Assembly (NCBI GenBank): GCA_965215195.1
Contig: CBDCDC010000002.1
Coordinates: 4,736,001 to 4,800,000, forward strand
Length of the DNA stretch: 64,000 nt
Direction of reading: 5' to 3'
DNA from: Candidatus Latescibacterota bacterium
GTDB taxonomy: Bacteria > Latescibacterota > UBA2968 > UBA8231
The notes beneath the pieces were generated by a model. That model was not told the DNA's origin and did not search any database. It saw only the letters and a list, made by a program, of their open reading frames with translations. Below, piece after piece: positions 1 to 64,000 of the stretch; position 1 is the first letter of the stretch; each line of letters begins with the position of its first letter. Made by a program: the position numbers and the translations under genes.

Positions 1-121
1 AGGTTGTGAAGCGCTTGGTACAGCTCGTGCATTCGCGGCGACGACGGATCGCCATACCTTCGCGGCACGACCGCGAATCCACCACCCGATCTTCTTCACA
101 ACTGCAATAGGGACACCGCAT
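1..121 (-). CDS. nrdR: Transcriptional repressor NrdR, N-terminal part (runs off window)
   Basis: Manual translation [40 protein letters not shown] has the NrdR zinc ribbon and RRRREC motif; GGAGG RBS upstream; not in ORF track. Confidence 0.95.
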
Positions 122-223
122 AGACGAATCCTCCCACCAGTCTATTCAGAGCACGGCGGACAGCGTTTGTGCGAGGAGCAACGGGAAGGGAATTAATACT
201 ACCATAAAAAAAATAGGCAACCG

Positions 224-880
224 TCAGTTGAGCCTGAAGGTGAAGGGCAGGTTGACCCAGACCTTGACGGGCCGGTCGTTTTGCATGGCCGGCGTAAATT
301 CCGTCTGGAGCGCGGCGGCTTTGGCGACCTCGTGGAAGACCTTGGGGCCAGTGATCTTGCCGATTTGCTCGACCTTGCCGTCTTTGCCGACTAGCGCCGT
401 GACAAACACCTTGCCGGTGATGTTGGCCTTCTGGGCGGTAGCTGGATACTTGGGCGTTACTTTTTTGACCACCACGGGCTGCTTCTCGACCCGCCACAAC
501 TCAACTATTTCCTCTTCCTCCTCCAACTCTACTTCCTCAACCACCTCTTCCTTTAGTGGCGGCGGCGGTGCCAGATCGTCGAGATCGAAGTCGAGCTCAG
601 TATCCTCAATGGTCACGTCATCCGGGACATCCGGGTTGTCGGTAGGCACGGGCACTACCGGCCGGGCCGGCGGTGGGGGCCGGCGCTCTTGCTTAGTCTC
701 GGGGATTTCTTCGAGTTGAATGACGATCGGCTCTTCGGATTTGGCGTAGGCTTCGGGCTCGAAGCTGGGGAAGAGCCCAAAGAGGGCCGCGTGCAAGAGG
801 GTAGAAAATCCCGTGCAGGCCCATAACGTCTTCCGGTACGTCAACCGCAGGTTGGCTTCAGGCTGTTTGCCGCGAATCAT
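224..880 (-). CDS. tonB: Energy transducer TonB
   Basis: N-terminal TM, Pro/Glu-rich linker, C-terminal PKYP..A....I.GKV.V...FTPA TonB_C domain. Confidence 0.9.
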   Translation of the reverse strand: MIRGKQPEANLRLTYRKTLWACTGFSTLLHAALFGLFPSFEPEAYAKSEEPIVIQLEEIPETKQERRPPPPARPVVPVPTDNPDVPDDVTIEDTELDFDLDDLAPPPPLKEEVVEEVELEEEEEIVELWRVEKQPVVVKKVTPKYPATAQKANITGKVFVTALVGKDGKVEQIGKITGPKVFHEVAKAAALQTEFTPAMQNDRPVKVWVNLPFTFRLN

Positions 881-1290
881 TCGTCCAGCTCCCGCTTGGT
901 AGAAAAGTTGACCCGCAACGCCTCCACCTTGCGCAGCTCCTCCATAACATCGGAAATCACCCCGAACTCGGAATCCTTATCGCCCCGCAACGAGATGATC
1001 AACCGAGGATTGGCCGTCAGGTACTTATGCACCAACTTGCCCACTTCGGAAAGCGGTATGTTCCGGTCTTCGATACTGACGACCCCTTCGCTATTGACCC
1101 AAACCTGCAATACGTTGCGGCGGCTTTCGAGCTTCTCAATTTTTTCGGCCTGCGGCAACTTCACCGGCACACCCCTATAGCGCACAAAAACCGTCGAGAC
1201 CATAAAAAACACGAGGAGCAGGAAGGATATATCGGCCATGGAGGCCGTGGGAATGACGCTACCCACTTTGGCTTTGCGTGCGAATTTCAC
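877..1290 (-). CDS. exbD: Biopolymer transporter ExbD
   Basis: IPTASMADISFLLLVFFMV motif, LRGDKD. Confidence 0.92.
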   Translation of the reverse strand: MKFARKAKVGSVIPTASMADISFLLLVFFMVSTVFVRYRGVPVKLPQAEKIEKLESRRNVLQVWVNSEGVVSIEDRNIPLSEVGKLVHKYLTANPRLIISLRGDKDSEFGVISDVMEELRKVEALRVNFSTKRELDE

Positions 1291-1293
1291 AGG

Positions 1294-1707
1294 CTATTCT
1301 TCCGGGTTGGCAATCGAGATTTTGGTAGCGCCGGCCAGTTTGAGCTCGTCTAGTACATCGACGAAGGTGCGATAGGTGGCCCCACGCTCGGTCTTGAGCG
1401 AGACGATCAGATTCTCGTTTTCCCGCAGACGCCCCTCAATTCGCCCCTTGAGTTCGGCAAAAGGCACCGGCGTTAGCTGGTCATTTTCAAAAAAGGCGAC
1501 TTGGTCGCGGGCGTTGATCCACACGTTGAGAATGTTCTTTTCTTGTACCTCCTTGGTCTCGCCCACCGGCGGCAAGTGCAATGAGAGGCCCTTGTCTTGG
1601 TTCATGGTGGTCGTGACGAGGAAGAACACGATCAGCAGAAAGGCGATATCCGCCATCGAAGCCGTGGGGATTTCCGGGGCAACCCGGCTCTGGGGCCTCT
1701 TGATCAC
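1294..1707 (-). CDS. exbD: Biopolymer transporter ExbD (second copy)
   Basis: EIPTASMADIAFLLIVFFLVTT; start re-assigned to GTG at 1707, just after exbB stop. Confidence 0.9.
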   Translation of the reverse strand: MIKRPQSRVAPEIPTASMADIAFLLIVFFLVTTTMNQDKGLSLHLPPVGETKEVQEKNILNVWINARDQVAFFENDQLTPVPFAELKGRIEGRLRENENLIVSLKTERGATYRTFVDVLDELKLAGATKISIANPEE

Positions 1708-1709
1708 GC

Positions 1710-2327
1710 TTAGGCTCCTTGGTGCTGGCGCTCGGCCAACAGGTCGATGAAGTTGGCCGTCTGCTCGGTCATGTCGGCGATGAGCTTGTCGATGCGATTG
1801 GCGCAGAAGTTGTAGCAAAACTGGATCAGGATGCCCACGATCAGACCCGTAGCTGTGGTGATTAGGGCCTCGGAAATACCGCCCGCGACCATGGAAGGCT
1901 CGACATCGCCGGCTTCCTTGATCGCCTGAAAGGCATTGATCATACCGCTGACCGTACCCAAAAAGCCTATCATCGGCGCCAAGTTGGCCACGGTCGAGAG
2001 CCAGACCATGCCGCGCTCGAGAAAGGCCATCTCCACCGCGCCGGAATTGTCAATGGCCTTCTCGACGTGGTCGATGCCGCGCTCCAAGCGCAGGAGCCCA
2101 GCGTGGATAACGGAGGCAACCGGACCGCGCGTCCGTGAGCAAAGCGCGGCCGCGGCGTCGGGGCCGTCACTTTTGAGTGCCTCTTCGAGGTCCGTGAAGA
2201 AATTCGCAGCGTCAATCGACGAGCGCGACAGATTGTACAGGCGCTCGGCCGCTACGGCAACGCCGATGATGAGCAGAAGGAGCAGGGGATACATGGCCCA
2301 TCCACCATCTTGAAAAAGATCTATCAT
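1710..2327 (-). CDS. exbB: MotA/TolQ/ExbB proton channel protein
   Basis: APMIGFLGTVSGMI and GISEALITTATGL motifs. Confidence 0.93.
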   Translation of the reverse strand: MIDLFQDGGWAMYPLLLLLIIGVAVAAERLYNLSRSSIDAANFFTDLEEALKSDGPDAAAALCSRTRGPVASVIHAGLLRLERGIDHVEKAIDNSGAVEMAFLERGMVWLSTVANLAPMIGFLGTVSGMINAFQAIKEAGDVEPSMVAGGISEALITTATGLIVGILIQFCYNFCANRIDKLIADMTEQTANFIDLLAERQHQGA

Positions 2328-2379
2328 TTTTCTCCTCGCGGTTATAACGTTAGTCCCGGTCTAAAGACCGGAGCGATGC

Positions 2380-3474
2380 TTAGTTTTGCTCTTCTTGTGC
2401 CTCTTCGCCACCGAAGAACTGCCGCTTGAGCTTTTCTTCCTCAGTCTCGGGTGGCCGGAGCTGCCAGATGCGCTGCTGGGCGATCTTCTCCCAAGCCGGA
2501 TCGGCCTTGGCTTTCTCAAAAGCGGCGATAGCCCCCTCCTCGTCGCCCTCCCGCACCAAACTATCGCCCTTGAGCAACAGCAGGTGTGCATCCTCGGAAT
2601 TTCCCTTCAGCCCCCGCTTCAACCACGCTTTTGCCGAGGCAAACTCGCCACGACCTTGGTGCCACTCCACTAGCTCAGCTACGCTCTCCAGATCCTTGGG
2701 ATCGGCCTCGATCATGCCCTTGAGGCCTTCGACGCGCATAGTGTCGTCGCCCGCTTTAGCGGCGATTGATGCGAGGCGGTTATAATAGGAATAGGCGTTC
2801 TGCGAATCCACCCGCGCTAGTTCCAACAACGAGTCGTAAGCCCCTTTGACATCGCCGACCTCTAACTGCAACTCGACGATACTCTCCAGTTGGTCAGCAC
2901 CACCCGTCCCGCCTTCGAGACGCCACGCAAGGGCCTGCGCCGCCTGCCCCAGCTCCTCGTGCAACACCGCAAGTATTTCAAATAGCTCGGCATCCTCGCT
3001 CCCGTCCGCGACCAACTGTTCGTAGTGGGCAACAGCCCGCTCGTTGTGGCCCTCGCGGCGATAGAGGTCGGCCAGCTTGCGCCGGTGCTCGGCCGCGTCC
3101 GGCTTTTTGAGCAGTGCGCGCTCCAAGCTCCAAGCAGCCGAATCGGGCAAGTCAATGGCTTGATATACCGAATAGAGAAGCAGGTTGGAATTCAGATGCA
3201 GCGAGTCGATACTGACTGCCCGGCGCAATGCGATGCGCGCGCCGGCGAAATCCTTTTTATCGTAGTACACCTTCCCCAAGAAGAAGGCGGCCTTCAGGTC
3301 TTGGGGACTATATTGCAGAAGAGTCGTGTAATAGCCTATGGCCCGGTCGTACTCTTTGCTTTGGCGGGCCGTCTTGGCCAAGTATTTGTACTTGCGGATT
3401 GAATCGGCCGTTGCAATTTCCTCGGCCTCGGCACCCAAAATCAAGGCGCAGATCACTAGCCCTAGGGTACGCAT
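2380..3474 (-). CDS. Exported tetratricopeptide repeat protein
   Basis: Signal-peptide-like N-terminus from ATG 3474, multiple TPR-like helices; first gene of the exbB-tonB run. Confidence 0.8.
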   Translation of the reverse strand: MRTLGLVICALILGAEAEEIATADSIRKYKYLAKTARQSKEYDRAIGYYTTLLQYSPQDLKAAFFLGKVYYDKKDFAGARIALRRAVSIDSLHLNSNLLLYSVYQAIDLPDSAAWSLERALLKKPDAAEHRRKLADLYRREGHNERAVAHYEQLVADGSEDAELFEILAVLHEELGQAAQALAWRLEGGTGGADQLESIVELQLEVGDVKGAYDSLLELARVDSQNAYSYYNRLASIAAKAGDDTMRVEGLKGMIEADPKDLESVAELVEWHQGRGEFASAKAWLKRGLKGNSEDAHLLLLKGDSLVREGDEEGAIAAFEKAKADPAWEKIAQQRIWQLRPPETEEEKLKRQFFGGEEAQEEQN

Positions 3475-3820
3475 CAGATTACATTTCACGGTGAGCAATC
3501 CTCAATGGCTACGGTCTCCGAGCTGCGACAATTCGCGGGTTCGTTGCTCAATGCAGCCTCGCAGAGCCGTCAAAATATGGATTTACTGTTTGAGATGCAA
3601 CTTCAAAGGCCACCCAAATCACACCCCCCGCGATTACATCTGTGTAGCAACTGCATTACATTTTCGCGGCTGGCCTCGCATCCGCAGATTGACAAGTATT
3701 TATTTTTAATGCACGTTATCCGCTTTAATAGCAAGGTAGCGACGAGTGCCTTTATCCGCGCCATCGCCGCGTTCACTTCCGCCGGACTCGAGCGGCGGCG
3801 CTAATCTGAGAGGAAAAGCC

Positions 3821-4675
3821 TTGAACTGGTTTGAAAAAATGAAAACCGGGATCAAGTCCCTAATAAAGCGCGAAATTCCCCAAGGCATCTGGATCAAGTG
3901 CAAAAAGTGTAGCCGCTCCAACTACGAGATGGCCCTGCGCCGCAGCCACTGGATCTGCCCGGAATGCGCCTTCCACTACCCCATCGGCCCGCAGCAATAC
4001 ATCGACTTCCTCGTCGATGACGGCACTTTTGCCGAAATCGACCCAGGCGTAATGCCCGTCGATCCGCTCAAGTTCAAAGGCTATAAGGACAAAATCAAGA
4101 AGGGGCGGCGCGAAAGCGGCACCAAGGAATCCGTGCGCACCGGCGTCGGCCAGATCGACGGGCAGCCCATTGCCCTCGCAATTATGGACACGCGCTACCT
4201 CATGGGCACTTTGGGCGGCGCGACCGGCGAAAAGATCTGCCGCCTCATTGACCGCGCCATTGCCGAACACCGCACCCTAATCGTCATCTGCCAGTCGGCT
4301 GGGGCCAGAATGCAGGAGAGCGCCTATTCCCTGATGCAGATGGCCCGGATCAGTGCCAAGCTCAACCAGCTCGCGCAAAACGGCTTGCTCTACATCGCCA
4401 TTCTCACCGACCCGACCTACGGGGGAGTCACCGCCAGCTTCGCCATGCTCGGCGATATTGCCTTGGCCGAACCCGGGGCGCGCATCGGGTTTGCTGGGCC
4501 AGCCGTCATCCAGCAGTTCCTCGGCACGGACGCTCCCTTTCCCGCGGGCTTTCAGAAAGCCGAGACCGTCCTCGAACACGGCTTTATCGACCGCATCGTC
4601 CCGCGCGACCGCATGGCGGCGGAATTGGCGCGCTTGATCGCACTTTTGGCCCCCAAGACTGCCGGCCACGCCTAG
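3821..4675 (+). CDS. accD: Acetyl-CoA carboxylase carboxyltransferase beta subunit
   Basis: W.KC..C...CPEC zinc finger, GARMQE, PTYGGVTASFA, GFAGP motifs; TTG start at 3821 after GAGAGG. Confidence 0.95.
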   Translation: MNWFEKMKTGIKSLIKREIPQGIWIKCKKCSRSNYEMALRRSHWICPECAFHYPIGPQQYIDFLVDDGTFAEIDPGVMPVDPLKFKGYKDKIKKGRRESGTKESVRTGVGQIDGQPIALAIMDTRYLMGTLGGATGEKICRLIDRAIAEHRTLIVICQSAGARMQESAYSLMQMARISAKLNQLAQNGLLYIAILTDPTYGGVTASFAMLGDIALAEPGARIGFAGPAVIQQFLGTDAPFPAGFQKAETVLEHGFIDRIVPRDRMAAELARLIALLAPKTAGHA

Positions 4676-5955
4676 AAGTTCTGTCCTAGGCTCAGCCAGA
4701 TATCCATTTGCTCGTCGGCCACGCCCGTGCCCATGCGGATCACGAGATCGGCGTCCCAAATCATGCGCACCCCCGCGCCGCCGCTGACGTGCATGTCCGA
4801 CCATCCAATCTGATCCAAGTCGGGCCAGACCCGGCCCAAATCGAAAAAAGCCATTCCCTGCCACTCTATGTACTGCCCGTAAAACCAGACATCGTATAGT
4901 TGGTAGCGCAATTCGACATTGGAGAAAAAGCGCACGTCGTCTGTAAACCGCTGGGTGTCGAAACCGCGCAGCGAACCGCTGCCGCCCAACCCCTTGACCC
5001 GGCGGCTGCCGCCGATCTCGCCATAGGCATAGAGGGGTACTTCGCCACTGAGCACCTCCAGCACGAGGCGATGGGAGAAGTTCACCCGAGGCGACAGCGG
5101 GATGTAGTAGGCGTTGGTCAGGGTCACACGGCTAAAATCAATAGGCTCGAAGAACAGCGCCAGAAGCGAGTTGCGCGCCGACTCGTACGACCACTCCTGA
5201 AACAGGCCGCGCTGCGGCACCACTTCGTCGTCGCGGGTATCCCACTGGAGAGTCGCACTGATAAACCCGGAAAATCCATCTATCACTCCGTCTGGGGTGC
5301 CTCGCTCTAAATAGAATGCCTGCGTCCCCCGCTGGTCCACATCGACGCGCTCCAGCCCAAAACCGACCGACGTGGATACCGGACCGTACAAACGGCGAAA
5401 AAGGCTCACCAAGATCCGCGGGTTTCTCTCTAGAATATAGTAGTAGTAGTTCTCATCCTTGAAATCAGCGCTATTCGGCTCGACGAAGTCTCGCTTGAAT
5501 GCGCTGTCGTTGCCCAACCCATAGTAGCGCGTGCGCAGATTGCGCTCGCGGACCAACTCCAGCCTCAGGCCGAAACCCGTCCCCGAAATCCGCGGCACCC
5601 TCATCTGGACGCGGTTTTTTAATTTGCCCTCCGAGGACTGCTGTACGTGCAAGGTCAGCTTGTACAGATAGGGCTGGTGCCGGTAGTCGGCCCAATGGAC
5701 GCGCGCACCCCAGTTCCAGCCCGTGTTGGGGCTGAGAAAGACGAAGGGAAGACCGGTGACGCCGTAGGGAATGCCCCGCAGGATAAACTGGCGTCGCTTT
5801 GCCATCCAGCGCACGGCTTCCACGGTCTGCTCGGTCGCCGACTGCGAGACTTTGGCCAGCAGCGGGGACTCAGGCTGGCTGTGGGTGGAATCGACGCGGA
5901 CCTCGCCCCACGCGCCCGCTGCGAACAATAGGACGCCGATGAGAAGCCGCTTCAC
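4672..5955 (-). CDS. Omp85/BamA-TamA family outer-membrane barrel, apparently without POTRA domains
   Basis: Signal peptide, WDTRD, LRGF (VRGY-like) loop, terminal LGQNF. Confidence 0.8.
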   Translation of the reverse strand: MKRLLIGVLLFAAGAWGEVRVDSTHSQPESPLLAKVSQSATEQTVEAVRWMAKRRQFILRGIPYGVTGLPFVFLSPNTGWNWGARVHWADYRHQPYLYKLTLHVQQSSEGKLKNRVQMRVPRISGTGFGLRLELVRERNLRTRYYGLGNDSAFKRDFVEPNSADFKDENYYYYILERNPRILVSLFRRLYGPVSTSVGFGLERVDVDQRGTQAFYLERGTPDGVIDGFSGFISATLQWDTRDDEVVPQRGLFQEWSYESARNSLLALFFEPIDFSRVTLTNAYYIPLSPRVNFSHRLVLEVLSGEVPLYAYGEIGGSRRVKGLGGSGSLRGFDTQRFTDDVRFFSNVELRYQLYDVWFYGQYIEWQGMAFFDLGRVWPDLDQIGWSDMHVSGGAGVRMIWDADLVIRMGTGVADEQMDIWLSLGQNF

Positions 5956-6812
5956 CGCGCCTGTCCTGCCCCCGCGTCCGCAGGGGGTGAAGGCGTGAAA
6001 ACGCCGCGCTCAAAGCGCTGGCGGTCAACCGGACTTATTGGGGCATTGAGCGAATAGCGGAGCGGCGTAATCGCGATCGCGCCGTGCGCCAAAGCTACCA
6101 CATCGCTGCTAGCGCCATCGCCGATCACCTGCAACTGGCAGCTATGGTACGCGAAGTGCGGCTCGTCCTCCCGCCGGGCGAATAGCGGACCATAGCTCGT
6201 CTTTGCCAAGCCCGTCAGGCATCTCGGGGATTCGCGCCTAGTACTGGCGGGCATGTTCACCGCGATCACGTCGGCACCAGCGGGCAACCCCCCGCGCAAG
6301 ATCTCGGCGGCGATTTCTGCGGCAACGGCCGCGGCCGCCGCGACCAATGCACTGAGCGCGGGATCGAGCCGGCGCGACCGCCGCCAATGGGCAAAAGCCG
6401 GCTCGGGCAGTTCCAGTGAAAAAGCCGCGGACGGCACTCCGGCGAGAAAGCCCTCTACAGCCGCCCCTATCGTGCCCGAACTCAGGGTGAAAGCGAGGCC
6501 GGAGTTGACGCCCATATTGACGCCAGAAACCACTAGGGCCGGCTTTGCGGAACAGAGGTTGTGAATGCCGATATGGGCGCAGTCGGCCGGCTTGCCAGTC
6601 AGGGTCTGAACGGGAAAGCCACCGCATTCGATCTCGGCCAACACCAACGGCTCAAAGCGGCTCATACTCTTGCTGGTCCAGCTACATTCCGCAGCCGGCA
6701 CGACCACGCACAGCTCGGCCAACTCGGATAGCTCCTGCAGCAAAGGCACCAAAATGGGCGAATCAGCACCGTCGTCGTTTGTCACCAATAGTTGGGGTTT
6801 TGCAGCGGTCAC
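5952..6812 (-). CDS. surE: 5'/3'-nucleotidase SurE
   Basis: LLVTNDDG, GKPADC, VVSGVNMG.N, SGTIGAA motifs; GTG start at 6812 with RBS. Confidence 0.9.
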   Translation of the reverse strand: MTAAKPQLLVTNDDGADSPILVPLLQELSELAELCVVVPAAECSWTSKSMSRFEPLVLAEIECGGFPVQTLTGKPADCAHIGIHNLCSAKPALVVSGVNMGVNSGLAFTLSSGTIGAAVEGFLAGVPSAAFSLELPEPAFAHWRRSRRLDPALSALVAAAAAVAAEIAAEILRGGLPAGADVIAVNMPASTRRESPRCLTGLAKTSYGPLFARREDEPHFAYHSCQLQVIGDGASSDVVALAHGAIAITPLRYSLNAPISPVDRQRFERGVFTPSPPADAGAGQAR

Positions 6813-6931
6813 AGTCGATTTTCCCTTCTCTATGGATGCGCTCGGAGGTGGCGTCATTATAATAACAATCCGCCATTCGGCTCCCAACAATTTCCTTGCT
6901 TAGCTGCGGCCTGTGGCCCTATTATTTTGCT

Positions 6932-7195
6932 ATGGATGACTCCATTCTCCTACAGGAACTTGAAACCCTCGCCGCAGGGCTGGATATCGAGGTGCGCTAC
7001 GACGATTTCGAGGGCCGGGGTGGGCTTTGTCGCTACGGCGGTAGGTCCTACTTGATCGTCAATCGCGAACTCGATACCGGAGCCAGAGTGCATTTGTTTT
7101 GCCGCGCCCTTTCGCGGCTGCCGCTCGACGCGGTCTTTATCCGTCCCCAAGTGCGGGAGCGAATCGAAAAATGTAGATCGCCTGCCGCCGCCTAG
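6932..7195 (+). CDS. Small hypothetical protein
   Basis: ORF from ATG 6932 (GGLCR..G...LIVN), divergent from surE; fills intergenic gap. Confidence 0.7.
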   Translation: MDDSILLQELETLAAGLDIEVRYDDFEGRGGLCRYGGRSYLIVNRELDTGARVHLFCRALSRLPLDAVFIRPQVRERIEKCRSPAAA

Positions 7196-7282
7196 TTGCC
7201 TGCAATTCAGGGACTAATCGCGCCCCAGTACCGCGCCCTTTCCCGACAAAATTTTACCGCCCGCAGAGCGGCCTGCCCTTCC

Positions 7283-7311
7283 TTGACAGTCCCTATTTCA
7301 TGGCCTATTTT
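7283..7311 (+). promoter_or_regulatory. Sigma70-type promoter of rpmI-rplT
   Basis: TTGACA (7283-7288), 17 nt, TATTTT (7306-7311). Confidence 0.65.
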
Positions 7312-7347
7312 AGCTCCTTTGTCTAAAATCGAGACAGAAGGACCACC

Positions 7348-7545
7348 ATGCCCAAAATCAAGACGCACAAATCCTCGTCCAAGCGCTTTAAGAAGCGCGG
7401 ATCGGGCCGCCTGAAGCGGCGCAATGCCTATGCCACGCACCTTTTGGGCGGCCGCTCGACCAAGCGCAAACGGGCCTTTCGCAAAAACAGCCCGGTCTCG
7501 TCGGCAGACCTAGCCAATGTTCGCCGTGCCCTGAACCTCAAGTAA
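7348..7545 (+). CDS. rpmI: 50S ribosomal protein L35
   Basis: MPKIKTHKSSSKRFK signature. Confidence 0.97.
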   Translation: MPKIKTHKSSSKRFKKRGSGRLKRRNAYATHLLGGRSTKRKRAFRKNSPVSSADLANVRRALNLK

Positions 7546-7568
7546 GTGAATTTAACGGAGAATAATCC

Positions 7569-7922
7569 ATGCCACGGGTACATCACGCCGTAGCCACCAA
7601 AAAGCGCAAGAAGAAGGTACTCAAACAATCCAAGGGTTATTGGGGGGCGCGCAGTCGCCTCTTCCGCACTGCTAGAGAAGCCGTCGACCGCGCTCAAGTC
7701 TACGCCTACCGCGACCGGCGCCGGCGCAAGCGGGACTTCCGCCGCCTCTGGATTATCCGCATCAATGCCGCCGCCCGCCGCAACGGCATGTCTTATAGCC
7801 AGCTCGTCCACGGGCTGGAACAAGCCGGCGTTGCAATCAACCGCAAGATCTTGGCCGATCTGGCCGTGCGCGATCCGGACGCCTTTGCCGCGGTAGTCGA
7901 ACAAGCCCGGTCCCACGTCTAA
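7569..7922 (+). CDS. rplT: 50S ribosomal protein L20
   Basis: MPRV...[26 protein letters not shown]. Confidence 0.98.
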
Positions 7923-7937
7923 ACTTACATCCATCCG

Positions 7938-7977
7938 ACAAAAAGGGGCCGGCGATGCGCGCTGGGCCCTTTTTTGT
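7938..7977 (+). terminator. Intrinsic terminator after rplT
   Basis: ACAAAAAGGGGCCGGCG...CGCTGGGCCCTTTTTTGT stem with A and T tracts. Confidence 0.8.
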
Positions 7978-7994
7978 TCTATATAGGTCTATAA

Positions 7995-9005
7995 ATGTTA
8001 GAAGAAGTGCGACAATTGGCGTCGGTGGCCGTAGAGGAAATCGCGGCCGCCCGAGACGATAAGGCGCTGGAGGCACTGCGAGTTCACCACCTCGGGCGCA
8101 AGAGCCGGTTGCGCCAGATCGCGCGGCTGATCGGCCAGCAACCCGCTGCCCAACGACCGGCGCTAGGGGAGGCCACTGGTCGCGCTCAACAGGCCATTCA
8201 GCAGGCTCTAGACGCCAAGGCTCTAGCCTTCCGGCAGGTGGCCGAAGCGGCTTCGGCCCTCGACGTAACGCTCCCGGGCCGACGGCCCCTCTTGGGCTGT
8301 GCCCACCCCCTGTCCCAGCTAACCGACGAATTGATCGGCATCTTCCAAGGCATGGGTTTTGACGTGGCCGACGGGCCGGAAGCCGAGGACGAGTACCACA
8401 ACTTCGATGCCCTCAACACCCCGGCCGACCACCCCGCGCGCGACCTGCACGACACTTTCTATATAGAGGGCGGTGGACTCATGCGCACCCACACCTCCAC
8501 CGTGCAGATCCGCGTCATGGAGCAAACGCCGCCGCCGGTGCGGATCATCTCCTTGGGTCGCTGCTACCGCAGGGAAACGGTCGATGCAACCCACCACTTC
8601 GCCTTCCACCAGATCGAGGGTCTATACGTCGATCGCGGGGTCTCTTTCGCCGACTTGAAGGGCACTATTGAGGCCATGGGACGCCAGCTTATGGGCGCGG
8701 AGACCCGAGTGCGCTTTCGGCCTCACTTCTTTCCCTTTACCGAGCCAAGCGTGGAATACGATTTCACCTGCATCTGCAACGGGCAACGCGCGAACTGCTC
8801 CATCTGCAAGGAGACGGGGTGGATCGAAATCGCCGGGGCCGGCATGGTCGATCCGGCCGTTTTTACCGCGGTGGGCTACGACCCAGAGGAATATACTGGC
8901 TTTGCCTTCGGCATGGGATTGGAGCGGATCGCCATGATCCGACACGGCATCGACGACGTGCGGCGCTTCCTCGAAAACGACTTGCGCTTCACTCGGCAGT
9001 TCTGA
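7995..9005 (+). CDS. pheS: Phenylalanine--tRNA ligase alpha subunit
   Basis: HPARD.HDTFY, RTHTS, FPFTEPS, GFAFGMGLER. Confidence 0.98.
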   Translation: MLEEVRQLASVAVEEIAAARDDKALEALRVHHLGRKSRLRQIARLIGQQPAAQRPALGEATGRAQQAIQQALDAKALAFRQVAEAASALDVTLPGRRPLLGCAHPLSQLTDELIGIFQGMGFDVADGPEAEDEYHNFDALNTPADHPARDLHDTFYIEGGGLMRTHTSTVQIRVMEQTPPPVRIISLGRCYRRETVDATHHFAFHQIEGLYVDRGVSFADLKGTIEAMGRQLMGAETRVRFRPHFFPFTEPSVEYDFTCICNGQRANCSICKETGWIEIAGAGMVDPAVFTAVGYDPEEYTGFAFGMGLERIAMIRHGIDDVRRFLENDLRFTRQF

Positions 9006-9023
9006 GGTTTTCGACAACGCCTT

Positions 9024-11402
9024 ATGAAAATCACTTATAACTGGCTCAAGGAATACGTGGACTTCGACTGGGATTGGCCCGAGCTGGCCGAGCGCCTGAC
9101 CATGGCGGGCTTGGCATTCGAGGGCGTCGAAGACCTTGGCGCACGCTACGAGGGCGTCGTCATTGGCCGCGTCAACGCCTGTCGCCCACACGAAAGCGCC
9201 GACCGCTTGACCGTCTGCCAAGTCGATGTGGGGACCGGGGTCAACACCATCGTCTGCGGAGCGCCCAATGTCGCGGCCGGGCAAACCGTGGCCGTCGCCC
9301 TGCCCGGCACTGCGTTGCCCGGGGGCATGCGGATCAAAAAAGTCAAAATTCGCGGCGTCGCATCCGAGGGCATGCTCTGCGCCGAAGACGAGCTCGGGCT
9401 GGGCGATAGCCACGACGGCATTGTGGTGCTCGACGAGGACCTCCCGGTCGGGACTCCCTTTGCCGCGGCCACTGGGCTGGGCGACGTGGTCCTCGACTTC
9501 GAGGTTACGCCCAACCGCCCAGACTGCCTGAGCCTCTTGGGCATTGCCCGCGAGGTCCACGCGCTCACCGGCAACCCCTTGCGCTTTCCCAACGCACAGG
9601 TGCCCGAAAGCGGACCGGCCACCGCGGCAGACGTGCGGATCGACATCGAGGCCCCGGACGATTGCCCGCGCTACGTCGGCCGCATCGTGCGCGGCGTCGA
9701 GGTTGGTCCCTCGCCTCAGTGGCTCCAGCGCCGACTCCAAGCCGTAGGTCAACGCCCGATCAACAACATCGTCGATATCACCAACTACGTGCTGCTGGAG
9801 TTGGGGCATCCCCTGCACGCTTTCGACCTAGGCGCACTGGCCCAGCGGCGCATCGTCGTCCGGCGAGCGCGCTCCGGCGAGACCTTGGAACTCCTCGACG
9901 GCACCGAGTGTCAGCTCGACGAAGAGATGCTGGTCATCGCCGATGGGACGCGGCCCCAAGCACTAGCCGGGGTCATGGGCGGGGTCCATTCCCAAGTCTC
10001 GGCGACCACTGCGGACATTCTGCTCGAAAGCGCGTATTTCGCACCGTCGCGGGTGCGGCTGGCCCGGTCTCGCTTGGGGCTGTTCACCGAGGCGGCCACG
10101 CGCTTTGAGCGCGGTGCCGATTGGGACGCCCCGGCGCAGGCCATGGACCGCGCCGCTCGCCTCATCGCCGAACTGGCCGGCGGCGCGGTCGCCCCAAATC
10201 CTTTAGACGCGTACCCCCGCCCCAGCCAACGCCGCCAAATCCCGCTCTGCGTCGAGCGCACCAACCAGCTCTTGGCTACGGAGTTGGCTCCCGCCGCCAT
10301 CGTCCAGATTCTCGAGCGTCTCGGCTGCCGGGTTGAGTCGGGCGGCCCCCTCGCGGTAACGGCCCCGAGCTTCCGCCCCGACCTGACGCGCCCGGCCGAC
10401 CTCATCGAGGAAGTCGGCCGCATCTACGGCTTCGACCGCATTGAGGGCCGTCAAGAGGCGTCTGGGCCTTGGATCACTCGGCGCGACCCCGAGATCGCCT
10501 TTAGGCAGGTTGCTCGGCAGCGGCTCTTGGGCTTGGGTTTGGACGAGGTCGTCAGCAATGCGATCGTCGAATCCCGCTGGCTCGAACTGGCCGGTGCTGC
10601 CGGCCAAGCCGCCCGCTTGGCCAACCCGCCGACCGAAACCCAAGACGCCTTGCGCACCACCTTGGGGCCGAGCCTCTTGGATGTCGCGCGTCGCAACTTC
10701 AACCAGCGGGCCGCGGGGGTGGCCATTTTCGAGTTGGGCAAGTGCTTTGTCGCCAGCGCGGAAAAGGACGCAAGGCCCGGGGAAAGCTGGCACCTCGCAG
10801 CCCTGTGGTCGGGCCGGGTCTCAGCGTCTCCCTATCAGGCCGACGCCCGCGAGGCCGACTTCTTCGACCTCAAGGGCCTGCTCGAAGCGCTAGTGGGCGA
10901 GGGGGATCTCCGCTTTACTCGCGCCGACCGCCCCGAATGCCGCTCTGGGTACGCGGCTTGTGTTTCCCTCGGCGGCCAGCCCCTCGGCTGGTTGGGCCAA
11001 GTTTCGGCCGGCTTGTGCGCGGCATTTGATTTAGAGCGTCAAGTACATATTTTTGAAATATCGTTTGCCGCGCTAGTGCGCCATTGGCACGGTCGGGAGC
11101 GCTCGTTTGCCGCGCTTCCCAAGTTTCCGCCGATCGAGCGCGACTTGGCCGTAGTCGTACGCGCAGACACTGCAACCGCCGAACTCATCGCCACCATGCG
11201 AGACAGCGCACCCCGCCTCGTCGAATCCATCGAGGTTTTTGACCTCTACCAAGGGGACCAAATAGAAGCAGGCCACAAAAGCGTGGCTTTCGCCATTCGT
11301 CTGCGCGACCGCGAGCAGACCTTGCAGGACGCTCAGGCCGACGCGGCGATCTCCTCGATGCTCGAGGGCCTCGCAGCGCGGTTCGGCGCTCGTTTGCGCT
11401 AA
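9024..11402 (+). CDS. pheT: Phenylalanine--tRNA ligase beta subunit
   Basis: IVCGAPNV, TPNRPDCLS, DLIEEVGR, FDX-ACB C-terminus. Confidence 0.98.
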   Translation: MKITYNWLKEYVDFDWDWPELAERLTMAGLAFEGVEDLGARYEGVVIGRVNACRPHESADRLTVCQVDVGTGVNTIVCGAPNVAAGQTVAVALPGTALPGGMRIKKVKIRGVASEGMLCAEDELGLGDSHDGIVVLDEDLPVGTPFAAATGLGDVVLDFEVTPNRPDCLSLLGIAREVHALTGNPLRFPNAQVPESGPATAADVRIDIEAPDDCPRYVGRIVRGVEVGPSPQWLQRRLQAVGQRPINNIVDITNYVLLELGHPLHAFDLGALAQRRIVVRRARSGETLELLDGTECQLDEEMLVIADGTRPQALAGVMGGVHSQVSATTADILLESAYFAPSRVRLARSRLGLFTEAATRFERGADWDAPAQAMDRAARLIAELAGGAVAPNPLDAYPRPSQRRQIPLCVERTNQLLATELAPAAIVQILERLGCRVESGGPLAVTAPSFRPDLTRPADLIEEVGRIYGFDRIEGRQEASGPWITRRDPEIAFRQVARQRLLGLGLDEVVSNAIVESRWLELAGAAGQAARLANPPTETQDALRTTLGPSLLDVARRNFNQRAAGVAIFELGKCFVASAEKDARPGESWHLAALWSGRVSASPYQADAREADFFDLKGLLEALVGEGDLRFTRADRPECRSGYAACVSLGGQPLGWLGQVSAGLCAAFDLERQVHIFEISFAALVRHWHGRERSFAALPKFPPIERDLAVVVRADTATAELIATMRDSAPRLVESIEVFDLYQGDQIEAGHKSVAFAIRLRDREQTLQDAQADAAISSMLEGLAARFGARLR

Positions 11403-11434
11403 TCCCAACCCCAATCAGGAGTACAGCACCCCCA

Positions 11435-11716
11435 ATGGATGTAAACAAAACTTTTGAACGCCTTGAGCACCAAGTCAACCGCCTGACGGGAGTACTCGAA
11501 ACGCTCCGCAAGGAAAATGGCGAGCTGAATGAGCAGATACAGAGCCTCCAACAAAAAAACGACGGCCTACAGGCAGAGGTCCAAAGCCTCCAAGAAGAAA
11601 TCAGCGCCGCCCGCAGTGAGAACGAACAGTTCAAAAAGGACAAAGAAGCGGTGAAGGGACGCATCGAACAGATCCTCAGCCGCTTGGATAGCGCCGTCAG
11701 CACTGAGAACGAATAG
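11435..11716 (+). CDS. zapB: Coiled-coil cell division protein, ZapB-like
   Basis: All-coiled-coil 93 aa protein between pheT and zapA. Confidence 0.7.
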   Translation: MDVNKTFERLEHQVNRLTGVLETLRKENGELNEQIQSLQQKNDGLQAEVQSLQEEISAARSENEQFKKDKEAVKGRIEQILSRLDSAVSTENE

Positions 11717-11771
11717 CTCGGCAGGTCGAAGCGGCCCACCTAGACAAAGACGTCTGAAAAAGGGGTCTAGT

Positions 11772-12086
11772 ATGTCGTCCCAAGTAATTGTCAAAATATT
11801 CGACAAGCACTACACGCTAGGGGTCGATCAAGAGCACTCTGCCGAATACGTGCAGCAGCTCGCCCAGATGGTGGACGAGCGCATGCACGAGATCAAGCGC
11901 GAGATCAAAGGCGGCTCCCCACTGCAAGTGGCCATCTTGGCCAGTCTGAGCTTGGTGGAGGAACTCCTAGCCCTGCGGGAGGACTACGCTTCCGCCGAAG
12001 CCGATATCGCCCTGCGGACTTCTCAGCTCGCCACCTCGCTTGGGCACCTTTTCGCCGAAGTGGAAGTTCCCCGCTCCGATAGCTAA
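11772..12086 (+). CDS. zapA: Cell division protein ZapA
   Basis: V.IFDK.Y, YVQQLAQMVDERM, VAILASL; conserved pheT-zapA-rny synteny. Confidence 0.9.
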   Translation: MSSQVIVKIFDKHYTLGVDQEHSAEYVQQLAQMVDERMHEIKREIKGGSPLQVAILASLSLVEELLALREDYASAEADIALRTSQLATSLGHLFAEVEVPRSDS

Positions 12087-12165
12087 AGCAGTATGCTGAG
12101 CCGGGTTCGCCCCGTGCTCTGGTCCGATGCCCGAAGGTATCGAGACCAATGAGAAAGAGATCCCC

Positions 12166-13740
12166 ATGTTTAATGGGTTTGACTATATAATCCTAATCTG
12201 TTCTGCCTTCGCTTTTTTCGCCGGCGGCTGTCTCCTCGGCTGGCTCGGGAGCGAGCGGATGCGCAACAACAGACTGCGCAGCACCCAAGCCACCGCCGAT
12301 CAGATTGTCGCCCGCGCCCGCCAAGAAGCCGAAGTCCTAAAAAAAAACGCCTTGCTCGAAGCGAGAGACGAGTGGCACCGCGAGCGCGGCCCACTCGAAA
12401 AGGAGCAAGAGACGCAGAGGCACTCGCTGCGCGACCTCGCGGCCAAGCTGCTAGAGCGCGAACAGCAACTAGAGCGCAAAATAGACCTGCTCACGAGCAA
12501 GGAGCGCGAACAGCTCAAGAACGAACAGGACCTCGACCGCCGCGAGGCAGCCATAACTACAGCCGAGACGCGAGTGCAGGACCTCGACCGCGAGCAGAGT
12601 CGGCGGCTGGAAGAGCTGGCCGGCATCAGCCAGCAAGAGGCCCGGCGCATACTCGTCGATCAGCTAGAGGAACGCGCCCGCCAAGTCGCCGCCCGCAAAG
12701 TCCGCGAGATCAAGGACACTGCCATTGCCACGGCCAACCTCGAGGCCAAGGAAATTATCACCCGCGCCATCCAGCGCTTCGCCGGGGGGCTGACCGTCGA
12801 AAGTACGCTTTCGGTATTGCCCATCCCCTTCGACGACATGAAGGGGCGCATCATCGGTCGCGACGGCCGCAACATCCGCTCCTTTGAAATGATCACCGGC
12901 GTCGAAGTCATCGTCGATGATACCCCTAACATGGTCATGCTCTCGGGCTTTGATCCACTGCGCCGCGAGGTGGCCAGACACACCCTCGAAGCGCTCATCC
13001 GCGACGGCCGCATCCACCCCGGGCGCATTGAGGAAGTGTACGACAAGGCCCGCAGCACCGTTGAGGAGATGATCCGCGAGTCCGGCTCCAAAGCCGCCTT
13101 TGACCTCGGCATTCACGACTTGACCGAGCCGCTGTTGGAAATTCTGGGCAAGCTCCGCTTCCGCACCAGCTACGGGCAAAACTTGCTGGTCCACAGCAAG
13201 GAAGTCGGGTTCTTGGCCGGCATGATGGCCGAGATGCTCAACCTCGATGTGGTGCTGGCCCGCCGCGCCGGTCTCTTGCACGACATCGGCAAGGCCCAGG
13301 ACTTTGAGTTGGGCAACGACCTAGCACAGAGCAGCGCCGTACTGGCCCGCAAGTGCGGCGAAAGCCCTGAAGTCGTGCAGATCATCGAAACCCACAGCAA
13401 GCACACGCCCTCGCGCTCGGCCATCGCCGTACTAGTCGAAGCCGCCAACGAAATCTCCACCCACCGCCCGGGTGCTCGCAAGGAAAAAGTCGAGGAGTAC
13501 ATCCGCCGCTTGCACTACATTGAGGAACTCGCGGCCGACTACGTGGGCGTGAAGCAAGCTTTTGCCCTGCAAAACGGCAAGGAGGTTCGGGTCTTGGTCG
13601 ATAGCGGGATGGTGGACGACACGTATGCCGAACAACTCGCCGATGAAATCACCAGCAAGCTCGAGCAACAGCTCGAATACCCCGGGCAGTTGCGCGTCTG
13701 CATCATCCGCGAGATGCGCGCCGAGTCCTACGCGCGGTGA
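12166..13740 (+). CDS. rny: Ribonuclease Y (HD domain partly degenerate)
   Basis: N-terminal TM, coiled coil, KH domain KGRIIGRDGRNIR, GLLHDIGKA. Confidence 0.93.
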   Translation: MFNGFDYIILICSAFAFFAGGCLLGWLGSERMRNNRLRSTQATADQIVARARQEAEVLKKNALLEARDEWHRERGPLEKEQETQRHSLRDLAAKLLEREQQLERKIDLLTSKEREQLKNEQDLDRREAAITTAETRVQDLDREQSRRLEELAGISQQEARRILVDQLEERARQVAARKVREIKDTAIATANLEAKEIITRAIQRFAGGLTVESTLSVLPIPFDDMKGRIIGRDGRNIRSFEMITGVEVIVDDTPNMVMLSGFDPLRREVARHTLEALIRDGRIHPGRIEEVYDKARSTVEEMIRESGSKAAFDLGIHDLTEPLLEILGKLRFRTSYGQNLLVHSKEVGFLAGMMAEMLNLDVVLARRAGLLHDIGKAQDFELGNDLAQSSAVLARKCGESPEVVQIIETHSKHTPSRSAIAVLVEAANEISTHRPGARKEKVEEYIRRLHYIEELAADYVGVKQAFALQNGKEVRVLVDSGMVDDTYAEQLADEITSKLEQQLEYPGQLRVCIIREMRAESYAR

Positions 13741-14519
13741 ACATTCTCTTCGTCGCCGATATCTTTGCCCGGCCGGGTCGCCGGGTCGCCGCGGCCCTGA
13801 TTCCCGAGTTGGTGCAACAGCGCGACGTCTCTCTGGTGATTGCCAACGGCGAAAATGCTGCCGGAGGGTTTGGCCTCACCGACCGCATCGCGCACAAGCT
13901 GCACAGCTATGGTGCCGACATCATCACCAGCGGCAATCACGTCTGGGATCGCCGCGAGTTCATTCCGTACTTAGACCAGTCAGACCGCGTCCTGCGCCCC
14001 TTCAACTACCCAAAAGAGGCCCCCGGCACGGGTGCGACCGTCGTTGCCGTACGCGGCGGTCCCCCGGTGGCCGTGCTCTGCCTCCAAGGGCGCACCGGTA
14101 TGCCCACCATCGACTGCCCCTTCCGCACGGGCCGCGCCGAGGTTGAGCGCCTATACACAGAGACGCCCCTTATTTTTGTGGATTTCCACGCCGAAGCCAC
14201 GGCTGAGAAAATGGCCTTGGGCTTCTACCTCGACGGGCTAGCCACCGCGGTCATCGGAACCCACACCCACGTGCAAACCGCGGATGAGCGCATCCTGCCC
14301 AAAGGCACCGCGTACCTAACCGACGCCGGCATGACCGGCACCTGCGAATCCGTGATTGGCGTGCGTCCCGAAATGGCCATCCAACGCTTCCTCACCCAAG
14401 TGCCCACCCGCTTCAAGCCCGCCGACGGCAAGGCGGTCCTCTGCGGTGCGCTCGTCAAGGCCGACGAAGCAAGCGGCCGGGCCACCCGGATCGAGCGATT
14501 GCAGCTAGCTGAGCCTTGA
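13737..14519 (+). CDS. ymdB: YmdB-like metallophosphoesterase
   Basis: NGENAAGG.G, TSGNH, DFHAEAT.EK, GTHTHV, TDAGMTG. Confidence 0.93.
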   Translation: MNILFVADIFARPGRRVAAALIPELVQQRDVSLVIANGENAAGGFGLTDRIAHKLHSYGADIITSGNHVWDRREFIPYLDQSDRVLRPFNYPKEAPGTGATVVAVRGGPPVAVLCLQGRTGMPTIDCPFRTGRAEVERLYTETPLIFVDFHAEATAEKMALGFYLDGLATAVIGTHTHVQTADERILPKGTAYLTDAGMTGTCESVIGVRPEMAIQRFLTQVPTRFKPADGKAVLCGALVKADEASGRATRIERLQLAEP

Positions 14520-14544
14520 CCTCGCCCCTCCAGCGGCCTATTCT
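14516..14544 (+). promoter_or_regulatory. Sigma70-type promoter upstream of xseA
   Basis: TTGACC (14516-14521), 17 nt, TATTCT (14539-14544). Confidence 0.55.
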
Positions 14545-14611
14545 GGTGATTGGGAATTGCGAATTAAGCGCGAATTCCCAATTGATTCTCTCTTCTCCAA
14601 CCGGAGCATCT

Positions 14612-15856
14612 ATGTCCTTTCGCGAGCCGGTCTTCTGGACCGATGCCGAACACGCAGCCCACCGGCCCTACTCGGTCTCCGAAATCACCAGCCAAGTCAA
14701 GGGCCTGCTCGAGGAGAGCCTGCCCAAGTGCTGGGTTGAGGGCGAGCTCTCTCAGTACAACCACCACAGCTCTGGCCACCGCTATTTCACGCTCAAAGAC
14801 AACGCGAGCCAGCTAAGCGCGGTGATGTTCAAGTGGAAGGCCGGCTCGCTCTCCTTCAGCCCCCAACAGGGCATGCAGGTGCTGGTGTACGGATATATCT
14901 CCGTCTTCGAGCGCGGGGGGAAGTACCAGCTCTACGCCGAGCAGATCAAACCCGCGGGCGTCGGCGAGCTGGCCATCGCCTTTGAGCAGCTCAAAAATCG
15001 CCTAGAGGCCGAAGGGCTTTTCGCCGAAAACCGCAAGCGACCCCTGCCCCTGTATCCCCGCAAAATCGGCGTGGTGACCTCGCCAACCGGTGCGGCCATC
15101 CGCGACATCATCCAAATCCTCGAGCGCCGCGCCCCGGATATTGAGATCGTCCTCTGCCCCGCTCGGGTCCAAGGCGAGGGTGCCGCCGCTGAGATCGCCA
15201 AGGCCATCGCCAGCTTGAATCAGCTAGACGACATCGACGCGTTGATCGTCGGCCGCGGCGGCGGTGCTCCAGAAGACCTCTGGCCCTTCAACGACGAATC
15301 CGTCGCCCGGGCCATCTACCAGTCGCCCCAGCCCGTCATCTCTGCCGTCGGCCACGAGATCGATTACACCATCGCCGACTACGTGGCCGACTGCCGCGCC
15401 CCAACCCCCTCGGCCGCGGCCGAAATGGTCGCCCGTGAACGCAGTGCTCTGCGCGAGCGAGTCGCCGAGCAACAAGGCCGCTTGCTCGCGGAAATGGAGC
15501 GCTACCTCAGCTCCTTAGAGGAGCGGCTGCGCCACTGCGACCCGACCCGCCTGTGCGCACGCCTCGACGACCGCTTGCAGCAACAAAGCCTATACCTCGA
15601 CGAGCGCCGCCAAGCCCTTTCTACTGCTTTCGATTGGTTTTTGCGTACGCGGGTTGAGGCCCTGTCCAACGCCGCCACCCGCCTTGACGACCTCAGCCCG
15701 CTTACGAGCTTAGCGCGCGGTTTTGCCCTAGTCGAACACATCGCCAACAAACGCCTCGTCCGCGACAGCAATGAGCTTCAGCCGGGCGACAAACTGCAAC
15801 TGCGCTTTCGCCGCGGAGGTGCCATCTGCTGTGTGGAGGAGAAACTCGATGAGTGA
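14612..15856 (+). CDS. xseA: Exodeoxyribonuclease VII large subunit
   Basis: SGHRYFTLKD, VGRGGG, SAVGHEID, RAPTPSAAAE; ATG 14612 after GGAG. Confidence 0.96.
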   Translation: MSFREPVFWTDAEHAAHRPYSVSEITSQVKGLLEESLPKCWVEGELSQYNHHSSGHRYFTLKDNASQLSAVMFKWKAGSLSFSPQQGMQVLVYGYISVFERGGKYQLYAEQIKPAGVGELAIAFEQLKNRLEAEGLFAENRKRPLPLYPRKIGVVTSPTGAAIRDIIQILERRAPDIEIVLCPARVQGEGAAAEIAKAIASLNQLDDIDALIVGRGGGAPEDLWPFNDESVARAIYQSPQPVISAVGHEIDYTIADYVADCRAPTPSAAAEMVARERSALRERVAEQQGRLLAEMERYLSSLEERLRHCDPTRLCARLDDRLQQQSLYLDERRQALSTAFDWFLRTRVEALSNAATRLDDLSPLTSLARGFALVEHIANKRLVRDSNELQPGDKLQLRFRRGGAICCVEEKLDE

Positions 15857-16079
15857 ATCTTTTGAAGAATCCCTAGCCCTGCTCGAAGAGAGCGTCCAGC
15901 GCCTCGAAACAGGCGACCTCAAGCTCGAAGAGGCCCTCGAACTATTTGAAAAAGGCGTCGCCGCCTCGCGCGCCTGCGGCCAGTGGCTCGACCAGACCCG
16001 CGAGCGCGTCCAAGTCCTCACCGCCGACACCGAGGGCCAATTCCGCCTCTCCTTTCTAGACGACGGAGACGACCAATAG
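15849..16079 (+). CDS. xseB: Exodeoxyribonuclease VII small subunit
   Basis: FEESL..LE..V..LE.G.L.LEEAL.LFEKG. Confidence 0.95.
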   Translation: MSESFEESLALLEESVQRLETGDLKLEEALELFEKGVAASRACGQWLDQTRERVQVLTADTEGQFRLSFLDDGDDQ

Positions 16080-16100
16080 CAGCCCCTCGGCCTCGGCCCG

Positions 16101-17792
16101 ATGTTGACTCGCCTCTACATCAAGGACTTTGCCCTCATCGAAGAAGCGGCGATCGAATTCGGCCCTAACCTCAATGTCGTCACCGGCGAGACCGGGGCTG
16201 GCAAGTCCATTCTCATCGGTGCCCTCAACTCCATCCTCGGCGGCCCGGTCAACGCCGAGTTGGTGCGCAAAGGGGCTAGCGCGTGCGCGGTAGAGGGCTT
16301 TTTTGAACTCGACGACAAAAACCAAGTCGCGCGCTTGGCCGATCTGGGCGTTCTCTTGGAGGACGGGCAGCTCATCCTCCGCCGCGAGATCCGCGGCCAA
16401 GGCCGCTCGCGGGCCTTTGTCAACGGCCAAGGCCAGCCAATCAAGCAACTAAAGCAAATCGGCGCGATCTTGGTGGATCTGCACGGCCAACACGAACACC
16501 AATCGCTGCTTGACCCCAAGCTCCACGCCCACTTTCTCGACGCGTTTGCCGGCCTTGACGACCAGCGCCGCCTCGTGGGACAGCACTGGCGCACTTACCG
16601 CTATAGCGAGACTCGCCTCGACCGGCTGTACGCAGAGTGCGACGCGCTCGCGGCCGAAGACGCACTGCGCACCTTCCAACTCGAAGAGATCCGCCTCCTC
16701 GCGCCCCGACCGGGCGAAGAGGCCGAGCTGGAGCGCGAGTTGCAAGTCCTCGAAAACGCCGAGACCCTATCCGAGGGCGGCCTCCAGCTCTACGACCTGC
16801 TCTACCAGCGCGAAGGCGCGGTTTGCGAGGCACTCGGCCAAGTTCGTCGTCAGCTCGACCGGCTCCGCGAAATCGACCCTGCGCTCGGCCCCCAAGCCGC
16901 GGCCTTAGAGGAGCTGATCTACGAGGTCGAAGACTTAGCCGGCCAACTCCGCGACTACGCCCGTAAAATTGAGGTGCGCCCCGGGCGGGCCGACGAGCTG
17001 CGCGAGCGCCGCGATGGGCTGCGCATCCTCAAAAAGAAATACGGCGGCACTCTCGACGCCGTCCTAGAACGCGCCCGCGAGCTTGCGGTGCGCGAAGACC
17101 GCGCGGATCGCCTCCGCGACGAGCTGGCCAAAGCGGCTGAACGCCGCGATCGAGCACTCGCCGAATTTGCCGCCTGTTGCCTAGCCCTTTCTGCGGCTCG
17201 CCAGCAGGCCAGCGCAACCTTGTCGCAGTCGCTCATCGCCGCCCTCAGGGAGTTGGGCATGGCCAAGGCCCAGTTCTACATCGAGCTGGCAACCGCCGAG
17301 GACCCGGAGGGAGCGGTTGAGCGCGACGGGCGTCGCTACGCGGCTGGCGAGCACGGCATGGAGCACGTGGCCTTCCACATTTCCGCCAATGCCGGCGAAC
17401 CCCCGCGACCCCTAGCGCGCATTGCCTCGGGCGGGGAAATTTCGCGCGTGATGCTGGCCCTCAAGGAAGCGGTCGCCGGGCGCGACCTCGTTTCGACTTT
17501 GGTCTTCGACGAAATCGACGCTGGTATCTCGGGGCGCATTGCCGCGGCCGTCGGCCGCAAGCTACAGGTCCTCGCCGCGGCGCACCAAATCATCGTCATC
17601 ACCCACCTGCCGCAGATCGCCAGCCTCGCCGACCAGCACTTTTCGGTGCGCAAGCAGCAGGGGCCGCAGCGGACCACCACCGAGGTCGTGCGACTCAACG
17701 CAACGGCCCGCGCCGAAGAAATTGCCTATCTGTTGGCCGGCGAGACCATTTCGGATACAGCGCGCCAACACGCCCGCGAAATGTTGCAATAG
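16101..17792 (+). CDS. recN: DNA repair protein RecN
   Basis: TGETGAGKS, LHGQHEHQ, ASGGEISR, VFDEIDAG, ITHLPQIA. Confidence 0.97.
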   Translation: MLTRLYIKDFALIEEAAIEFGPNLNVVTGETGAGKSILIGALNSILGGPVNAELVRKGASACAVEGFFELDDKNQVARLADLGVLLEDGQLILRREIRGQGRSRAFVNGQGQPIKQLKQIGAILVDLHGQHEHQSLLDPKLHAHFLDAFAGLDDQRRLVGQHWRTYRYSETRLDRLYAECDALAAEDALRTFQLEEIRLLAPRPGEEAELERELQVLENAETLSEGGLQLYDLLYQREGAVCEALGQVRRQLDRLREIDPALGPQAAALEELIYEVEDLAGQLRDYARKIEVRPGRADELRERRDGLRILKKKYGGTLDAVLERARELAVREDRADRLRDELAKAAERRDRALAEFAACCLALSAARQQASATLSQSLIAALRELGMAKAQFYIELATAEDPEGAVERDGRRYAAGEHGMEHVAFHISANAGEPPRPLARIASGGEISRVMLALKEAVAGRDLVSTLVFDEIDAGISGRIAAAVGRKLQVLAAAHQIIVITHLPQIASLADQHFSVRKQQGPQRTTTEVVRLNATARAEEIAYLLAGETISDTARQHAREMLQ

Positions 17793-17799
17793 CCCGGCA

Positions 17800-18318
17800 A
17801 TGTTGGCCAATTTTCTCAGCGTTCTGCGGGTTCTGCTCGTCCCCTTCCTACTCCACTTCATCGCCCAAGGGCCGGCGGCCCAGCTCCAAGCCGTGCTCCT
17901 GCTGCTCATTGCCGGTGCCACGGACATCGGCGATGGCTGGGTAGCGCGGCACTACGACCAAGCCTCCCGCCTCGGCAAGATACTCGACCCGCTGGCCGAT
18001 AAAATTTTCCTCGCCTGCCTGCTCGGCGGGCTAGTCCTCTGGCGCGAGCTGCCGCTGTGGCTCTTGGGGATGCTCTTGGTCCGCGACTTGGGAATTGTAC
18101 TGGTGGGGGGGTTGCTCTTGCGTTCACAGGGACTGATTATTGCCGCCAACCGCTGGGGCAAATACACGACCGCCTGCATGGCACTTACGGCCCTCAGCTA
18201 CGTCCTCGAGGCCCCGGCCAGTTTGCGCACGGGATTAGGTATGGCGGCGGCGGCCTTGGTCGTCGTCTCCAGCTTGAGCTACGCGCAGATCGCACTCAGG
18301 CTCTTGCAACGGAATTAA
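17800..18318 (+). CDS. pgsA: CDP-alcohol phosphatidyltransferase (PgsA-like)
   Basis: D..DG.VAR....S.LGKILDPLADK motif; ATG at 17800. Confidence 0.85.
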   Translation: MLANFLSVLRVLLVPFLLHFIAQGPAAQLQAVLLLLIAGATDIGDGWVARHYDQASRLGKILDPLADKIFLACLLGGLVLWRELPLWLLGMLLVRDLGIVLVGGLLLRSQGLIIAANRWGKYTTACMALTALSYVLEAPASLRTGLGMAAAALVVVSSLSYAQIALRLLQRN

Positions 18319-18331
18319 ACGGAGGCGTGGA

Positions 18332-18481
18332 TCAGTTGGGCTGGATCAAGCACCGCCAGCGCAAATGGGCACGCTCGTCCAAGGCGCGACGCCGCACGTA
18401 GCAATTGATCATCTCCAGCACCTTGAGCCGCAAAGCCAGCTTGTGCAGGTCGATTTTCCCGTCTGATTCTCTGCGCGTCAC
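18332..18481 (-). CDS. Possible 49-aa small protein
   Basis: Manual translation MTRRESDGKIDLHKLALRLKVLEMINCYVRRRALDERAHLRWRCLIQPN with GC3-rich codons; GTG start, no clear RBS. Confidence 0.35.
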   Translation of the reverse strand: MTRRESDGKIDLHKLALRLKVLEMINCYVRRRALDERAHLRWRCLIQPN

Positions 18482-18547
18482 AGCCGAAAGGATGGGGGAG
18501 TAGTAAGTGGTCCGTGGATTATGCGGAAGGCGACGACGGCAAAACAG

Positions 18548-18913
18548 TTATCCGCTCAGCCATATCTTTTTTGCTTTTTGCTTCAATTGCCGTCGTTTCT
18601 TATATGCAGCGACTGAACAGACAACAAACAGAACAAAAAGCACAACACCACAGAATACTATTGGAAACGACGGGCCAGATTGTGCAATTCCGACGATGAC
18701 GCCTATGACGGCACTGGCAAGAACAGAAGCTAGGAGAGCCCGGAACTCATATTCATCAAGGGTAGCTGAATTTACCAGCTCGACTTCAATAGTCTCGGGC
18801 ACGGAAACCAGTATGTTGAGCCTTTCCGCAAATTTTGAACTGCTAGGAGGCGAGTTAGGATCAGCCTCATCATGCTTTGCATGAGATTCTGTGTCTTTGT
18901 TTGCTTCCTCCAT
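18548..18913 (-). CDS. Small two-TM membrane protein in AT-richer insert
   Basis: Two hydrophobic helices then basic tail; ATG overlaps upstream stop (TAATG). Confidence 0.7.
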   Translation of the reverse strand: MEEANKDTESHAKHDEADPNSPPSSSKFAERLNILVSVPETIEVELVNSATLDEYEFRALLASVLASAVIGVIVGIAQSGPSFPIVFCGVVLFVLFVVCSVAAYKKRRQLKQKAKKIWLSG

Positions 18914-19239
18914 TAGGCCGTTCTCTTTTGTATTTTGGGCCAAATATCATTGGGAAGCCAGCCATCGTATTGGCCTCCAACCATTAAGGGACTAATGACG
19001 AAATGTATCTTGGCTTTAGTAGTATAACGCTCGGCTACTTCGATAAGGGCTTCCTTAATCCGTTTCCACTCTTGCGGACCGGATACCCTAACTATGTAAA
19101 AAGTACTGAGGGGACGAACCCAAGAATAGTCGTCTATACACTCTTTTAGCTGAGCGTTGATCTCGCCCCATCCCTCGCTTTCAGGCCTCCACTCCCCGTC
19201 TGCATCTCGAATATCCCACGACAATATAAAGTGCATCAT
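18913..19239 (-). CDS. Small protein with Cas2-like/ferredoxin-fold pattern
   Basis: FILSWDI...W.RPLSTFYIV...FVIS....Y.GWLP..W pattern; AT-richer codons. Confidence 0.6.
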   Translation of the reverse strand: MMHFILSWDIRDADGEWRPESEGWGEINAQLKECIDDYSWVRPLSTFYIVRVSGPQEWKRIKEALIEVAERYTTKAKIHFVISPLMVGGQYDGWLPNDIWPKIQKRTA

Positions 19240-19266
19240 CTTTCCCCTGTTTTTTGCTGCCGCGCC

Positions 19267-22200
19267 TCACAGCCCAAACCCAAAGTAGAAGCGCCACTTG
19301 TCGATCTCGTCGAGGTTGCCTTCGGAGTCCCTCACGGTCAGGCTGCATTCGGGGTCGGTCGGGTTGCATTCGGACTCTACGTCGCCATTGAACTTGAGCC
19401 ACTTCACCCGCGACGACTCGAGCGGACGCGCCACTTGGAAATAGGCGAACATGGGGATGCGATAAAAGGTAAAAAGCTGTAACCGCAACTCGCCGCCCAC
19501 GTCGGTCAGGAATTGGTCGATGTTGGGCCAAGAGTTCCAACGCTTACCTTTCCAGAAGTCGATGTCCTCAAAGCGCGAAAAGTTGCCCACTGCCCCGGCT
19601 TCGGCGAATAGCTCGGCGTAGAGCTTGGAAAAGTTGAAGTTGATAAAGCGACTGCTGATGCGCTTGAAGATCGGAAACCCGTAGCCGATGCGGGCGTAGA
19701 GCAGCTTGGTGCCCGAGTCGGTGAAATAGGGGTAGCCGCTGAGGAAGTTGCGCCCGCCGATATAGTAGCGCAGGGGCCAGTAGAAGCGGCCCTCAAAGAA
19801 CCCGCCCCCTTCGATAAAGCGCGGCTTGAGGCGGATGTTTTTGTACGCGCCAATTAGCTCAATGTTGAGCGAATTGTTGAACGGCAACTTTATCCGCTCG
19901 TTGTACGCGGCCACGTATTCGTTGACCCGCAGGCGGCGCTCGACGCCGACGAACTGGTCGCGGGGGACTCCATCGGCAGGTGTTTGCTCGGCCAGCGAAT
20001 CGGCCACAGTCGGCATCAGATAGCGATAGACCAAGGCCAAGGAGCGGCCCGACGGGCTGAGCAAGCGGTCGGCCGTGGGATTGATCTTCCGGTAGCGCCA
20101 AGACGCACTCAAAAGGTGCGTGCGAAAAAAGCTGAGGTCGTCGTAGTATCTCAGCGGATCCTCGCTGTCAACCAACAGAGTGTCTTGGCCCAAAAGCGCC
20201 GGGTCTAAACCCAAGGAGTCCGACACATTGACCCCGTCTTGCACCAAATAGATCTGGTTCTTGCTGCGAAAGCGGCGCAACGTCAAGTCCTCGGCGTAGT
20301 TGCGCCATATATAGAGGGCGTTCAACTCGGTGCGCCGGGTCAGCGGCACATCGACGCCCACGGCGAGTTGCCCCAAGACGCTCTTGAGCAAATCTTGGCG
20401 ACTAGTGCCCTGATAGACGTATTGCTGGACGGCCGGGATGAACAAGCTGGTGACCGAATCGACCGGGACCGGATAGAGATCGGCCACCTCGAGCGTATCG
20501 GCTTCGATCTGACTGGCCTTGAGCAGGTTGTCAATCTCGCGCCGCCGGCCCGCTATGTAAAACGAGGGGTTGAAGGTCCGGTTGTTGCCCACCTGTGGCC
20601 GGAGCCGGCGCTCGTAGAAGAAACCGACATCCGTATTGAGATCGGTGGCGTCGCGCATGTTCTTGCCGACAATACCCCAAGCCGTCAGCTCTTGGCCGCC
20701 GAGCATGTCCCCGGTGGTAAACTGCAAGCCGCCGCTGGCTTGATTGAGGCCAAAGGTGTTGCCGACAAACGTGGGGCCAACCTGTAGAATCGGGATGTAG
20801 CGCAAGACGCTGCGCCCCCGGTATGGCGCGACCCGGTACTGGTCGGCGAGCTTGGGGCCGTCGAAGATGGAGCGATAGTCGCGCCTAGCTACCGGCTCGA
20901 AGTGCGCATCGCGCTCGAATTCGCCCATCTCGAAGCGATAGAGACTATAGTCGTTGGAGTAGTAGCCACTGTACACCACGCGCTCGTCAGCGGCTACAGT
21001 CGGCACAAAAGCCCCGCCGATGACGTTGGTTAGCTGCTCGACTTCGCGGTTTTCCAAGCGATAGCGGTAGATGTTAAAAATGCCGCTCTGGTCCGACGAA
21101 AACACAAAACCCGAGCCATCGGGCAGCCAGCATGGATCGCGCTCATCGGCCGGCGAGGCAACGACCGCACGAAACCCCGACGAGTCGGGATGCGCGAAGG
21201 CAACCGTATCGGGAAAGACGTCGATGGTTTCCTCTTCTTCTTCGTCGTCGTCTTTGCTCTTCTCCTTGGCCTTCTCAAAGGTCTTTGGCCGCGGCGGGCT
21301 AGCGGCGCGGATCATCGCAATGTCGCGGTCCTCGCCGCGAAACACGCTGAAGAGCAGCCACTCGCCGTCGGGCGAAAAGCGCGGCGCACTGTATTGGGTG
21401 GCGTCGTTGTTGTTCGTCAGATAGACCAAGTCCGTGCCGTCGCGAGCTACGAGGCCGAGGTTGTTGGTCCCATCCTCATTGTGTACGAAGGCGATGCGCT
21501 GGCCATCGGGGGAAAACGAGGGGTCTTTGGCGCGCAGCCGCGCGCTGATGCGGTGCTCTTCATCCGCAGCTAAATTGTAGATGTAGAGGTCGTTAAAGCC
21601 GCCCTTGTTGCGGACAAAGACGATCTCCTCCCCGTCGGGTGACCAGCCAATTCGCGTATCTATCCAGCCTTTGAGCTCGGTCTTTTTTTGCGTCTCAAAA
21701 TCGTAGATCTTGAGGGCCGTGATCGCGAAATCCCGCTTTTCGCTGGTGAGGTACGCCAGTTTTTTGCCGTCCGGCGACAGCGCGGGATGGTATTCGAGTA
21801 CGCCCTCGTTGACCTCGTCCAGCGGCACACCCTCAAAGAAGCCCCGCCCGCGGATCTCGGATTCGAGGCGGCCGTAGTTCTCGGCCAAGAAGGCGACCCA
21901 ATCCGCGTAAAACTGGTCGGCGGAAATGCCCAACACCCGGCGAATGGCCGGGTCGAAGCTCAGCGACCCAACCTGATGCGTCAGTTCATCGACCTTCTCG
22001 GCGCCGTACTGCTGATGGAGGTACACCATCATTGCGTAGCCCTGATTGTACACGAACTCGCCGTAGAACTTGCCCGTGCGATCCCAGACCGTCCCCATCT
22101 CCTCCCACGAGAGCAGATCGTCTTCTATCACCGCCATCCGCAGCAACATGTCGCGGTGCGAATCCCAAGAGTCATAGCCGAATTTGTGGGCCCCGTACTG

Positions 22201-22707
22201 GGCGATGCCCTCGGTCCAACCGCGCGGGGTGTTGAGATGGTACAGGGGGAACTGAAACGCAATGTCTGGATTGGAGTCGAAGCGCGAAACCGAGAGCAAC
22301 GCGAACTGGAAGGGCCATTTCTTGCGCGCCTTGTTGAGCGTAATGATGTGCGTCAGCTCGTGCGCGACCACGTTTTTGATCCAATCGTGACTGCCGCGCA
22401 ACTCAAAGTCGAGGCTAGTGGCCCAAATGGCCATGGTATTGCTGTAGTAGTTGGCCCAGCCATTGCCCAGCACGTCGGAGTTGTCGAGGACGATGACGTG
22501 GATGGTGCGAAAATCATCGTAGTAGTCGTAGGCTGCCGCCAAGGTAGGGAAGACCTCCTCGCAGGTTTCGGCCACTCGGCGCGCTGTGCCCTCGGCCCCA
22601 AGCGGGAAGTGGACCCGGAAGTGATCTGTGACGATGGTCTGTAGCTGGGCCTGGGCCGCTCCGGCGAGGAACAGCGCGGCAATGGCGGAAAAAGTCGCTC
22701 GGCGCAA
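19267..22707 (-). CDS. Exported fusion: zincin peptidase-like domain + TolB-like propellers + C-terminal outer-membrane barrel
   Basis: Signal peptide from TTG 22707, HELTH...TEG, repeated P..SPDG (PD40), terminal WRFYFGFGL. Confidence 0.8.
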   Translation of the reverse strand: MRRATFSAIAALFLAGAAQAQLQTIVTDHFRVHFPLGAEGTARRVAETCEEVFPTLAAAYDYYDDFRTIHVIVLDNSDVLGNGWANYYSNTMAIWATSLDFELRGSHDWIKNVVAHELTHIITLNKARKKWPFQFALLSVSRFDSNPDIAFQFPLYHLNTPRGWTEGIAQYGAHKFGYDSWDSHRDMLLRMAVIEDDLLSWEEMGTVWDRTGKFYGEFVYNQGYAMMVYLHQQYGAEKVDELTHQVGSLSFDPAIRRVLGISADQFYADWVAFLAENYGRLESEIRGRGFFEGVPLDEVNEGVLEYHPALSPDGKKLAYLTSEKRDFAITALKIYDFETQKKTELKGWIDTRIGWSPDGEEIVFVRNKGGFNDLYIYNLAADEEHRISARLRAKDPSFSPDGQRIAFVHNEDGTNNLGLVARDGTDLVYLTNNNDATQYSAPRFSPDGEWLLFSVFRGEDRDIAMIRAASPPRPKTFEKAKEKSKDDDEEEEETIDVFPDTVAFAHPDSSGFRAVVASPADERDPCWLPDGSGFVFSSDQSGIFNIYRYRLENREVEQLTNVIGGAFVPTVAADERVVYSGYYSNDYSLYRFEMGEFERDAHFEPVARRDYRSIFDGPKLADQYRVAPYRGRSVLRYIPILQVGPTFVGNTFGLNQASGGLQFTTGDMLGGQELTAWGIVGKNMRDATDLNTDVGFFYERRLRPQVGNNRTFNPSFYIAGRRREIDNLLKASQIEADTLEVADLYPVPVDSVTSLFIPAVQQYVYQGTSRQDLLKSVLGQLAVGVDVPLTRRTELNALYIWRNYAEDLTLRRFRSKNQIYLVQDGVNVSDSLGLDPALLGQDTLLVDSEDPLRYYDDLSFFRTHLLSASWRYRKINPTADRLLSPSGRSLALVYRYLMPTVADSLAEQTPADGVPRDQFVGVERRLRVNEYVAAYNERIKLPFNNSLNIELIGAYKNIRLKPRFIEGGGFFEGRFYWPLRYYIGGRNFLSGYPYFTDSGTKLLYARIGYGFPIFKRISSRFINFNFSKLYAELFAEAGAVGNFSRFEDIDFWKGKRWNSWPNIDQFLTDVGGELRLQLFTFYRIPMFAYFQVARPLESSRVKWLKFNGDVESECNPTDPECSLTVRDSEGNLDEIDKWRFYFGFGL

Positions 22708-22865
22708 CGTGTATCCCTTTCGCAAAAAGGCGACCAGCAGCCAATTGCTGGTCGCTCCACAAGTTGTTAGGAAAATACTGGAGGCCGTGCCCCCCGTCAA
22801 ACATCGGCTCTGCACGTGCAATCACGATGGCAGATAGGCCGATCAGGTGCCGCGTAGCTAGGTGC

Positions 22866-24689
22866 TCAGCCAAAAAGAGGAGAACGGTAGGAGGGCTGGT
22901 GGGCAAAGCGCTTCAGTCCAAGGTGCAAGCGGGCCTGGGCCGCTGGTCCCAAATGCACCTCGAGATGCGGGGCTTCTACCTCAATAGACTGATCCTCGCC
23001 ATCTTCATTTTCGAGTTGGGCGCAAGTGAATTGATGCTCGCCAAAGGAGCCAGCTTGCAACAGGACCGGGCGGCCTTCCACCGGGTCCGCATTCACCAGC
23101 GTCAGGCTGACTCCGTCGGCGCTGACCCGATCCACTAGGGCCGCAACGCATTCGGGCAGACCGGGCCGGTGGCGTTGCGGATCGAAATAATGCACATGGG
23201 CTTGCAGCATCCCGCCGTTGTAGATCGCCGCGGGCGTGCCCAAGGCCATCTGGATCAGGGCTTCGGGCAACACCGGGTTGAGCCGCTGGAAGTGATAGCA
23301 CTCGCGCGTCTCGGGATCGCTGTCGTCGCTCTCCAAGCGATTCAGGCTGTGGCAGATGCTGGAGTACGTCGAGTCAATCACCTGATCGACGTAGCCTGCG
23401 TTTTTGCCTTCGATAAAGGCGAACCAAGCCATCGGCGGGCAGATGCCAGCTTTGGCAGCACCCCAGTCGGGAGGCAGACCGGCAAAAGCGGCGCGGTCAG
23501 GGAAAACTTCGTCGAGGCGGGCCAAATCCCGCTCGCTTTGGCTCAAGTAATATAAATGAACGTATAAATAGGGGTCGGGCGGCCGAAAATCAAACCAACC
23601 TTGGTCGCCGTGGCGAGCCGGCACCTTGACGAGGCCGTCCTCCGCGCGCCGCTGTTCCCAGAGCATGTCGAGTTGCGAGCGGGCCAAGTCCAAATGGGAA
23701 TCATCGCCGGTCATGAGCAAGGCGCAACTGCCAGCCACCAAGGCCGGCTCGACGATATTGCGCGCCCCGTGCGGCCAGCGCCAGCCGTAGTATCCGCCCC
23801 ACCACTTGCCGTCCAGCAACTCGCCAATGGTTCCCTGGGGGCCGATATTGTCGGGCATAATGCCGCCGTTGGCCTTGCATCGCTCCTCCCACGCCTGCAA
23901 ATAATCGAGTACCCAGGCTTTGTATTGGTCGTCGCCGGTGTAGAGATAGGCGTTGGTGATCAAGCTGGCGGTGCTCAGGTTGAGGGGCACGTCGCCGCGG
24001 GTCATGCGCTGGTTGATCAAGCCGAGGATCCGGGCGAATACTTCGTCGTCTGTCCAATTGACCTTGAAGAGCGGGTCGGAGTTGTCGGCACCTAAAATAT
24101 CCTCAAAGGGGGCCAAGTAGTGGGCCAAGATGGGTCGGTGGTAATCCCAATCGACCTGCGTGGTGACAAAGCGCGGGCCCTTGCTGCCGTTGAGCGGCGA
24201 GCGGATCATTTTGCGCTGGGCGTCCCAATTGGGTGCCAGCGGGTCGGCCCCGGTGTACATGGCGGCGTAGCGCAGGGCGCGGGTGCGGTTGATGTGGTGG
24301 GCGGGATCGGCGAGGGCCAGATAGTAAATGTAAGTATAGCTCTCGGAGTGGTGGAACCAGTCAAAGCCAGTGACAAACTCGCGCTCGACCGTGCCGTAGT
24401 TGGCGTACTGCCAAGTGATGGCGTCCCACTCTTTGCAGGCGATCTGGTAGATGTGCTCGCCGCCGCCGAGCAGGTAAAACAGGGGGAACGAGAGGAAGGC
24501 CTCATAGCCATTGTCCGTGCCATCCATGCTGGTCCACTCCGTGCGCTGGATCAGGGTGCCGTCCGGGCGGGTGCTGTGCTCGACAAAGGGACGGGCAGCG
24601 CGATCCATCAGGGCGATCAAGTCGCGTTGGCGCACGGCCCAATGAGGCGGGTTTTGGCGAGTCTTAGCGGCAATAGATACGCGGGTCAT
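22866..24689 (-). CDS. Hypothetical 607-aa protein, probable helical-barrel enzyme
   Basis: Long ORF with RBS AGGAGG; DG.DNGYE, DWFHHSE, IMPDNIG, WWGGYYGW motifs; no family assigned. Confidence 0.75.
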   Translation of the reverse strand: MTRVSIAAKTRQNPPHWAVRQRDLIALMDRAARPFVEHSTRPDGTLIQRTEWTSMDGTDNGYEAFLSFPLFYLLGGGEHIYQIACKEWDAITWQYANYGTVEREFVTGFDWFHHSESYTYIYYLALADPAHHINRTRALRYAAMYTGADPLAPNWDAQRKMIRSPLNGSKGPRFVTTQVDWDYHRPILAHYLAPFEDILGADNSDPLFKVNWTDDEVFARILGLINQRMTRGDVPLNLSTASLITNAYLYTGDDQYKAWVLDYLQAWEERCKANGGIMPDNIGPQGTIGELLDGKWWGGYYGWRWPHGARNIVEPALVAGSCALLMTGDDSHLDLARSQLDMLWEQRRAEDGLVKVPARHGDQGWFDFRPPDPYLYVHLYYLSQSERDLARLDEVFPDRAAFAGLPPDWGAAKAGICPPMAWFAFIEGKNAGYVDQVIDSTYSSICHSLNRLESDDSDPETRECYHFQRLNPVLPEALIQMALGTPAAIYNGGMLQAHVHYFDPQRHRPGLPECVAALVDRVSADGVSLTLVNADPVEGRPVLLQAGSFGEHQFTCAQLENEDGEDQSIEVEAPHLEVHLGPAAQARLHLGLKRFAHQPSYRSPLFG

Positions 24690-24731
24690 TTTGGGTTCCT
24701 CCTAGTGTCAGCACCTTGTATGAGAAGCGAA

Positions 24732-25463
24732 TTATTCAGGTCGCAAATCCGTGTACCGCTCTCCCCGTGGCCCTCCTTCTCCGCGCACCAGAAACACTGG
24801 AATTGGATGTTGGTCCATGTCCACCCAGGCCGTATCTGTGCTGCAGTAGCGAATCGTATAACCAGCGCGCCGGCGTCCACTCTCATTGGCCCGGCTGCCG
24901 TGCAGAATATAGGAGTCGTGAATGGATAGACTGCCGGCCTTCATCTCCATCATCACGGCCTGGGCCTCCATCTGGGGAGCGACGCGGACCTTCTTTCTCA
25001 GCATCTCGGTCTCTTCCGCAGGCACGGTTTCCAGCTCCCGGTGGCCCCGGTGCGAGCCGGGTATGATGCGCATGGCGGCATTTTCAGCATCCGCGTCATC
25101 GAGTGCCAACCACACTGTCGCCACATCGGTGCCGTGGACGCTGGGCCAGTAGTTGTTGTCCTGGTGCCAACCCACGCTAGTCCCATCGCCCGGCAGCTTG
25201 ATGAACATGCTCGAATAGACGAGAATCAGGTTGGGACCAAGGACGGCTTCCACCGCGTCGAGCAGGAGCGGATAGCGGCAGACCTCCAGCCAGAACACTT
25301 CCTTGGTGTGCGGCTCGCCGTAGTATTGATCGCGGTCGAGAAAACCCGCGCGGACGCCCATGTCCAGCGAATGCTGCATAGCTTCGACTTCGTCCAGCCC
25401 GAAAATATCGGGAAAAAAGCAATAGCCTTCGGCGGCAAAGCGCCCGGCGTCGGTATTCAGCAC
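24732..25463 (-). CDS. PhyH-family Fe(II)/2-oxoglutarate dioxygenase
   Basis: WHQD, WLALDDA, IPGSH, HGS..N.S..RR. Confidence 0.9.
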   Translation of the reverse strand: MLNTDAGRFAAEGYCFFPDIFGLDEVEAMQHSLDMGVRAGFLDRDQYYGEPHTKEVFWLEVCRYPLLLDAVEAVLGPNLILVYSSMFIKLPGDGTSVGWHQDNNYWPSVHGTDVATVWLALDDADAENAAMRIIPGSHRGHRELETVPAEETEMLRKKVRVAPQMEAQAVMMEMKAGSLSIHDSYILHGSRANESGRRRAGYTIRYCSTDTAWVDMDQHPIPVFLVRGEGGPRGERYTDLRPE

Positions 25464-25666
25464 AATAAACCCCTTTCAGCTTTGCGGATGAGCCCGCGAG
25501 TCTGCGAAGGCCTCTTTCAAATCCCGTAAACCCGGGCAGCGTTCTCCCCCAGCAGTTTGATCTACCTACGGGAATAGGTACGCAATAACGCACCGATTCA
25601 CCAATTTTGCAACGGCGGCGACCGTGGCCTCAGTGCCGAAGGGCCGCCTATTATTTACAGCGAAAG

Positions 25667-25790
25667 CTAAGTACACGACAGTAGGGCCTTACCCTCGGAT
25701 CGAGGGCATCTTGCCCTCGTCGAGGGCGGGACGCCCTCGATCCCGGACTCATCGCCCATCAACGACAAGTTATTGGTGTCGTGTAGTTAG
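25667..25790. mobile_element. 124-bp MITE-like element
   Basis: TIRs CTAAGTACACGACA (25667-25680) and TGTCGTGTAGTTAG (25777-25790), 13/14 match; flanking 9-bp direct repeat CAGCGAAAG (25658-25666, 25791-25799). Confidence 0.8.
25697..25743. repeat. Inverted pair of REP-like palindromes inside the MITE
   Basis: GGATCGAGGGCATCTTGCCCTCG-T-CGAGGGCGGGACGCCCTCGATCC; halves are reverse complements at 20/23 positions. Confidence 0.8.
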
Positions 25791-25884
25791 CAGCGAAAGT
25801 TAAAGGAGTTGCCGCACAGCGCTTTTTAGCTGTAATTTTCGGCGGTTGCCGGTGCAAACATCAACGGCGCGGCAGTGGGCCACA

Positions 25885-28143
25885 ATGACAATAATAAGGC
25901 AGAGTGCTCTATACGGGGTCCAAGTTGTTGCAGGATATTTTTTTGTTTTGGTAGCCTGTGCAGAGCGAGAGCAGGCGGCCAGCACCCAGCGCATGGCTGA
26001 ACTCCTAGAAGACATAGCCGTCAATGTCGATCCCGCCACGCATCCGTATGTGAATTTGGACCGAGTTGCATATTTCCGCGCTCAGTTGGACCACCTGCGC
26101 CAATCCGGTGCGGCCACCAATCCTCAGGGACGCGAGCAAATCCTGCAAGCGCGCTTTTCCCTTGCCAACGAACTGCTGCAAGCCGGTCAAGCCGATCAAG
26201 CAGTACAGGAGTACCGACAACTGCAGACTGTGGTCCATCATCCTCGGCTGCGGCATTCTCTCCAACTGCTAGTAGGTTTGGCCTATCTCCGTTTGGGGGA
26301 ACAGGAAAACTGCATTGCGCAACACAATATCGACTCTTGTCTAATGCCGATCCGCGGCACTGGAGTGCATCAAATCAAACGCGGATCGAACGCCGCTGTT
26401 GAGGAGTTTTTGGGGGTCCTGAGCAGAAATGCAAGCGATTTGTCGGCTCGTTGGCTACTCAATATCGCCTATATGACGCTGGGGCAGTACCCGGAAAAGG
26501 TGCCGCCGAACTTGCTGATTCCACCCGCAGTATTCACCTCTGACTACGATATTGGGATTTTTCGCGATGTCGCTCCTCAGTTGGGGCTGGATGGGGTGGG
26601 ACTTTCGGGAGGAGCCATTATGGAAGACTTTGACAGCGACGGCTATCTCGACATCGTGGCTTCATCTTGGGGACTGCGCGACCCACTCCGCTACTTCCGC
26701 AACCAAAGAGACGGCACCTTCGCCGATCGCACACAAGCAGCAGGCTTAGAGGGTATTGTGGGTGGTTTGAATATCTGTCAAGCCGACTACGATAATAATG
26801 GCTCTGCGGATGTGCTGGTGTTGCGCGGCGCTTGGCTCGACGAGGGACGCTACCCCAACTCGCTGTTGGCCAATCGGGGGAATGGGCACTTTTTCGATGC
26901 GACCGAGGCGGCCGGCTTGCTTACTTTCCACCCAACGCAGACGGCAGCTTGGGGCGATTTTGACAACGACGGGTGGGTTGACCTATTTGTCGGCAACGAA
27001 TCGCAGGGGCGAGCTACTCATCCGTGCGAGTTGTTCCGCAACAAAGGCGAAGGCTCTGGACGCGGAGTGTCGGCGGTGCGATTCGTCGATGTGGCCGAAA
27101 CAGCGGGACTCGATGTGGTCGGCTGGGTTAAAGGAGTAGTCTGGGGCGACTACAACAACGATGGACAACTGGATCTGTACATCGCGCGTCTGGCACCCAA
27201 AGAGTCCAATCTGCTCTTTCGCAATCAGGGAAGTGGGCGTTTCGTCGATGTGACGGCCATGGCAGGTGTCGCCGGACCGCCCTACAGTTTTCCGACTTGG
27301 TTCTGGGACTACGACAACGACGGGTGGCAGGATCTATTCGTCGCCGGTTTCAAGGGCGAGGTAGCGGACGTGGCGGCCGCTTATTTGAGCTTGCCACACC
27401 GCGCCGAAGAGCCCCGTCTATACCGCAACAACGGCGACGGTACTTTTACCGATGTCACGCGCCAAGTAAGGCTCGACGAGCCCCTCCTAGCCATGGGCAG
27501 CAATTTTGGCGATCTAGACAATGACGGGTACCAAGATTGTTACATCGGCACCGGCGACCCGTATATGGCTACACTAGTCCCCAATCGCATGTTCCGCAAT
27601 GCCGACGGCAATTTCTTCCAAGATGTCACCACCTCGGGCGGCTTTGGGCATTTGCAAAAGGGCCACGGCGTGGCTTTTGGCGATATTGACCACGATGGCG
27701 ACCAAGATGTTTTTGCAGTCATTGGCGGGGCTTTTACCGGCGATACCTATCAGAACGTCCTCTTTGCCAATCCGGGTCATGGCAATCATTGGATCAAGCT
27801 CCGGCTCGAGGGCCGGCGGACCAATCGGGCCGCCATTGGAGTACGCGTAAAGGTGAGCGTGAACACCACACATGGCAGCCGCGACATTTATTCCACGGTG
27901 ACCAGCGGGGGCAGTTTTGGTGCTTCCAGCCTGCAATGCGAAATAGGCTTGGGACAGGCTGAGTCTATCGAGGCGCTTGAAATCACCTGGCCCACCAGCG
28001 GGGAAGTGCAGGTTTTCAACGATATCGAAATGGACCAAAGTATATACATCCGCGAAGGGGATTCGCGTCCGACTCGCCGGCAATTCAAATCTTTCGCCAT
28101 GGCCCCGGGCAACGGGTCGGACGGGATGGCACACACCCACTAG
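25885..28143 (+). CDS. CRTAC1-family protein (FG-GAP repeats, ASPIC/UnbV) with helical N-terminus, probable lipoprotein
   Basis: LVAC lipobox-like, many D(Y/F)DNDG..D repeats, NRAAIG.RV, GGSFG.S. Confidence 0.88.
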   Translation: MTIIRQSALYGVQVVAGYFFVLVACAEREQAASTQRMAELLEDIAVNVDPATHPYVNLDRVAYFRAQLDHLRQSGAATNPQGREQILQARFSLANELLQAGQADQAVQEYRQLQTVVHHPRLRHSLQLLVGLAYLRLGEQENCIAQHNIDSCLMPIRGTGVHQIKRGSNAAVEEFLGVLSRNASDLSARWLLNIAYMTLGQYPEKVPPNLLIPPAVFTSDYDIGIFRDVAPQLGLDGVGLSGGAIMEDFDSDGYLDIVASSWGLRDPLRYFRNQRDGTFADRTQAAGLEGIVGGLNICQADYDNNGSADVLVLRGAWLDEGRYPNSLLANRGNGHFFDATEAAGLLTFHPTQTAAWGDFDNDGWVDLFVGNESQGRATHPCELFRNKGEGSGRGVSAVRFVDVAETAGLDVVGWVKGVVWGDYNNDGQLDLYIARLAPKESNLLFRNQGSGRFVDVTAMAGVAGPPYSFPTWFWDYDNDGWQDLFVAGFKGEVADVAAAYLSLPHRAEEPRLYRNNGDGTFTDVTRQVRLDEPLLAMGSNFGDLDNDGYQDCYIGTGDPYMATLVPNRMFRNADGNFFQDVTTSGGFGHLQKGHGVAFGDIDHDGDQDVFAVIGGAFTGDTYQNVLFANPGHGNHWIKLRLEGRRTNRAAIGVRVKVSVNTTHGSRDIYSTVTSGGSFGASSLQCEIGLGQAESIEALEITWPTSGEVQVFNDIEMDQSIYIREGDSRPTRRQFKSFAMAPGNGSDGMAHTH

Positions 28144-28201
28144 CCTCCCCCGGCCCGTTCGGCAAGACTCGCGATGCTCTTTAAGAGAGGATAATTGCTC
28201 C

Positions 28202-29740
28202 ATGTATTTTCCAAGTCTGCGCAAGGCATCGATTGGCTATGCAATTTCATTGATATGTACCCTGTACCCCATTGGAGCCGTGCATGGACAGGATGCGGGT
28301 GCTTCCTCAAGAAGCCAAGAGCATTATAGGCTCGGTATGCGCCATGCCCAAAAGGGCGACTATGAAAGCGCGGAGAGAGAGTACCGGAAAGCAATAGAAC
28401 TAGATGCCAATAATATCTATCCGCACGACGGCCTCGGTTTCATCTACGCCCTGCAAAGCCGACTGGACGAGGCGGCAGAGGAATTTGCCAAGGTACTGCA
28501 AACCGATCCGGGCTACGCACCAGCACACTACAAGTTGGGTAAAATTTTTTTTATTCGCCAAGAGTACGACGCGGCTTTCGATTCTTACCAAAAGGCCATT
28601 GAGGCTGACCCCAAGTACTTTCCCGCCCACCACGGCTTAGGCGTCATCTACGGGCAGACCCAAGAGCGGGCTCAAGCAGCAGAGCATTTCAAAGCAGCTA
28701 TCGCAATCAACCCCGACTACGCTCCCTCGCGCTACCGGCTCGGGACGATATACCTAGAAGAAGGGCACTATTCTCAAGCCATAGGGGAGTTGCGACAGGC
28801 GGCCAAGCTAGTCGCCAACGAACCATCAATCCACTTTGTCTTGGGGAACGCCTATATGGCAATAGGCAAGCTTTCAGAGGCCGCAGAAGCATTCCACAGA
28901 ACATTGCAACTCGAGCCGAGTTGGGCCGATGTGCACGATAAACTGGGCTTGGTCTACACCGACCAGTCCTTGGCCCTGCTGGGGGCTATCATGGCGGACC
29001 AAGACAAGTTAGCTGCCGCCGTTGAAGAGCATCGCAAGGCCGTGGAATTGGCCCCTGAAAACGGTTGGTTCCAGCACAATTTGGGTATGGCCTATGAACG
29101 CCAGCGTCAGTACGACAAAGCAGCCGAGCAGTTCGCCAAGGCACTCGCCGTCAATCCCGATATGGCCTACACCCGCTATCGGCTCGGTATGATCTACTCG
29201 AGAGACAAAAAATACCAAGAAGCTATTGAGGAATACCAATATGCCATCCGGCTCGAGCCCGACCGGTCGGTTTTCCACTACGCCTTGGGGGCTGTCTATG
29301 CCAAGATCGGCAGAGGAGAAGAGGCGATTGGCAAATTCAAAAAAGCCATCGACCTCGATTACTACAATGCCGAAGCACATTTCGGTTTGGCTAACGCCTA
29401 TCTGAAACAGGGTAGAGGTCAGGCGGGTGCCAAGGAGATGGAGATTTTCAAAAAACTGCGCGCAGGCAATATAGCAGATATGGAACAACGGGTCGTCTTA
29501 GTGCCCGACAATCCAAAATATCACGGCGAATTGGCCGCTCATTATACCCAACAGGGCAGGTATATAAAGGCGATCAATGAGTACAAGCTGGCCATCGGTC
29601 TCGATCCGCATAATCTCGAGTACCGCCGATTGCTCAAAGATGCCTATACCAAAGCAGGGCGCTATCGGGAAGCGGAAGAGCAACAGGAGATTATCCAGAG
29701 CTTGGATGCCAAACGAAAGCAGCAGGGGCACAACCCATAG
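28202..29740 (+). CDS. Exported tetratricopeptide repeat protein
   Basis: Signal peptide from ATG 28202, more than ten canonical TPRs. Confidence 0.9.
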   Translation: MYFPSLRKASIGYAISLICTLYPIGAVHGQDAGASSRSQEHYRLGMRHAQKGDYESAEREYRKAIELDANNIYPHDGLGFIYALQSRLDEAAEEFAKVLQTDPGYAPAHYKLGKIFFIRQEYDAAFDSYQKAIEADPKYFPAHHGLGVIYGQTQERAQAAEHFKAAIAINPDYAPSRYRLGTIYLEEGHYSQAIGELRQAAKLVANEPSIHFVLGNAYMAIGKLSEAAEAFHRTLQLEPSWADVHDKLGLVYTDQSLALLGAIMADQDKLAAAVEEHRKAVELAPENGWFQHNLGMAYERQRQYDKAAEQFAKALAVNPDMAYTRYRLGMIYSRDKKYQEAIEEYQYAIRLEPDRSVFHYALGAVYAKIGRGEEAIGKFKKAIDLDYYNAEAHFGLANAYLKQGRGQAGAKEMEIFKKLRAGNIADMEQRVVLVPDNPKYHGELAAHYTQQGRYIKAINEYKLAIGLDPHNLEYRRLLKDAYTKAGRYREAEEQQEIIQSLDAKRKQQGHNP

Positions 29741-29755
29741 GGGCCGCTGGTTTAT

Positions 29756-31486
29756 ATGCACTTCTTTTTTCTAACCCTTATTTCCGCACGGCTCTTAGCT
29801 GTCGAAGGACGGGAAGTAGAGAGGCGGGTCCAGTTCGTGGATGTAGCGGAGGAAGTGGGGATTGTGGCGCAGAACGTCTCCGGGGATAGCGAGCAGACGT
29901 ACTTGGTCGATAGCATGATGGGAGGATCGGCTTTTTTCGACTACGACCAAGACGGCGATGTGGATTTGTACATCTTGAACGGGTCGAAAGTGGTTGGCTT
30001 TCCAGACCAAGAGCACCCGCGCAATACCTTTTATAGAAACGAGCGCGGTAAATTCGTCGATGCTACCGACGAAGCGAACTTGGGCGACGTGGGCTGGGGA
30101 ATGGGATGCGCCATCGGCGATTACGACAACGATGGCGACTTGGACATTTACATAACCAACTACGGCAGGAACGTACTATACAATAACCAAGGCGACGGGA
30201 CTTTTGCGGACGTAACCGAGTACGCCCAAGTAGGAGACGAGCGGTTCAGCACAGGATGTGCCTTCCTCGATTACGATGGCGACGGCTATCTAGATCTGTA
30301 CGTAGCCAACTACGTCGATTTCAAGCACTTTCTACAGACCACCCCCAACAGGTCCTATATGTGGAAAGGCTTAAGGGTTCACTTCGGACCCCGCGGCATG
30401 AAAGGGAGTGAGGATATCCTGTATCGCAACCAAGGCGACGGGACTTTTGCCGATGTGACCGTGGAAGCGCGGGTGGTGGACCAAGATAAGCTCTACGGTA
30501 TGGGCGTGGTCGGTGGCGATTACGACCGGGACGGCGATGTGGACATCTATGTGGCCAACGACACGGGGCCCAACTTCCTTTATCAGAATCAAGGCGATGG
30601 CACCTTTGCCGATGTCGGCTGGATGATCGGGGCTGCCTATGGCGAAAGCGGCGAGGCTCAAGGCTGTATGGGCATTGCCTATGGGGATTACGACAATGAC
30701 CTGTACCAAGACATATTAGTCACCAACTTCTGGGAGCAGACCAATACGCTTTACCACAACGACCGCGGCGCATTCTTTTCCGATCTCAGCTTTGACGCTG
30801 GCGTGGGCAAGGAGAGTTTCCAGTTTTTGGCTTGGGGCACCGAGTTTTTCGACTATGACAACGACGGCGATAAAGATCTTTTCGTGGCCAATGGCCACCT
30901 CTTTCCACAATTGGACAGGACCAATCTAGGCACTAGCTATGCCCAGACCAATCAACTCTTTGAAAACTTGGGCGATGGCACCTTCGCCGAGGTATCGCAG
31001 CTATCAGGGGAGGGCTTGGGGATTAAAAAAGTGAGCAGAGGGGCCTCCTTTGGGGACTACGACGATGATGGGGATCTGGACATAGTTGTCCTGAATCTAA
31101 ACGATCGCCCTACTTTGTTGCACAACAACGGGGGCAATAAGAACAACTGGTTAATGGTCAAGACTATAGGGACTGAAAGCAACAGAGACGGTATAGGGGC
31201 TAGGATTGAGGTCCGCTGTGGAGGGCTCACGCAAAGTGCCGAAATCCGGAGCGGTGCTAGCTATCTTTCGCACAATGACTTGAGGGCCCATTTCGGCTTG
31301 GGGCAGAGAGAGTCCATCGACTTGTTGGTAGTGCTGTGGCCAAGTGGTCTAGAAGAACGATTTGAAAATCTCTCTGCCAATAGACTCGTGGTGCTTCAAG
31401 AAGGTGAGGGCATTGTCCATGTAGATGGAGAGAGCAACTCGGGTCGCGCCACGTCTAAAGGGTATTCACCGGATGTTCATCAATAG
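29756..31486 (+). CDS. CRTAC1-family protein (FG-GAP repeats, ASPIC/UnbV)
   Basis: DYDNDGDLD repeats, SRGASFGD, NRDGIGARI, HFGLG. Confidence 0.92.
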   Translation: MHFFFLTLISARLLAVEGREVERRVQFVDVAEEVGIVAQNVSGDSEQTYLVDSMMGGSAFFDYDQDGDVDLYILNGSKVVGFPDQEHPRNTFYRNERGKFVDATDEANLGDVGWGMGCAIGDYDNDGDLDIYITNYGRNVLYNNQGDGTFADVTEYAQVGDERFSTGCAFLDYDGDGYLDLYVANYVDFKHFLQTTPNRSYMWKGLRVHFGPRGMKGSEDILYRNQGDGTFADVTVEARVVDQDKLYGMGVVGGDYDRDGDVDIYVANDTGPNFLYQNQGDGTFADVGWMIGAAYGESGEAQGCMGIAYGDYDNDLYQDILVTNFWEQTNTLYHNDRGAFFSDLSFDAGVGKESFQFLAWGTEFFDYDNDGDKDLFVANGHLFPQLDRTNLGTSYAQTNQLFENLGDGTFAEVSQLSGEGLGIKKVSRGASFGDYDDDGDLDIVVLNLNDRPTLLHNNGGNKNNWLMVKTIGTESNRDGIGARIEVRCGGLTQSAEIRSGASYLSHNDLRAHFGLGQRESIDLLVVLWPSGLEERFENLSANRLVVLQEGEGIVHVDGESNSGRATSKGYSPDVHQ

Positions 31487-31544
31487 TTTACGCCCAATAA
31501 AACCATAAACGATCAACGCCGGGCCCCAAAAGTCAGCAATTAGC

Positions 31545-31573
31545 TTGACCTTTTGCTACTTTCTTTTTATTAT
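31545..31573 (+). promoter_or_regulatory. Sigma70-type promoter of the 31.7-43.6 kb gene run
   Basis: TTGACC (31545-31550), 17 nt, TATTAT (31568-31573) in an AT-rich spacer. Confidence 0.7.
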
Positions 31574-31677
31574 GACTCCGATTTTCCTGCAAAAATTGTG
31601 TGTTCACTGTTTTATTCCGCAGCTTCGCTTACCGTTCCACCGAAAAATTATTTGAAAGGAGAAAATAAACCCCCCTT

Positions 31678-31704
31678 TTAGCAACCTTAGCAACCTTAGC
31701 AACC
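31678..31704 (+). repeat. Tandem repeat (TTAGCAACC)x3 in 5' leader
   Basis: Three perfect 9-bp copies, followed by hairpin AACCGCT-AAATA-AGCGGTT (31701-31719). Confidence 0.9.
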
Positions 31705-31743
31705 GCTAAATAAGCGGTTTTCTCACACAGGAAAGGATCTTGG

Positions 31744-32673
31744 GTGATGAGCAGAGCAATGAGTTATAGCTTCTTGGCATGGAGTCTTGTCCTTTTCACT
31801 GTCGCGTCCAGTTCGGCTCACCTGCGGACAGACAGAAACTGGGCCGCTGTTCAGGTGCCTATTGGCGTCGATGGCATAAGAGATGTCCAGATGGACGGCG
31901 ACATAAGCGAATGGGACAACGTACCTTCGGTCTTCTGGGTGACCCATGAGGATCTAATCGAGACCGTCACCGGCACCCAAGGAGACCCCGACCCCTCCAA
32001 CTTGGCCGAGCGCATCATTTTCGGCTGGAGTCCAGTGACCAACATTTTGTATTTCATGGAGGAACGGTTCGACGACCTCTTTTACGGGACCATCGAAAAT
32101 AATTTCGATACGGTTGAGGTAACCTTGGACTTCGACCACAGCGGCGACGCCATTTTCCAGAATGTCCAATCGGCGGATTTGGATCCGGAGAGGTGGGAAG
32201 GGGCCCTATCCCAGAATTACCGCTACACGCTGCACCAAGAAAATCACATGTGGCTCTGGGGAGGAGCTCCATGGGCTGGAGTCGAGCCTTATTCTGGTGC
32301 TAAATGGAGTTTTGAGGGTGATATCAACGGCGGTGCCGGGACCCTGTTCATGGAAATGTGGTTTACTCCCTTTGACGACCTGCCCACTAGCTCTACGGGC
32401 ATAGAAGACGAAGATGTGATCGTCCACACTATGCAGGCAGGCGAAATCATGGGTATTGGTTTTGCCGTTCAGGACGATGACGACGGTGCCGAAGGTTCGT
32501 ACAACGGCTACTGGACCAATAGCGGCGACACGGAAATCTATTTCAAAGCTACCGCTATGGTTGACTATGTCCTGCTCCCCTTTGATGAGAGCATCTGGGT
32601 AGCGGGTGAAGACGTGGGAACTGCTGTCGAGTCGGATAGCTGGGGGAACATCAAGGCGAGTTTTTCCCGCTAA
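31744..32673 (+). CDS. Secreted acidic CBM9/DOMON-like protein with C-terminal AVE..SWG.IK motif
   Basis: Signal peptide, MDGDISEW, GFAVQDDD, tail TAVESDSWGNIKASFSR. Confidence 0.7.
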   Translation: MMSRAMSYSFLAWSLVLFTVASSSAHLRTDRNWAAVQVPIGVDGIRDVQMDGDISEWDNVPSVFWVTHEDLIETVTGTQGDPDPSNLAERIIFGWSPVTNILYFMEERFDDLFYGTIENNFDTVEVTLDFDHSGDAIFQNVQSADLDPERWEGALSQNYRYTLHQENHMWLWGGAPWAGVEPYSGAKWSFEGDINGGAGTLFMEMWFTPFDDLPTSSTGIEDEDVIVHTMQAGEIMGIGFAVQDDDDGAEGSYNGYWTNSGDTEIYFKATAMVDYVLLPFDESIWVAGEDVGTAVESDSWGNIKASFSR

Positions 32674-32703
32674 GGAGAACAAGTAAGAGAACATGAGCAG
32701 TTC

Positions 32704-32733
32704 GGGGGCGAGGTTATCTTCGCCCCCTTTTTT
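32704..32733 (+). terminator. Intrinsic terminator after CBM9-like gene
   Basis: GGGGGCGA-loop-TCGCCCCC followed by TTTTTT. Confidence 0.8.
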
Positions 32734-32751
32734 AATAATTTTGCCAAAGGA

Positions 32752-34707
32752 TTGGGCATGCTTTCACCTAAGTCAATTGGGTTCCTGTTACTCGCGTTGC
32801 TAGGTGTTGGTCTCTGCTCTCAAAATGTCTCCGGCGTGGTCATTTATAGAATTGGCACGCCTTTTTCAATATCAGAAAAAGACAGCCTTGAAGGTCTCGG
32901 CATCGACTTCAGGGAAATCGACTGGTCGGCCTCCCAACTACAGGATGGCCTCGATCTGGACTCTTTGCCGACTGGTTCACTGCAACCTAACTACTTTGAT
33001 GAGGACGAAGACATCGCCGCGACCCTACTGAGCAGGGGTGGCTGGGTACGGGTGCGGCTTTTCGCCAATCAAAATCAACTTATTGGAGAGGTCTTGGTCG
33101 ATGGCGATCCGACTACAGCCCTCATGTGGCCAGCCGTAGCTCCAGAGAGCTTTCAGGTGGGCACGGCTCGGACCCTCAGTGAACAATTGACTTTTGATTT
33201 AGGCGGGCGATTTCTCATCCGGGAAGTGAGATTCCGCCCTCTGGCGGAAAAGCCAGAGCACTTTTTGGAGCGGCTCTCCATTGGCACTCTCGATAGGAGG
33301 TTGGTCAATATTGGCAACAGAATGTCCAATCTCCCGACCGTAGCCGAAGTAAAAGAAAATACCGAACCTGAAGTCAGCGTGATTTTAGACCCGCCGATAT
33401 CGACTCAAACGGTCCAATTACTGATTTTTCGCGACACCCCCAAGGAAATAGGGCTCGCCGATTTTGAACTCTACGGCGGTGGTTTCTTAGCCCGATCCTC
33501 GTATGAGTCCGAAGTAGTCGATCTAGGCAATCCGGCCAGTTGGGGCGAGATTCGCTGGTCGGGCCGGCAAGATACGGACGCCCGAATCGATATCCGCACC
33601 CGGACGGGAACAGACCCACATCCCGATATTTTTTGGCAGTTGCGACCCGAGCAGCGAGACAGCGTACAATTTCGCGATGGCGGTGGCGACTTGACCCTGA
33701 GCGAATACAAGCACCGCTACAGCAAGCTGCTCGATGTCCTCAAGCCGGTAGAACCCCGGGATAGAGTGAGCCCGGATACGGAAAACTGGAGTTTCTGGTC
33801 CAGTCCCTATCTATTTGAAAACTCGGGGACTAGCATCGTTTCCCCTAGTCCGCGCCAATTTTTACAACTCAAAGTAGATTTCTTTTCCACAGTCGAGGAT
33901 GGAGGCAAGATCGATTATGTCGAGTTTAAGGCCTCAGTTCCGCCGGCCGTGCATGGCCTGGTGGGAGAGATTTTCCCGGTGGATACCCAAGTGGGGCAAG
34001 CGACGCATTTCACTTACTTCATCCGGCCGACCATCCGGGCCGGCGACACGGGCTTTGACGGCGTGGAGATTTCCACGCCCTCGGGGGTGACTTCAGTCGA
34101 TTCGCTACGCATAGACGGCATCAACTACAACGACTTTATCTGGGCAAGAACCGCGGATGGCCTAGGTTTTGAGATCGGCTTTCCGCGCAAGCTGGAACCG
34201 ACCGACAGCGGGGCCCTGATCGAGGTGGTGTTCAACGCGCCAGTGCTGCGGGAAGTGGGCACACTGTTTACTGGTAAAGTGTTCAATAGCGCCGAGCCGA
34301 ACGAGGTGCGTCAACGCATCAACCCAGGCAATGCCGCCGACGAGATTGAGAGCGACGGGATTGCAGTGAAAACATCGCTGAGCAGTTCACTGGTATTTGC
34401 ACCGCAGATTGGTCCCAATCCCTTTACGCCCAACGGCGATGCCCTCAACGATGTGGTGCATATTTCCTATAAACTCTTGCGGGTGACATCTCAGATTCCC
34501 GTCTCGGTGGAAATTTTCGATTTGTCCGGCCGGCTAGTTAAGCAAATATACGCCGGGGACATTTCCATCGGAGAGTATTCTCACCCTTGGGATGGGACAG
34601 ACCACTCCAACCGGCTGGTATCCCCGGGACTCTACTTGTATCGAATAGCGGTAGACATCCAATCAGAAGAGGGCATCAAAGGCGGCGTTATCGCCGTGGC
34701 CTATTGA
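32752..34707 (+). CDS. Secreted discoidin-like + FlgD-Ig C-terminal domain protein (paralog 1)
   Basis: Signal peptide, FDLGG, WSFWS..SPSPR, PNPFTPNGD.LND, IFDLSGRLV, WDG, ends IAVAY. Confidence 0.8.
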   Translation: MGMLSPKSIGFLLLALLGVGLCSQNVSGVVIYRIGTPFSISEKDSLEGLGIDFREIDWSASQLQDGLDLDSLPTGSLQPNYFDEDEDIAATLLSRGGWVRVRLFANQNQLIGEVLVDGDPTTALMWPAVAPESFQVGTARTLSEQLTFDLGGRFLIREVRFRPLAEKPEHFLERLSIGTLDRRLVNIGNRMSNLPTVAEVKENTEPEVSVILDPPISTQTVQLLIFRDTPKEIGLADFELYGGGFLARSSYESEVVDLGNPASWGEIRWSGRQDTDARIDIRTRTGTDPHPDIFWQLRPEQRDSVQFRDGGGDLTLSEYKHRYSKLLDVLKPVEPRDRVSPDTENWSFWSSPYLFENSGTSIVSPSPRQFLQLKVDFFSTVEDGGKIDYVEFKASVPPAVHGLVGEIFPVDTQVGQATHFTYFIRPTIRAGDTGFDGVEISTPSGVTSVDSLRIDGINYNDFIWARTADGLGFEIGFPRKLEPTDSGALIEVVFNAPVLREVGTLFTGKVFNSAEPNEVRQRINPGNAADEIESDGIAVKTSLSSSLVFAPQIGPNPFTPNGDALNDVVHISYKLLRVTSQIPVSVEIFDLSGRLVKQIYAGDISIGEYSHPWDGTDHSNRLVSPGLYLYRIAVDIQSEEGIKGGVIAVAY

Positions 34708-34754
34708 TTTTTAATCGCCCCTTAGGGGAGTAAATACGTGGGAGACCCAATGCC

Positions 34755-37394
34755 ATGGCATGGCAGAGAACATTCAAGCTGGTGAGCACTAGCTTGGTCT
34801 GTCTCTTAGGTAGGATGGTGGCTTGGGGGCAAGAGGGCTTTTCTATCCAAGACAGCGCGGCTGTCATCGAGTCTAGGGATCACTGGGCTCGTTGGCAGTC
34901 GGTGGCAAAGACCGTCCAGATCACCGCGGAGGGCGTAAAACCAGCTTTTATACGCAAAAGTACCCAGCTCGAAATAGATGGCGTTGAACAGGTAGTCCCC
35001 GGCATTAACGCGGTCTTGAATGCCTCCGAGTTCGGCGGCGGGATATGGGATGCCGGCTCCAATCGCTTGAGCGCAGACAACCTCATGGACGGCAGGATGG
35101 ACACCTACTGGGAGCCGGATACTTCTACCCCCCTTAGGGATTGGTGGGTGCAAATCGATTTAGGGCGGGCCGTATCAGCCAATAAGATCGTCCTCAAGTT
35201 TGTCGGGGAGGATTTGGGAGACCCCTTTCTCCAATTTAAGGTCCTCACCTCTCAGGGGGAGACGATCATCGGCCCGCTGGTGTACAGGAAACGCTTCTCA
35301 ACGAACAAGCCCATCAAGAATGAACGGGTCTTTGAAGTCGATCTGACCCGCCAGTTGCCCACCAAATGGACACAGGTGCGCGGGGATTTTACCGGCGATG
35401 TGATCCGGTTCGTCTCGGTCGGCGTCACGGACAGCGACTTTGGCAAGGCAAGACCTGTTTCCCAGTCCGCTTACGAGGGCCTCGACCCGGACCAACAGGG
35501 CGATATAGAGTACTTCCGCCGAGAAACCTCGGGAAGGCTGAGATTGTTGGAGGGACGCGAGGATTGGGAGGCCTTGGCCGGCGGAGACAGTCAGGGTCCT
35601 GTCGTCTACTATCGCCGCGAGTTGCCCCGATTGGCGGAAGTGGAAGTCTGGTCAATCGGCGACAATATCGGCATTGGCGTACTGGAGCGGGGTGGCAAGG
35701 TAACGAGTTGGGAAAACAACGGTGCTGAGGGTGTGGTGGTAGACGGAGTAATCTATAGTGTAGAAAAGGCGTTGTACTGGCCTGCTCAAGGGGGGTACAA
35801 TCCCGATAGGCTGCTGCCTTCGGAGCCACCCGATGTCGAGCGTGCCTTAGTGGTGGATCTGGGAGGGGCCTTCTTCTTAGACAATATCCGCGTACTCCAA
35901 GCCAGCAGTAGCCCCCCTGGGCCTTTTCGCGCCTACCGCATTGAAGTCTCGGATGGCTCCACCAACGCCGGCGGAAGTCTGGCCTGGCAAACAGTAGGGT
36001 CGATCGACCACATCAACGGAAATGAATCGTACCACGATTTTAAGTTTCCGCTCACCAAAGTCGAGCATTTTTCTTTTACCTATAAACTCCATGTAGGGGC
36101 CGGACGCCACGGCTTGTCAGAGATTCAGTTTTTCGGCGAGGGATACATGCCCAAGGCGCGGCTCGAATCGGTCTTTGACGGCCCTTCGGCGTTCATAGAA
36201 TTAGGGGCCACTCCCCAAAATTTGGCGTCTATAGAATGGGATGCGGATAGGCCGCCGGGCACGGATATTATTCTTCAGACCCGGACCGGCAATACGGTCA
36301 AAACTACTACGCTCTATTACAAAAAGAACGGTGAGTTGTTTCCGGGCACCGAAGAAGAAGCAGCGGAAGCGCACGCTACGGACAAAAAGTTCTTTGGGGA
36401 TGCCTCTGTTGGACCCGTCGTTACCCAGACCAACCCGGGCAGCGACTGGAGTGGTTGGAGTCAACGCTATTTTAATTCGGGAGACAAAATCACCTCGCCC
36501 AGTCCGCGTAAATTCGTCGCCATCCGAGCGACCTTTCTCACGGAAAATCCCCTCGTGGCGGCTACACTCCGTTGGGTAAAACTCAACTTTGTAACGCCAG
36601 TCGCCAAAACAGTTGTTGGCGAGGTGCTGCCCGCTCAACTCGAAGTGATTGGCGCTGAGCAATCGTTTTCCTATTTCATCCGCACGACTTTCGAGCCAAC
36701 CAACGAGGGCTTTGACGAGATTCTCATTGAAGCTCCCCCCGGCGTCAAAATGAAATTCAAGCAAGCCCATGTGGACCTCACAGGGCAGCCGACTCAAACC
36801 TATACCGCCCAAAGCGAGGGTTTTGAGGTCGTGTCTGATGATTCCGATTCGCTTTGGGTGCGTCTGCCTGTTCCCATCAAGGGGACCGACGGGGCTGCGT
36901 TGATCGAGCTTCAGTTCAAGGCGACCATATTTGATTTTACCACATTCTTCAATGGCTCTATCGGCCATTCTTCCATTCCCAATTCATGGCAAAGAGTGGA
37001 CCCGGGCGATGCAAACGAGATCACGGATAGCGAAAAAACCGTGATCTTGGCCCTTGAAAGAGGTGCAGTACTGGGGGATATCGAAGTCAAAAACAAAATC
37101 TTCACCCCGAATGGCGACGGCATCAATGATGATATGGCTGTGAGTCTTTCACTCATGCGGGTGGAGTCATCAACGCCGTTACAGATGCAAATATACGATC
37201 TAAGTGGGCGTCTCGTTCACCAACTGCGCGATGAGGACATAACCACGGGACGGCATTCCGCGGTCTGGACCGGAGTCGATAACTCCGGAGCTTTGGTGGC
37301 CCCTGGCATATATGTGCTGAGGATCAACATTAAGGTCGATTCAAAATCGAGTAGAAATACCTCGGACTACCGCTTAGTACATGTCTCCTATTGA
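34755..37394 (+). CDS. Secreted double discoidin-like + FlgD-Ig protein (paralog 2)
   Basis: LMDGRMDTYW, IDLGR, VDLGG, WSGWS..SPSPR, FTPNGDGIND, ends VHVSY. Confidence 0.8.
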   Translation: MAWQRTFKLVSTSLVCLLGRMVAWGQEGFSIQDSAAVIESRDHWARWQSVAKTVQITAEGVKPAFIRKSTQLEIDGVEQVVPGINAVLNASEFGGGIWDAGSNRLSADNLMDGRMDTYWEPDTSTPLRDWWVQIDLGRAVSANKIVLKFVGEDLGDPFLQFKVLTSQGETIIGPLVYRKRFSTNKPIKNERVFEVDLTRQLPTKWTQVRGDFTGDVIRFVSVGVTDSDFGKARPVSQSAYEGLDPDQQGDIEYFRRETSGRLRLLEGREDWEALAGGDSQGPVVYYRRELPRLAEVEVWSIGDNIGIGVLERGGKVTSWENNGAEGVVVDGVIYSVEKALYWPAQGGYNPDRLLPSEPPDVERALVVDLGGAFFLDNIRVLQASSSPPGPFRAYRIEVSDGSTNAGGSLAWQTVGSIDHINGNESYHDFKFPLTKVEHFSFTYKLHVGAGRHGLSEIQFFGEGYMPKARLESVFDGPSAFIELGATPQNLASIEWDADRPPGTDIILQTRTGNTVKTTTLYYKKNGELFPGTEEEAAEAHATDKKFFGDASVGPVVTQTNPGSDWSGWSQRYFNSGDKITSPSPRKFVAIRATFLTENPLVAATLRWVKLNFVTPVAKTVVGEVLPAQLEVIGAEQSFSYFIRTTFEPTNEGFDEILIEAPPGVKMKFKQAHVDLTGQPTQTYTAQSEGFEVVSDDSDSLWVRLPVPIKGTDGAALIELQFKATIFDFTTFFNGSIGHSSIPNSWQRVDPGDANEITDSEKTVILALERGAVLGDIEVKNKIFTPNGDGINDDMAVSLSLMRVESSTPLQMQIYDLSGRLVHQLRDEDITTGRHSAVWTGVDNSGALVAPGIYVLRINIKVDSKSSRNTSDYRLVHVSY

Positions 37395-37419
37395 TCTTCT
37401 GCGATTCGCGAGGAACAGG

Positions 37420-39144
37420 TTGAACAAACCCCCGTTGCTCAAGACCGCGTTATTGGCGTTTTCTTGTCTATTGCAGGGACTTGCGCCGGCCCAAGGCTAT
37501 GGGGAGCCGATTGTCATTGGAGGCGGTCTAGGTACTCTAGCGTGGGATGGCCATTATTCCGAGATATCGGTTATCGATTTTGACGCCAATCCCGGCCAAA
37601 TTCAGCCGGCTCAGACAGGTCCCGAAGACAATATCGCCCTGAAGATATTTGAAAGAGGAGGGGCCGTAACATCGCCCAACGCGAGAATAGTACTCGAAAT
37701 ATCCCAGAGTCTTTTGAATGAACAATTGGCGCATATGGTGAGCGGCGATACGACTAGGGCCTTTGAAGTAAAGGGGGGTTCCCCTACAGGCGTCATATTT
37801 AGAATAGATTTGGGCGAGCGCTTGGGGGTCAATCGGATCAAATTTTTCCCTCGGAAGGGGTTTGAAGAGTTTCTCCTGAAAGGCTATGAACTGCTGCTGA
37901 ACGACGGCAGCGAGGAGCAGAAAACCCTAGCCGGGACGCCGGACTTCAAGGTTTTTAGAACCGAGGAACGCAACCTCGAGCCAACTGTTGACCTAGACGT
38001 TCCCCTGCAGTTTGTTCGTTTCATAGAGGTGAAGCAACTGGTGCGCGGAGAGTGGGAGATCGACGAATTTCAAGTCTTTGGTGCGGGTTTTGCCTCTACG
38101 GCATCATATACCTCAAGAGTATTTGCTCAGGAACAGCCCGCTATCTTTGGCGACATAACATGGGCTAGGGGGAGCATCGGCGAACCAACGAAAACGGATG
38201 CCATCCTATTGACTCGGAGTGGCAACACACCAGATCCCAGCGATTCGCTGTCTTGGAGCGCTTGGTCCTCCCCCTATCCTGCCGGAGTGCATACCGCTAT
38301 TGAATCACCAGCTCCGCGTCGTTTTTTTCAATTCCATTTACTCCTTAAGACCAGCGATATTCTAGCGGCGGCGACCGTTGACTCCCTCGCCTTTGAGGTG
38401 TCTCCTGCCCTAGCCGATTCGCTGGTGGGCGAGATATGGCCCCAAAATGCTATGATCGGGCAGAATACCTCCTTTACCTATGCCGTGAGAACCGTCAATA
38501 GCCGCGGCTTCAACCGGCTCGAACTAAAGACTATGGCACCGGTAGATGTAGTGCGCTCCGTGCAAATAGACGGGACCGATGTCGAATGGGAAAAGACGGA
38601 TACAGAGGACGGGGCCCAAATTAGCTTCCCCCGGATTGTGGGAAACCGCACCTTGCGAGTGGTCTTTGAGAACGTGGCTTTGCAGTACAATACTTTTTTT
38701 GCCGGCAGAGTCTCCGATAGCCAACAACCGGACAATCTGTCCCAAGTAGTCACCGAGGGAGATGCAGTCTCTGATTTCGCGGCGCAGGGGGATGACCTTT
38801 CGGTCGAGATCGCGGTGGGCAAAGACCTCATTCATTCCATGAAAGTGACTCCCGTTCCTTTTACTCCCAACGGCGATGGCCTAAATGATGAAGTTTTGGT
38901 GACCTACGACATCGTCAACCTGACAGGTGGTGCTTTGGTTGCGGTGGCGATATACGATCTTGCTGGAAGACGTATAAAGGAGATCTATTCAGGGTTGGCT
39001 CCCAGTAGGAGATACCAAAGGGCTTGGGATGGGACGGCTGAGAGCGGTGCCAAGGTGCTACCCGGAATCTATTTGATGCGAGTGGAAATTGATGCAGATT
39101 CAGGATTCGAGAGTAAGACGAAAATTGTCCCAATAGTCTATTGA
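37420..39144 (+). CDS. Secreted discoidin-like + FlgD-Ig protein (paralog 3)
   Basis: TTG start after GAGGA; IDLGE, WSAWS..SPAPR, PFTPNGDGLND, ends VPIVY. Confidence 0.8.
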   Translation: MNKPPLLKTALLAFSCLLQGLAPAQGYGEPIVIGGGLGTLAWDGHYSEISVIDFDANPGQIQPAQTGPEDNIALKIFERGGAVTSPNARIVLEISQSLLNEQLAHMVSGDTTRAFEVKGGSPTGVIFRIDLGERLGVNRIKFFPRKGFEEFLLKGYELLLNDGSEEQKTLAGTPDFKVFRTEERNLEPTVDLDVPLQFVRFIEVKQLVRGEWEIDEFQVFGAGFASTASYTSRVFAQEQPAIFGDITWARGSIGEPTKTDAILLTRSGNTPDPSDSLSWSAWSSPYPAGVHTAIESPAPRRFFQFHLLLKTSDILAAATVDSLAFEVSPALADSLVGEIWPQNAMIGQNTSFTYAVRTVNSRGFNRLELKTMAPVDVVRSVQIDGTDVEWEKTDTEDGAQISFPRIVGNRTLRVVFENVALQYNTFFAGRVSDSQQPDNLSQVVTEGDAVSDFAAQGDDLSVEIAVGKDLIHSMKVTPVPFTPNGDGLNDEVLVTYDIVNLTGGALVAVAIYDLAGRRIKEIYSGLAPSRRYQRAWDGTAESGAKVLPGIYLMRVEIDADSGFESKTKIVPIVY

Positions 39145-39183
39145 TTATTCCCATTTTTATCTGAAAGCTAGGGTGGAACTATC

Positions 39184-41895
39184 ATGCTGACCTGCCATAT
39201 TTGCAGCAATGTAACGCGCGGTATTAGTCTAGCTACTATAGTTTGCTCCTTACTCTCGTCCACGTTAGCTTTCGACGCCGACGCACAAGCCCAAGATGTC
39301 GATCCGATGCGTATAAAAGGTGTGCGCCGAGGGGCGGAACTCACCTTTGAACCAACTGGATCCGGTGTGCTGTTTGGTGCCTTGGACCCGGCGGTCAAGA
39401 AGTGGTACGTACCGCAAGAACTTTTCCTAGAATACCGCTGGAAACAGTGGGAATACACCAACTACGCTAGGGATCACTACGACCGCTACGTGGATATCAA
39501 TTTAGCTGGGGATTATTTCTACGATATTTACGGTTCCTATATCACTAGGGGATGGTTGCTTTACGACTGGTCCCAGACGCAGCCACAGCAAGGGGGCAGC
39601 AATTTATTCAAGACCGAGAGATTCCAAAACTTTTTCAACAATTTGGTCATTGCCTCCGATCAGAAGGGGCAGCACAACTTGGCCATAACCATAGGCAATG
39701 AGATCCGTTCGACCCTTACCCCAATGACTTTCTCAAAACCAGCCTTGGACGGAATCCAGGTGGACTACCAAGCCGACAAATACCAAGTCACGACAATCCT
39801 TTCTCGGATCTCTGCCCCCGGCGGATCCGGTCCTCGCAACCCTGCGGTCAACCAAACGACTAGCCTGACAACGCTGATGGGTGGGCGGGCCGTGGCCCAA
39901 GTGGGCGATTTCATCAGCATCGGGGCCAACTATGTAAGTGCCCACAATTCCTTTCAACTCTTAGATGCCTTTGAAGGAACCCCCAGAAGTGGTTCGATCA
40001 CTTCTAGTCAAAACGCTGAAAATATCACCCAGCTTTTCGTCCGTCTGACCGACGATTCGCCCGAAGATAAAGAAGGCGGCGCTACCCTCTTCGCTTGGGA
40101 TATGATCATAGAGGCCGACGTCGAAATCATTGATGAAGAGGGGGAACGGGCGTTTAGTCGAGAGGTTGTCCGGGCCAGCGAGGCCGGTCTCAAGCCCTCG
40201 CCTCAGGGCGGCTTTCAGCGCTCGGGTTTCTGGGAAGCCAGCGGTTCTGAGCAGATCGAATTAGTATACGACTTTTCCGAGGGAACCTACACCGGCCCCG
40301 ACCCCTCGGAGATAAGAAAGGTGACTTTTGAACTAGTGGTTGCCAACGACTACAGAATCGAGCTGTCTTCGAACCGCCAGACTAACCGGCAAAACAGCAA
40401 CGTGTTTCTGCTAGCGGCCAGAGCCCAAGAAAACGTCAAAGATGGCTCCAATCTCAGAGTCCTCAAGATCCCGTACGGTTTGCCGACCGCCAGCGAAATT
40501 TTCGGTTTCACTCTGGAGGCGAACAATATTGCGGGTCTTGATTTTTACGGCGAATTCGACCGCAGTAGGAGTTACCGAAAATACCCCAACAGGCAGCATA
40601 CAAAACACCTGTCGGCTTTTGACCAAGGCGATGGCTGGATGTTGAATCTGTCGAGAACCGTCCAGCCATGGTTCTTTTTTGGCGAGGCTTACAGTATGGA
40701 CCACAATTATAATACAAGCGCTATCTTGGCCCGGGGCGAGGTCAACATAGATTACGAGGACCGGACGAGATTCTACTACGAACTCGTCGACGACAACGAC
40801 GATCAGGATCGCTACCCCGATTGGCAGAGGATAAACGAAAGCATCGACTTGAATGTATTCCCCGGCTTGGATGAAAACGTCGATTTTATCTCCGATTTTA
40901 ATCAGAACGACAGCGAAGATCTGCCCAACTTAGTGCCTGACTACAACGAGCCTTTTCTGCGCTATTCTACGGACCGACCCGAGTATCTGTTCGGCATAGA
41001 TATGAACAATAATATATGGGTAGACCGGTTCGAAAACGATGATGAAGCAGATTTTCCCTATGGTCGAGATTTAAGCGGGTACAATTTTTATGCGGGCATC
41101 AACATTACTCCAGAGATGAGGTTGACGATCGGCCGCACCGACGAAAGTCTCATTGCCGGTGATGGAGAAAATACCACCCATTATTTGCTTTTTACCCTAG
41201 AAAAGGACTATCCCGGCCTAGGAAGGGTGAGGATTTTTGAGAATTTTAGACTGGCCAAGGACAATATAGAGAATGACCTCCGCCAGTGGGACGAATTCGA
41301 GCGGCGAAACGTCCCTACCATTGACCCTCTGGCGGCCCGGAATACGTGGATAAATTCGTCCTATATAAGCTTCCGCTATACCAAGCTGAAGAATCTAAAT
41401 CTGATCAACAAGCTGAAATACGACCGCTGGCATCAAAGGGAAAGACAGCCCGACTTGCGACGCGACTTCGTCTTTGTGGGCCTGATCAATAAAGTGGACT
41501 ATGTCCTCAAATTCATTAATCTCGATATCCAGCCCAAAATTAAAAACGAATTGAGGATAGAGTCTCCAGCACTTAAAGCAAATCCCAAACGCAGGGAAGA
41601 CACCCTGATTTTTACTTTACTGGCCCGGTGGCCATTATTTAATAACTCCACGATGCAGGCAGGCGTGGAGTATACCGTTTTCCAGCAGCTCAGAGATGCG
41701 GATACAGCGGTCAAGGAAGGGCTGCTAGACGACTTCAGTGAAATTGTGGGGGCGGCCCAGTTCTCCAATAATTCAAACTACTTGGGCTACAGTTTGACGA
41801 CCCTGATGGGACTCAGGCTGACTAGAAGAGCCATCGACAACGAAACCGAAACGGGCAGAATGGCTTTTGCCACGGTATTTGCCGGCTTGGAGTAA
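39184..41895 (+). CDS. Large exported protein, putative novel outer-membrane beta-barrel with Asp-rich Ca-binding loops
   Basis: Signal peptide, many amphipathic aromatic strands, DDNDDQD / DENVDFISD / DMNNN motifs, terminal FATVFAGLE. Confidence 0.6.
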   Translation: MLTCHICSNVTRGISLATIVCSLLSSTLAFDADAQAQDVDPMRIKGVRRGAELTFEPTGSGVLFGALDPAVKKWYVPQELFLEYRWKQWEYTNYARDHYDRYVDINLAGDYFYDIYGSYITRGWLLYDWSQTQPQQGGSNLFKTERFQNFFNNLVIASDQKGQHNLAITIGNEIRSTLTPMTFSKPALDGIQVDYQADKYQVTTILSRISAPGGSGPRNPAVNQTTSLTTLMGGRAVAQVGDFISIGANYVSAHNSFQLLDAFEGTPRSGSITSSQNAENITQLFVRLTDDSPEDKEGGATLFAWDMIIEADVEIIDEEGERAFSREVVRASEAGLKPSPQGGFQRSGFWEASGSEQIELVYDFSEGTYTGPDPSEIRKVTFELVVANDYRIELSSNRQTNRQNSNVFLLAARAQENVKDGSNLRVLKIPYGLPTASEIFGFTLEANNIAGLDFYGEFDRSRSYRKYPNRQHTKHLSAFDQGDGWMLNLSRTVQPWFFFGEAYSMDHNYNTSAILARGEVNIDYEDRTRFYYELVDDNDDQDRYPDWQRINESIDLNVFPGLDENVDFISDFNQNDSEDLPNLVPDYNEPFLRYSTDRPEYLFGIDMNNNIWVDRFENDDEADFPYGRDLSGYNFYAGINITPEMRLTIGRTDESLIAGDGENTTHYLLFTLEKDYPGLGRVRIFENFRLAKDNIENDLRQWDEFERRNVPTIDPLAARNTWINSSYISFRYTKLKNLNLINKLKYDRWHQRERQPDLRRDFVFVGLINKVDYVLKFINLDIQPKIKNELRIESPALKANPKRREDTLIFTLLARWPLFNNSTMQAGVEYTVFQQLRDADTAVKEGLLDDFSEIVGAAQFSNNSNYLGYSLTTLMGLRLTRRAIDNETETGRMAFATVFAGLE

Positions 41896-41934
41896 TCTAC
41901 CCGTGCGCAGGAATGCAGAGGAGATATGAGCTAA

Positions 41935-43596
41935 ATGCCAAGGGAAATGACTGTATTTTGGCTTTTACCACTCGTGCTTTTTACCGTGCTCATGGGGTGC
42001 ACAGTGGAAATGGGAGACCGGGTCGTTGCTCAGATAGGTGATGAGGGGATAACGGTTGGCCAGTTGCGGAAATTTATCGCTGGCCTCCCCGAAGATGCCA
42101 AGGCCGAGCACACTAGGGTAGAAGAAGCGAGGAATCATTTGAACACCATGATCAACATCGAACTACTGATCATGGAGGCGAAGGCGGCCGATCTCGACGA
42201 AAGCCCTGAATTTCTCGCCCGGCTGGCAAACGCCCGGCGAGAAAAGTTAATCAGCATTTTCCAAGATAGAGCGCTGGAAGTAGAGGAGGAAGTGGAGGAG
42301 AGCGAAGTGCGGGAATACGCTGAACGCATGGGGCTCACTAGAGCGGTCAGGTTGGCCGATATAATGCTCCCCAGCCGAGAAAATGCCTTGGCCGCCCTCC
42401 GCGAACTCAAAAATGGGGTGCCTTTTGGGCAAGTCGCCAAGAAATGGTCCATAAACAAAAAAACCGCGGCCCAAGGTGGGGACTTGGGCCGCTATACCAC
42501 CCGAGAAAACATGATCGCGCCCCTTCAGGACAAGCTGTTTTCCCTCGCCTTGGGCGAAATCACCGAGCCCATAAAAATCGGTGGGCGCTATTCGATTTTC
42601 ACGGCCATCGCCGATTCTACCATCGAACTCAGTCCCCAGAGGAAACTGGCGATCGAAATGGGACTAAAAAAGGAGAAAAAGCAGCGGGCGCAATCAATTT
42701 TAGTCGCTGAACTCAAGGAAAAATACCACCTCGAATTGGATCGGGAGGGCCTCGCGCTCATTGCCGAAAAAGTGCGTGGCGGTACATCTTTTGCCCCGGA
42801 GACTGAGCGCAATATAGTGCTCTATCGGTACGACGGCGGAGAAATAACTGCTCAAGACTTGACAGAAGCTGGTCGCGATGCCCTAGCCCAACTTAGCGAC
42901 TCCAGCCAAGTGATCGCTTTTGCCGAGCGCCATGTCGTACCCAATGCAATGCTCTTGGAAGCGGCCCTGCGCACTGGCATAGACGAGGAAGCAGAGACGG
43001 TTGAGTGGTTGGAAAATCAGGCAACGCAACTTTTGATAAGGGCCCTCAGGGCGCAAGTCCTAAGAGCTAAAGTGACCATCGCTGAAAACGAGTTGCGCCA
43101 GTTTTACGAGGTCCATGCGGCAAGGTATCTGCACCCCGAGCAAATCGAAGTACAGGAGATTTTGGTAGAGACGGAGGCCGAGGCCCTGAGGTTGATGGAG
43201 CAGATCCAAAAGGGGAGCCCATTAGGCGATTTGGCCAAGAAGTACTCTATCCGGTCGCTAGCGGATCGGGATGAAGAGGGCCGATTCCACTTCCACCTTT
43301 TTGAAAAGGCCTTTTTTGGTGGTTTTGTAGAAGTCGCCGAAAAAGCCGAGATAGGAGCACTCACCGGTCCGGCCAAGGTCAATGAAGGTTATTCTATATT
43401 TAAGGTGCTTTCTAGGGAACGCAAGCGGGAGACTTTTGCGGAGGCCGAGTGGAGAGTCCGCTCCCAACTTAAAAGAGAAAAAAACAGAAAGGCCTTCAAT
43501 CAATTTATCGAAGAAGTGCGGAATAAATACGCAGCGAAAGTGGTTATTCGGGAGGATAACCTCAACGCCGCTTTCGGGGGGAATGAGGGCCCATAG
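41935..43596 (+). CDS. Lipoprotein peptidyl-prolyl isomerase with two parvulin domains (SurA/PrsA-like)
   Basis: LMGC lipobox, F.QVAKKWS..GGDLG, LAKKYS, GP.K...GYSIFKV. Confidence 0.85.
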   Translation: MPREMTVFWLLPLVLFTVLMGCTVEMGDRVVAQIGDEGITVGQLRKFIAGLPEDAKAEHTRVEEARNHLNTMINIELLIMEAKAADLDESPEFLARLANARREKLISIFQDRALEVEEEVEESEVREYAERMGLTRAVRLADIMLPSRENALAALRELKNGVPFGQVAKKWSINKKTAAQGGDLGRYTTRENMIAPLQDKLFSLALGEITEPIKIGGRYSIFTAIADSTIELSPQRKLAIEMGLKKEKKQRAQSILVAELKEKYHLELDREGLALIAEKVRGGTSFAPETERNIVLYRYDGGEITAQDLTEAGRDALAQLSDSSQVIAFAERHVVPNAMLLEAALRTGIDEEAETVEWLENQATQLLIRALRAQVLRAKVTIAENELRQFYEVHAARYLHPEQIEVQEILVETEAEALRLMEQIQKGSPLGDLAKKYSIRSLADRDEEGRFHFHLFEKAFFGGFVEVAEKAEIGALTGPAKVNEGYSIFKVLSRERKRETFAEAEWRVRSQLKREKNRKAFNQFIEEVRNKYAAKVVIREDNLNAAFGGNEGP

Positions 43597-43599
43597 GTT

Positions 43600-45291
43600 C
43601 TATTCTGCGTAGATGTTGGTCCCCATCTCCACAAAGGCGTAGGGGCCGTTTTGGCGGACTACCAGCAGCTTATTGGCCGGTGCCGATGGCACTGCCTGAC
43701 GAATGCCGTCGGGCCAAGCGATCTCCACTTCATCTGCCCTTTCCGCCCCACCTAGACCGAAGAAAATACGCATATCATTGTAGGAGAGATAGCTGGAAGC
43801 GCCGTTAGCCGTGCGCCACTGGAGTCGGCCGCCGGCCAGCAAACGGATCTTCGCACCGACGGCGTCGCGATTGGGGCCACGGCCCAGAAGTTGGACTACG
43901 AGCCAGTTGTTGGCGGGGGCAAAATCGTTGCGCAACAGAGTTGCTGCCTCATCTAAATTGACGACGAAAATGTCCATATCGCCGTCGTTGTCGTAGTCGC
44001 CGAAACTGGCACCGCGGCTGACTCGTTTAAGGTCCATTCCCGGGCCAGCCGCAGCCCCTATATCGATTAGACGGTCGCAACCTTCGTTGCGGATCAACTG
44101 GTTGCGCTGGGGATAGAAAGTGCTCGCAATAGTGCTAGCCACCTGCGGATAAACATGGCCGTTAGCGACGAATAGATCCAAGTCGCCGTCCCTGTCATAG
44201 TCGAAGAATTGGGTGCCCCACCCCAGCATCCCAAGCGTGGGTTCTTCTAGACCGATCTGGGCCGTTATATCTTTGAAATGGCCCTGCCCGTCGTTGCGGT
44301 AGAAGGTATTACTCTCGCGAAAAAAATGGGTTATATAGAGGTCGAGGTCACCGTCGGCGTCATAGTCCCCACCGCTGACCCCCATACCCGCCTCTTCTTC
44401 GCCGTATTCGTTATACGCGATGCCTGCTTTGAGGCCAATTTCGCTAAAGGTGCCATCGCGATTGTTGTCGAAGAGCACATTGGGGGTTGCGTCATTGGCC
44501 ACGAAGAGATCGGTGTCGCCATCGTTGTCGAAGTCTTCGGGCAGTACACCCAACCCATAATAGCGGTTGGCCCAAGAGATACCCGAGGGACGAGTGACGT
44601 CGGTGAAGGTATTGTCTCCGTTGTTGCGGTATAACAGGTCGGCAGCTCCAGGTAGGCCCTGGGGACCGCAGAAGATGTCGATTCCCTCGTAGGTGCAGAC
44701 CTTAGCCGGAGGGGAGTCAAAATCGTAGACGAGATAGTTGGCGACGTATAGGTCGAGATCGCCATCGCCATCGTAATCAAAAAAAGCGGCGCTGGAGCTA
44801 TAATCGTTCCCTGCTACCCCAGCGGAAATATCCACAAAGGTTCCGTTACCGCGGTTGCGGTAGAGGATATTGGGACCATAATTGGTCACGTAAAGATCGC
44901 GGTACCCATCGCCATCAATGTCGCCCACGGTGCAGCCCATGCCCCAACTGCGATCCCCGACGCCGGCTGGCAAGGCCACATTAGCAAAGGTGCCGTTACC
45001 TCGGTTGCGGTAGAGGACATTGCCCGGGCCGGATTTTTGGCGGTAGGTATTGACCGTAGCGCCGTTGACCGCGTATAGGTCGAGATCGCCATCGTTATCG
45101 TAGTCAAAAAAAGCAGCGCCGCCGCCGGAGGTTTCGACAATGTGCTTTTTCTCAGGTCCGCCAGCCACGTATTGGAAGGCGATGTGCGCCGCCGCCGTCT
45201 GGTCGGTGAATTGGGGTAGGACCGATTTCGGCAGCAGCACGGCCAGCACCAAGGCACAGGCAAGGGTCCGGTGCTGATAAAAAAAATCCAT
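43600..45291 (-). CDS. CRTAC1-family protein (FG-GAP repeats, ASPIC/UnbV)
   Basis: DYDNDGDLD repeats, SRGASFGD, NRDAVGA, FFGLG; start re-assigned to ATG 45291. Confidence 0.9.
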   Translation of the reverse strand: MDFFYQHRTLACALVLAVLLPKSVLPQFTDQTAAAHIAFQYVAGGPEKKHIVETSGGGAAFFDYDNDGDLDLYAVNGATVNTYRQKSGPGNVLYRNRGNGTFANVALPAGVGDRSWGMGCTVGDIDGDGYRDLYVTNYGPNILYRNRGNGTFVDISAGVAGNDYSSSAAFFDYDGDGDLDLYVANYLVYDFDSPPAKVCTYEGIDIFCGPQGLPGAADLLYRNNGDNTFTDVTRPSGISWANRYYGLGVLPEDFDNDGDTDLFVANDATPNVLFDNNRDGTFSEIGLKAGIAYNEYGEEEAGMGVSGGDYDADGDLDLYITHFFRESNTFYRNDGQGHFKDITAQIGLEEPTLGMLGWGTQFFDYDRDGDLDLFVANGHVYPQVASTIASTFYPQRNQLIRNEGCDRLIDIGAAAGPGMDLKRVSRGASFGDYDNDGDMDIFVVNLDEAATLLRNDFAPANNWLVVQLLGRGPNRDAVGAKIRLLAGGRLQWRTANGASSYLSYNDMRIFFGLGGAERADEVEIAWPDGIRQAVPSAPANKLLVVRQNGPYAFVEMGTNIYAE

Positions 45292-45435
45292 ACACTCATC
45301 GCTGTAGAGGTGAACTAAGTAGATAATGGCCGCAATTATAGAAATTACCCTTTGCTGCGGCAAGGCCGGGGATCTTTGCGGCTTTTTTGCTAAAAAGTCA
45401 TATACGCTCGCCATTCATGGGTCCAGAGGTGCGGA

Positions 45436-46230
45436 ATGAGGCAGATTCTTGCCGCCCTAATGATGGGCATCACGTGCGCGGCCACAGGGCGATCTGAGAA
45501 CACTGTTGTGGAACTTCGCGCCGGAGCTGCGATGGAATTTGTGTGGATCGAGCGAGGTACTTTTCTGATGGGATCGCCGGCCTCAGCCTCCACACGCGGT
45601 GAAGACGAAGGCCCACAGCACGAGGTCTCGATAAGCAAGGGATTCTACTTGGGTAAATTTGAGATTACCCAGGCCCAATGGGTCGCGGTGATGGGGACAG
45701 CGCCGTGGACCCGGCGCAAGTACGTCCAAGCTGAACCGAATCACCCGGCCGTCTACATCTCGTGGATCGATATGCAGGAATTTCTCCGCCGCTTGAACGA
45801 AGCCGCCGACGGGAATTTGTACCGCCTGCCCACCGAAGCCGAGTGGGAATACGCCTGCCGGGCAGGGACCACGACGAGCCGTTCCTTCGCGGACGACGAA
45901 AGCCAGTTGGGCGAGTATGCGTGGTACATAGGGAACGTGGGTGAAGCGGGGGGGAAATTTGCCCAGCCGGTGGGTTCAAAGCAGCCGAATCCGTGGGGTC
46001 TGTACGATATGCACGGCAATGTATGGGAGTGGGTGCAAGATTGGTACAGCAACGCCTATTCAAGTGCCAAACAGATAGATCCTACAGGTGCTGCTTCGGG
46101 CTCTACCCGCGTTATGCGCGGAGGCGGCTTTGTCAACTACGCCCGCAACGTGCGATCAGCCAAACGCTTCAGCTTTGATCCGTCGCTCCGCTACTGTGCT
46201 ATTGGAGCACGCCTAGTAATGACAAAATGA
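45436..46230 (+). CDS. Formylglycine-generating-enzyme (SUMF1/FGE) fold protein, exported
   Basis: FLMGS, RLPTEAEWEYACRAG, NPWGLYDMHGNVWEW, RGG; catalytic Cys pair not seen. Confidence 0.92.
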   Translation: MRQILAALMMGITCAATGRSENTVVELRAGAAMEFVWIERGTFLMGSPASASTRGEDEGPQHEVSISKGFYLGKFEITQAQWVAVMGTAPWTRRKYVQAEPNHPAVYISWIDMQEFLRRLNEAADGNLYRLPTEAEWEYACRAGTTTSRSFADDESQLGEYAWYIGNVGEAGGKFAQPVGSKQPNPWGLYDMHGNVWEWVQDWYSNAYSSAKQIDPTGAASGSTRVMRGGGFVNYARNVRSAKRFSFDPSLRYCAIGARLVMTK

Positions 46231-46305
46231 ACGGCCTCTCTTTGTCATTCAAACGGCTTATCCATTAGTTAAAATACGACATATAATAGCCCATAGAGAT
46301 GAACA

Positions 46306-48294
46306 TTGAAAAAGAGAGTTCCGCTCCAATACCGCACCTGGCTAAAAAGACGCCAGCCGACCTACGGGGACGTTAAGGGTATCTCGGCTCGCGCCATCTT
46401 ATTGGGGGCGGTCCTCGCCTTTCTGCTAAATCTCCTCGACGCCTATGCTACGACCCTCATCCGAGGTTCGTATCTAACCCTGAACTTCAGCACCCCGGCG
46501 GCCCTGTTCTTCTTCTTTTTTCTCGTGCTTGCCAGTGCCTTGGTCGCTTGTCTCCGCCGTCCCCTAGCTTTGGACCAAGCCGAGTTGGTAACCATCTATA
46601 TCATGCTAGCGGTGGCCTGCTGTGTTCCCGGTATGGGTTTCACCCAATTTATCATACCCTGCTTACTGGGCTCCACCTACTATGCTACGCCCGAGAACAA
46701 CTGGGACTTTCTCTACAACCAGTACATCCCTAGCTGGATGATTCCCCGCGGCGAAAACGCGGCGCGTTTTTTCTTTGAAGGTCTGCCCGAGGGCGAGGCC
46801 ATCCCTTGGGGCATCTGGGTCGTACCGCTGAGTTTCTGGTATGGGTTTTTTTTAGTGCTCAGCTTCGCCATGATCTGCACCATGGTCATCGTACGTCAGC
46901 AGTGGATGGACCGGGAAAAGCTAGTCTATCCACTGGTTCAAGTGCCCATGGAGATGATCGGCCGCGAAAAGGAAGAAACGATCGGCCGGTCGTTTTTCAC
47001 CAACAAAGTCATGTGGGTCGGTTTTGCCGTATCATTCATTTTGCTCAGTGTCAACGGCCTGCACTCCTACTTTCCGAACTTTCCGCAGCTCACTAAAACC
47101 TTCACCTTGCCCTTGTTCCGCGATACGGTCGGCCTGAGTTTCTGGTTTAGTCCGCCTTGGACCGGTTTTTTCTATTTCGTCAACCTCGACATCACGGCTT
47201 CAATCTGGATATTCTACATCCTCACCACTGTCCAGCGGGGCATCTTCAACATCGTCGGCTTGCAGAGCACGCAGCGGATCGATTTCTACTCTATCGAACC
47301 TTTCCTCGCCCATCAGGGTATGGGCTCTATGATAGTCTTTGTGCTGGTGGGGTTGTGGGTGGGACGCGGCCATTTACAAAATGTATACCGCAAAGCCTTC
47401 CATGGCGCCGAAGAGGTCGACGACAGCGGCGAGATGCTATCCTACCGGCAGGCCCTTTTCGGCCTGCTAGCGGCGCTCGCCCTAGTGGTGGTCGGCCTAT
47501 GTATGATGGGACTAACTTTTCCCACGGCACTATTATTCATCTTTGGTGCCATGATGCTGTTTATAGGGCTAACTCGGGTAGTGGCTGAAGGAGGGATTCC
47601 GGCCATGCGACCCCCTATCATGACTTCGAGCTTTGTCATTTCGGGGGCCGGCGCCTCGGCCTTGGGTGCTTCGGGTCTGGTGGCCCTAGGCTTTTCCTAC
47701 GGCTGGCATTCCGAAGTGCGCTCCTTTGTCATGGCGTCTGTAGCCAACGGGCTGAAGATGGGGGAGATTATCACCGGTTCCAAGCGCCGACTATTCTGGG
47801 CCGTGGTCATTGCCATTGTGGTCAGTCTGGTCGGCTCGTCGTATATGACCTTAGTGCTGGCCTACAAATACGGGGGCATCAATCTCAATCCGCTCTTTTT
47901 CGTGGGGCAGGCCCCCACCTTCGGTCCTCGGGATATGGCGCCGCGCATCGCCGCAGACCTGCCCGGCCCCAGGCTGGACGCTTGGCTGTTCATGGGCATT
48001 GGTGGGGGGGTGATGGCCCTACTGATGTGGGCGCGGCACCAGTTCGTCTGGTGGCCACTCAATCCCCTCGGCTATACCATCAGCGCCAACTGGAAGACGG
48101 GACATATCTTTGGCAGCGCCTTTCTCGCTTGGTTCCTCAAACTGTTAATTCTGCGCTACGGCGGTCCCAAGCTGTACCGGAATTTGCGGCCGTTTTTTCT
48201 CGGCCTGATCTTGGGCGAGATCGTGGCGGCGGGCGGATGGCTGGTGCTGGATTATATAACCGGACACATGGGGAGCTTTCTCACTCAGGTCTAA
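46306..48294 (+). CDS. Polytopic inner-membrane protein, DUF6785/DUF6784-like (putative transporter)
   Basis: Many TM helices; RQQW.DREKL.YPL, TRVVAEGG, WWPLNPLG, RPFFLGLILGE motifs. Confidence 0.75.
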   Translation: MKKRVPLQYRTWLKRRQPTYGDVKGISARAILLGAVLAFLLNLLDAYATTLIRGSYLTLNFSTPAALFFFFFLVLASALVACLRRPLALDQAELVTIYIMLAVACCVPGMGFTQFIIPCLLGSTYYATPENNWDFLYNQYIPSWMIPRGENAARFFFEGLPEGEAIPWGIWVVPLSFWYGFFLVLSFAMICTMVIVRQQWMDREKLVYPLVQVPMEMIGREKEETIGRSFFTNKVMWVGFAVSFILLSVNGLHSYFPNFPQLTKTFTLPLFRDTVGLSFWFSPPWTGFFYFVNLDITASIWIFYILTTVQRGIFNIVGLQSTQRIDFYSIEPFLAHQGMGSMIVFVLVGLWVGRGHLQNVYRKAFHGAEEVDDSGEMLSYRQALFGLLAALALVVVGLCMMGLTFPTALLFIFGAMMLFIGLTRVVAEGGIPAMRPPIMTSSFVISGAGASALGASGLVALGFSYGWHSEVRSFVMASVANGLKMGEIITGSKRRLFWAVVIAIVVSLVGSSYMTLVLAYKYGGINLNPLFFVGQAPTFGPRDMAPRIAADLPGPRLDAWLFMGIGGGVMALLMWARHQFVWWPLNPLGYTISANWKTGHIFGSAFLAWFLKLLILRYGGPKLYRNLRPFFLGLILGEIVAAGGWLVLDYITGHMGSFLTQV

Positions 48295-48319
48295 GACTCC
48301 CCTGCCCGTCTTGCGGGGC

Positions 48320-49603
48320 CTATTGACCGCGCAGGTACTCGTCTGGTTTGGCCGCATTGGGCGGCCAGTACCCGTCCCGCGATTGACGCCATTGCACACC
48401 GCACAAACCGCTGATCACGCTCCACTCGGACGGACTGGGATCCGGGTCTGGGTGAAAGAGAAAGCGCTGGGCACCGGCGGCCTGCGAGGCTTTGAGAATG
48501 CCGGCCAAGTCGCGAGCCGGCATGGCGTCTCCGGCGTGCGGGGCGCGGCCAGTGGATACCCAGAAGATGGTTTTGTCGACGTCTTTGATGGCCTCTAGCG
48601 CCCGCCGCGTTTCCCTGTACACGACTTCGGCGAAGAACTCGTCGGAGAAACCCAACTCCATGTCCAACAGGGACTCGACATTGGGCAGGCGCAGGCCGAA
48701 TAGCGATTCGACCAGCAGGAAGCAGTCGGCCTCAGTCAGGGAAGGATTCCACTCGGCGAACTTTTGCACCCAGCGGGCAATTGTGCCGTACATCCCGTCG
48801 AAGCCGCGATGCCAGTAGTAGTGCTTGGGGAAAATATAGTCGAAGTACGGCGGCATCTGCTGGTAATCTTGGCCGGTCAGAGAAGAAAAAGTGGTGATGC
48901 GCGGAATGCCGCCCAACTCGACGTAGCGGTTCACCCCGTCCAAGTCGGCGCGGGCCCGTTCCCAAGAACGCCGCGACCTTTCCCGCCGGGCCCGCAGCCA
49001 GTACAGGGCGTCTTCGTTAATATCAAAGAGATTCAGACCAGCCAAGGTCCCGCCCGGGGCCCAGTAGCGCACGAGATCCGGGGTGAGGTTGTGGAAACGC
49101 TGGTGCAGATGGGCAATGCCGCGCTCCAGCCGGTCGATGGCAAAGCCCAAGTTGGCGAACTCGCGGCGCTCGCCATCGCGCAATTCAAAGAGTTCGCCGC
49201 CGTGGTGCCAAGCTAGTTCGTAGTGGTTCTCGCCGGGCCCGTCAATGATCACTCCGTCGACCTCGGGATAGCGGTTTATCAAGCTCTGCACATGGGCGGT
49301 GGTGCCGCTGTCGAATACCATGATATGCCAACCGCGCCCGGCCGCGTCATCCAACATAGCGCTTAGTCCCCGCTCCTTTTCCAGATTGCGCGGCTGCTGC
49401 TCGGGCACTTTTAGGCCCAAGTCGGCGTAGGCTTTAGGATCTTGTGGAAAGGCGGGAATACGGCTGCCGTCGTCCTCCACGAAAAACATGCGCCCTACCA
49501 CAATGCCGCGCACTCCGCCCTCTTCCCAAGCGTCGAAGATATGCTTGTAGTTGGCCATGTAGCGTTCGAGCGGATTGAAAACGAAAATCCAGCATTGCAT
49601 CAT
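48320..49603 (-). CDS. Hypothetical protein, possible TIM-barrel enzyme
   Basis: ATG 49603 with AGGAG RBS; IIDGPGE, PKHYYWHRGFDG; no family assigned. Confidence 0.7.
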   Translation of the reverse strand: MMQCWIFVFNPLERYMANYKHIFDAWEEGGVRGIVVGRMFFVEDDGSRIPAFPQDPKAYADLGLKVPEQQPRNLEKERGLSAMLDDAAGRGWHIMVFDSGTTAHVQSLINRYPEVDGVIIDGPGENHYELAWHHGGELFELRDGERREFANLGFAIDRLERGIAHLHQRFHNLTPDLVRYWAPGGTLAGLNLFDINEDALYWLRARRERSRRSWERARADLDGVNRYVELGGIPRITTFSSLTGQDYQQMPPYFDYIFPKHYYWHRGFDGMYGTIARWVQKFAEWNPSLTEADCFLLVESLFGLRLPNVESLLDMELGFSDEFFAEVVYRETRRALEAIKDVDKTIFWVSTGRAPHAGDAMPARDLAGILKASQAAGAQRFLFHPDPDPSPSEWSVISGLCGVQWRQSRDGYWPPNAAKPDEYLRGQ

Positions 49604-49662
49604 CCAATCTCCTATGTTTATGACTTCTTCAAGCCCAGATGGGAAAAAAGCGGCGTTGGTGA

Positions 49663-50718
49663 TTAAGCGGGCAGCACCTCGCGCAAGACCCGCAGATAAT
49701 TCCCGCCGCAGATTTTGCTCGCGTCCTCCTCGGTGAATCCCGCACTTAGCAAGCCCTCTACCACCCAAGGCAATACCGCACTGTTGAAGTGGGTGCCGAT
49801 CCCTACGCCTTCTACACCCATCACATCAGCGGCGTAGCGCACCTGTACCAAGGTCTGCTCCAACTGCTCTGGCGCGACCGCCCGATAGGGCGCGTCCCCC
49901 GGTGGCCGGGTGATCGGCGGCGGGATCCCCAACACACCTCCGCGCTCGGCCAACGCCCGCATAACCTCGTCGGGTGCCGACCTGAGACCGCCAACCAATG
50001 CCCGCGGATTCGAGTGCGAGTCAACCACCGGCTTTGTCGATACTTCGATGATATCGAGGGCACAGGGGTCATTGCTGTGGGCCAAGTCGATAAGGATTCC
50101 GGTCGCGTTCATCTCCGCAATCATCCGCACCCCCAACTCGGTCATCCGCCCGCCCGAACGGGTCTCATTGGAAGCATCCCAACCCAACTCGCGGGTCGCT
50201 TGGCCCAAGGTGATCATCCGCAGCCCGAGGCGGGCAAACATCCGCAGGATGCCAGGGCTATCGCCGAACCAGTCGCTGCGATTGGCACCCATCAATACCG
50301 CGACCTTGCCCGCCGCCCGCGCAGCATCCAAGTCTCGGGCCGTCCGCACCAGCAGCACCTGCTCGGGATAGGCTTCGACGTTTAGCAAAAAACGGTCGAG
50401 CACCCCCAGCACCAGTTGGGTCGAATTCTTGATCGCCAGACTCAGGAACATATCCTCGCCGCCGCGGCCCGGACGCCATTCCGACTCTTGGCGCCACAGC
50501 GGTTTGTAGTTGTCGTCGTAATAGGCCGCTCCCCCCTTGCACATCACCACCCCCACCCCCCATTCGGCAAACTTGGGAAAGTCGCCGCGACAAGTACTCG
50601 CATCTTTTTTGCCCAAGTCAATATCGTCAATCGCGAAACGAGGATGGGTTAGGTTTAACCCCAGCATATCGCATACTGGATGCGGCCAAATGCGGCCAGA
50701 GGACAATCTCATTGTCAT
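49663..50718 (-). CDS. Membrane dipeptidase (M19)-fold amidohydrolase, divergent active site
   Basis: GLRMITL, TELG..MI.EMN..GILIDLAH, DSHSN.RAL, GGNYLRV. Confidence 0.8.
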   Translation of the reverse strand: MTMRLSSGRIWPHPVCDMLGLNLTHPRFAIDDIDLGKKDASTCRGDFPKFAEWGVGVVMCKGGAAYYDDNYKPLWRQESEWRPGRGGEDMFLSLAIKNSTQLVLGVLDRFLLNVEAYPEQVLLVRTARDLDAARAAGKVAVLMGANRSDWFGDSPGILRMFARLGLRMITLGQATRELGWDASNETRSGGRMTELGVRMIAEMNATGILIDLAHSNDPCALDIIEVSTKPVVDSHSNPRALVGGLRSAPDEVMRALAERGGVLGIPPPITRPPGDAPYRAVAPEQLEQTLVQVRYAADVMGVEGVGIGTHFNSAVLPWVVEGLLSAGFTEEDASKICGGNYLRVLREVLPA

Positions 50719-50769
50719 CTTATTCTCCGAGAGGTTGCCGGCGTTACTAGGGCCCAGCTCGCCGGTCGT

Positions 50770-52002
50770 CTACCGCCAATACGCCTGCTCCACTTTCGCA
50801 AACGCCTCCGCAATATCCGCCACCTCCTGCTCGGCAAAATTCTCGTGAATCGACAGGATGAAGTGGCTTTCAACCGCGGCGACGGCGTTGGGACAGGCGA
50901 ACTGTGCATTGCGGTCTCCCCCATACGCCGACAATCCCCACGGATAGTCGCTGCCCGGAAAGACCTGCCGCTCCCTAAACCAGATCATCTCGGAGGGGAT
51001 ATAGCGATACGTGGCCGTCACCGGAATGCCCTCGGCAGCTACTGCCCGGGCAAAGCCGTCTTTTTCTACCCGCAGCTTGGCAGCATCTACGTGGAAGCGC
51101 ATAAACCAGTACACTCCCTCGGACTCGGCCACCTGCCATCCCAACCGCACCGCCTTGCGCTCGGCAATGCTTTCGGCGATCTGCGCCGCTACCTGACGTC
51201 GCTTGGCGATCATCGGAGCGAGCTTTCTTAGCTGCACCCGCCCAATGGCGGCCGACAGATCGTTGCCGTTGAGGTTGAGCCCGGCGCGCAGGTTGGAGGT
51301 CGCGTCCGTATTAAAAGGCTTGCCCCGGTCGGCAAAGCGCTTGGCCTCCCAGCAGAGTTCTTGGTCGCGGGTAAAGACCACCCCGCCCTGCGGACCCGTG
51401 GCGTGGTGCTTGCCGCTCATGGTCGAAAAGGCCGCCACCGTGCCCAACGATCCCACCAGCCGCCCCTTGTAGCGCGCCCCGTGGGCCTGGGCGCAATCCT
51501 CGATGACCGGGACGCCGCGCTCCTCGGCTAGCGCCAAAATCGGCGTCATATCCGCTGGTTCGCCGGCAATGTGGGCCACGACAATGGCGCGGGTGTGGGG
51601 CGTCAGCACGGCCGCGATTTGCTCCGCACCAGCATTGAATGACCCCGGCGCAGCGTCGGCGACCACCGGCACTTGGCACAACAGGGCCGCGGGCATCGCC
51701 CCACCCGGATCCGTAATCGGCGGGATCACCACCTCGCCAGCCGCTTCTAGCTTTAATGCCCCCAATGCCGCGTAGAGTGCCGCGCTACCCGAATTGACCA
51801 AATCGGCGTAGCCACCTCCCATGAACGCGGCGAACTCCCGCTCATAAGCCAATTCCTCTGGGCCGCTGTAGCCAATCGCATCGCCGCTCTCCATCGCGGC
51901 AGAGAACAGCCGCAGCGCGGCCTGGCGCTCCTCAGCCCCAAAGAGATGCCGTTGGGGAAATGGCGTCTCGCGGACCTTTGGCCCTCCGTCTATTGCCAAC
52001 AT
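50770..52002 (-). CDS. DegT/DnrJ/EryC1/StrS PLP-dependent aminotransferase
   Basis: NSGSAAL, IEDCAQAHGA, FS...GKH....GG. Confidence 0.93.
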   Translation of the reverse strand: MLAIDGGPKVRETPFPQRHLFGAEERQAALRLFSAAMESGDAIGYSGPEELAYEREFAAFMGGGYADLVNSGSAALYAALGALKLEAAGEVVIPPITDPGGAMPAALLCQVPVVADAAPGSFNAGAEQIAAVLTPHTRAIVVAHIAGEPADMTPILALAEERGVPVIEDCAQAHGARYKGRLVGSLGTVAAFSTMSGKHHATGPQGGVVFTRDQELCWEAKRFADRGKPFNTDATSNLRAGLNLNGNDLSAAIGRVQLRKLAPMIAKRRQVAAQIAESIAERKAVRLGWQVAESEGVYWFMRFHVDAAKLRVEKDGFARAVAAEGIPVTATYRYIPSEMIWFRERQVFPGSDYPWGLSAYGGDRNAQFACPNAVAAVESHFILSIHENFAEQEVADIAEAFAKVEQAYWR

Positions 52003-52098
52003 TATAACCTTTCTTCTTCAACGCTATGCCACCGGCGCTAGCCAGAGGCATACAGGTAATTTAGGAACTGACGTTACGCAGCTTTGATCGTTTGCCGT

Positions 52099-52665
52099 TC
52101 ATCGAAGGCCCCTCGAATGGCCTTGAGATAAAGTCGGGCTCGGAGGGCAAAGGGATTGCGTTGAGGTTTGATCCGCAGACGCTCCAAGCACCCGGCGGCG
52201 ATACGTCGCAAAGACCAGCCCGTCTGCGCAGCGCCTTTCCACCGCCTCCCATTCGCTTTCGTCCCATTCTGGAAAGTACGCGTCGCCCTCCACTTTGATG
52301 GGCAGGTGCGTCAGGATCATTTCGTCGGCCAAGGGCAGGGCCTGCTCATAGACTTGAGCACCGCCGAGCACGAAGAGTTTTTCGCTGCCAATGCTGCGGG
52401 CGCACTGCAAAGCCTCGGCCAAGCTCTGGCAGACGACCACGCCCTCGGTGACCGCGTAGGCTGGATTGCGGGTGAGGACGAAGTTGCGGCGCTGGGGCAA
52501 GGGGCGCGTCTGAAAGGTCTCGTAGGTTTTGCGACCGGCCACGACCGCGTGGCCCCGCGTGACGCGGCGAAAGTGCCGCAGGTCGGCCGGGTAGTGCCAC
52601 GGGATGGCGTTGTCGCGGCCAATGACCCTGTTCTCGCTCAGGGCGGCGATGAGGATGGTTTTCAT
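52099..52665 (-). CDS. folA: Dihydrofolate reductase
   Basis: VIG.DNAIPW..PADL.HF, GRKTY, PLP.R.N, GGAQVY, GDAYFP; ATG 52665. Confidence 0.93.
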   Translation of the reverse strand: MKTILIAALSENRVIGRDNAIPWHYPADLRHFRRVTRGHAVVAGRKTYETFQTRPLPQRRNFVLTRNPAYAVTEGVVVCQSLAEALQCARSIGSEKLFVLGGAQVYEQALPLADEMILTHLPIKVEGDAYFPEWDESEWEAVERRCADGLVFATYRRRVLGASADQTSTQSLCPPSPTLSQGHSRGLR

Positions 52666-53408
52666 GCGGACGCACCGGACGGGTAAAAAAAAGAGCGGAC
52701 GACCGGGTGCTCTGAGCACTTGGCCTCGGCGACCGCGCCGGTAAATGCCACGCGACCTTGGTCGAGCATGATGAGGCGGCCGTTGAGTCGCTCAATGCTG
52801 AGTAACTCGTGGGTGACAATGGCGATGGTAATGCCCAACTCGCGATTGAGCGTGAGGAGGAGTGCGTCGATCTCGGCGGCGGTGACCGGATCGAGGCCCG
52901 CGCCCGGCTCGTCGCAGAAAAGAATCTCCGGGTCCATGACCATGGCCCGCGCCAGAGCGGCGCGTTTGCGCATCCCGCCCGACAGCTCGCCGGGATAGCG
53001 GTCGCAGGCGTGCCCCAAGCCCACCGAGGCGAGCCGGGTGCGCGCGATCTCCCCAATCAGGGTTGGCTGCAAGTCCGTGTGCATTTCCAAGGGCAGGGCG
53101 ACGTTTTGCTCAACGGTCAAGGAGTTGAGCAGGGCGCCGTATTGGAACATGACGCCCAGCCGCTTGCGCAAGGCCGCCAGCTCCTCCTCGCCGAGGGCCG
53201 TCGCGTCTTGGCCGAGGATTGCGACGCGGCCCGAGACGGGTTGCACCAAGCCGATGATCGCCTTGAGCAAGGTGCTCTTGCCGCTGCCGCTGCCGCCGAG
53301 CACGACAGCGATTTCCCCCTCTTCTACATGTGCGTCAATCCCGCGCAGGACGGCCGTCTCGCCGTAGGACACGCAGAGGTTTTGGATGTCGATGGCGTGG
53401 GTCACCAT
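52662..53408 (-). CDS. mlaF: MCE-system ABC ATPase (MlaF-like)
   Basis: GGSGSGKS, LSGGMRKR, DEP.AGLDP; ATG 53408. Confidence 0.9.
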   Translation of the reverse strand: MVTHAIDIQNLCVSYGETAVLRGIDAHVEEGEIAVVLGGSGSGKSTLLKAIIGLVQPVSGRVAILGQDATALGEEELAALRKRLGVMFQYGALLNSLTVEQNVALPLEMHTDLQPTLIGEIARTRLASVGLGHACDRYPGELSGGMRKRAALARAMVMDPEILFCDEPGAGLDPVTAAEIDALLLTLNRELGITIAIVTHELLSIERLNGRLIMLDQGRVAFTGAVAEAKCSEHPVVRSFFYPSGASA

Positions 53409-54493
53409 TTTAGGTAAAAGACAATGCCCCAGAAGGCGTCGAGGACGATGATGCCAAACAGCGACGACACGACCGCCGATGTCGTCGCCCGGCCCACGCC
53501 TTCGGCCCCGCCGCTGAAATGGAGGCCGTGATGCACCGAGATGATCGCGATGAGCCACGCAAAGGACGCGCTTTTGACCAGCCCGGTGAGCAGGTCCTTG
53601 AGAAAGAGCGATGAGAAGACTTGGTTGAGAAACACCGCGACCGGGATGTCCAGCGACACCAAGCCGACGAAGGTGCCGCCGAGGATGCCGACGAAGTTGG
53701 CCATGATCGTCAAAAGCGGCATGCAGACGATCATGGCCCACAGCTTGGGCACGACCACAAAGCGCAGGGGGTCAATTCCCATAGTCTGTAGGGCGTCCAA
53801 TTCCTCGGTGAACTTCATGGTGGCGATCTCGGCGGCAATGGCCGACCCGGAGCGGCCAGACACCATGATCGCGGTCATCAGCGGCCCCAACTCGCGGGTC
53901 AGGCCAATGCCCAGCAGGTTGGCGACGAAAATATCGGCCCCGAACTGGCGGAGCTGGGCCGCAGACTGGAGGGCCGAAACCGCACCGACGAGAAAGAGAA
54001 CCAGCCCGACGATCTGCAGGGCCTGTGCGCCAATCGCGTACGCTTGCTCGCCAAAGCTGCCCCGGCGAATCTGGTCGCGGCGGAACAGGGTGCTAATCGA
54101 GAAAACGCTCAAGTCGGCCATCAGGTAGAGAAAGTCGGCGGCGCGGACGCCACAAGCGCGCACCCACGCACCGAGGCGCTCAAGGGCGGCGCGGGGCGGC
54201 GCGGGGCGGGCAGGCGGCGCGGGCGGGGCAAAGTCGAAAAAGGGCTGCAAGTGGGCGGGCAGTCCATTGAGGCGGAGGTCCTTGTCCAAGGCGCGGGCGA
54301 GGCCGGGCAGACCGCGCAGGAAGACGGCCCCGGCGGTGTCGAGGTGTTCGACCTCGCGCAAGTCGGCGCGGAGCGCGGAGCGCGGGTGCGCGGCGATGAG
54401 GGTGCGCGCTTGGGAAGCGAGGGCGCCGATGGTGTGTAGCGAAAGCGCACCTCCGAGCGCGATCCCCAAGTCGTCGCTCTGCACCCAAGTCAT
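53402..54493 (-). CDS. mlaE: MlaE-family permease with N-terminal STAS domain
   Basis: LDTAG STAS motif, RELGPLMTAI..SGRSGSAIAAE, GVGRATT. Confidence 0.92.
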   Translation of the reverse strand: MTWVQSDDLGIALGGALSLHTIGALASQARTLIAAHPRSALRADLREVEHLDTAGAVFLRGLPGLARALDKDLRLNGLPAHLQPFFDFAPPAPPARPAPPRAALERLGAWVRACGVRAADFLYLMADLSVFSISTLFRRDQIRRGSFGEQAYAIGAQALQIVGLVLFLVGAVSALQSAAQLRQFGADIFVANLLGIGLTRELGPLMTAIMVSGRSGSAIAAEIATMKFTEELDALQTMGIDPLRFVVVPKLWAMIVCMPLLTIMANFVGILGGTFVGLVSLDIPVAVFLNQVFSSLFLKDLLTGLVKSASFAWLIAIISVHHGLHFSGGAEGVGRATTSAVVSSLFGIIVLDAFWGIVFYLKW

Positions 54494-55992
54494 AGCAAAT
54501 ACACGAAGCGCAGCAAGACCTGTTGTTGCGATTGCAGCCTTCGCGTCGCCTTCTCGCGCTCAAAGTCGAAGACGATATCCATATTGACAAAGCGGCTAAA
54601 CACCAAGCGCAAGCGGTTTTCCCAAGCAAATTCCCAATCGTCGGCCGCCCGCCCCGGAATGATAATGTCAAACTCCGAGTCCAAGATGACCGATTGGGCC
54701 GGGCGCAGGTTGAGGATCAGCAGGGCTTCTAGGCCGGTCGTGGCCTCGTCCTTGAGGGCTACGGCGCGCGTGGATTTCAGGTCAAAGGTGTCGGTGAAGT
54801 ATTTCTGCCGCGCCCCAAAGCCCACGCGCATGTCGAGGGTGAAGGGGAAGCTGCGGACGACTTGGGAGTTGATACCAACGCCTTGGCGCAGCTCGAAGGG
54901 GCTGAAGGCCGGGGAGAGGGTAAATTCTTCCACGCCCGTCCTCTTGGTTACTCGGCCGTCGGCATTGAGAATTAGGAGGTCGCGCGGCGGGTCGAAGAGG
55001 ATCTCGGTAGCAAATAGCTTGGTATTGAATACCCCGCGCAAGTAGGGGCCAAGCCGCTCGGAGAGCCGATAAATATAGGTGGCGCGGACTTCAAATTCAT
55101 CCTCTGAATTGCGGAAGGCGTCGCCCTCTTCGAGGATAAAATCCTCCTCAAAAGTCAATCTCAGATTAAAGAAGTTGCGGTCCGTGTTATAGATGCTGCG
55201 ACCAAAGACTTGGGTGTCCAGCGAGAGGACTGAGCGGTCTTCGCCAGTGGCATTCTGCGATGTTGACAGCCGGGTCGAGCCACTTAGCTGCAAGGCGGTT
55301 TTCCAGTTAGAGCCGATCTTCTGACCGAGGAGGCCCTGCGGCGATGGCGGGTAAAAGCCGACGAAGGTATCGTCGCTGCTATCTACTACGAGGTTCCGCT
55401 GGACCAGTTCGCCCGGCGCTAGGCGCACGCTGAACTTGTGGATCGTCGAAATGTTTTCCCCCACCGGCACCACCGAATACACGCCCGGGGGCAACAGCCA
55501 CGTCTTAACCGCCTCGCCGCGCTCCTCTTCGACGCCAAAGCCAATGCCGTAGTTTTCCTGTTTGTCCTCCCAGTACAACTCGTACGATTCGTCGATGGCA
55601 TTGCGCTGCTCATTGATGACGTTGATCACCAAGCCCGACCAAAAGGGCTTGAGCAAGGTCGTCATGTTCTCGCGGATGGGCACGGTGCGGCTCGTCATCT
55701 GCGCGTCCGTGCCCGAGCCGATTAGCACCTCGTAGTATCCCGGCGAGAGCAGGACGCCGGTGCCGGGATAGGCTTCGCGGACGCGCTTTTTGCCCTGTAA
55801 GACGAGAAAACTCGGCTCGTTGAGGGAGCCGGTCATCGTCGGCACGAAGAGTAGGCCCTTGCCCTTGGGAATCAGCGTTGGATCCTGTTCGAGTTGGCCG
55901 CGCCCGGGTGGGGCGACCCACGTATAGCTGCTGCCCAAGACTGGGCTGGCGAGCAACGGCAGGGCGATCAGGATGTAGAGCCGCTTGTACAT
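54490..55992 (-). CDS. Exported protein: N-terminal beta-sandwich repeats + probable C-terminal outer-membrane barrel
   Basis: Signal peptide from ATG 55992; PG.Y.V repeats; amphipathic strands ending QQVLLRFVYLL. Confidence 0.65.
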   Translation of the reverse strand: MYKRLYILIALPLLASPVLGSSYTWVAPPGRGQLEQDPTLIPKGKGLLFVPTMTGSLNEPSFLVLQGKKRVREAYPGTGVLLSPGYYEVLIGSGTDAQMTSRTVPIRENMTTLLKPFWSGLVINVINEQRNAIDESYELYWEDKQENYGIGFGVEEERGEAVKTWLLPPGVYSVVPVGENISTIHKFSVRLAPGELVQRNLVVDSSDDTFVGFYPPSPQGLLGQKIGSNWKTALQLSGSTRLSTSQNATGEDRSVLSLDTQVFGRSIYNTDRNFFNLRLTFEEDFILEEGDAFRNSEDEFEVRATYIYRLSERLGPYLRGVFNTKLFATEILFDPPRDLLILNADGRVTKRTGVEEFTLSPAFSPFELRQGVGINSQVVRSFPFTLDMRVGFGARQKYFTDTFDLKSTRAVALKDEATTGLEALLILNLRPAQSVILDSEFDIIIPGRAADDWEFAWENRLRLVFSRFVNMDIVFDFEREKATRRLQSQQQVLLRFVYLL

Positions 55993-56000
55993 GCCAAGTC

Positions 56001-56756
56001 CTAGGGGGCCAGCTTTCCCGGTATGAGCTCGTAGTAATCGGATTCTGTTTGCAGCGTATCTCGAGCCGCCGGTGCGGTTTCTTCGTCGGTTGCGACGAGC
56101 GCGGGTCGCTGCTTGTTGCGAAACTTGAAGTCGATCTCCTCGATGGCCTTTTTCATCTGTTGGCCCAAAATCCCGCTCAACGCGGCCACCGTGTATTTCA
56201 TGGCCGAGAAGAACACCTGTCTCTCCTCGGCGAAATCGGCCTGCCATATAACTTGGCCATCGGCCTGCCTCACTAGCTCCAGCGTCATAACCAGATGGGC
56301 CGCCCACAGGTCGCCGCTGTCAAAGCGCTCGATGGCTTTGACTGAGCCGCTGAGCACGTAATCCGGGCGGTGCTCAAAAAAGTCGCGATCCCCGCCGACA
56401 TAGGTAAAGAGGTCGGCTTGGCGCAAGTATTGCTCAACCGCGTCGGTGATCATGTCGCCGGGGCGCTCCATCCAGTGGTGGAGATTGTCGCGCCGCAACT
56501 CGTACTGGTCGCGGCGGCGGATGATGTGGGTGCGGTCATAGGCTCGGGGCACCTCAAAGCCCTTGACCTGCACTTGGAAAGGGTACGGACGCTCGGAACC
56601 TTCCAAGCTACCGCGCAAGGGTTCGATATGGAGCTTGAAGTAGCGCCGCTGCGGCAGCTTGGCGTCGCCGCCTAGCATTTGGGCGCAGCCGGATAGAGCG
56701 GCGGCCAAGACGAGGGCTTGACCGCAGCGGCGCACTCGGCTATTGGGCTGCACCAC
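56001..56756 (-). CDS. ABC-type transport auxiliary lipoprotein (PqiC-like)
   Basis: LSGC lipobox, YDRTHI, HHW...P, DYVLSG; follows MlaD. Confidence 0.8.
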   Translation of the reverse strand: MVQPNSRVRRCGQALVLAAALSGCAQMLGGDAKLPQRRYFKLHIEPLRGSLEGSERPYPFQVQVKGFEVPRAYDRTHIIRRRDQYELRRDNLHHWMERPGDMITDAVEQYLRQADLFTYVGGDRDFFEHRPDYVLSGSVKAIERFDSGDLWAAHLVMTLELVRQADGQVIWQADFAEERQVFFSAMKYTVAALSGILGQQMKKAIEEIDFKFRNKQRPALVATDEETAPAARDTLQTESDYYELIPGKLAP

Positions 56757-57717
56757 TGCGACCTCGGATGAGCACCGCGGGGTTCTCGCGGATTAGTTCG
56801 GTGGTTTCGCGGATATTCTGCAAAGTTTCCTCCAGTTCCCGCATGGCGCGCAGGAGATTCTGCCGGCTGGCCCCCACCGTTTGGTCGATGCCCACAAAGG
56901 TCCGGTCGATATGGCTTAGCACGGTGTCCAGCCGTGCGACGAGCAGAGGGACCGGGCCGTCTAGTTGCTGGCGCAACTTGTGCATGGTCACTTGCAGGTC
57001 GTCAACCGTCTGTTGCAGCTTCGCGCCCACGAGCAAGGCGTGCAGGGAATCGGCCGTCACCGCCAACGTCGCGCTAGCCGCGGCCAGCGAGCGACTGGTG
57101 GCAACCATGTTGACCGCTGTCTCGTCGAATGCAGAGCGGTTGTCCTCGACCAGCGCGTTAGCCGTGGCCAGCAGATTGCCCGCGTTGTTCAGCGTCTCGG
57201 TAAAGACGCGCTGGTTTTCGCTGCTGAGCAGCGCACTTAGGTCGTCGATGACTTGTTCAACCTTGGCGCTGAGCACTTCGGCGCGCTCTTGCATGCTGCT
57301 AAAAAAGGTCTCGCCCGCGACAATTGTGGAGCCCGGGGGGAGGACCGGGGCGTCGTTGCTGCCCCCGTAAAGCTCAATGTACTTCAGGCCGGTAATCCCC
57401 AGCGAGGCCATGCGCGCTTGCGTGTCGGTGCGGATGGCGTTTGCGGCCAGCCGCCTCTCGAGCGAAATCTCCACGACCACGGTGGCGAGGTGATCCCGCG
57501 CGATCGCGATGTCCTCGACTCGGCCAATGCTGAAGCCCAAGTACTTGACGTCCGCGCCTTTGTTGAGGCCGCTGACCGGCGAGTTGGACTCAATGTAGTA
57601 GGTATCGCGCTGGCTCAAGAGATGGCTGCCGGCGACGACGATGAAGAAGAGCGCGAGGACCGCGAGCGAAACCAAGAAGAAAATGCCGAGTCGTATTTGC
57701 TGTGCTCGGGTAGCCAT
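56740..57717 (-). CDS. mlaD: MCE/MlaD-family protein with long helical C-terminus
   Basis: VSGL.KGADVKY.G..IGRV, GITGLKYIEL, C-terminal ENPAVLIRG. Confidence 0.9.
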   Translation of the reverse strand: MATRAQQIRLGIFFLVSLAVLALFFIVVAGSHLLSQRDTYYIESNSPVSGLNKGADVKYLGFSIGRVEDIAIARDHLATVVVEISLERRLAANAIRTDTQARMASLGITGLKYIELYGGSNDAPVLPPGSTIVAGETFFSSMQERAEVLSAKVEQVIDDLSALLSSENQRVFTETLNNAGNLLATANALVEDNRSAFDETAVNMVATSRSLAAASATLAVTADSLHALLVGAKLQQTVDDLQVTMHKLRQQLDGPVPLLVARLDTVLSHIDRTFVGIDQTVGASRQNLLRAMRELEETLQNIRETTELIRENPAVLIRGRSGAAQ

Positions 57718-57768
57718 AAAGACGCTGTGAAATAAGTCGTGATTGAAATGCCGCCCCGTCGGGCAATA

Positions 57769-58674
57769 TCAGCAACGCACCCCCTGCGAGCAAGAACTCG
57801 GCACCACCACCCGCAGGGCGGCCGGGCTAATTTCCAGCACGAGCGGCGTCTGGCCAAAGTACTCGCCATCAGCATACGCGCTGTGCGGCGCGTCGGTGTG
57901 CAGCGCTAGGCGGGCCGTGCGCTCGATGCGCACGGCTGGATGGCGGACGTGTCCTCGCCAAAAGAGGCGGAGCATCAGCGACAGAATCGCCCGCCGCGGC
58001 ACCGCATTGACGACGACCACGTCGAATAGACCATCGCCTAAATCGGCATTTGGGGCAACGCACAAATTGCCTCCATAGTTCCGCGCATTGGCGGTAGATA
58101 CTTGCAGCACCTCTTGCTCAATCTCCCCGAAATCGCCACAGAGGCGGACCCAGACCGGCTGGTAGCGAACGACGTGCCGCAATGCTTCTAAGATATAGCG
58201 GGGCCGCCCGGCCCAAGGCCCTTGGGCGCTTTCCATGCGGCGATTGACTTCGGCGTCAAAGCCAAAGGCGACGATGGTGGCAAAGAAGCGGTCGCCGGCC
58301 CGGCCCAAGTCTATGGTGCGCACCTCGCCGCCCAGCAGGTTGCCTATGGCCGCTTCCACGCGCAGCGACACGGCGAGGGCGCGGGCCAAGTCGTTGCACG
58401 TGCCGCAGGGCAGCAGCCCCAAGGCCGTATGCGAGCCAGCAAGGGGCGCGAGCGTCTCGCCGATGGTGCCGTCGCCGCCGCAAACCACGAGCCGCTCAGC
58501 ACCCTCGGCCACGGCCTGCTGCGCCAGCTCAGTTGCGTGGCCTTTGGCCCGCGTGTAGCGCAACTCAACCGCTTGACCGGCGTCCTGTATAGCCAAGGCG
58601 GCTTGCTCGGCGACGCTGCGGGCGCGGGCGTTGCCCGCGGTTGGATTGGCTATCAAGACCCAGTGTTTGGACAT
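57769..58674 (-). CDS. Diacylglycerol/lipid kinase (YegS/DAGK family)
   Basis: NPTAG, GGDGT, PCGTCNDLAR, GFDAEV, YGG, ADGE. Confidence 0.92.
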   Translation of the reverse strand: MSKHWVLIANPTAGNARARSVAEQAALAIQDAGQAVELRYTRAKGHATELAQQAVAEGAERLVVCGGDGTIGETLAPLAGSHTALGLLPCGTCNDLARALAVSLRVEAAIGNLLGGEVRTIDLGRAGDRFFATIVAFGFDAEVNRRMESAQGPWAGRPRYILEALRHVVRYQPVWVRLCGDFGEIEQEVLQVSTANARNYGGNLCVAPNADLGDGLFDVVVVNAVPRRAILSLMLRLFWRGHVRHPAVRIERTARLALHTDAPHSAYADGEYFGQTPLVLEISPAALRVVVPSSCSQGVRC

Positions 58675-58740
58675 AGCTTGGGTTGTCCCATGAGCGGCCT
58701 TGCACGTAGATTAAAACTGCTAAAAAGATAACATCAAAAC

Positions 58741-58887
58741 ATGGCCAAGCGAAAACGAGACATCGAGTGGGCCGACCAGCGCCGCGAACTGGAAAAACAG
58801 GTCCAACACCCCTATATCACCAAGCAAGGGCTAGACCGGAATCGGCGCGGCGGCAAGGGCCGCAATCCTAGGCGTCCGGCGCAGTGA
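58741..58887 (+). CDS. 48-aa basic small protein
   Basis: Manual translation MAKRKRDIEWADQRRELEKQVQHPYITKQGLDRNRRGGKGRNPRRPAQ; below ORF-track cutoff. Confidence 0.5.
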   Translation: MAKRKRDIEWADQRRELEKQVQHPYITKQGLDRNRRGGKGRNPRRPAQ

Positions 58888-58986
58888 GCCTCCTTGTCGC
58901 AGGGCATCCCGCTCTCTATATTACAGCGCTTTGAGCCTCCCACTCGCTGCACGGGATGGGGCTTTTGTCCGTTCCGCTATTCCGCT

Positions 58987-61900
58987 ATGATCAGAGAATT
59001 CTATCAGGGCCGCACCGTGTTGCTCACCGGCGGCACCGGGTTTTACGGGCAGGGACTAACGGCCAAGATCCTGCGCCATCTGCCCGGCGTGCGGCGCTTG
59101 TACCTCGTGTTGCGGCCCGGTCGGGGGCCTGGCGGGGCCGCGCTGCCGGTAGAGGAGCGGCTGGACGAGCTTTTCAAGCTGGTCGTCTTCGACCGCTTTC
59201 GCCGCGAGGAGCCAGCCACCTTTGCCGCGGCCCGGCAGAAGGTGCGTGCCCTCGCCTGCGACATGCAGCAGCCGGGCCTCGGGTTAGACCAAGCATCGCG
59301 CGACGAGCTGCTGGCGGAAGTTGATCTCATCATCGGCAATGCGGCCAGCGTCACCTTTGACGAACCGCTCGACTCGGCGATCCAATTCAACACCTTAGCG
59401 CCGCAGGAGCTTTTGCGGCTGGCCCGTGAAGGCCGCAAAAAGCCCGTCTTAGTACACGTCTCAACCGCGTACGTCAACGGTCGCCTCACCGGCACCATCT
59501 CCGAGCGAACACTGCCGGTTGACCGCACAGTTCAGCACCTAATCGACCGCAGCACACCTCCACAACCTTTCGTCCCGGAAGAAGAGATCGCCCAAGCGCA
59601 AGCCCTCTGCCGAGCCATTCGCGCCCAAGCGCAAAGCCCCGAGCAACAGCGAGCCTTCCGCCGCGAGATCGTCGAGCAGAGCCACCGCCGCACGCTCTCG
59701 GACAGCCGCTTGCAAAAGCTGATTGACGACCGCTGTCGTCGCTGGATCGAGCGCGAGCTGGTTGAGGAGGGGATGCGCCGAGCGCGGCAGCATGGCTGGA
59801 ACGACGTGTACACTTTTACCAAGGCCATGGGCGAACAGCTACTCGTCAAGCACCGCGGCCAAGTGCCGCTGGCCATTGTGCGGCCCAGCGTCACCGAAGG
59901 CGCACTCGAAGATCCGCATCCAGGCTGGATCCACGGGCTCAAAGTGACCGATCCGCTGGTGGTGGCCTACGGGCGGGGGATCGTCCCGGACTTCCCGGCC
60001 GCAGTCGGCGCACCCATGGACTTGGTGCCCGTGGACATCGTCGTCAATACCGTGCTGGCCGCGGCCACGCAGGCCACGGCCTCTAAAGTGGAGGTCTTCC
60101 ACGCGGCGACCAGCGAGGAAAACCCCCTGCCCAACACCCGAATGTTCAAGTACATCAAGTCCTATTTTGAGGAACACCCCCTCCTCAACAAGGACGGCTC
60201 GCGGCCCGAGCTAGTGGATTGGACCTTCCCGACCGTGGCCCGCTTCCAGCGCATCTTCAACTGGAAGTACCTCTATCCGCTGGAGGTAAGGCAAAAGCTC
60301 TACGAGTACCTGCCCGAGCGCTGGGCACCGGCCCAGAAGAAGCGCCGCTTGGCCGCGCTCAAGATGCGCCTCAAGCGCGTCCAGTACTTCACCGACCTGT
60401 TCAGCCCGTACACGACCCTCGATTGCCGCTATGAGACCAAGCGCATGTTGGCCCTGTACGAGTCGCTGCCCCCAGAAGAGCAGCGGATCTTCAACATGGA
60501 CGTGCGGCGGATCGACTGGTATCAATACTATCAAAAGACCCACCTGCCCGGCCTCCGGCGCCACGAGCTGGGCGGGGCCGACGACGACCGAGAGCCGTTG
60601 GGCGCGGCACCGGGCGAAGTGGGAGGCGAAGAGCAGCGCTGGCGCATCGAGGAAAGCATCCGCACCATCCCGGACCTGTTGCGCTGGGCCTGCGGCCGCT
60701 ACGCCGCCAGAACGGCCTTGCAAATTGAGCACCGAGCCGGCTGGACGCGGATCAGCTACGACGAGTTGCTCACCCGCGCCGAGCGCACAGCGCGCAGTTG
60801 GCAAGCACAGGGTGCGTCGTCCGGTGCGCGGGTCCTGCTGTGCGGGGACAACGGGCCGGAGTGGGTCGTCGCCTACATGGCCGCCAGCCTGCTCGGGCTA
60901 GCGGTCGTGCCCATCGGCCCGCAGACGCGCGAGGAAGACATCTGGAGGCTGGGCGACTTTGTCGGAGCGCGGGCGCTAATCGCAGCGGAAAAGCGCTTTT
61001 CCCAGCTCTCGCCCGAGGGCGTGGCCGCCCACAAGGAAATGGCCTTTTTCAACATAGATCGCGACGGCCTGCCATTCGGGCACGCTCCCGAGCCAATCGC
61101 GTCCGCCAAAGAAGGCCGTTGGAAGCCGCCGCGAATTGAGCCAGCCGCCACCGCGTCGATCCTCTTTACCTCCGTCGTCGAGCCGCGCGGGGTGATGTTG
61201 AGCCATCGCAACCTCATCTCCAACGTCCTCGCCCAAGGGGAGGTGCTGCGCATCTACGAATCCGATCGCATGCTCTCGACCCTGCCCCTGCACCAGGCCC
61301 TCGAATTCACCGGCGGCTTGCTGCTGCCGCTGCTCGGCGGGACCACCATCACGTATTTAGAGGCCGTCAACAGCCGCGAGATGCTCCGCACCCTGCGCGA
61401 TACGCGCACGACCGTGCTGTTGACCGCGCCGCGCCTGTTGCGCGTCTTGGCCGACCGCGTCGAGCGCCTCGGAGCCGAGGCCACGGCTGCGCTCGCCGCT
61501 CTGAGGCGAGTCGTCAGCGTCGGCGCGGCCCTGTCCGACGACCTCAGCGGCGCTTATGAGCGTCTCGGCGTGGCGATTTGCCAAGGCTACGGCCTGAGCG
61601 AAGCGGCCTCGATCGTAGCGGTCAATGCGCCCAAGCAGGGCAGAGCCAAGTCGGTGGGGCAGGTGCTGCCCGGGCAGCAAGTGCAGATCGCCGAGCCGGA
61701 CGAGCGCGGCGTCGGCGAGGTTTTGGTGCGCGGTGCCAACGTCATGGAGGGATACTTCTCCCAAGAGGAGCTGACCCAAGCGGTGTTGCGCGATGGGTGG
61801 CTACACACCGGCGATCTCGGCCGCCTAGACGACGCAGGCTATCTCTTCGTCGAGGGGCGGAGCAAAGACCTGATCGTCAACGGGGCCGGCCACAACGTCT

Positions 61901-63183
61901 ATCCACGCGAAGTCGAATCGCTCTACCGCGGCTTGCCACACGTGGCCGAGCTGAGCGTGGTCGGCGTACCTTCGGCTCGCACCGGGGGCGAAGAAGTACA
62001 CGGCGTGGCCGTGCTCAACAGCGACGCCGAAGAGGCCGAGGACTTGCGCGAGGCCATCCAAGTGCGCTCATACGAGATTTCGCGCACTTTGCCCAGCTAT
62101 CACCGGATCCAGTGCCTGCACTTTTGGACCCGACCGCTGCCGAGGATGGACGACGGGGCCGTGGACCGCCAAGCCCTGTTGTCCGCCATTGAGCGCGAAG
62201 AAAGCCCAGGCGCTGCCCTGCCAGAATGGGAGCGGGCGATCCAGCGCCAAATCGGCCTGCTCGCGGGTCTGAGCAGCGGGGAGGTAGCAGCGCACCTAGA
62301 CGCGCCGCTCGACACCTTGTTGGATTCCCTGATGGCGGTGGAGTTCGCCGCGTGGCTCGGCCAGCGGCTGGGGACTCAAGTCGATAAGCTCTTGCAGCCA
62401 CAGGACACGCTCCGCAGCGTCTTGGCGCGCATAGAGGCCCACTTGCGCGATGGGGTGGACTGGGAGGTGGAGCAGTCGCCCGCGTACTGGTCGGGCATTT
62501 TGCACGCCGAGCCAAGTGCCGAGCCAGAGAGCGAGGCCGGTAAAAAGATGCTGCAAGAAATCTTGTGGGAGACCGGCGGCCCCTTGTTCCGCCGCTTTTT
62601 CGACCTCCGAGCCGGCGGCTTAGAGCACCTGCCGCAAGATCGGCCCTACCTGATTGCCGCCAACCACGCCAGCCACCTCGACGGTGCTTGCGTGTACGCG
62701 GCCGTGCGCTCCCATGTGGATCACCTCAATATCGCAACCAGCGAGCACTACCTCGCCGACTCCGAGTTTCGCTGGTTTTTGTCCACCTTTGCCAACGCCA
62801 TCCCCTTCGACGGCCGCGGCGATTTTGCCGCCGGCTTGGTGCGGGCGCGGCAATTGATGGGGGTGCGCCGCCCGCTGCTGGTCTTTCCTGAAGGCACGCG
62901 CTCGGTCAATGGCCAGCTACAGCCGTTTAAGGCGGGCGTGGGGCTTTTGGCTTACGAGCTAGATGCGCCCGTAGTGCCCCTGCACATTGCCGGCACCCGC
63001 GAAGCCCTGCCCAAGGGGACGCGCACACCAACGCGCCACCCCTTGCGCCTGCTCTTTGGCTCCCCCGTGGCAACCACCTCTTTCAAGGGGTGCGCCACGG
63101 CATTGAGCCCCTATGAGATTTACTACGAGATCGCCGCGGCTCTCAAGCGACAGATCGAGGCGCTGGGCCGCAAAAATATCTGA
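58987..63183 (+). CDS. ElbD-like multidomain lipid enzyme: fatty acyl reductase + adenylation + ACP + acyltransferase
   Basis: TGGTGF.G and YTFTK (FAR), GWLHTGDLG (A domain), LDSL (ACP Ser), NHASHLD and FPEGTRS (PlsC); ATG 58987. Confidence 0.88.
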   Translation: MIREFYQGRTVLLTGGTGFYGQGLTAKILRHLPGVRRLYLVLRPGRGPGGAALPVEERLDELFKLVVFDRFRREEPATFAAARQKVRALACDMQQPGLGLDQASRDELLAEVDLIIGNAASVTFDEPLDSAIQFNTLAPQELLRLAREGRKKPVLVHVSTAYVNGRLTGTISERTLPVDRTVQHLIDRSTPPQPFVPEEEIAQAQALCRAIRAQAQSPEQQRAFRREIVEQSHRRTLSDSRLQKLIDDRCRRWIERELVEEGMRRARQHGWNDVYTFTKAMGEQLLVKHRGQVPLAIVRPSVTEGALEDPHPGWIHGLKVTDPLVVAYGRGIVPDFPAAVGAPMDLVPVDIVVNTVLAAATQATASKVEVFHAATSEENPLPNTRMFKYIKSYFEEHPLLNKDGSRPELVDWTFPTVARFQRIFNWKYLYPLEVRQKLYEYLPERWAPAQKKRRLAALKMRLKRVQYFTDLFSPYTTLDCRYETKRMLALYESLPPEEQRIFNMDVRRIDWYQYYQKTHLPGLRRHELGGADDDREPLGAAPGEVGGEEQRWRIEESIRTIPDLLRWACGRYAARTALQIEHRAGWTRISYDELLTRAERTARSWQAQGASSGARVLLCGDNGPEWVVAYMAASLLGLAVVPIGPQTREEDIWRLGDFVGARALIAAEKRFSQLSPEGVAAHKEMAFFNIDRDGLPFGHAPEPIASAKEGRWKPPRIEPAATASILFTSVVEPRGVMLSHRNLISNVLAQGEVLRIYESDRMLSTLPLHQALEFTGGLLLPLLGGTTITYLEAVNSREMLRTLRDTRTTVLLTAPRLLRVLADRVERLGAEATAALAALRRVVSVGAALSDDLSGAYERLGVAICQGYGLSEAASIVAVNAPKQGRAKSVGQVLPGQQVQIAEPDERGVGEVLVRGANVMEGYFSQEELTQAVLRDGWLHTGDLGRLDDAGYLFVEGRSKDLIVNGAGHNVYPREVESLYRGLPHVAELSVVGVPSARTGGEEVHGVAVLNSDAEEAEDLREAIQVRSYEISRTLPSYHRIQCLHFWTRPLPRMDDGAVDRQALLSAIEREESPGAALPEWERAIQRQIGLLAGLSSGEVAAHLDAPLDTLLDSLMAVEFAAWLGQRLGTQVDKLLQPQDTLRSVLARIEAHLRDGVDWEVEQSPAYWSGILHAEPSAEPESEAGKKMLQEILWETGGPLFRRFFDLRAGGLEHLPQDRPYLIAANHASHLDGACVYAAVRSHVDHLNIATSEHYLADSEFRWFLSTFANAIPFDGRGDFAAGLVRARQLMGVRRPLLVFPEGTRSVNGQLQPFKAGVGLLAYELDAPVVPLHIAGTREALPKGTRTPTRHPLRLLFGSPVATTSFKGCATALSPYEIYYEIAAALKRQIEALGRKNI

Positions 63184-63185
63184 TT

Positions 63186-63938
63186 ATGTACCCCTATCTA
63201 TTCGAAATCGGCCCCATTAGCATCGGCACGTTTGGCCTCATGGTCGCCCTCGGCTTCCTAGCGTCCCTGCACGTGCTCAACCGCGAATTCGAGCGCCAAG
63301 GGCTGCACCCAGAGCTGGGATCGACGATTGTCACCACCGGCATGATCGGCGGGCTCGTCGGGGCCAAACTCTACTTTGTGCTATTTGAAACCTCGCCTGA
63401 GACTTGGGGCGAGGTATTCGACCTGACATTTTCCGGCTACGGCTTGACTTGGTACGGGGGGTTTGTCGTGGCCGCTGGCGGCGTGCTTTGGCAAATTCGC
63501 CGCCGCGATGCGCCGCTGGGCCAAGTTGCCGACTCAGTGGGCATTGCCCTTGCCGTGGGCTACGGGGTCGGGCGGATCGGTTGCCAGCTCGCCGGCGATG
63601 GCGACTACGGGGTGCCGACCGATCTCCCTTGGGGCATGGCCTATCCCAACGGGGTGGTGCCGACCCTTGAAAAGGTCCATCCCGCGCCAGTGTACGAAAC
63701 CCTCGCGCACTTGGGAATCGCGGCCTTGTTGTGGAAGATGCGGACCCGCGTTGAGCCTCCGGGCCTGTTGTTCAGCTTCTATCTCGTCCTCGCCGGGCTG
63801 GCGCGGTTCGCAGTGGAGTTCATTCGGATCAATCCGCGCGTACTGTGGGGCCTGAGCCAAGCCCAGCTTCTCAGCATCGCCATGATTGTCTGCGGCTTGG
63901 GGCTGATGCTGTATCTGCAACGCCGGAAGGCTTCTTGA
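63186..63938 (+). CDS. lgt: Prolipoprotein diacylglyceryl transferase
   Basis: GL.WYGG, GRIGC, HP.PVYE, RF.VEFIR. Confidence 0.92.
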   Translation: MYPYLFEIGPISIGTFGLMVALGFLASLHVLNREFERQGLHPELGSTIVTTGMIGGLVGAKLYFVLFETSPETWGEVFDLTFSGYGLTWYGGFVVAAGGVLWQIRRRDAPLGQVADSVGIALAVGYGVGRIGCQLAGDGDYGVPTDLPWGMAYPNGVVPTLEKVHPAPVYETLAHLGIAALLWKMRTRVEPPGLLFSFYLVLAGLARFAVEFIRINPRVLWGLSQAQLLSIAMIVCGLGLMLYLQRRKAS

Positions 63939-64000
63939 TGGCCAAGGCGCGCTACCCGCGCATCTCCAGCTTTAAGCAGGCAGCCGACTTTCGCGCCCAC
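63938..64000 (+). CDS. Start of next gene (partial), possibly NADH:flavin oxidoreductase
   Basis: ATG overlaps lgt stop; MAKARYPRISSFKQAADFRAH; only 21 codons visible. Confidence 0.4.
   Translation, partial: MAKARYPRISSFKQAADFRAH

What the first reader, a model, noticed from the sequence alone, without database searches (positions are those of the whole stretch)
31545..43596. Candidate undescribed cell-surface capture or secretion system: CBM9-like protein, three FlgD-Ig paralogs, novel barrel and dedicated chaperone
Seen: six co-directional genes behind one clear promoter (TTGACC-17-TATTAT), all with signal peptides or a lipobox. They encode an acidic CBM9-like protein, three discoidin/FlgD-Ig paralogs, a 903-aa barrel-like protein and a two-parvulin lipoprotein. 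No SusC/SusD, TonB-dependent receptor, secretin or pilin motif was recognised. Known: polysaccharide utilisation loci couple surface binding proteins to an OM transporter, and SurA-type parvulins fold OM proteins. Inference: this is a PUL-analogous uptake complex or a self-contained export and assembly module of a new type, in which the paralogs form a heteromeric cap on the barrel.
Basis: partly seen in the sequence, partly recalled or inferred. Interest (0 to 1): 0.85.

Follow-up and report, generated by a model that had tools for sequence, protein, structure and literature searches.

The report
Undescribed outer-membrane barrel and lectin module
These six genes are one copy of a conserved, many-copies-per-genome outer-membrane gene set of Latescibacterota and Gemmatimonadota: a giant unannotated barrel, three sugar-binding-type surface proteins, an abundant CBM9-fold protein and a folding helper, matching no described system.

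Summary
Six intact co-directional ORFs (31744-43596) encode:
- an acidic CBM9-fold protein (g1);
- three true paralogs with CHU_C/FlgD-Ig C-terminal domains (g2-g4);
- a 903-aa protein that models as a roughly 30-strand beta-barrel with no Pfam or NCBIfam family (g5);
- a tandem-parvulin lipoprotein (g6).

Of 60 related loci with full flanks, 47 hold all parts and 36 hold exactly 1 g1: 3 paralogs: 1 barrel: 1 PPIase, in at least six gene orders. Up to six copies were found per genome. The paralogs form three ancient clades, and the g4 clade sits directly upstream of the barrel gene in 20 of 21 cases.

New points:
- A conserved terminator hairpin follows g1 in 48 of 65 homologs, against 0-3% for the other genes.
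- g1 carries a portable C-terminal tag (..WGRIK..F) that is also found on unrelated PD40 proteins inside one module.
- The barrel has a very conserved, acidic, EF-hand-like extracellular insert.

Best reading (0.42): a surface lectin complex exported and anchored by its own barrel, as T9SS type B cargo is by PorP/SprF. PUL-like import is the main rival. Physical assembly, ligand and transport direction remain untested. I found nothing in print on this module.

The parts
31545..31573 (+). sigma-70-like promoter match TTGACC-17-TATTAT
   Evidence: 10 of 12 positions. The hexamers are kept in 4 of 7 aligned orthologous loci. The number of such matches in the region is not above chance.
31744..32673 (+). 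g1: acidic secreted CBM9-fold protein with an invariant His at +1 of the AxA cleavage site and a C-terminal tag TAVE..SWG.IK..F (residues ~292-308)
32704..32733 (+). intrinsic-terminator hairpin (10-bp GC stem, UUAU loop, U6) between g1 and g2
   Evidence: -21.5 kcal/mol, z -4.72; 94% column identity in 9 orthologs; 48 of 65 g1 homologs have such a hairpin.
32752..34707 (+). g2: paralog of the g2 clade, with a CHU_C/FlgD_ig C-terminal domain (residues 555-642)
34755..37394 (+). g3: paralog of the g3 clade, with an extra N-terminal F5/8 type C (discoidin) domain (residues 103-169) and a CHU_C/FlgD_ig C-terminal domain (777-865)
37381..39144 (+). g4: paralog of the barrel-adjacent clade, with a CHU_C/FlgD_ig C-terminal domain (494-573); overlaps g3 by 14 nt
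   Evidence: (20 of 21 clade members lie directly upstream of a barrel gene).
39184..41895 (+). g5: roughly 30-strand outer-membrane beta-barrel of an uncurated family; acidic EF-hand-like insert at residues 506-629, inferred to be extracellular; conserved but unmodelled N-terminal region 29-106
41935..43596 (+). g6: lipoprotein (LMGC) made of two PrsA/PEB4/HP0175-like chaperone-plus-parvulin units
46306..48294 (+). candidate associated gene: DUF6785+DUF6784 polytopic membrane protein (at least 12 hydrophobic segments)
   Evidence: (a homolog lies within 10 kb of the barrel in 32 of 60 full-flank loci). The association is inferred, not shown.

Best explanation
The six genes are one copy of a conserved, multi-copy outer-membrane module of Latescibacterota and Gemmatimonadota.

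Shown:
- g5 is a roughly 30-strand beta-barrel of a family with no curated model. It is the most conserved part of the module.
- g2, g3 and g4 belong to three anciently separated paralog clades. All end in a CHU_C/FlgD-Ig domain of the T9SS type B kind.
- The g4-clade gene sits directly upstream of the barrel gene.
- g1 has a CBM9 fold. It is followed by its own conserved terminator hairpin and ends in a short portable tag.
- g6 is a tandem-parvulin lipoprotein.

Inferred mechanism:
- After Sec export, g6 keeps the beta-rich clients folding-competent in the periplasm.
- The barrel acts as the dedicated export and anchoring partner of the three lectin-like proteins. It takes their C-terminal domains as PorP/SprF barrels take type B cargo.
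- g1 is made in excess and docks through its tag.
- The Ca-binding-type acidic insert of the barrel forms the outer docking or plug surface.
- The assembled complex binds glycans at the cell surface. The different copies in one genome have different specificities.

Whether bound material is also imported through the barrel is open.
For: Co-occurrence. One search found 567 relatives and kept the best 80 loci. The 20 loci shorter than 22 kb were left out of the counts. Of the 60 with full flanks, 55 have g1, 55 have at least 3 paralogs, 55 have g6, 47 have all three, and 36 have exactly 1:3:1:1. At least six different gene orders occur.

Copy number. Up to 6 loci were found per assembly among the kept 80.

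Three paralog clades have SH-aLRT support of 100, 95 and 90. In the g4 clade, 20 of 21 members lie immediately upstream of a barrel gene (64 rows from the window plus 20 hand-picked representative loci).

CHU_C and FlgD_ig were found in 15 of 15 paralogs tested across five module types.

Known parallel. A porP/sprF-like barrel gene commonly lies directly downstream of type B CTD genes (PMC12618676, passages). Type B cargo binds PorP-like proteins for surface anchorage (PMC9143113, abstract).

The barrel model has pLDDT 79. Its Foldseek hits are large translocon or porin barrels (SlpA, MtrB, LptD, FimD, SprA).

Conservation pattern between module types: barrel 43-55% identical, paralogs 27-43%, g1 25-37%, g6 24-33%.

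Hairpin after g1: 48 of 65 homologs, against 2/102 (g2), 1/61 (g3), 0/50 (g4), 3/106 (g5) and 0/63 (g6).

Tag. It is present on 66 of 67 g1 homologs. It also occurs on two PD40 proteins inserted in a module, which match g1 only in the 17-residue tail.

g6 matches PrsA, PEB4 and SurA-type foldases.
Against: - No physical interaction has been shown.
- g5 is not a PorP/SprF family member: it has no Pfam or NCBIfam hit at all. At 903 aa it is, from recall, about three times their size.
- The CTDs fall below the NCBIfam TIGR04131 cut-off (27.6, 22.7 and 20.1 bits against 35).
- Whether these genomes have a T9SS core could not be checked. None is in the window or in the loci (one search found no SprA-sized gene).
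- Carbohydrate binding is inferred from folds only. The discoidin match is weak outside g3.
- The multi-copy pattern, the DUF6785/6784 membrane protein neighbour (32/60) and the ABC or sugar-acid neighbours (11/60) fit import as well.
- Many of the 80 loci are orthologous copies from about 40 related assemblies, so the counts are not independent events.
Confidence: 0.42

Rival explanations
1. PUL-like import machine. The lectin-like proteins and g1 capture a glycan or other polymer at the surface. The barrel is a TonB-independent conduit into the periplasm. An inner-membrane protein (DUF6785/6784 or an ABC system) takes the material further.
For: - Several diverged copies occur per genome, as with PULs.
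- The binding parts diverge faster than the barrel.
- The folds are CBM9 and discoidin.
- A DUF6785/6784 polytopic membrane protein lies within 10 kb in 32 of 60 full-flank loci, covering three module types.
- ABC sugar-type binding protein and permeases, Amidohydro_2, GFO/IDH/MocA and four enolase-superfamily genes lie beside some modules.
- A published Latescibacteria reconstruction assumed only unspecific porins for outer-membrane uptake (PMC4454575, passages).
Against: - No TonB box, plug or SusC/SusD family was found.
- About 30 strands is translocon-sized rather than transporter-sized (the comparison is from recall).
- ABC or catabolic neighbours occur in only 11 of 60 full-flank loci, mostly one module type.
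- No glycoside hydrolase lies in the window module.
- The function of DUF6785/6784 is unknown. It could equally be a membrane glycosyltransferase-like enzyme, and no paper mentions it.
- Import does not explain the type B-like CTDs or the g4-barrel adjacency.
Confidence: 0.27
2. Fibre or coat assembly with chaperone-usher logic. g1 is the abundant major subunit, joined head to tail through its C-terminal tag. g2-g4 are minor or tip adhesins, g5 is the assembly pore and g6 is the periplasmic chaperone.
For: - The terminator hairpin right after g1 occurs in all module types. From recall, this is the arrangement that sets major-to-minor subunit ratios in fim and pap operons.
- The C-terminal tail is conserved but unmodelled (pLDDT<50 for residues 289-309).
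- The mature N-terminal strand is conserved.
- Usher barrels FimD and PapC are among the Foldseek hits (E 3e-6 to 4e-4).
Against: - The g1 model is a complete CBM9 sandwich with no obvious missing strand.
- The usher hits have TM of about 0.2 and are no better than other barrels.
- No usher, PapD-like or pilin family was found.
- The same tag sits on PD40 propeller proteins. That fits a docking or sorting tag better than a polymerisation strand.
- No g1 self-interaction was tested.
Confidence: 0.1
3. General envelope protein. g5 is a SlpA-like giant porin or outer-membrane scaffold, and the neighbours are merely co-regulated surface proteins without a specific complex.
For: - The top Foldseek hits are Deinococcus SlpA barrels (8ae1, 7zgx, 8agd; E 4e-8 to 3e-7).
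- Nine of 42 distant g5 relatives give below-threshold hits to PF21620 SlpA_C (best 30.2 bits against a cut-off of 35), always on the same profile region.
Against: - TM to SlpA is only 0.17-0.20.
- The window g5 itself has no SlpA_C hit, and the profile search of PDB sequences finds no SlpA.
- No SLH domain or coiled coil was detected.
- Six or more diverged copies, each with its own fixed 1:3:1:1 gene set, is not what a housekeeping scaffold looks like.
Confidence: 0.07

Closest known systems
T9SS type B cargo with cognate PorP/SprF barrel (F. johnsoniae SprB-SprF, Fjoh_3952-3951; P. gingivalis PG1035-PorP-PorE)
   Same: - The cargo ends in a CHU_C/type B-like domain.
- A beta-barrel gene lies immediately downstream of a cargo gene.
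- There are many cognate pairs per genome.
- The cargo are adhesin-like.
- TPR-containing partners are often nearby (33 of 60 loci; PorE has a TPR domain per the abstract listing of PMC12773672).
Sources: PMC12618676 passages and PMC9143113 abstract.
   Different: - The barrel has no PorP/SprF family match and is 903 aa with about 30 strands.
- There are three cargo clades per barrel, not one.
- The module has extra fixed parts: the CBM9-fold g1 with its own tag, and a tandem parvulin.
- CTD scores are under the TIGR04131 cut-off.
- The phyla are outside Bacteroidota, and presence of a T9SS core is unverified.
SusC/SusD polysaccharide utilisation loci of Bacteroidota
   Same: The logic is similar: surface carbohydrate-binding proteins are encoded with an outer-membrane barrel, in many diverged copies per genome.
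   Different: - There is no TonB-dependent receptor, plug or SusD family.
- No hydrolases or regulator lie in the module.
- The barrel is much larger.
- The binding proteins are not lipoproteins by sequence reading.
SlpA barrel of Deinococcus radiodurans (PDB 8ae1, 7zgx; Pfam PF21620)
   Same: It is the best Foldseek match. It is also the only Pfam family touched, below threshold, by distant g5 relatives. Both are very large barrels.
   Different: TM is 0.17-0.20. There is no SLH or stalk region, no above-threshold sequence match, and a different gene context.
Family 9 carbohydrate-binding modules (T. maritima Xyn10A CBM9, 1i82; Caldicellulosiruptor CBM9, 7nwn/7nwo) and DOMON-like haem domains (EbdC 2ivf_C, NxrC 7b04)
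   Same: g1 shares the fold (target TM 0.70-0.73 for CBM9, 0.33-0.52 for the haem domains).
   Different: - g1 is a stand-alone secreted protein, not a module of an enzyme.
- It has no PF06452 match.
- It has about 100 extra residues.
- It has an invariant N-terminal His and a C-terminal tag.
PrsA / PEB4 / HP0175 / SurA parvulin foldases
   Same: g6 has two Rotamase domains with flanking chaperone regions that match these proteins, and a lipobox as in PrsA.
   Different: g6 is a tandem duplication of the unit, it is encoded inside a dedicated module, and it is the fastest-diverging part of that module.

Membership tests
SusC/SusD PUL | SusC-like TonB-dependent transporter (plug plus 22-strand barrel) | tested here: not met
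   No Plug, TonB_dep_Rec or SusC model was hit by any of the six proteins. g5 has no Pfam hit at E<=10.
SusC/SusD PUL | SusD-like lipoprotein next to the transporter | tested here: not met
   No SusD family was hit.
T9SS type B cargo / PorP-SprF pair | C-terminal type B sorting domain (PF13585 CHU_C / TIGR04131) | tested here: inconclusive
   Pfam CHU_C scores 33.6, 35.7 and 27.5 bits against a cut-off of 27. TIGR04131 scores 27.6, 22.7 and 20.1 bits against a cut-off of 35. FlgD_ig overlaps the same residues.
T9SS type B cargo / PorP-SprF pair | Cognate PorP/SprF-family barrel encoded directly downstream | tested here: not met
   A barrel is directly downstream of the g4 clade (20 of 21), but it has no PorP/SprF Pfam or NCBIfam match.
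T9SS type B cargo / PorP-SprF pair | T9SS core (SprA/Sov, PorK/L/M/N, PorU/V) in the same genome | not testable with these tools
   None is in the 64-kb window. The FGE-like protein at 45436-46230 hits GldK only far below cut-off (84 bits against 350).
CBM9 | CBM9 beta-sandwich fold | tested here: met
   Foldseek hits 7nwn, 7nwo and 1i82 at E 3e-9 to 2e-8 with target TM 0.70-0.73, using a model with pLDDT 81.
CBM9 | Sequence family PF06452 and sugar-stacking residues | tested here: not met
   No Pfam hit at E<=10. The ligand residues could not be mapped because model coordinates are not readable here.
SlpA-type barrel (PF21620) | Above-threshold match to SlpA_C plus an N-terminal SLH/stalk | tested here: not met
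   The window g5 has no hit. Nine of 42 distant relatives hit below cut-off. No SLH domain was found. Foldseek TM is 0.17-0.20.
Chaperone-usher pilus | Usher (PF00577), PapD-like chaperone, pilin subunits | tested here: not met
   None was hit. FimD and PapC appear only as generic barrel matches with TM of about 0.2.
Parvulin foldase (PrsA/SurA type) | PpiC-type rotamase domain with flanking chaperone region; periplasmic location | tested here: met
   PF00639 scores 65.7 bits in two stretches, and PF13145 scores 61.4 bits. PDB matches are PrsA, PEB4 (3rfw), HP0175 and SurA. The lipobox LMGC was read.
Histidine-brace copper proteins (LPMO, CopC, PmoB) | His as first residue of the mature protein plus a second His; copper bound | tested here: inconclusive
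   His directly after the AxA site is invariant in 32 of 32 aligned g1 homologs, and a second invariant His sits in DxDHSGG. The fold is CBM9, not LPMO-like. Neither the proximity of the two His residues nor metal binding was testable.

The most novel reading that the evidence does not exclude
The module is a self-contained outer-membrane export and assembly system that does not use the T9SS. In this reading g5 is its own translocon, and there are two kinds of C-terminal address: the CHU_C-like domain on the three lectin-like clades, and the short ..VE..SWGRIK..F tag on g1 and on occasional PD40 passengers. g6 is a dedicated periplasmic foldase. The system is duplicated six or more times per genome to display or feed different glycan-binding sets. 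In the boldest form, g1 is a copper (histidine-brace-like) protein on a CBM9 scaffold that acts on the bound polymer.
Probability: 0.3. Interest if true: 0.9.

Novelty: new variant of a known kind. Interest (0 to 1): 0.72.

Why it matters
Latescibacterota and Gemmatimonadota are widespread, mostly uncultured phyla, and how their outer membrane meets polymers is essentially unknown. A published reconstruction simply assumed unspecific porins (PMC4454575, passages).

This module is large and common. The barrel alone has 721 clusters at 50% identity. It is fixed in composition, present in many copies per genome, and entirely annotated as 'hypothetical protein'.

The work defines:
- a new giant barrel family;
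- a new short C-terminal tag;
- a conserved expression device (the hairpin after g1);
- a clear three-clade plus barrel architecture.

Each can be tested directly in cultured Gemmatimonas relatives.

If the barrel proves to be an independent translocon or a TonB-independent import pore, it would add a new class of outer-membrane machine. It would also extend the type B CTD-barrel principle beyond Bacteroidota.

Tried and rejected
- Complex prediction of g5 (residues 36-903, alignment A2) with the g1 tail (279-309, alignment A3) scored 0.00 in two runs, so there is no verdict. This is no evidence either way.
- The search for related loci with the diverse alignment A1 failed for lack of a conserved stretch. 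It was rerun with the closer alignment A2.
- A Pfam scan of all of A1 exceeded the size limit. Only 42 of its 64 members, the distant ones, were scanned.
- PDB sequence search with the g5 profile gave only two chance-level hits. For g2 and g3 it found only FlgD.
- Rfam on 31300-44000 found nothing at E<=1, so there is no known riboswitch in the roughly 170-nt leader.
- The Atlas returned only unnamed or 'hypothetical' clusters for g5 and g4. The nearest named cluster for g5 was DUF6029 at 0.88, a lead only.
- A search for fused forms of g1 among proteins of 542-2000 aa found none, which is weak evidence.
- Exopolysaccharide export (AlgE, PgaA or BcsC type) was rejected. No glycosyltransferase or polymerase lies in the module or flanks.
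- Chance clustering was rejected.
- Literature searches found nothing on this module.
- Not checked: the metagenome contigs and viral contigs collections (closed), any AlphaFold-DB-type library, the T9SS core genes of the related chromosomes, and the model coordinates (pore, plug, His-His distance).
Full report
WHAT IS THERE

The region holds six intact + strand ORFs:
- g1, 31744-32673
- g2, 32752-34707
- g3, 34755-37394
- g4, 37381-39144
- g5, 39184-41895
- g6, 41935-43596

Gaps between genes are short (78, 47, -14, 39 and 39 nt). The promoter-like site TTGACC-17-TATTAT is at 31545-31573. It is the best + strand match in the region. Such matches are no more frequent there than in shuffles, however (12 found against 11.7 +/- 3.2). 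Its hexamers are recognisable in 4 of 7 aligned orthologous loci. No Rfam family matches the roughly 170-nt leader or anything else in 31300-44000.

THE PARTS

g1 (309 aa)
- It has no Pfam or NCBIfam hit, even at E<=10.
- It is very acidic: pI 4.05, D+E 17.2%, K+R 3.9%.
- With a 32-sequence alignment it models at pLDDT 81 and pTM 0.81.
- Foldseek finds family 9 carbohydrate-binding modules first: 7nwn, 7nwo and 1i82, at E 3e-9 to 2e-8 and target TM 0.70-0.73. DOMON-like haem domains follow (EbdC 2ivf_C, NxrC 7b04).

g2, g3 and g4
- They are true paralogs, 24-29% identical over 588-606 aligned residues (alignment).
- All three end in a domain that passes the Pfam cut-offs of both CHU_C ('Type IX secretion signal domain') and FlgD_ig. 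It stays under the NCBIfam TIGR04131 cut-off.
- It contains the FTPNGDG(L/I)ND motif.
- The discoidin (F5/8 type C) match is solid only in the extra N-terminal domain of g3 (E 9e-11). In the domain shared by all three it appears only below threshold in relatives.

g5 (903 aa)
- It has no curated family.
- With a 64-sequence alignment it models as a large beta-barrel, pLDDT 79 and pTM 0.74.
- I count about 30 membrane-length strands in the DSSP string. I could not read the coordinates.
- Foldseek returns only big barrels at low TM (0.14-0.25): SlpA, MtrB, LptD, FimD/PapC and SprA.
- The one weak sequence lead agrees with the top structural hit. Nine of 42 distant relatives touch PF21620 SlpA_C below cut-off, always on the same profile region.

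g6
- It is a lipoprotein (LMGC, read).
- It has two parvulin domains and matches PrsA, PEB4, HP0175 and SurA.

THE BARREL'S INSERT

Residues 506-629 of g5 are 38.7% D/E/N. They hold three 12-residue stretches that fit my recalled EF-hand loop pattern, at 563, 571 and 606. This segment carries most of the nearly invariant residues of the family.

I inferred its side of the membrane as follows. I counted hairpins back from the C-terminal strand. I assumed, as is usual for outer-membrane proteins, periplasmic termini, short periplasmic turns and long outer loops. On that count the insert falls on the extracellular side. This is an inference, not an observation.

Residues 29-106 are conserved among closer relatives but modelled at pLDDT<50.

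IS THE GENE SET CONSERVED?

Size of the family
- The g5 family is large: 1104 hits among 7999 scored candidates.
- It has 721 representatives at 50% identity.
- Every named member is called 'hypothetical protein'.

The loci examined
- A scan of one genome per species found 567 relatives and kept the best 80 loci.
- These come from about 40 assemblies. By record label, 63 are Latescibacterota, 15 Gemmatimonadota, 1 Handelsmanbacteria and 1 unlabelled.
- The labels are the records' own. L007, for example, is labelled Gemmatimonadetes yet is 94% identical to Latescibacterota loci.

Counts
- I compared the window's proteins with all ORFs of the loci by BLASTP.
- I counted only the 60 loci with full 10-kb flanks. 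The 20 shorter ones were left out.
- 55 have g1, 55 have at least three paralogs, and 55 have g6.
- 47 have all three, and 36 have exactly 1 g1 : 3 paralogs : 1 barrel : 1 PPIase.
- 19 have two barrels in tandem.

Gene order and copy number
- The parts occur in at least six different orders. The association has therefore survived repeated rearrangement.
- Single assemblies hold up to six loci among the kept 80. That is a lower bound.
- Many loci are orthologs from related genomes, so the counts are not independent events. The variety of gene orders is the stronger argument.

PARALOG CLADES

I built a tree of 64 paralogs from the window plus 20 hand-picked representative loci covering all gene orders.
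- It gives three clades with SH-aLRT support of 100 (g3 type), 95 (g4 type) and 90 (g2 type).
- Most modules have one member of each clade. Two gene orders replace the g3 type with a second g2 type.
- In the g4 clade, 20 of 21 members lie immediately upstream of a barrel gene. The exception is a fragment.
- CHU_C/FlgD_ig is present in 15 of 15 paralogs scanned from five module types.
- Between module types the barrel is the most conserved part (43-55% identity to the window protein). The paralogs are at 27-43%, g1 at 25-37% and g6 at 24-33%.

1. A terminator hairpin after g1
- A canonical intrinsic-terminator hairpin lies between g1 and g2 at 32704-32727, followed by U6. Its energy is -21.5 kcal/mol with z -4.72.
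- The intergenic stretch is 94% identical in nine orthologous loci. That is more than the leader, at 68% column identity.
- Across all module types a GC hairpin with a T-rich tail lies within 110 nt downstream of 48 of 65 g1 homologs, with unrelated stem sequences.
- For the other genes the figures are 2/102 (g2), 1/61 (g3), 0/50 (g4), 3/106 (g5) and 0/63 (g6).
- This holds even where g1 sits in the middle of the gene row.
- The simplest reading is that g1 is made in excess over the rest.

2. A portable C-terminal tag on g1
- g1 ends in a conserved tail, TAVE.D(S/T)WGRIK..F, that is unmodelled (pLDDT<50).
- A W[GA].[IVLM]K motif in the last 20 residues is found in 66 of 67 g1 homologs.
- It is found in only 4 of 2794 unlabelled ORFs and in none of the other labelled module proteins.
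- Two of those four are PD40 beta-propeller proteins inserted between g1 and g4 in locus L046. A profile comparison matches the 303-aa one to g1 only in the 17-residue tail (probability 85%, E 5.7e-6).
- The tail is therefore a portable tag used inside these modules. No NCBIfam sorting-signal model matches it.

Also in g1
- A His is invariant (32 of 32 sequences) directly after the AxA signal-peptidase site.
- A second invariant His sits in DxDHSGG, and several acidic residues are also invariant.
- From recall, a mature N-terminal His is the hallmark of histidine-brace copper sites (LPMO, CopC, PmoB). I could not test proximity or metal binding.

SURROUNDINGS

In the window the module is flanked by:
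- TPR and ASPIC/UnbV FG-GAP genes upstream;
- another ASPIC gene on the opposite strand;
- an FGE-sulfatase-fold gene;
- a DUF6785+DUF6784 polytopic membrane protein.

Homologs of that membrane protein lie within 10 kb in 32 of 60 full-flank loci, covering three gene orders. Its function is unknown, and no paper in the library mentions it.

I scanned 37 unlabelled neighbour ORFs from 10 representative loci with Pfam. Some modules turned out to have an ABC binding protein with two permeases, Amidohydro_2, GFO/IDH/MocA, or four enolase-superfamily genes beside them. Counted over all loci, such neighbours occur in only 11 of 60, mostly in one gene order. No T9SS core gene is in the window. No SprA-sized gene is in the loci.

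HOW IT MOST LIKELY WORKS

Shown: the composition, the folds, the conservation, the copy number, the g4-barrel adjacency, the hairpin and the tag.

Inferred: everything about contacts and direction of transport.

The closest described design is the T9SS type B cargo with its cognate PorP/SprF barrel.
- Such barrel genes commonly lie directly downstream of the cargo gene, and the pairs are specific (PMC12618676, passages).
- The cargo is anchored at the surface by the barrel (PMC9143113, abstract).

The module repeats that logic, with a CHU_C-type C-terminal domain and a barrel gene directly downstream. It differs in having a barrel of another, much larger family, three cargo clades, an abundant CBM9-fold protein with its own tag, and a dedicated foldase.

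I therefore favour, at 0.42, a surface lectin complex whose barrel exports and/or anchors the three CTD proteins and docks g1.

The main rival, at 0.27, is that the barrel is a TonB-independent import pore of a PUL-like system. This is favoured by the many diverged copies and by the membrane-protein and ABC neighbours. It is weakened by the barrel size, the CTDs and the rarity of catabolic neighbours.

A fibre or coat assembled by chaperone-usher logic (0.10) would explain the excess of g1 and its tail. It does not explain the same tag on PD40 proteins.

A SlpA-like housekeeping barrel (0.07) does not fit the fixed gene set and the copy number.

The readings are not exclusive. The complex could both display lectins and pass their ligand inward.

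MEMBERSHIP

- It is not a SusC/SusD locus. No TonB-dependent receptor or SusD was found.
- It is not a PorP/SprF pair by family.
- It is not a chaperone-usher system.
- It is not a demonstrable SlpA homolog.
- g1 is CBM9 by fold only.
- g6 is a bona fide parvulin foldase.

NOVELTY

I found no description of this module. I read only passages of PMC4454575 and PMC12618676, and the outline and abstract of PMC9143113. All other papers were seen as listings only. Supplements were not consulted.

I class it as a new variant of a known kind, the CTD cargo plus cognate barrel. There is a 0.3 chance that it is an autonomous machine of a new class.

LIMITS

- One complex prediction gave no verdict.
- The T9SS status of these genomes is unchecked.
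- Signal peptides were read by eye.
- The model coordinates could not be inspected.

Noticed in passing
window 31744-32673 (g1), residues 26 and 132: A His directly after the AxA signal-peptidase site is invariant in 32 of 32 aligned homologs. A second invariant His sits in DxDHSGG, with invariant D110, D129, E204, D244, D246 and D274. From recall, a mature N-terminal His suggests a histidine-brace-type metal site, here on a CBM9 scaffold.
   Followed up: partly
L046:5560-5919 and L046:5965-6876: Two PD40 beta-propeller proteins inside a module carry the same C-terminal tail as g1 (..SVEAQSWGRIKSLLS) but are otherwise unrelated to it. The tail is therefore a portable tag.
   Followed up: yes
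window 32704-32733 and downstream of g1 homologs in L001-L076: A terminator-like hairpin follows g1 in 48 of 65 homologs of all gene orders, with different stem sequences. It follows at most 3% of the other module genes.
   Followed up: yes
window 31680-31706: The 9-mer AGCAACCTT/AGCAACCGC is repeated three times in tandem in the g1 leader. The orthologous loci have one or two copies. Its meaning is unknown.
   Followed up: partly
window 45436-46230 and 46306-48294: An FGE-sulfatase-fold protein gives below-cut-off NCBIfam hits to PvdO, GldK and EgtB. It is followed by a DUF6785+DUF6784 polytopic membrane protein. Homologs of that protein accompany 32 of 60 modules, and no literature was found on it.
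   Followed up: partly
window 25846-28143, 29756-31486, 43600-45414(-) and 27977-29740: Three ASPIC/UnbV FG-GAP (CRTAC1-like) genes and a long TPR gene flank the module. TPR genes lie near 33 of 60 related modules and ASPIC genes near 29 of 60, and TPR genes sometimes lie inside the gene row.
   Followed up: partly
L052-L059, L053, L060-L076 (for example L052:9950-15615): Nineteen of 60 full-flank loci carry two diverged barrel genes in tandem. The second is 38-41% identical to the window g5.
   Followed up: no
window 52662-57717 (- strand): An Mla-like set (ABC ATPase, MlaE with a STAS domain, MlaD) encloses a 605-aa protein with a weak DUF3078 match.
   Followed up: no
window 58894-63183: A 1429-aa fusion joins fatty-acyl reductase (NAD_binding_4/Sterile), AMP-binding and acyltransferase domains.
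   Followed up: no
window 22866-24689(-) and 48320-49768(-): ORFs of 607 aa and 482 aa have no Pfam or NCBIfam match at all.
   Followed up: no
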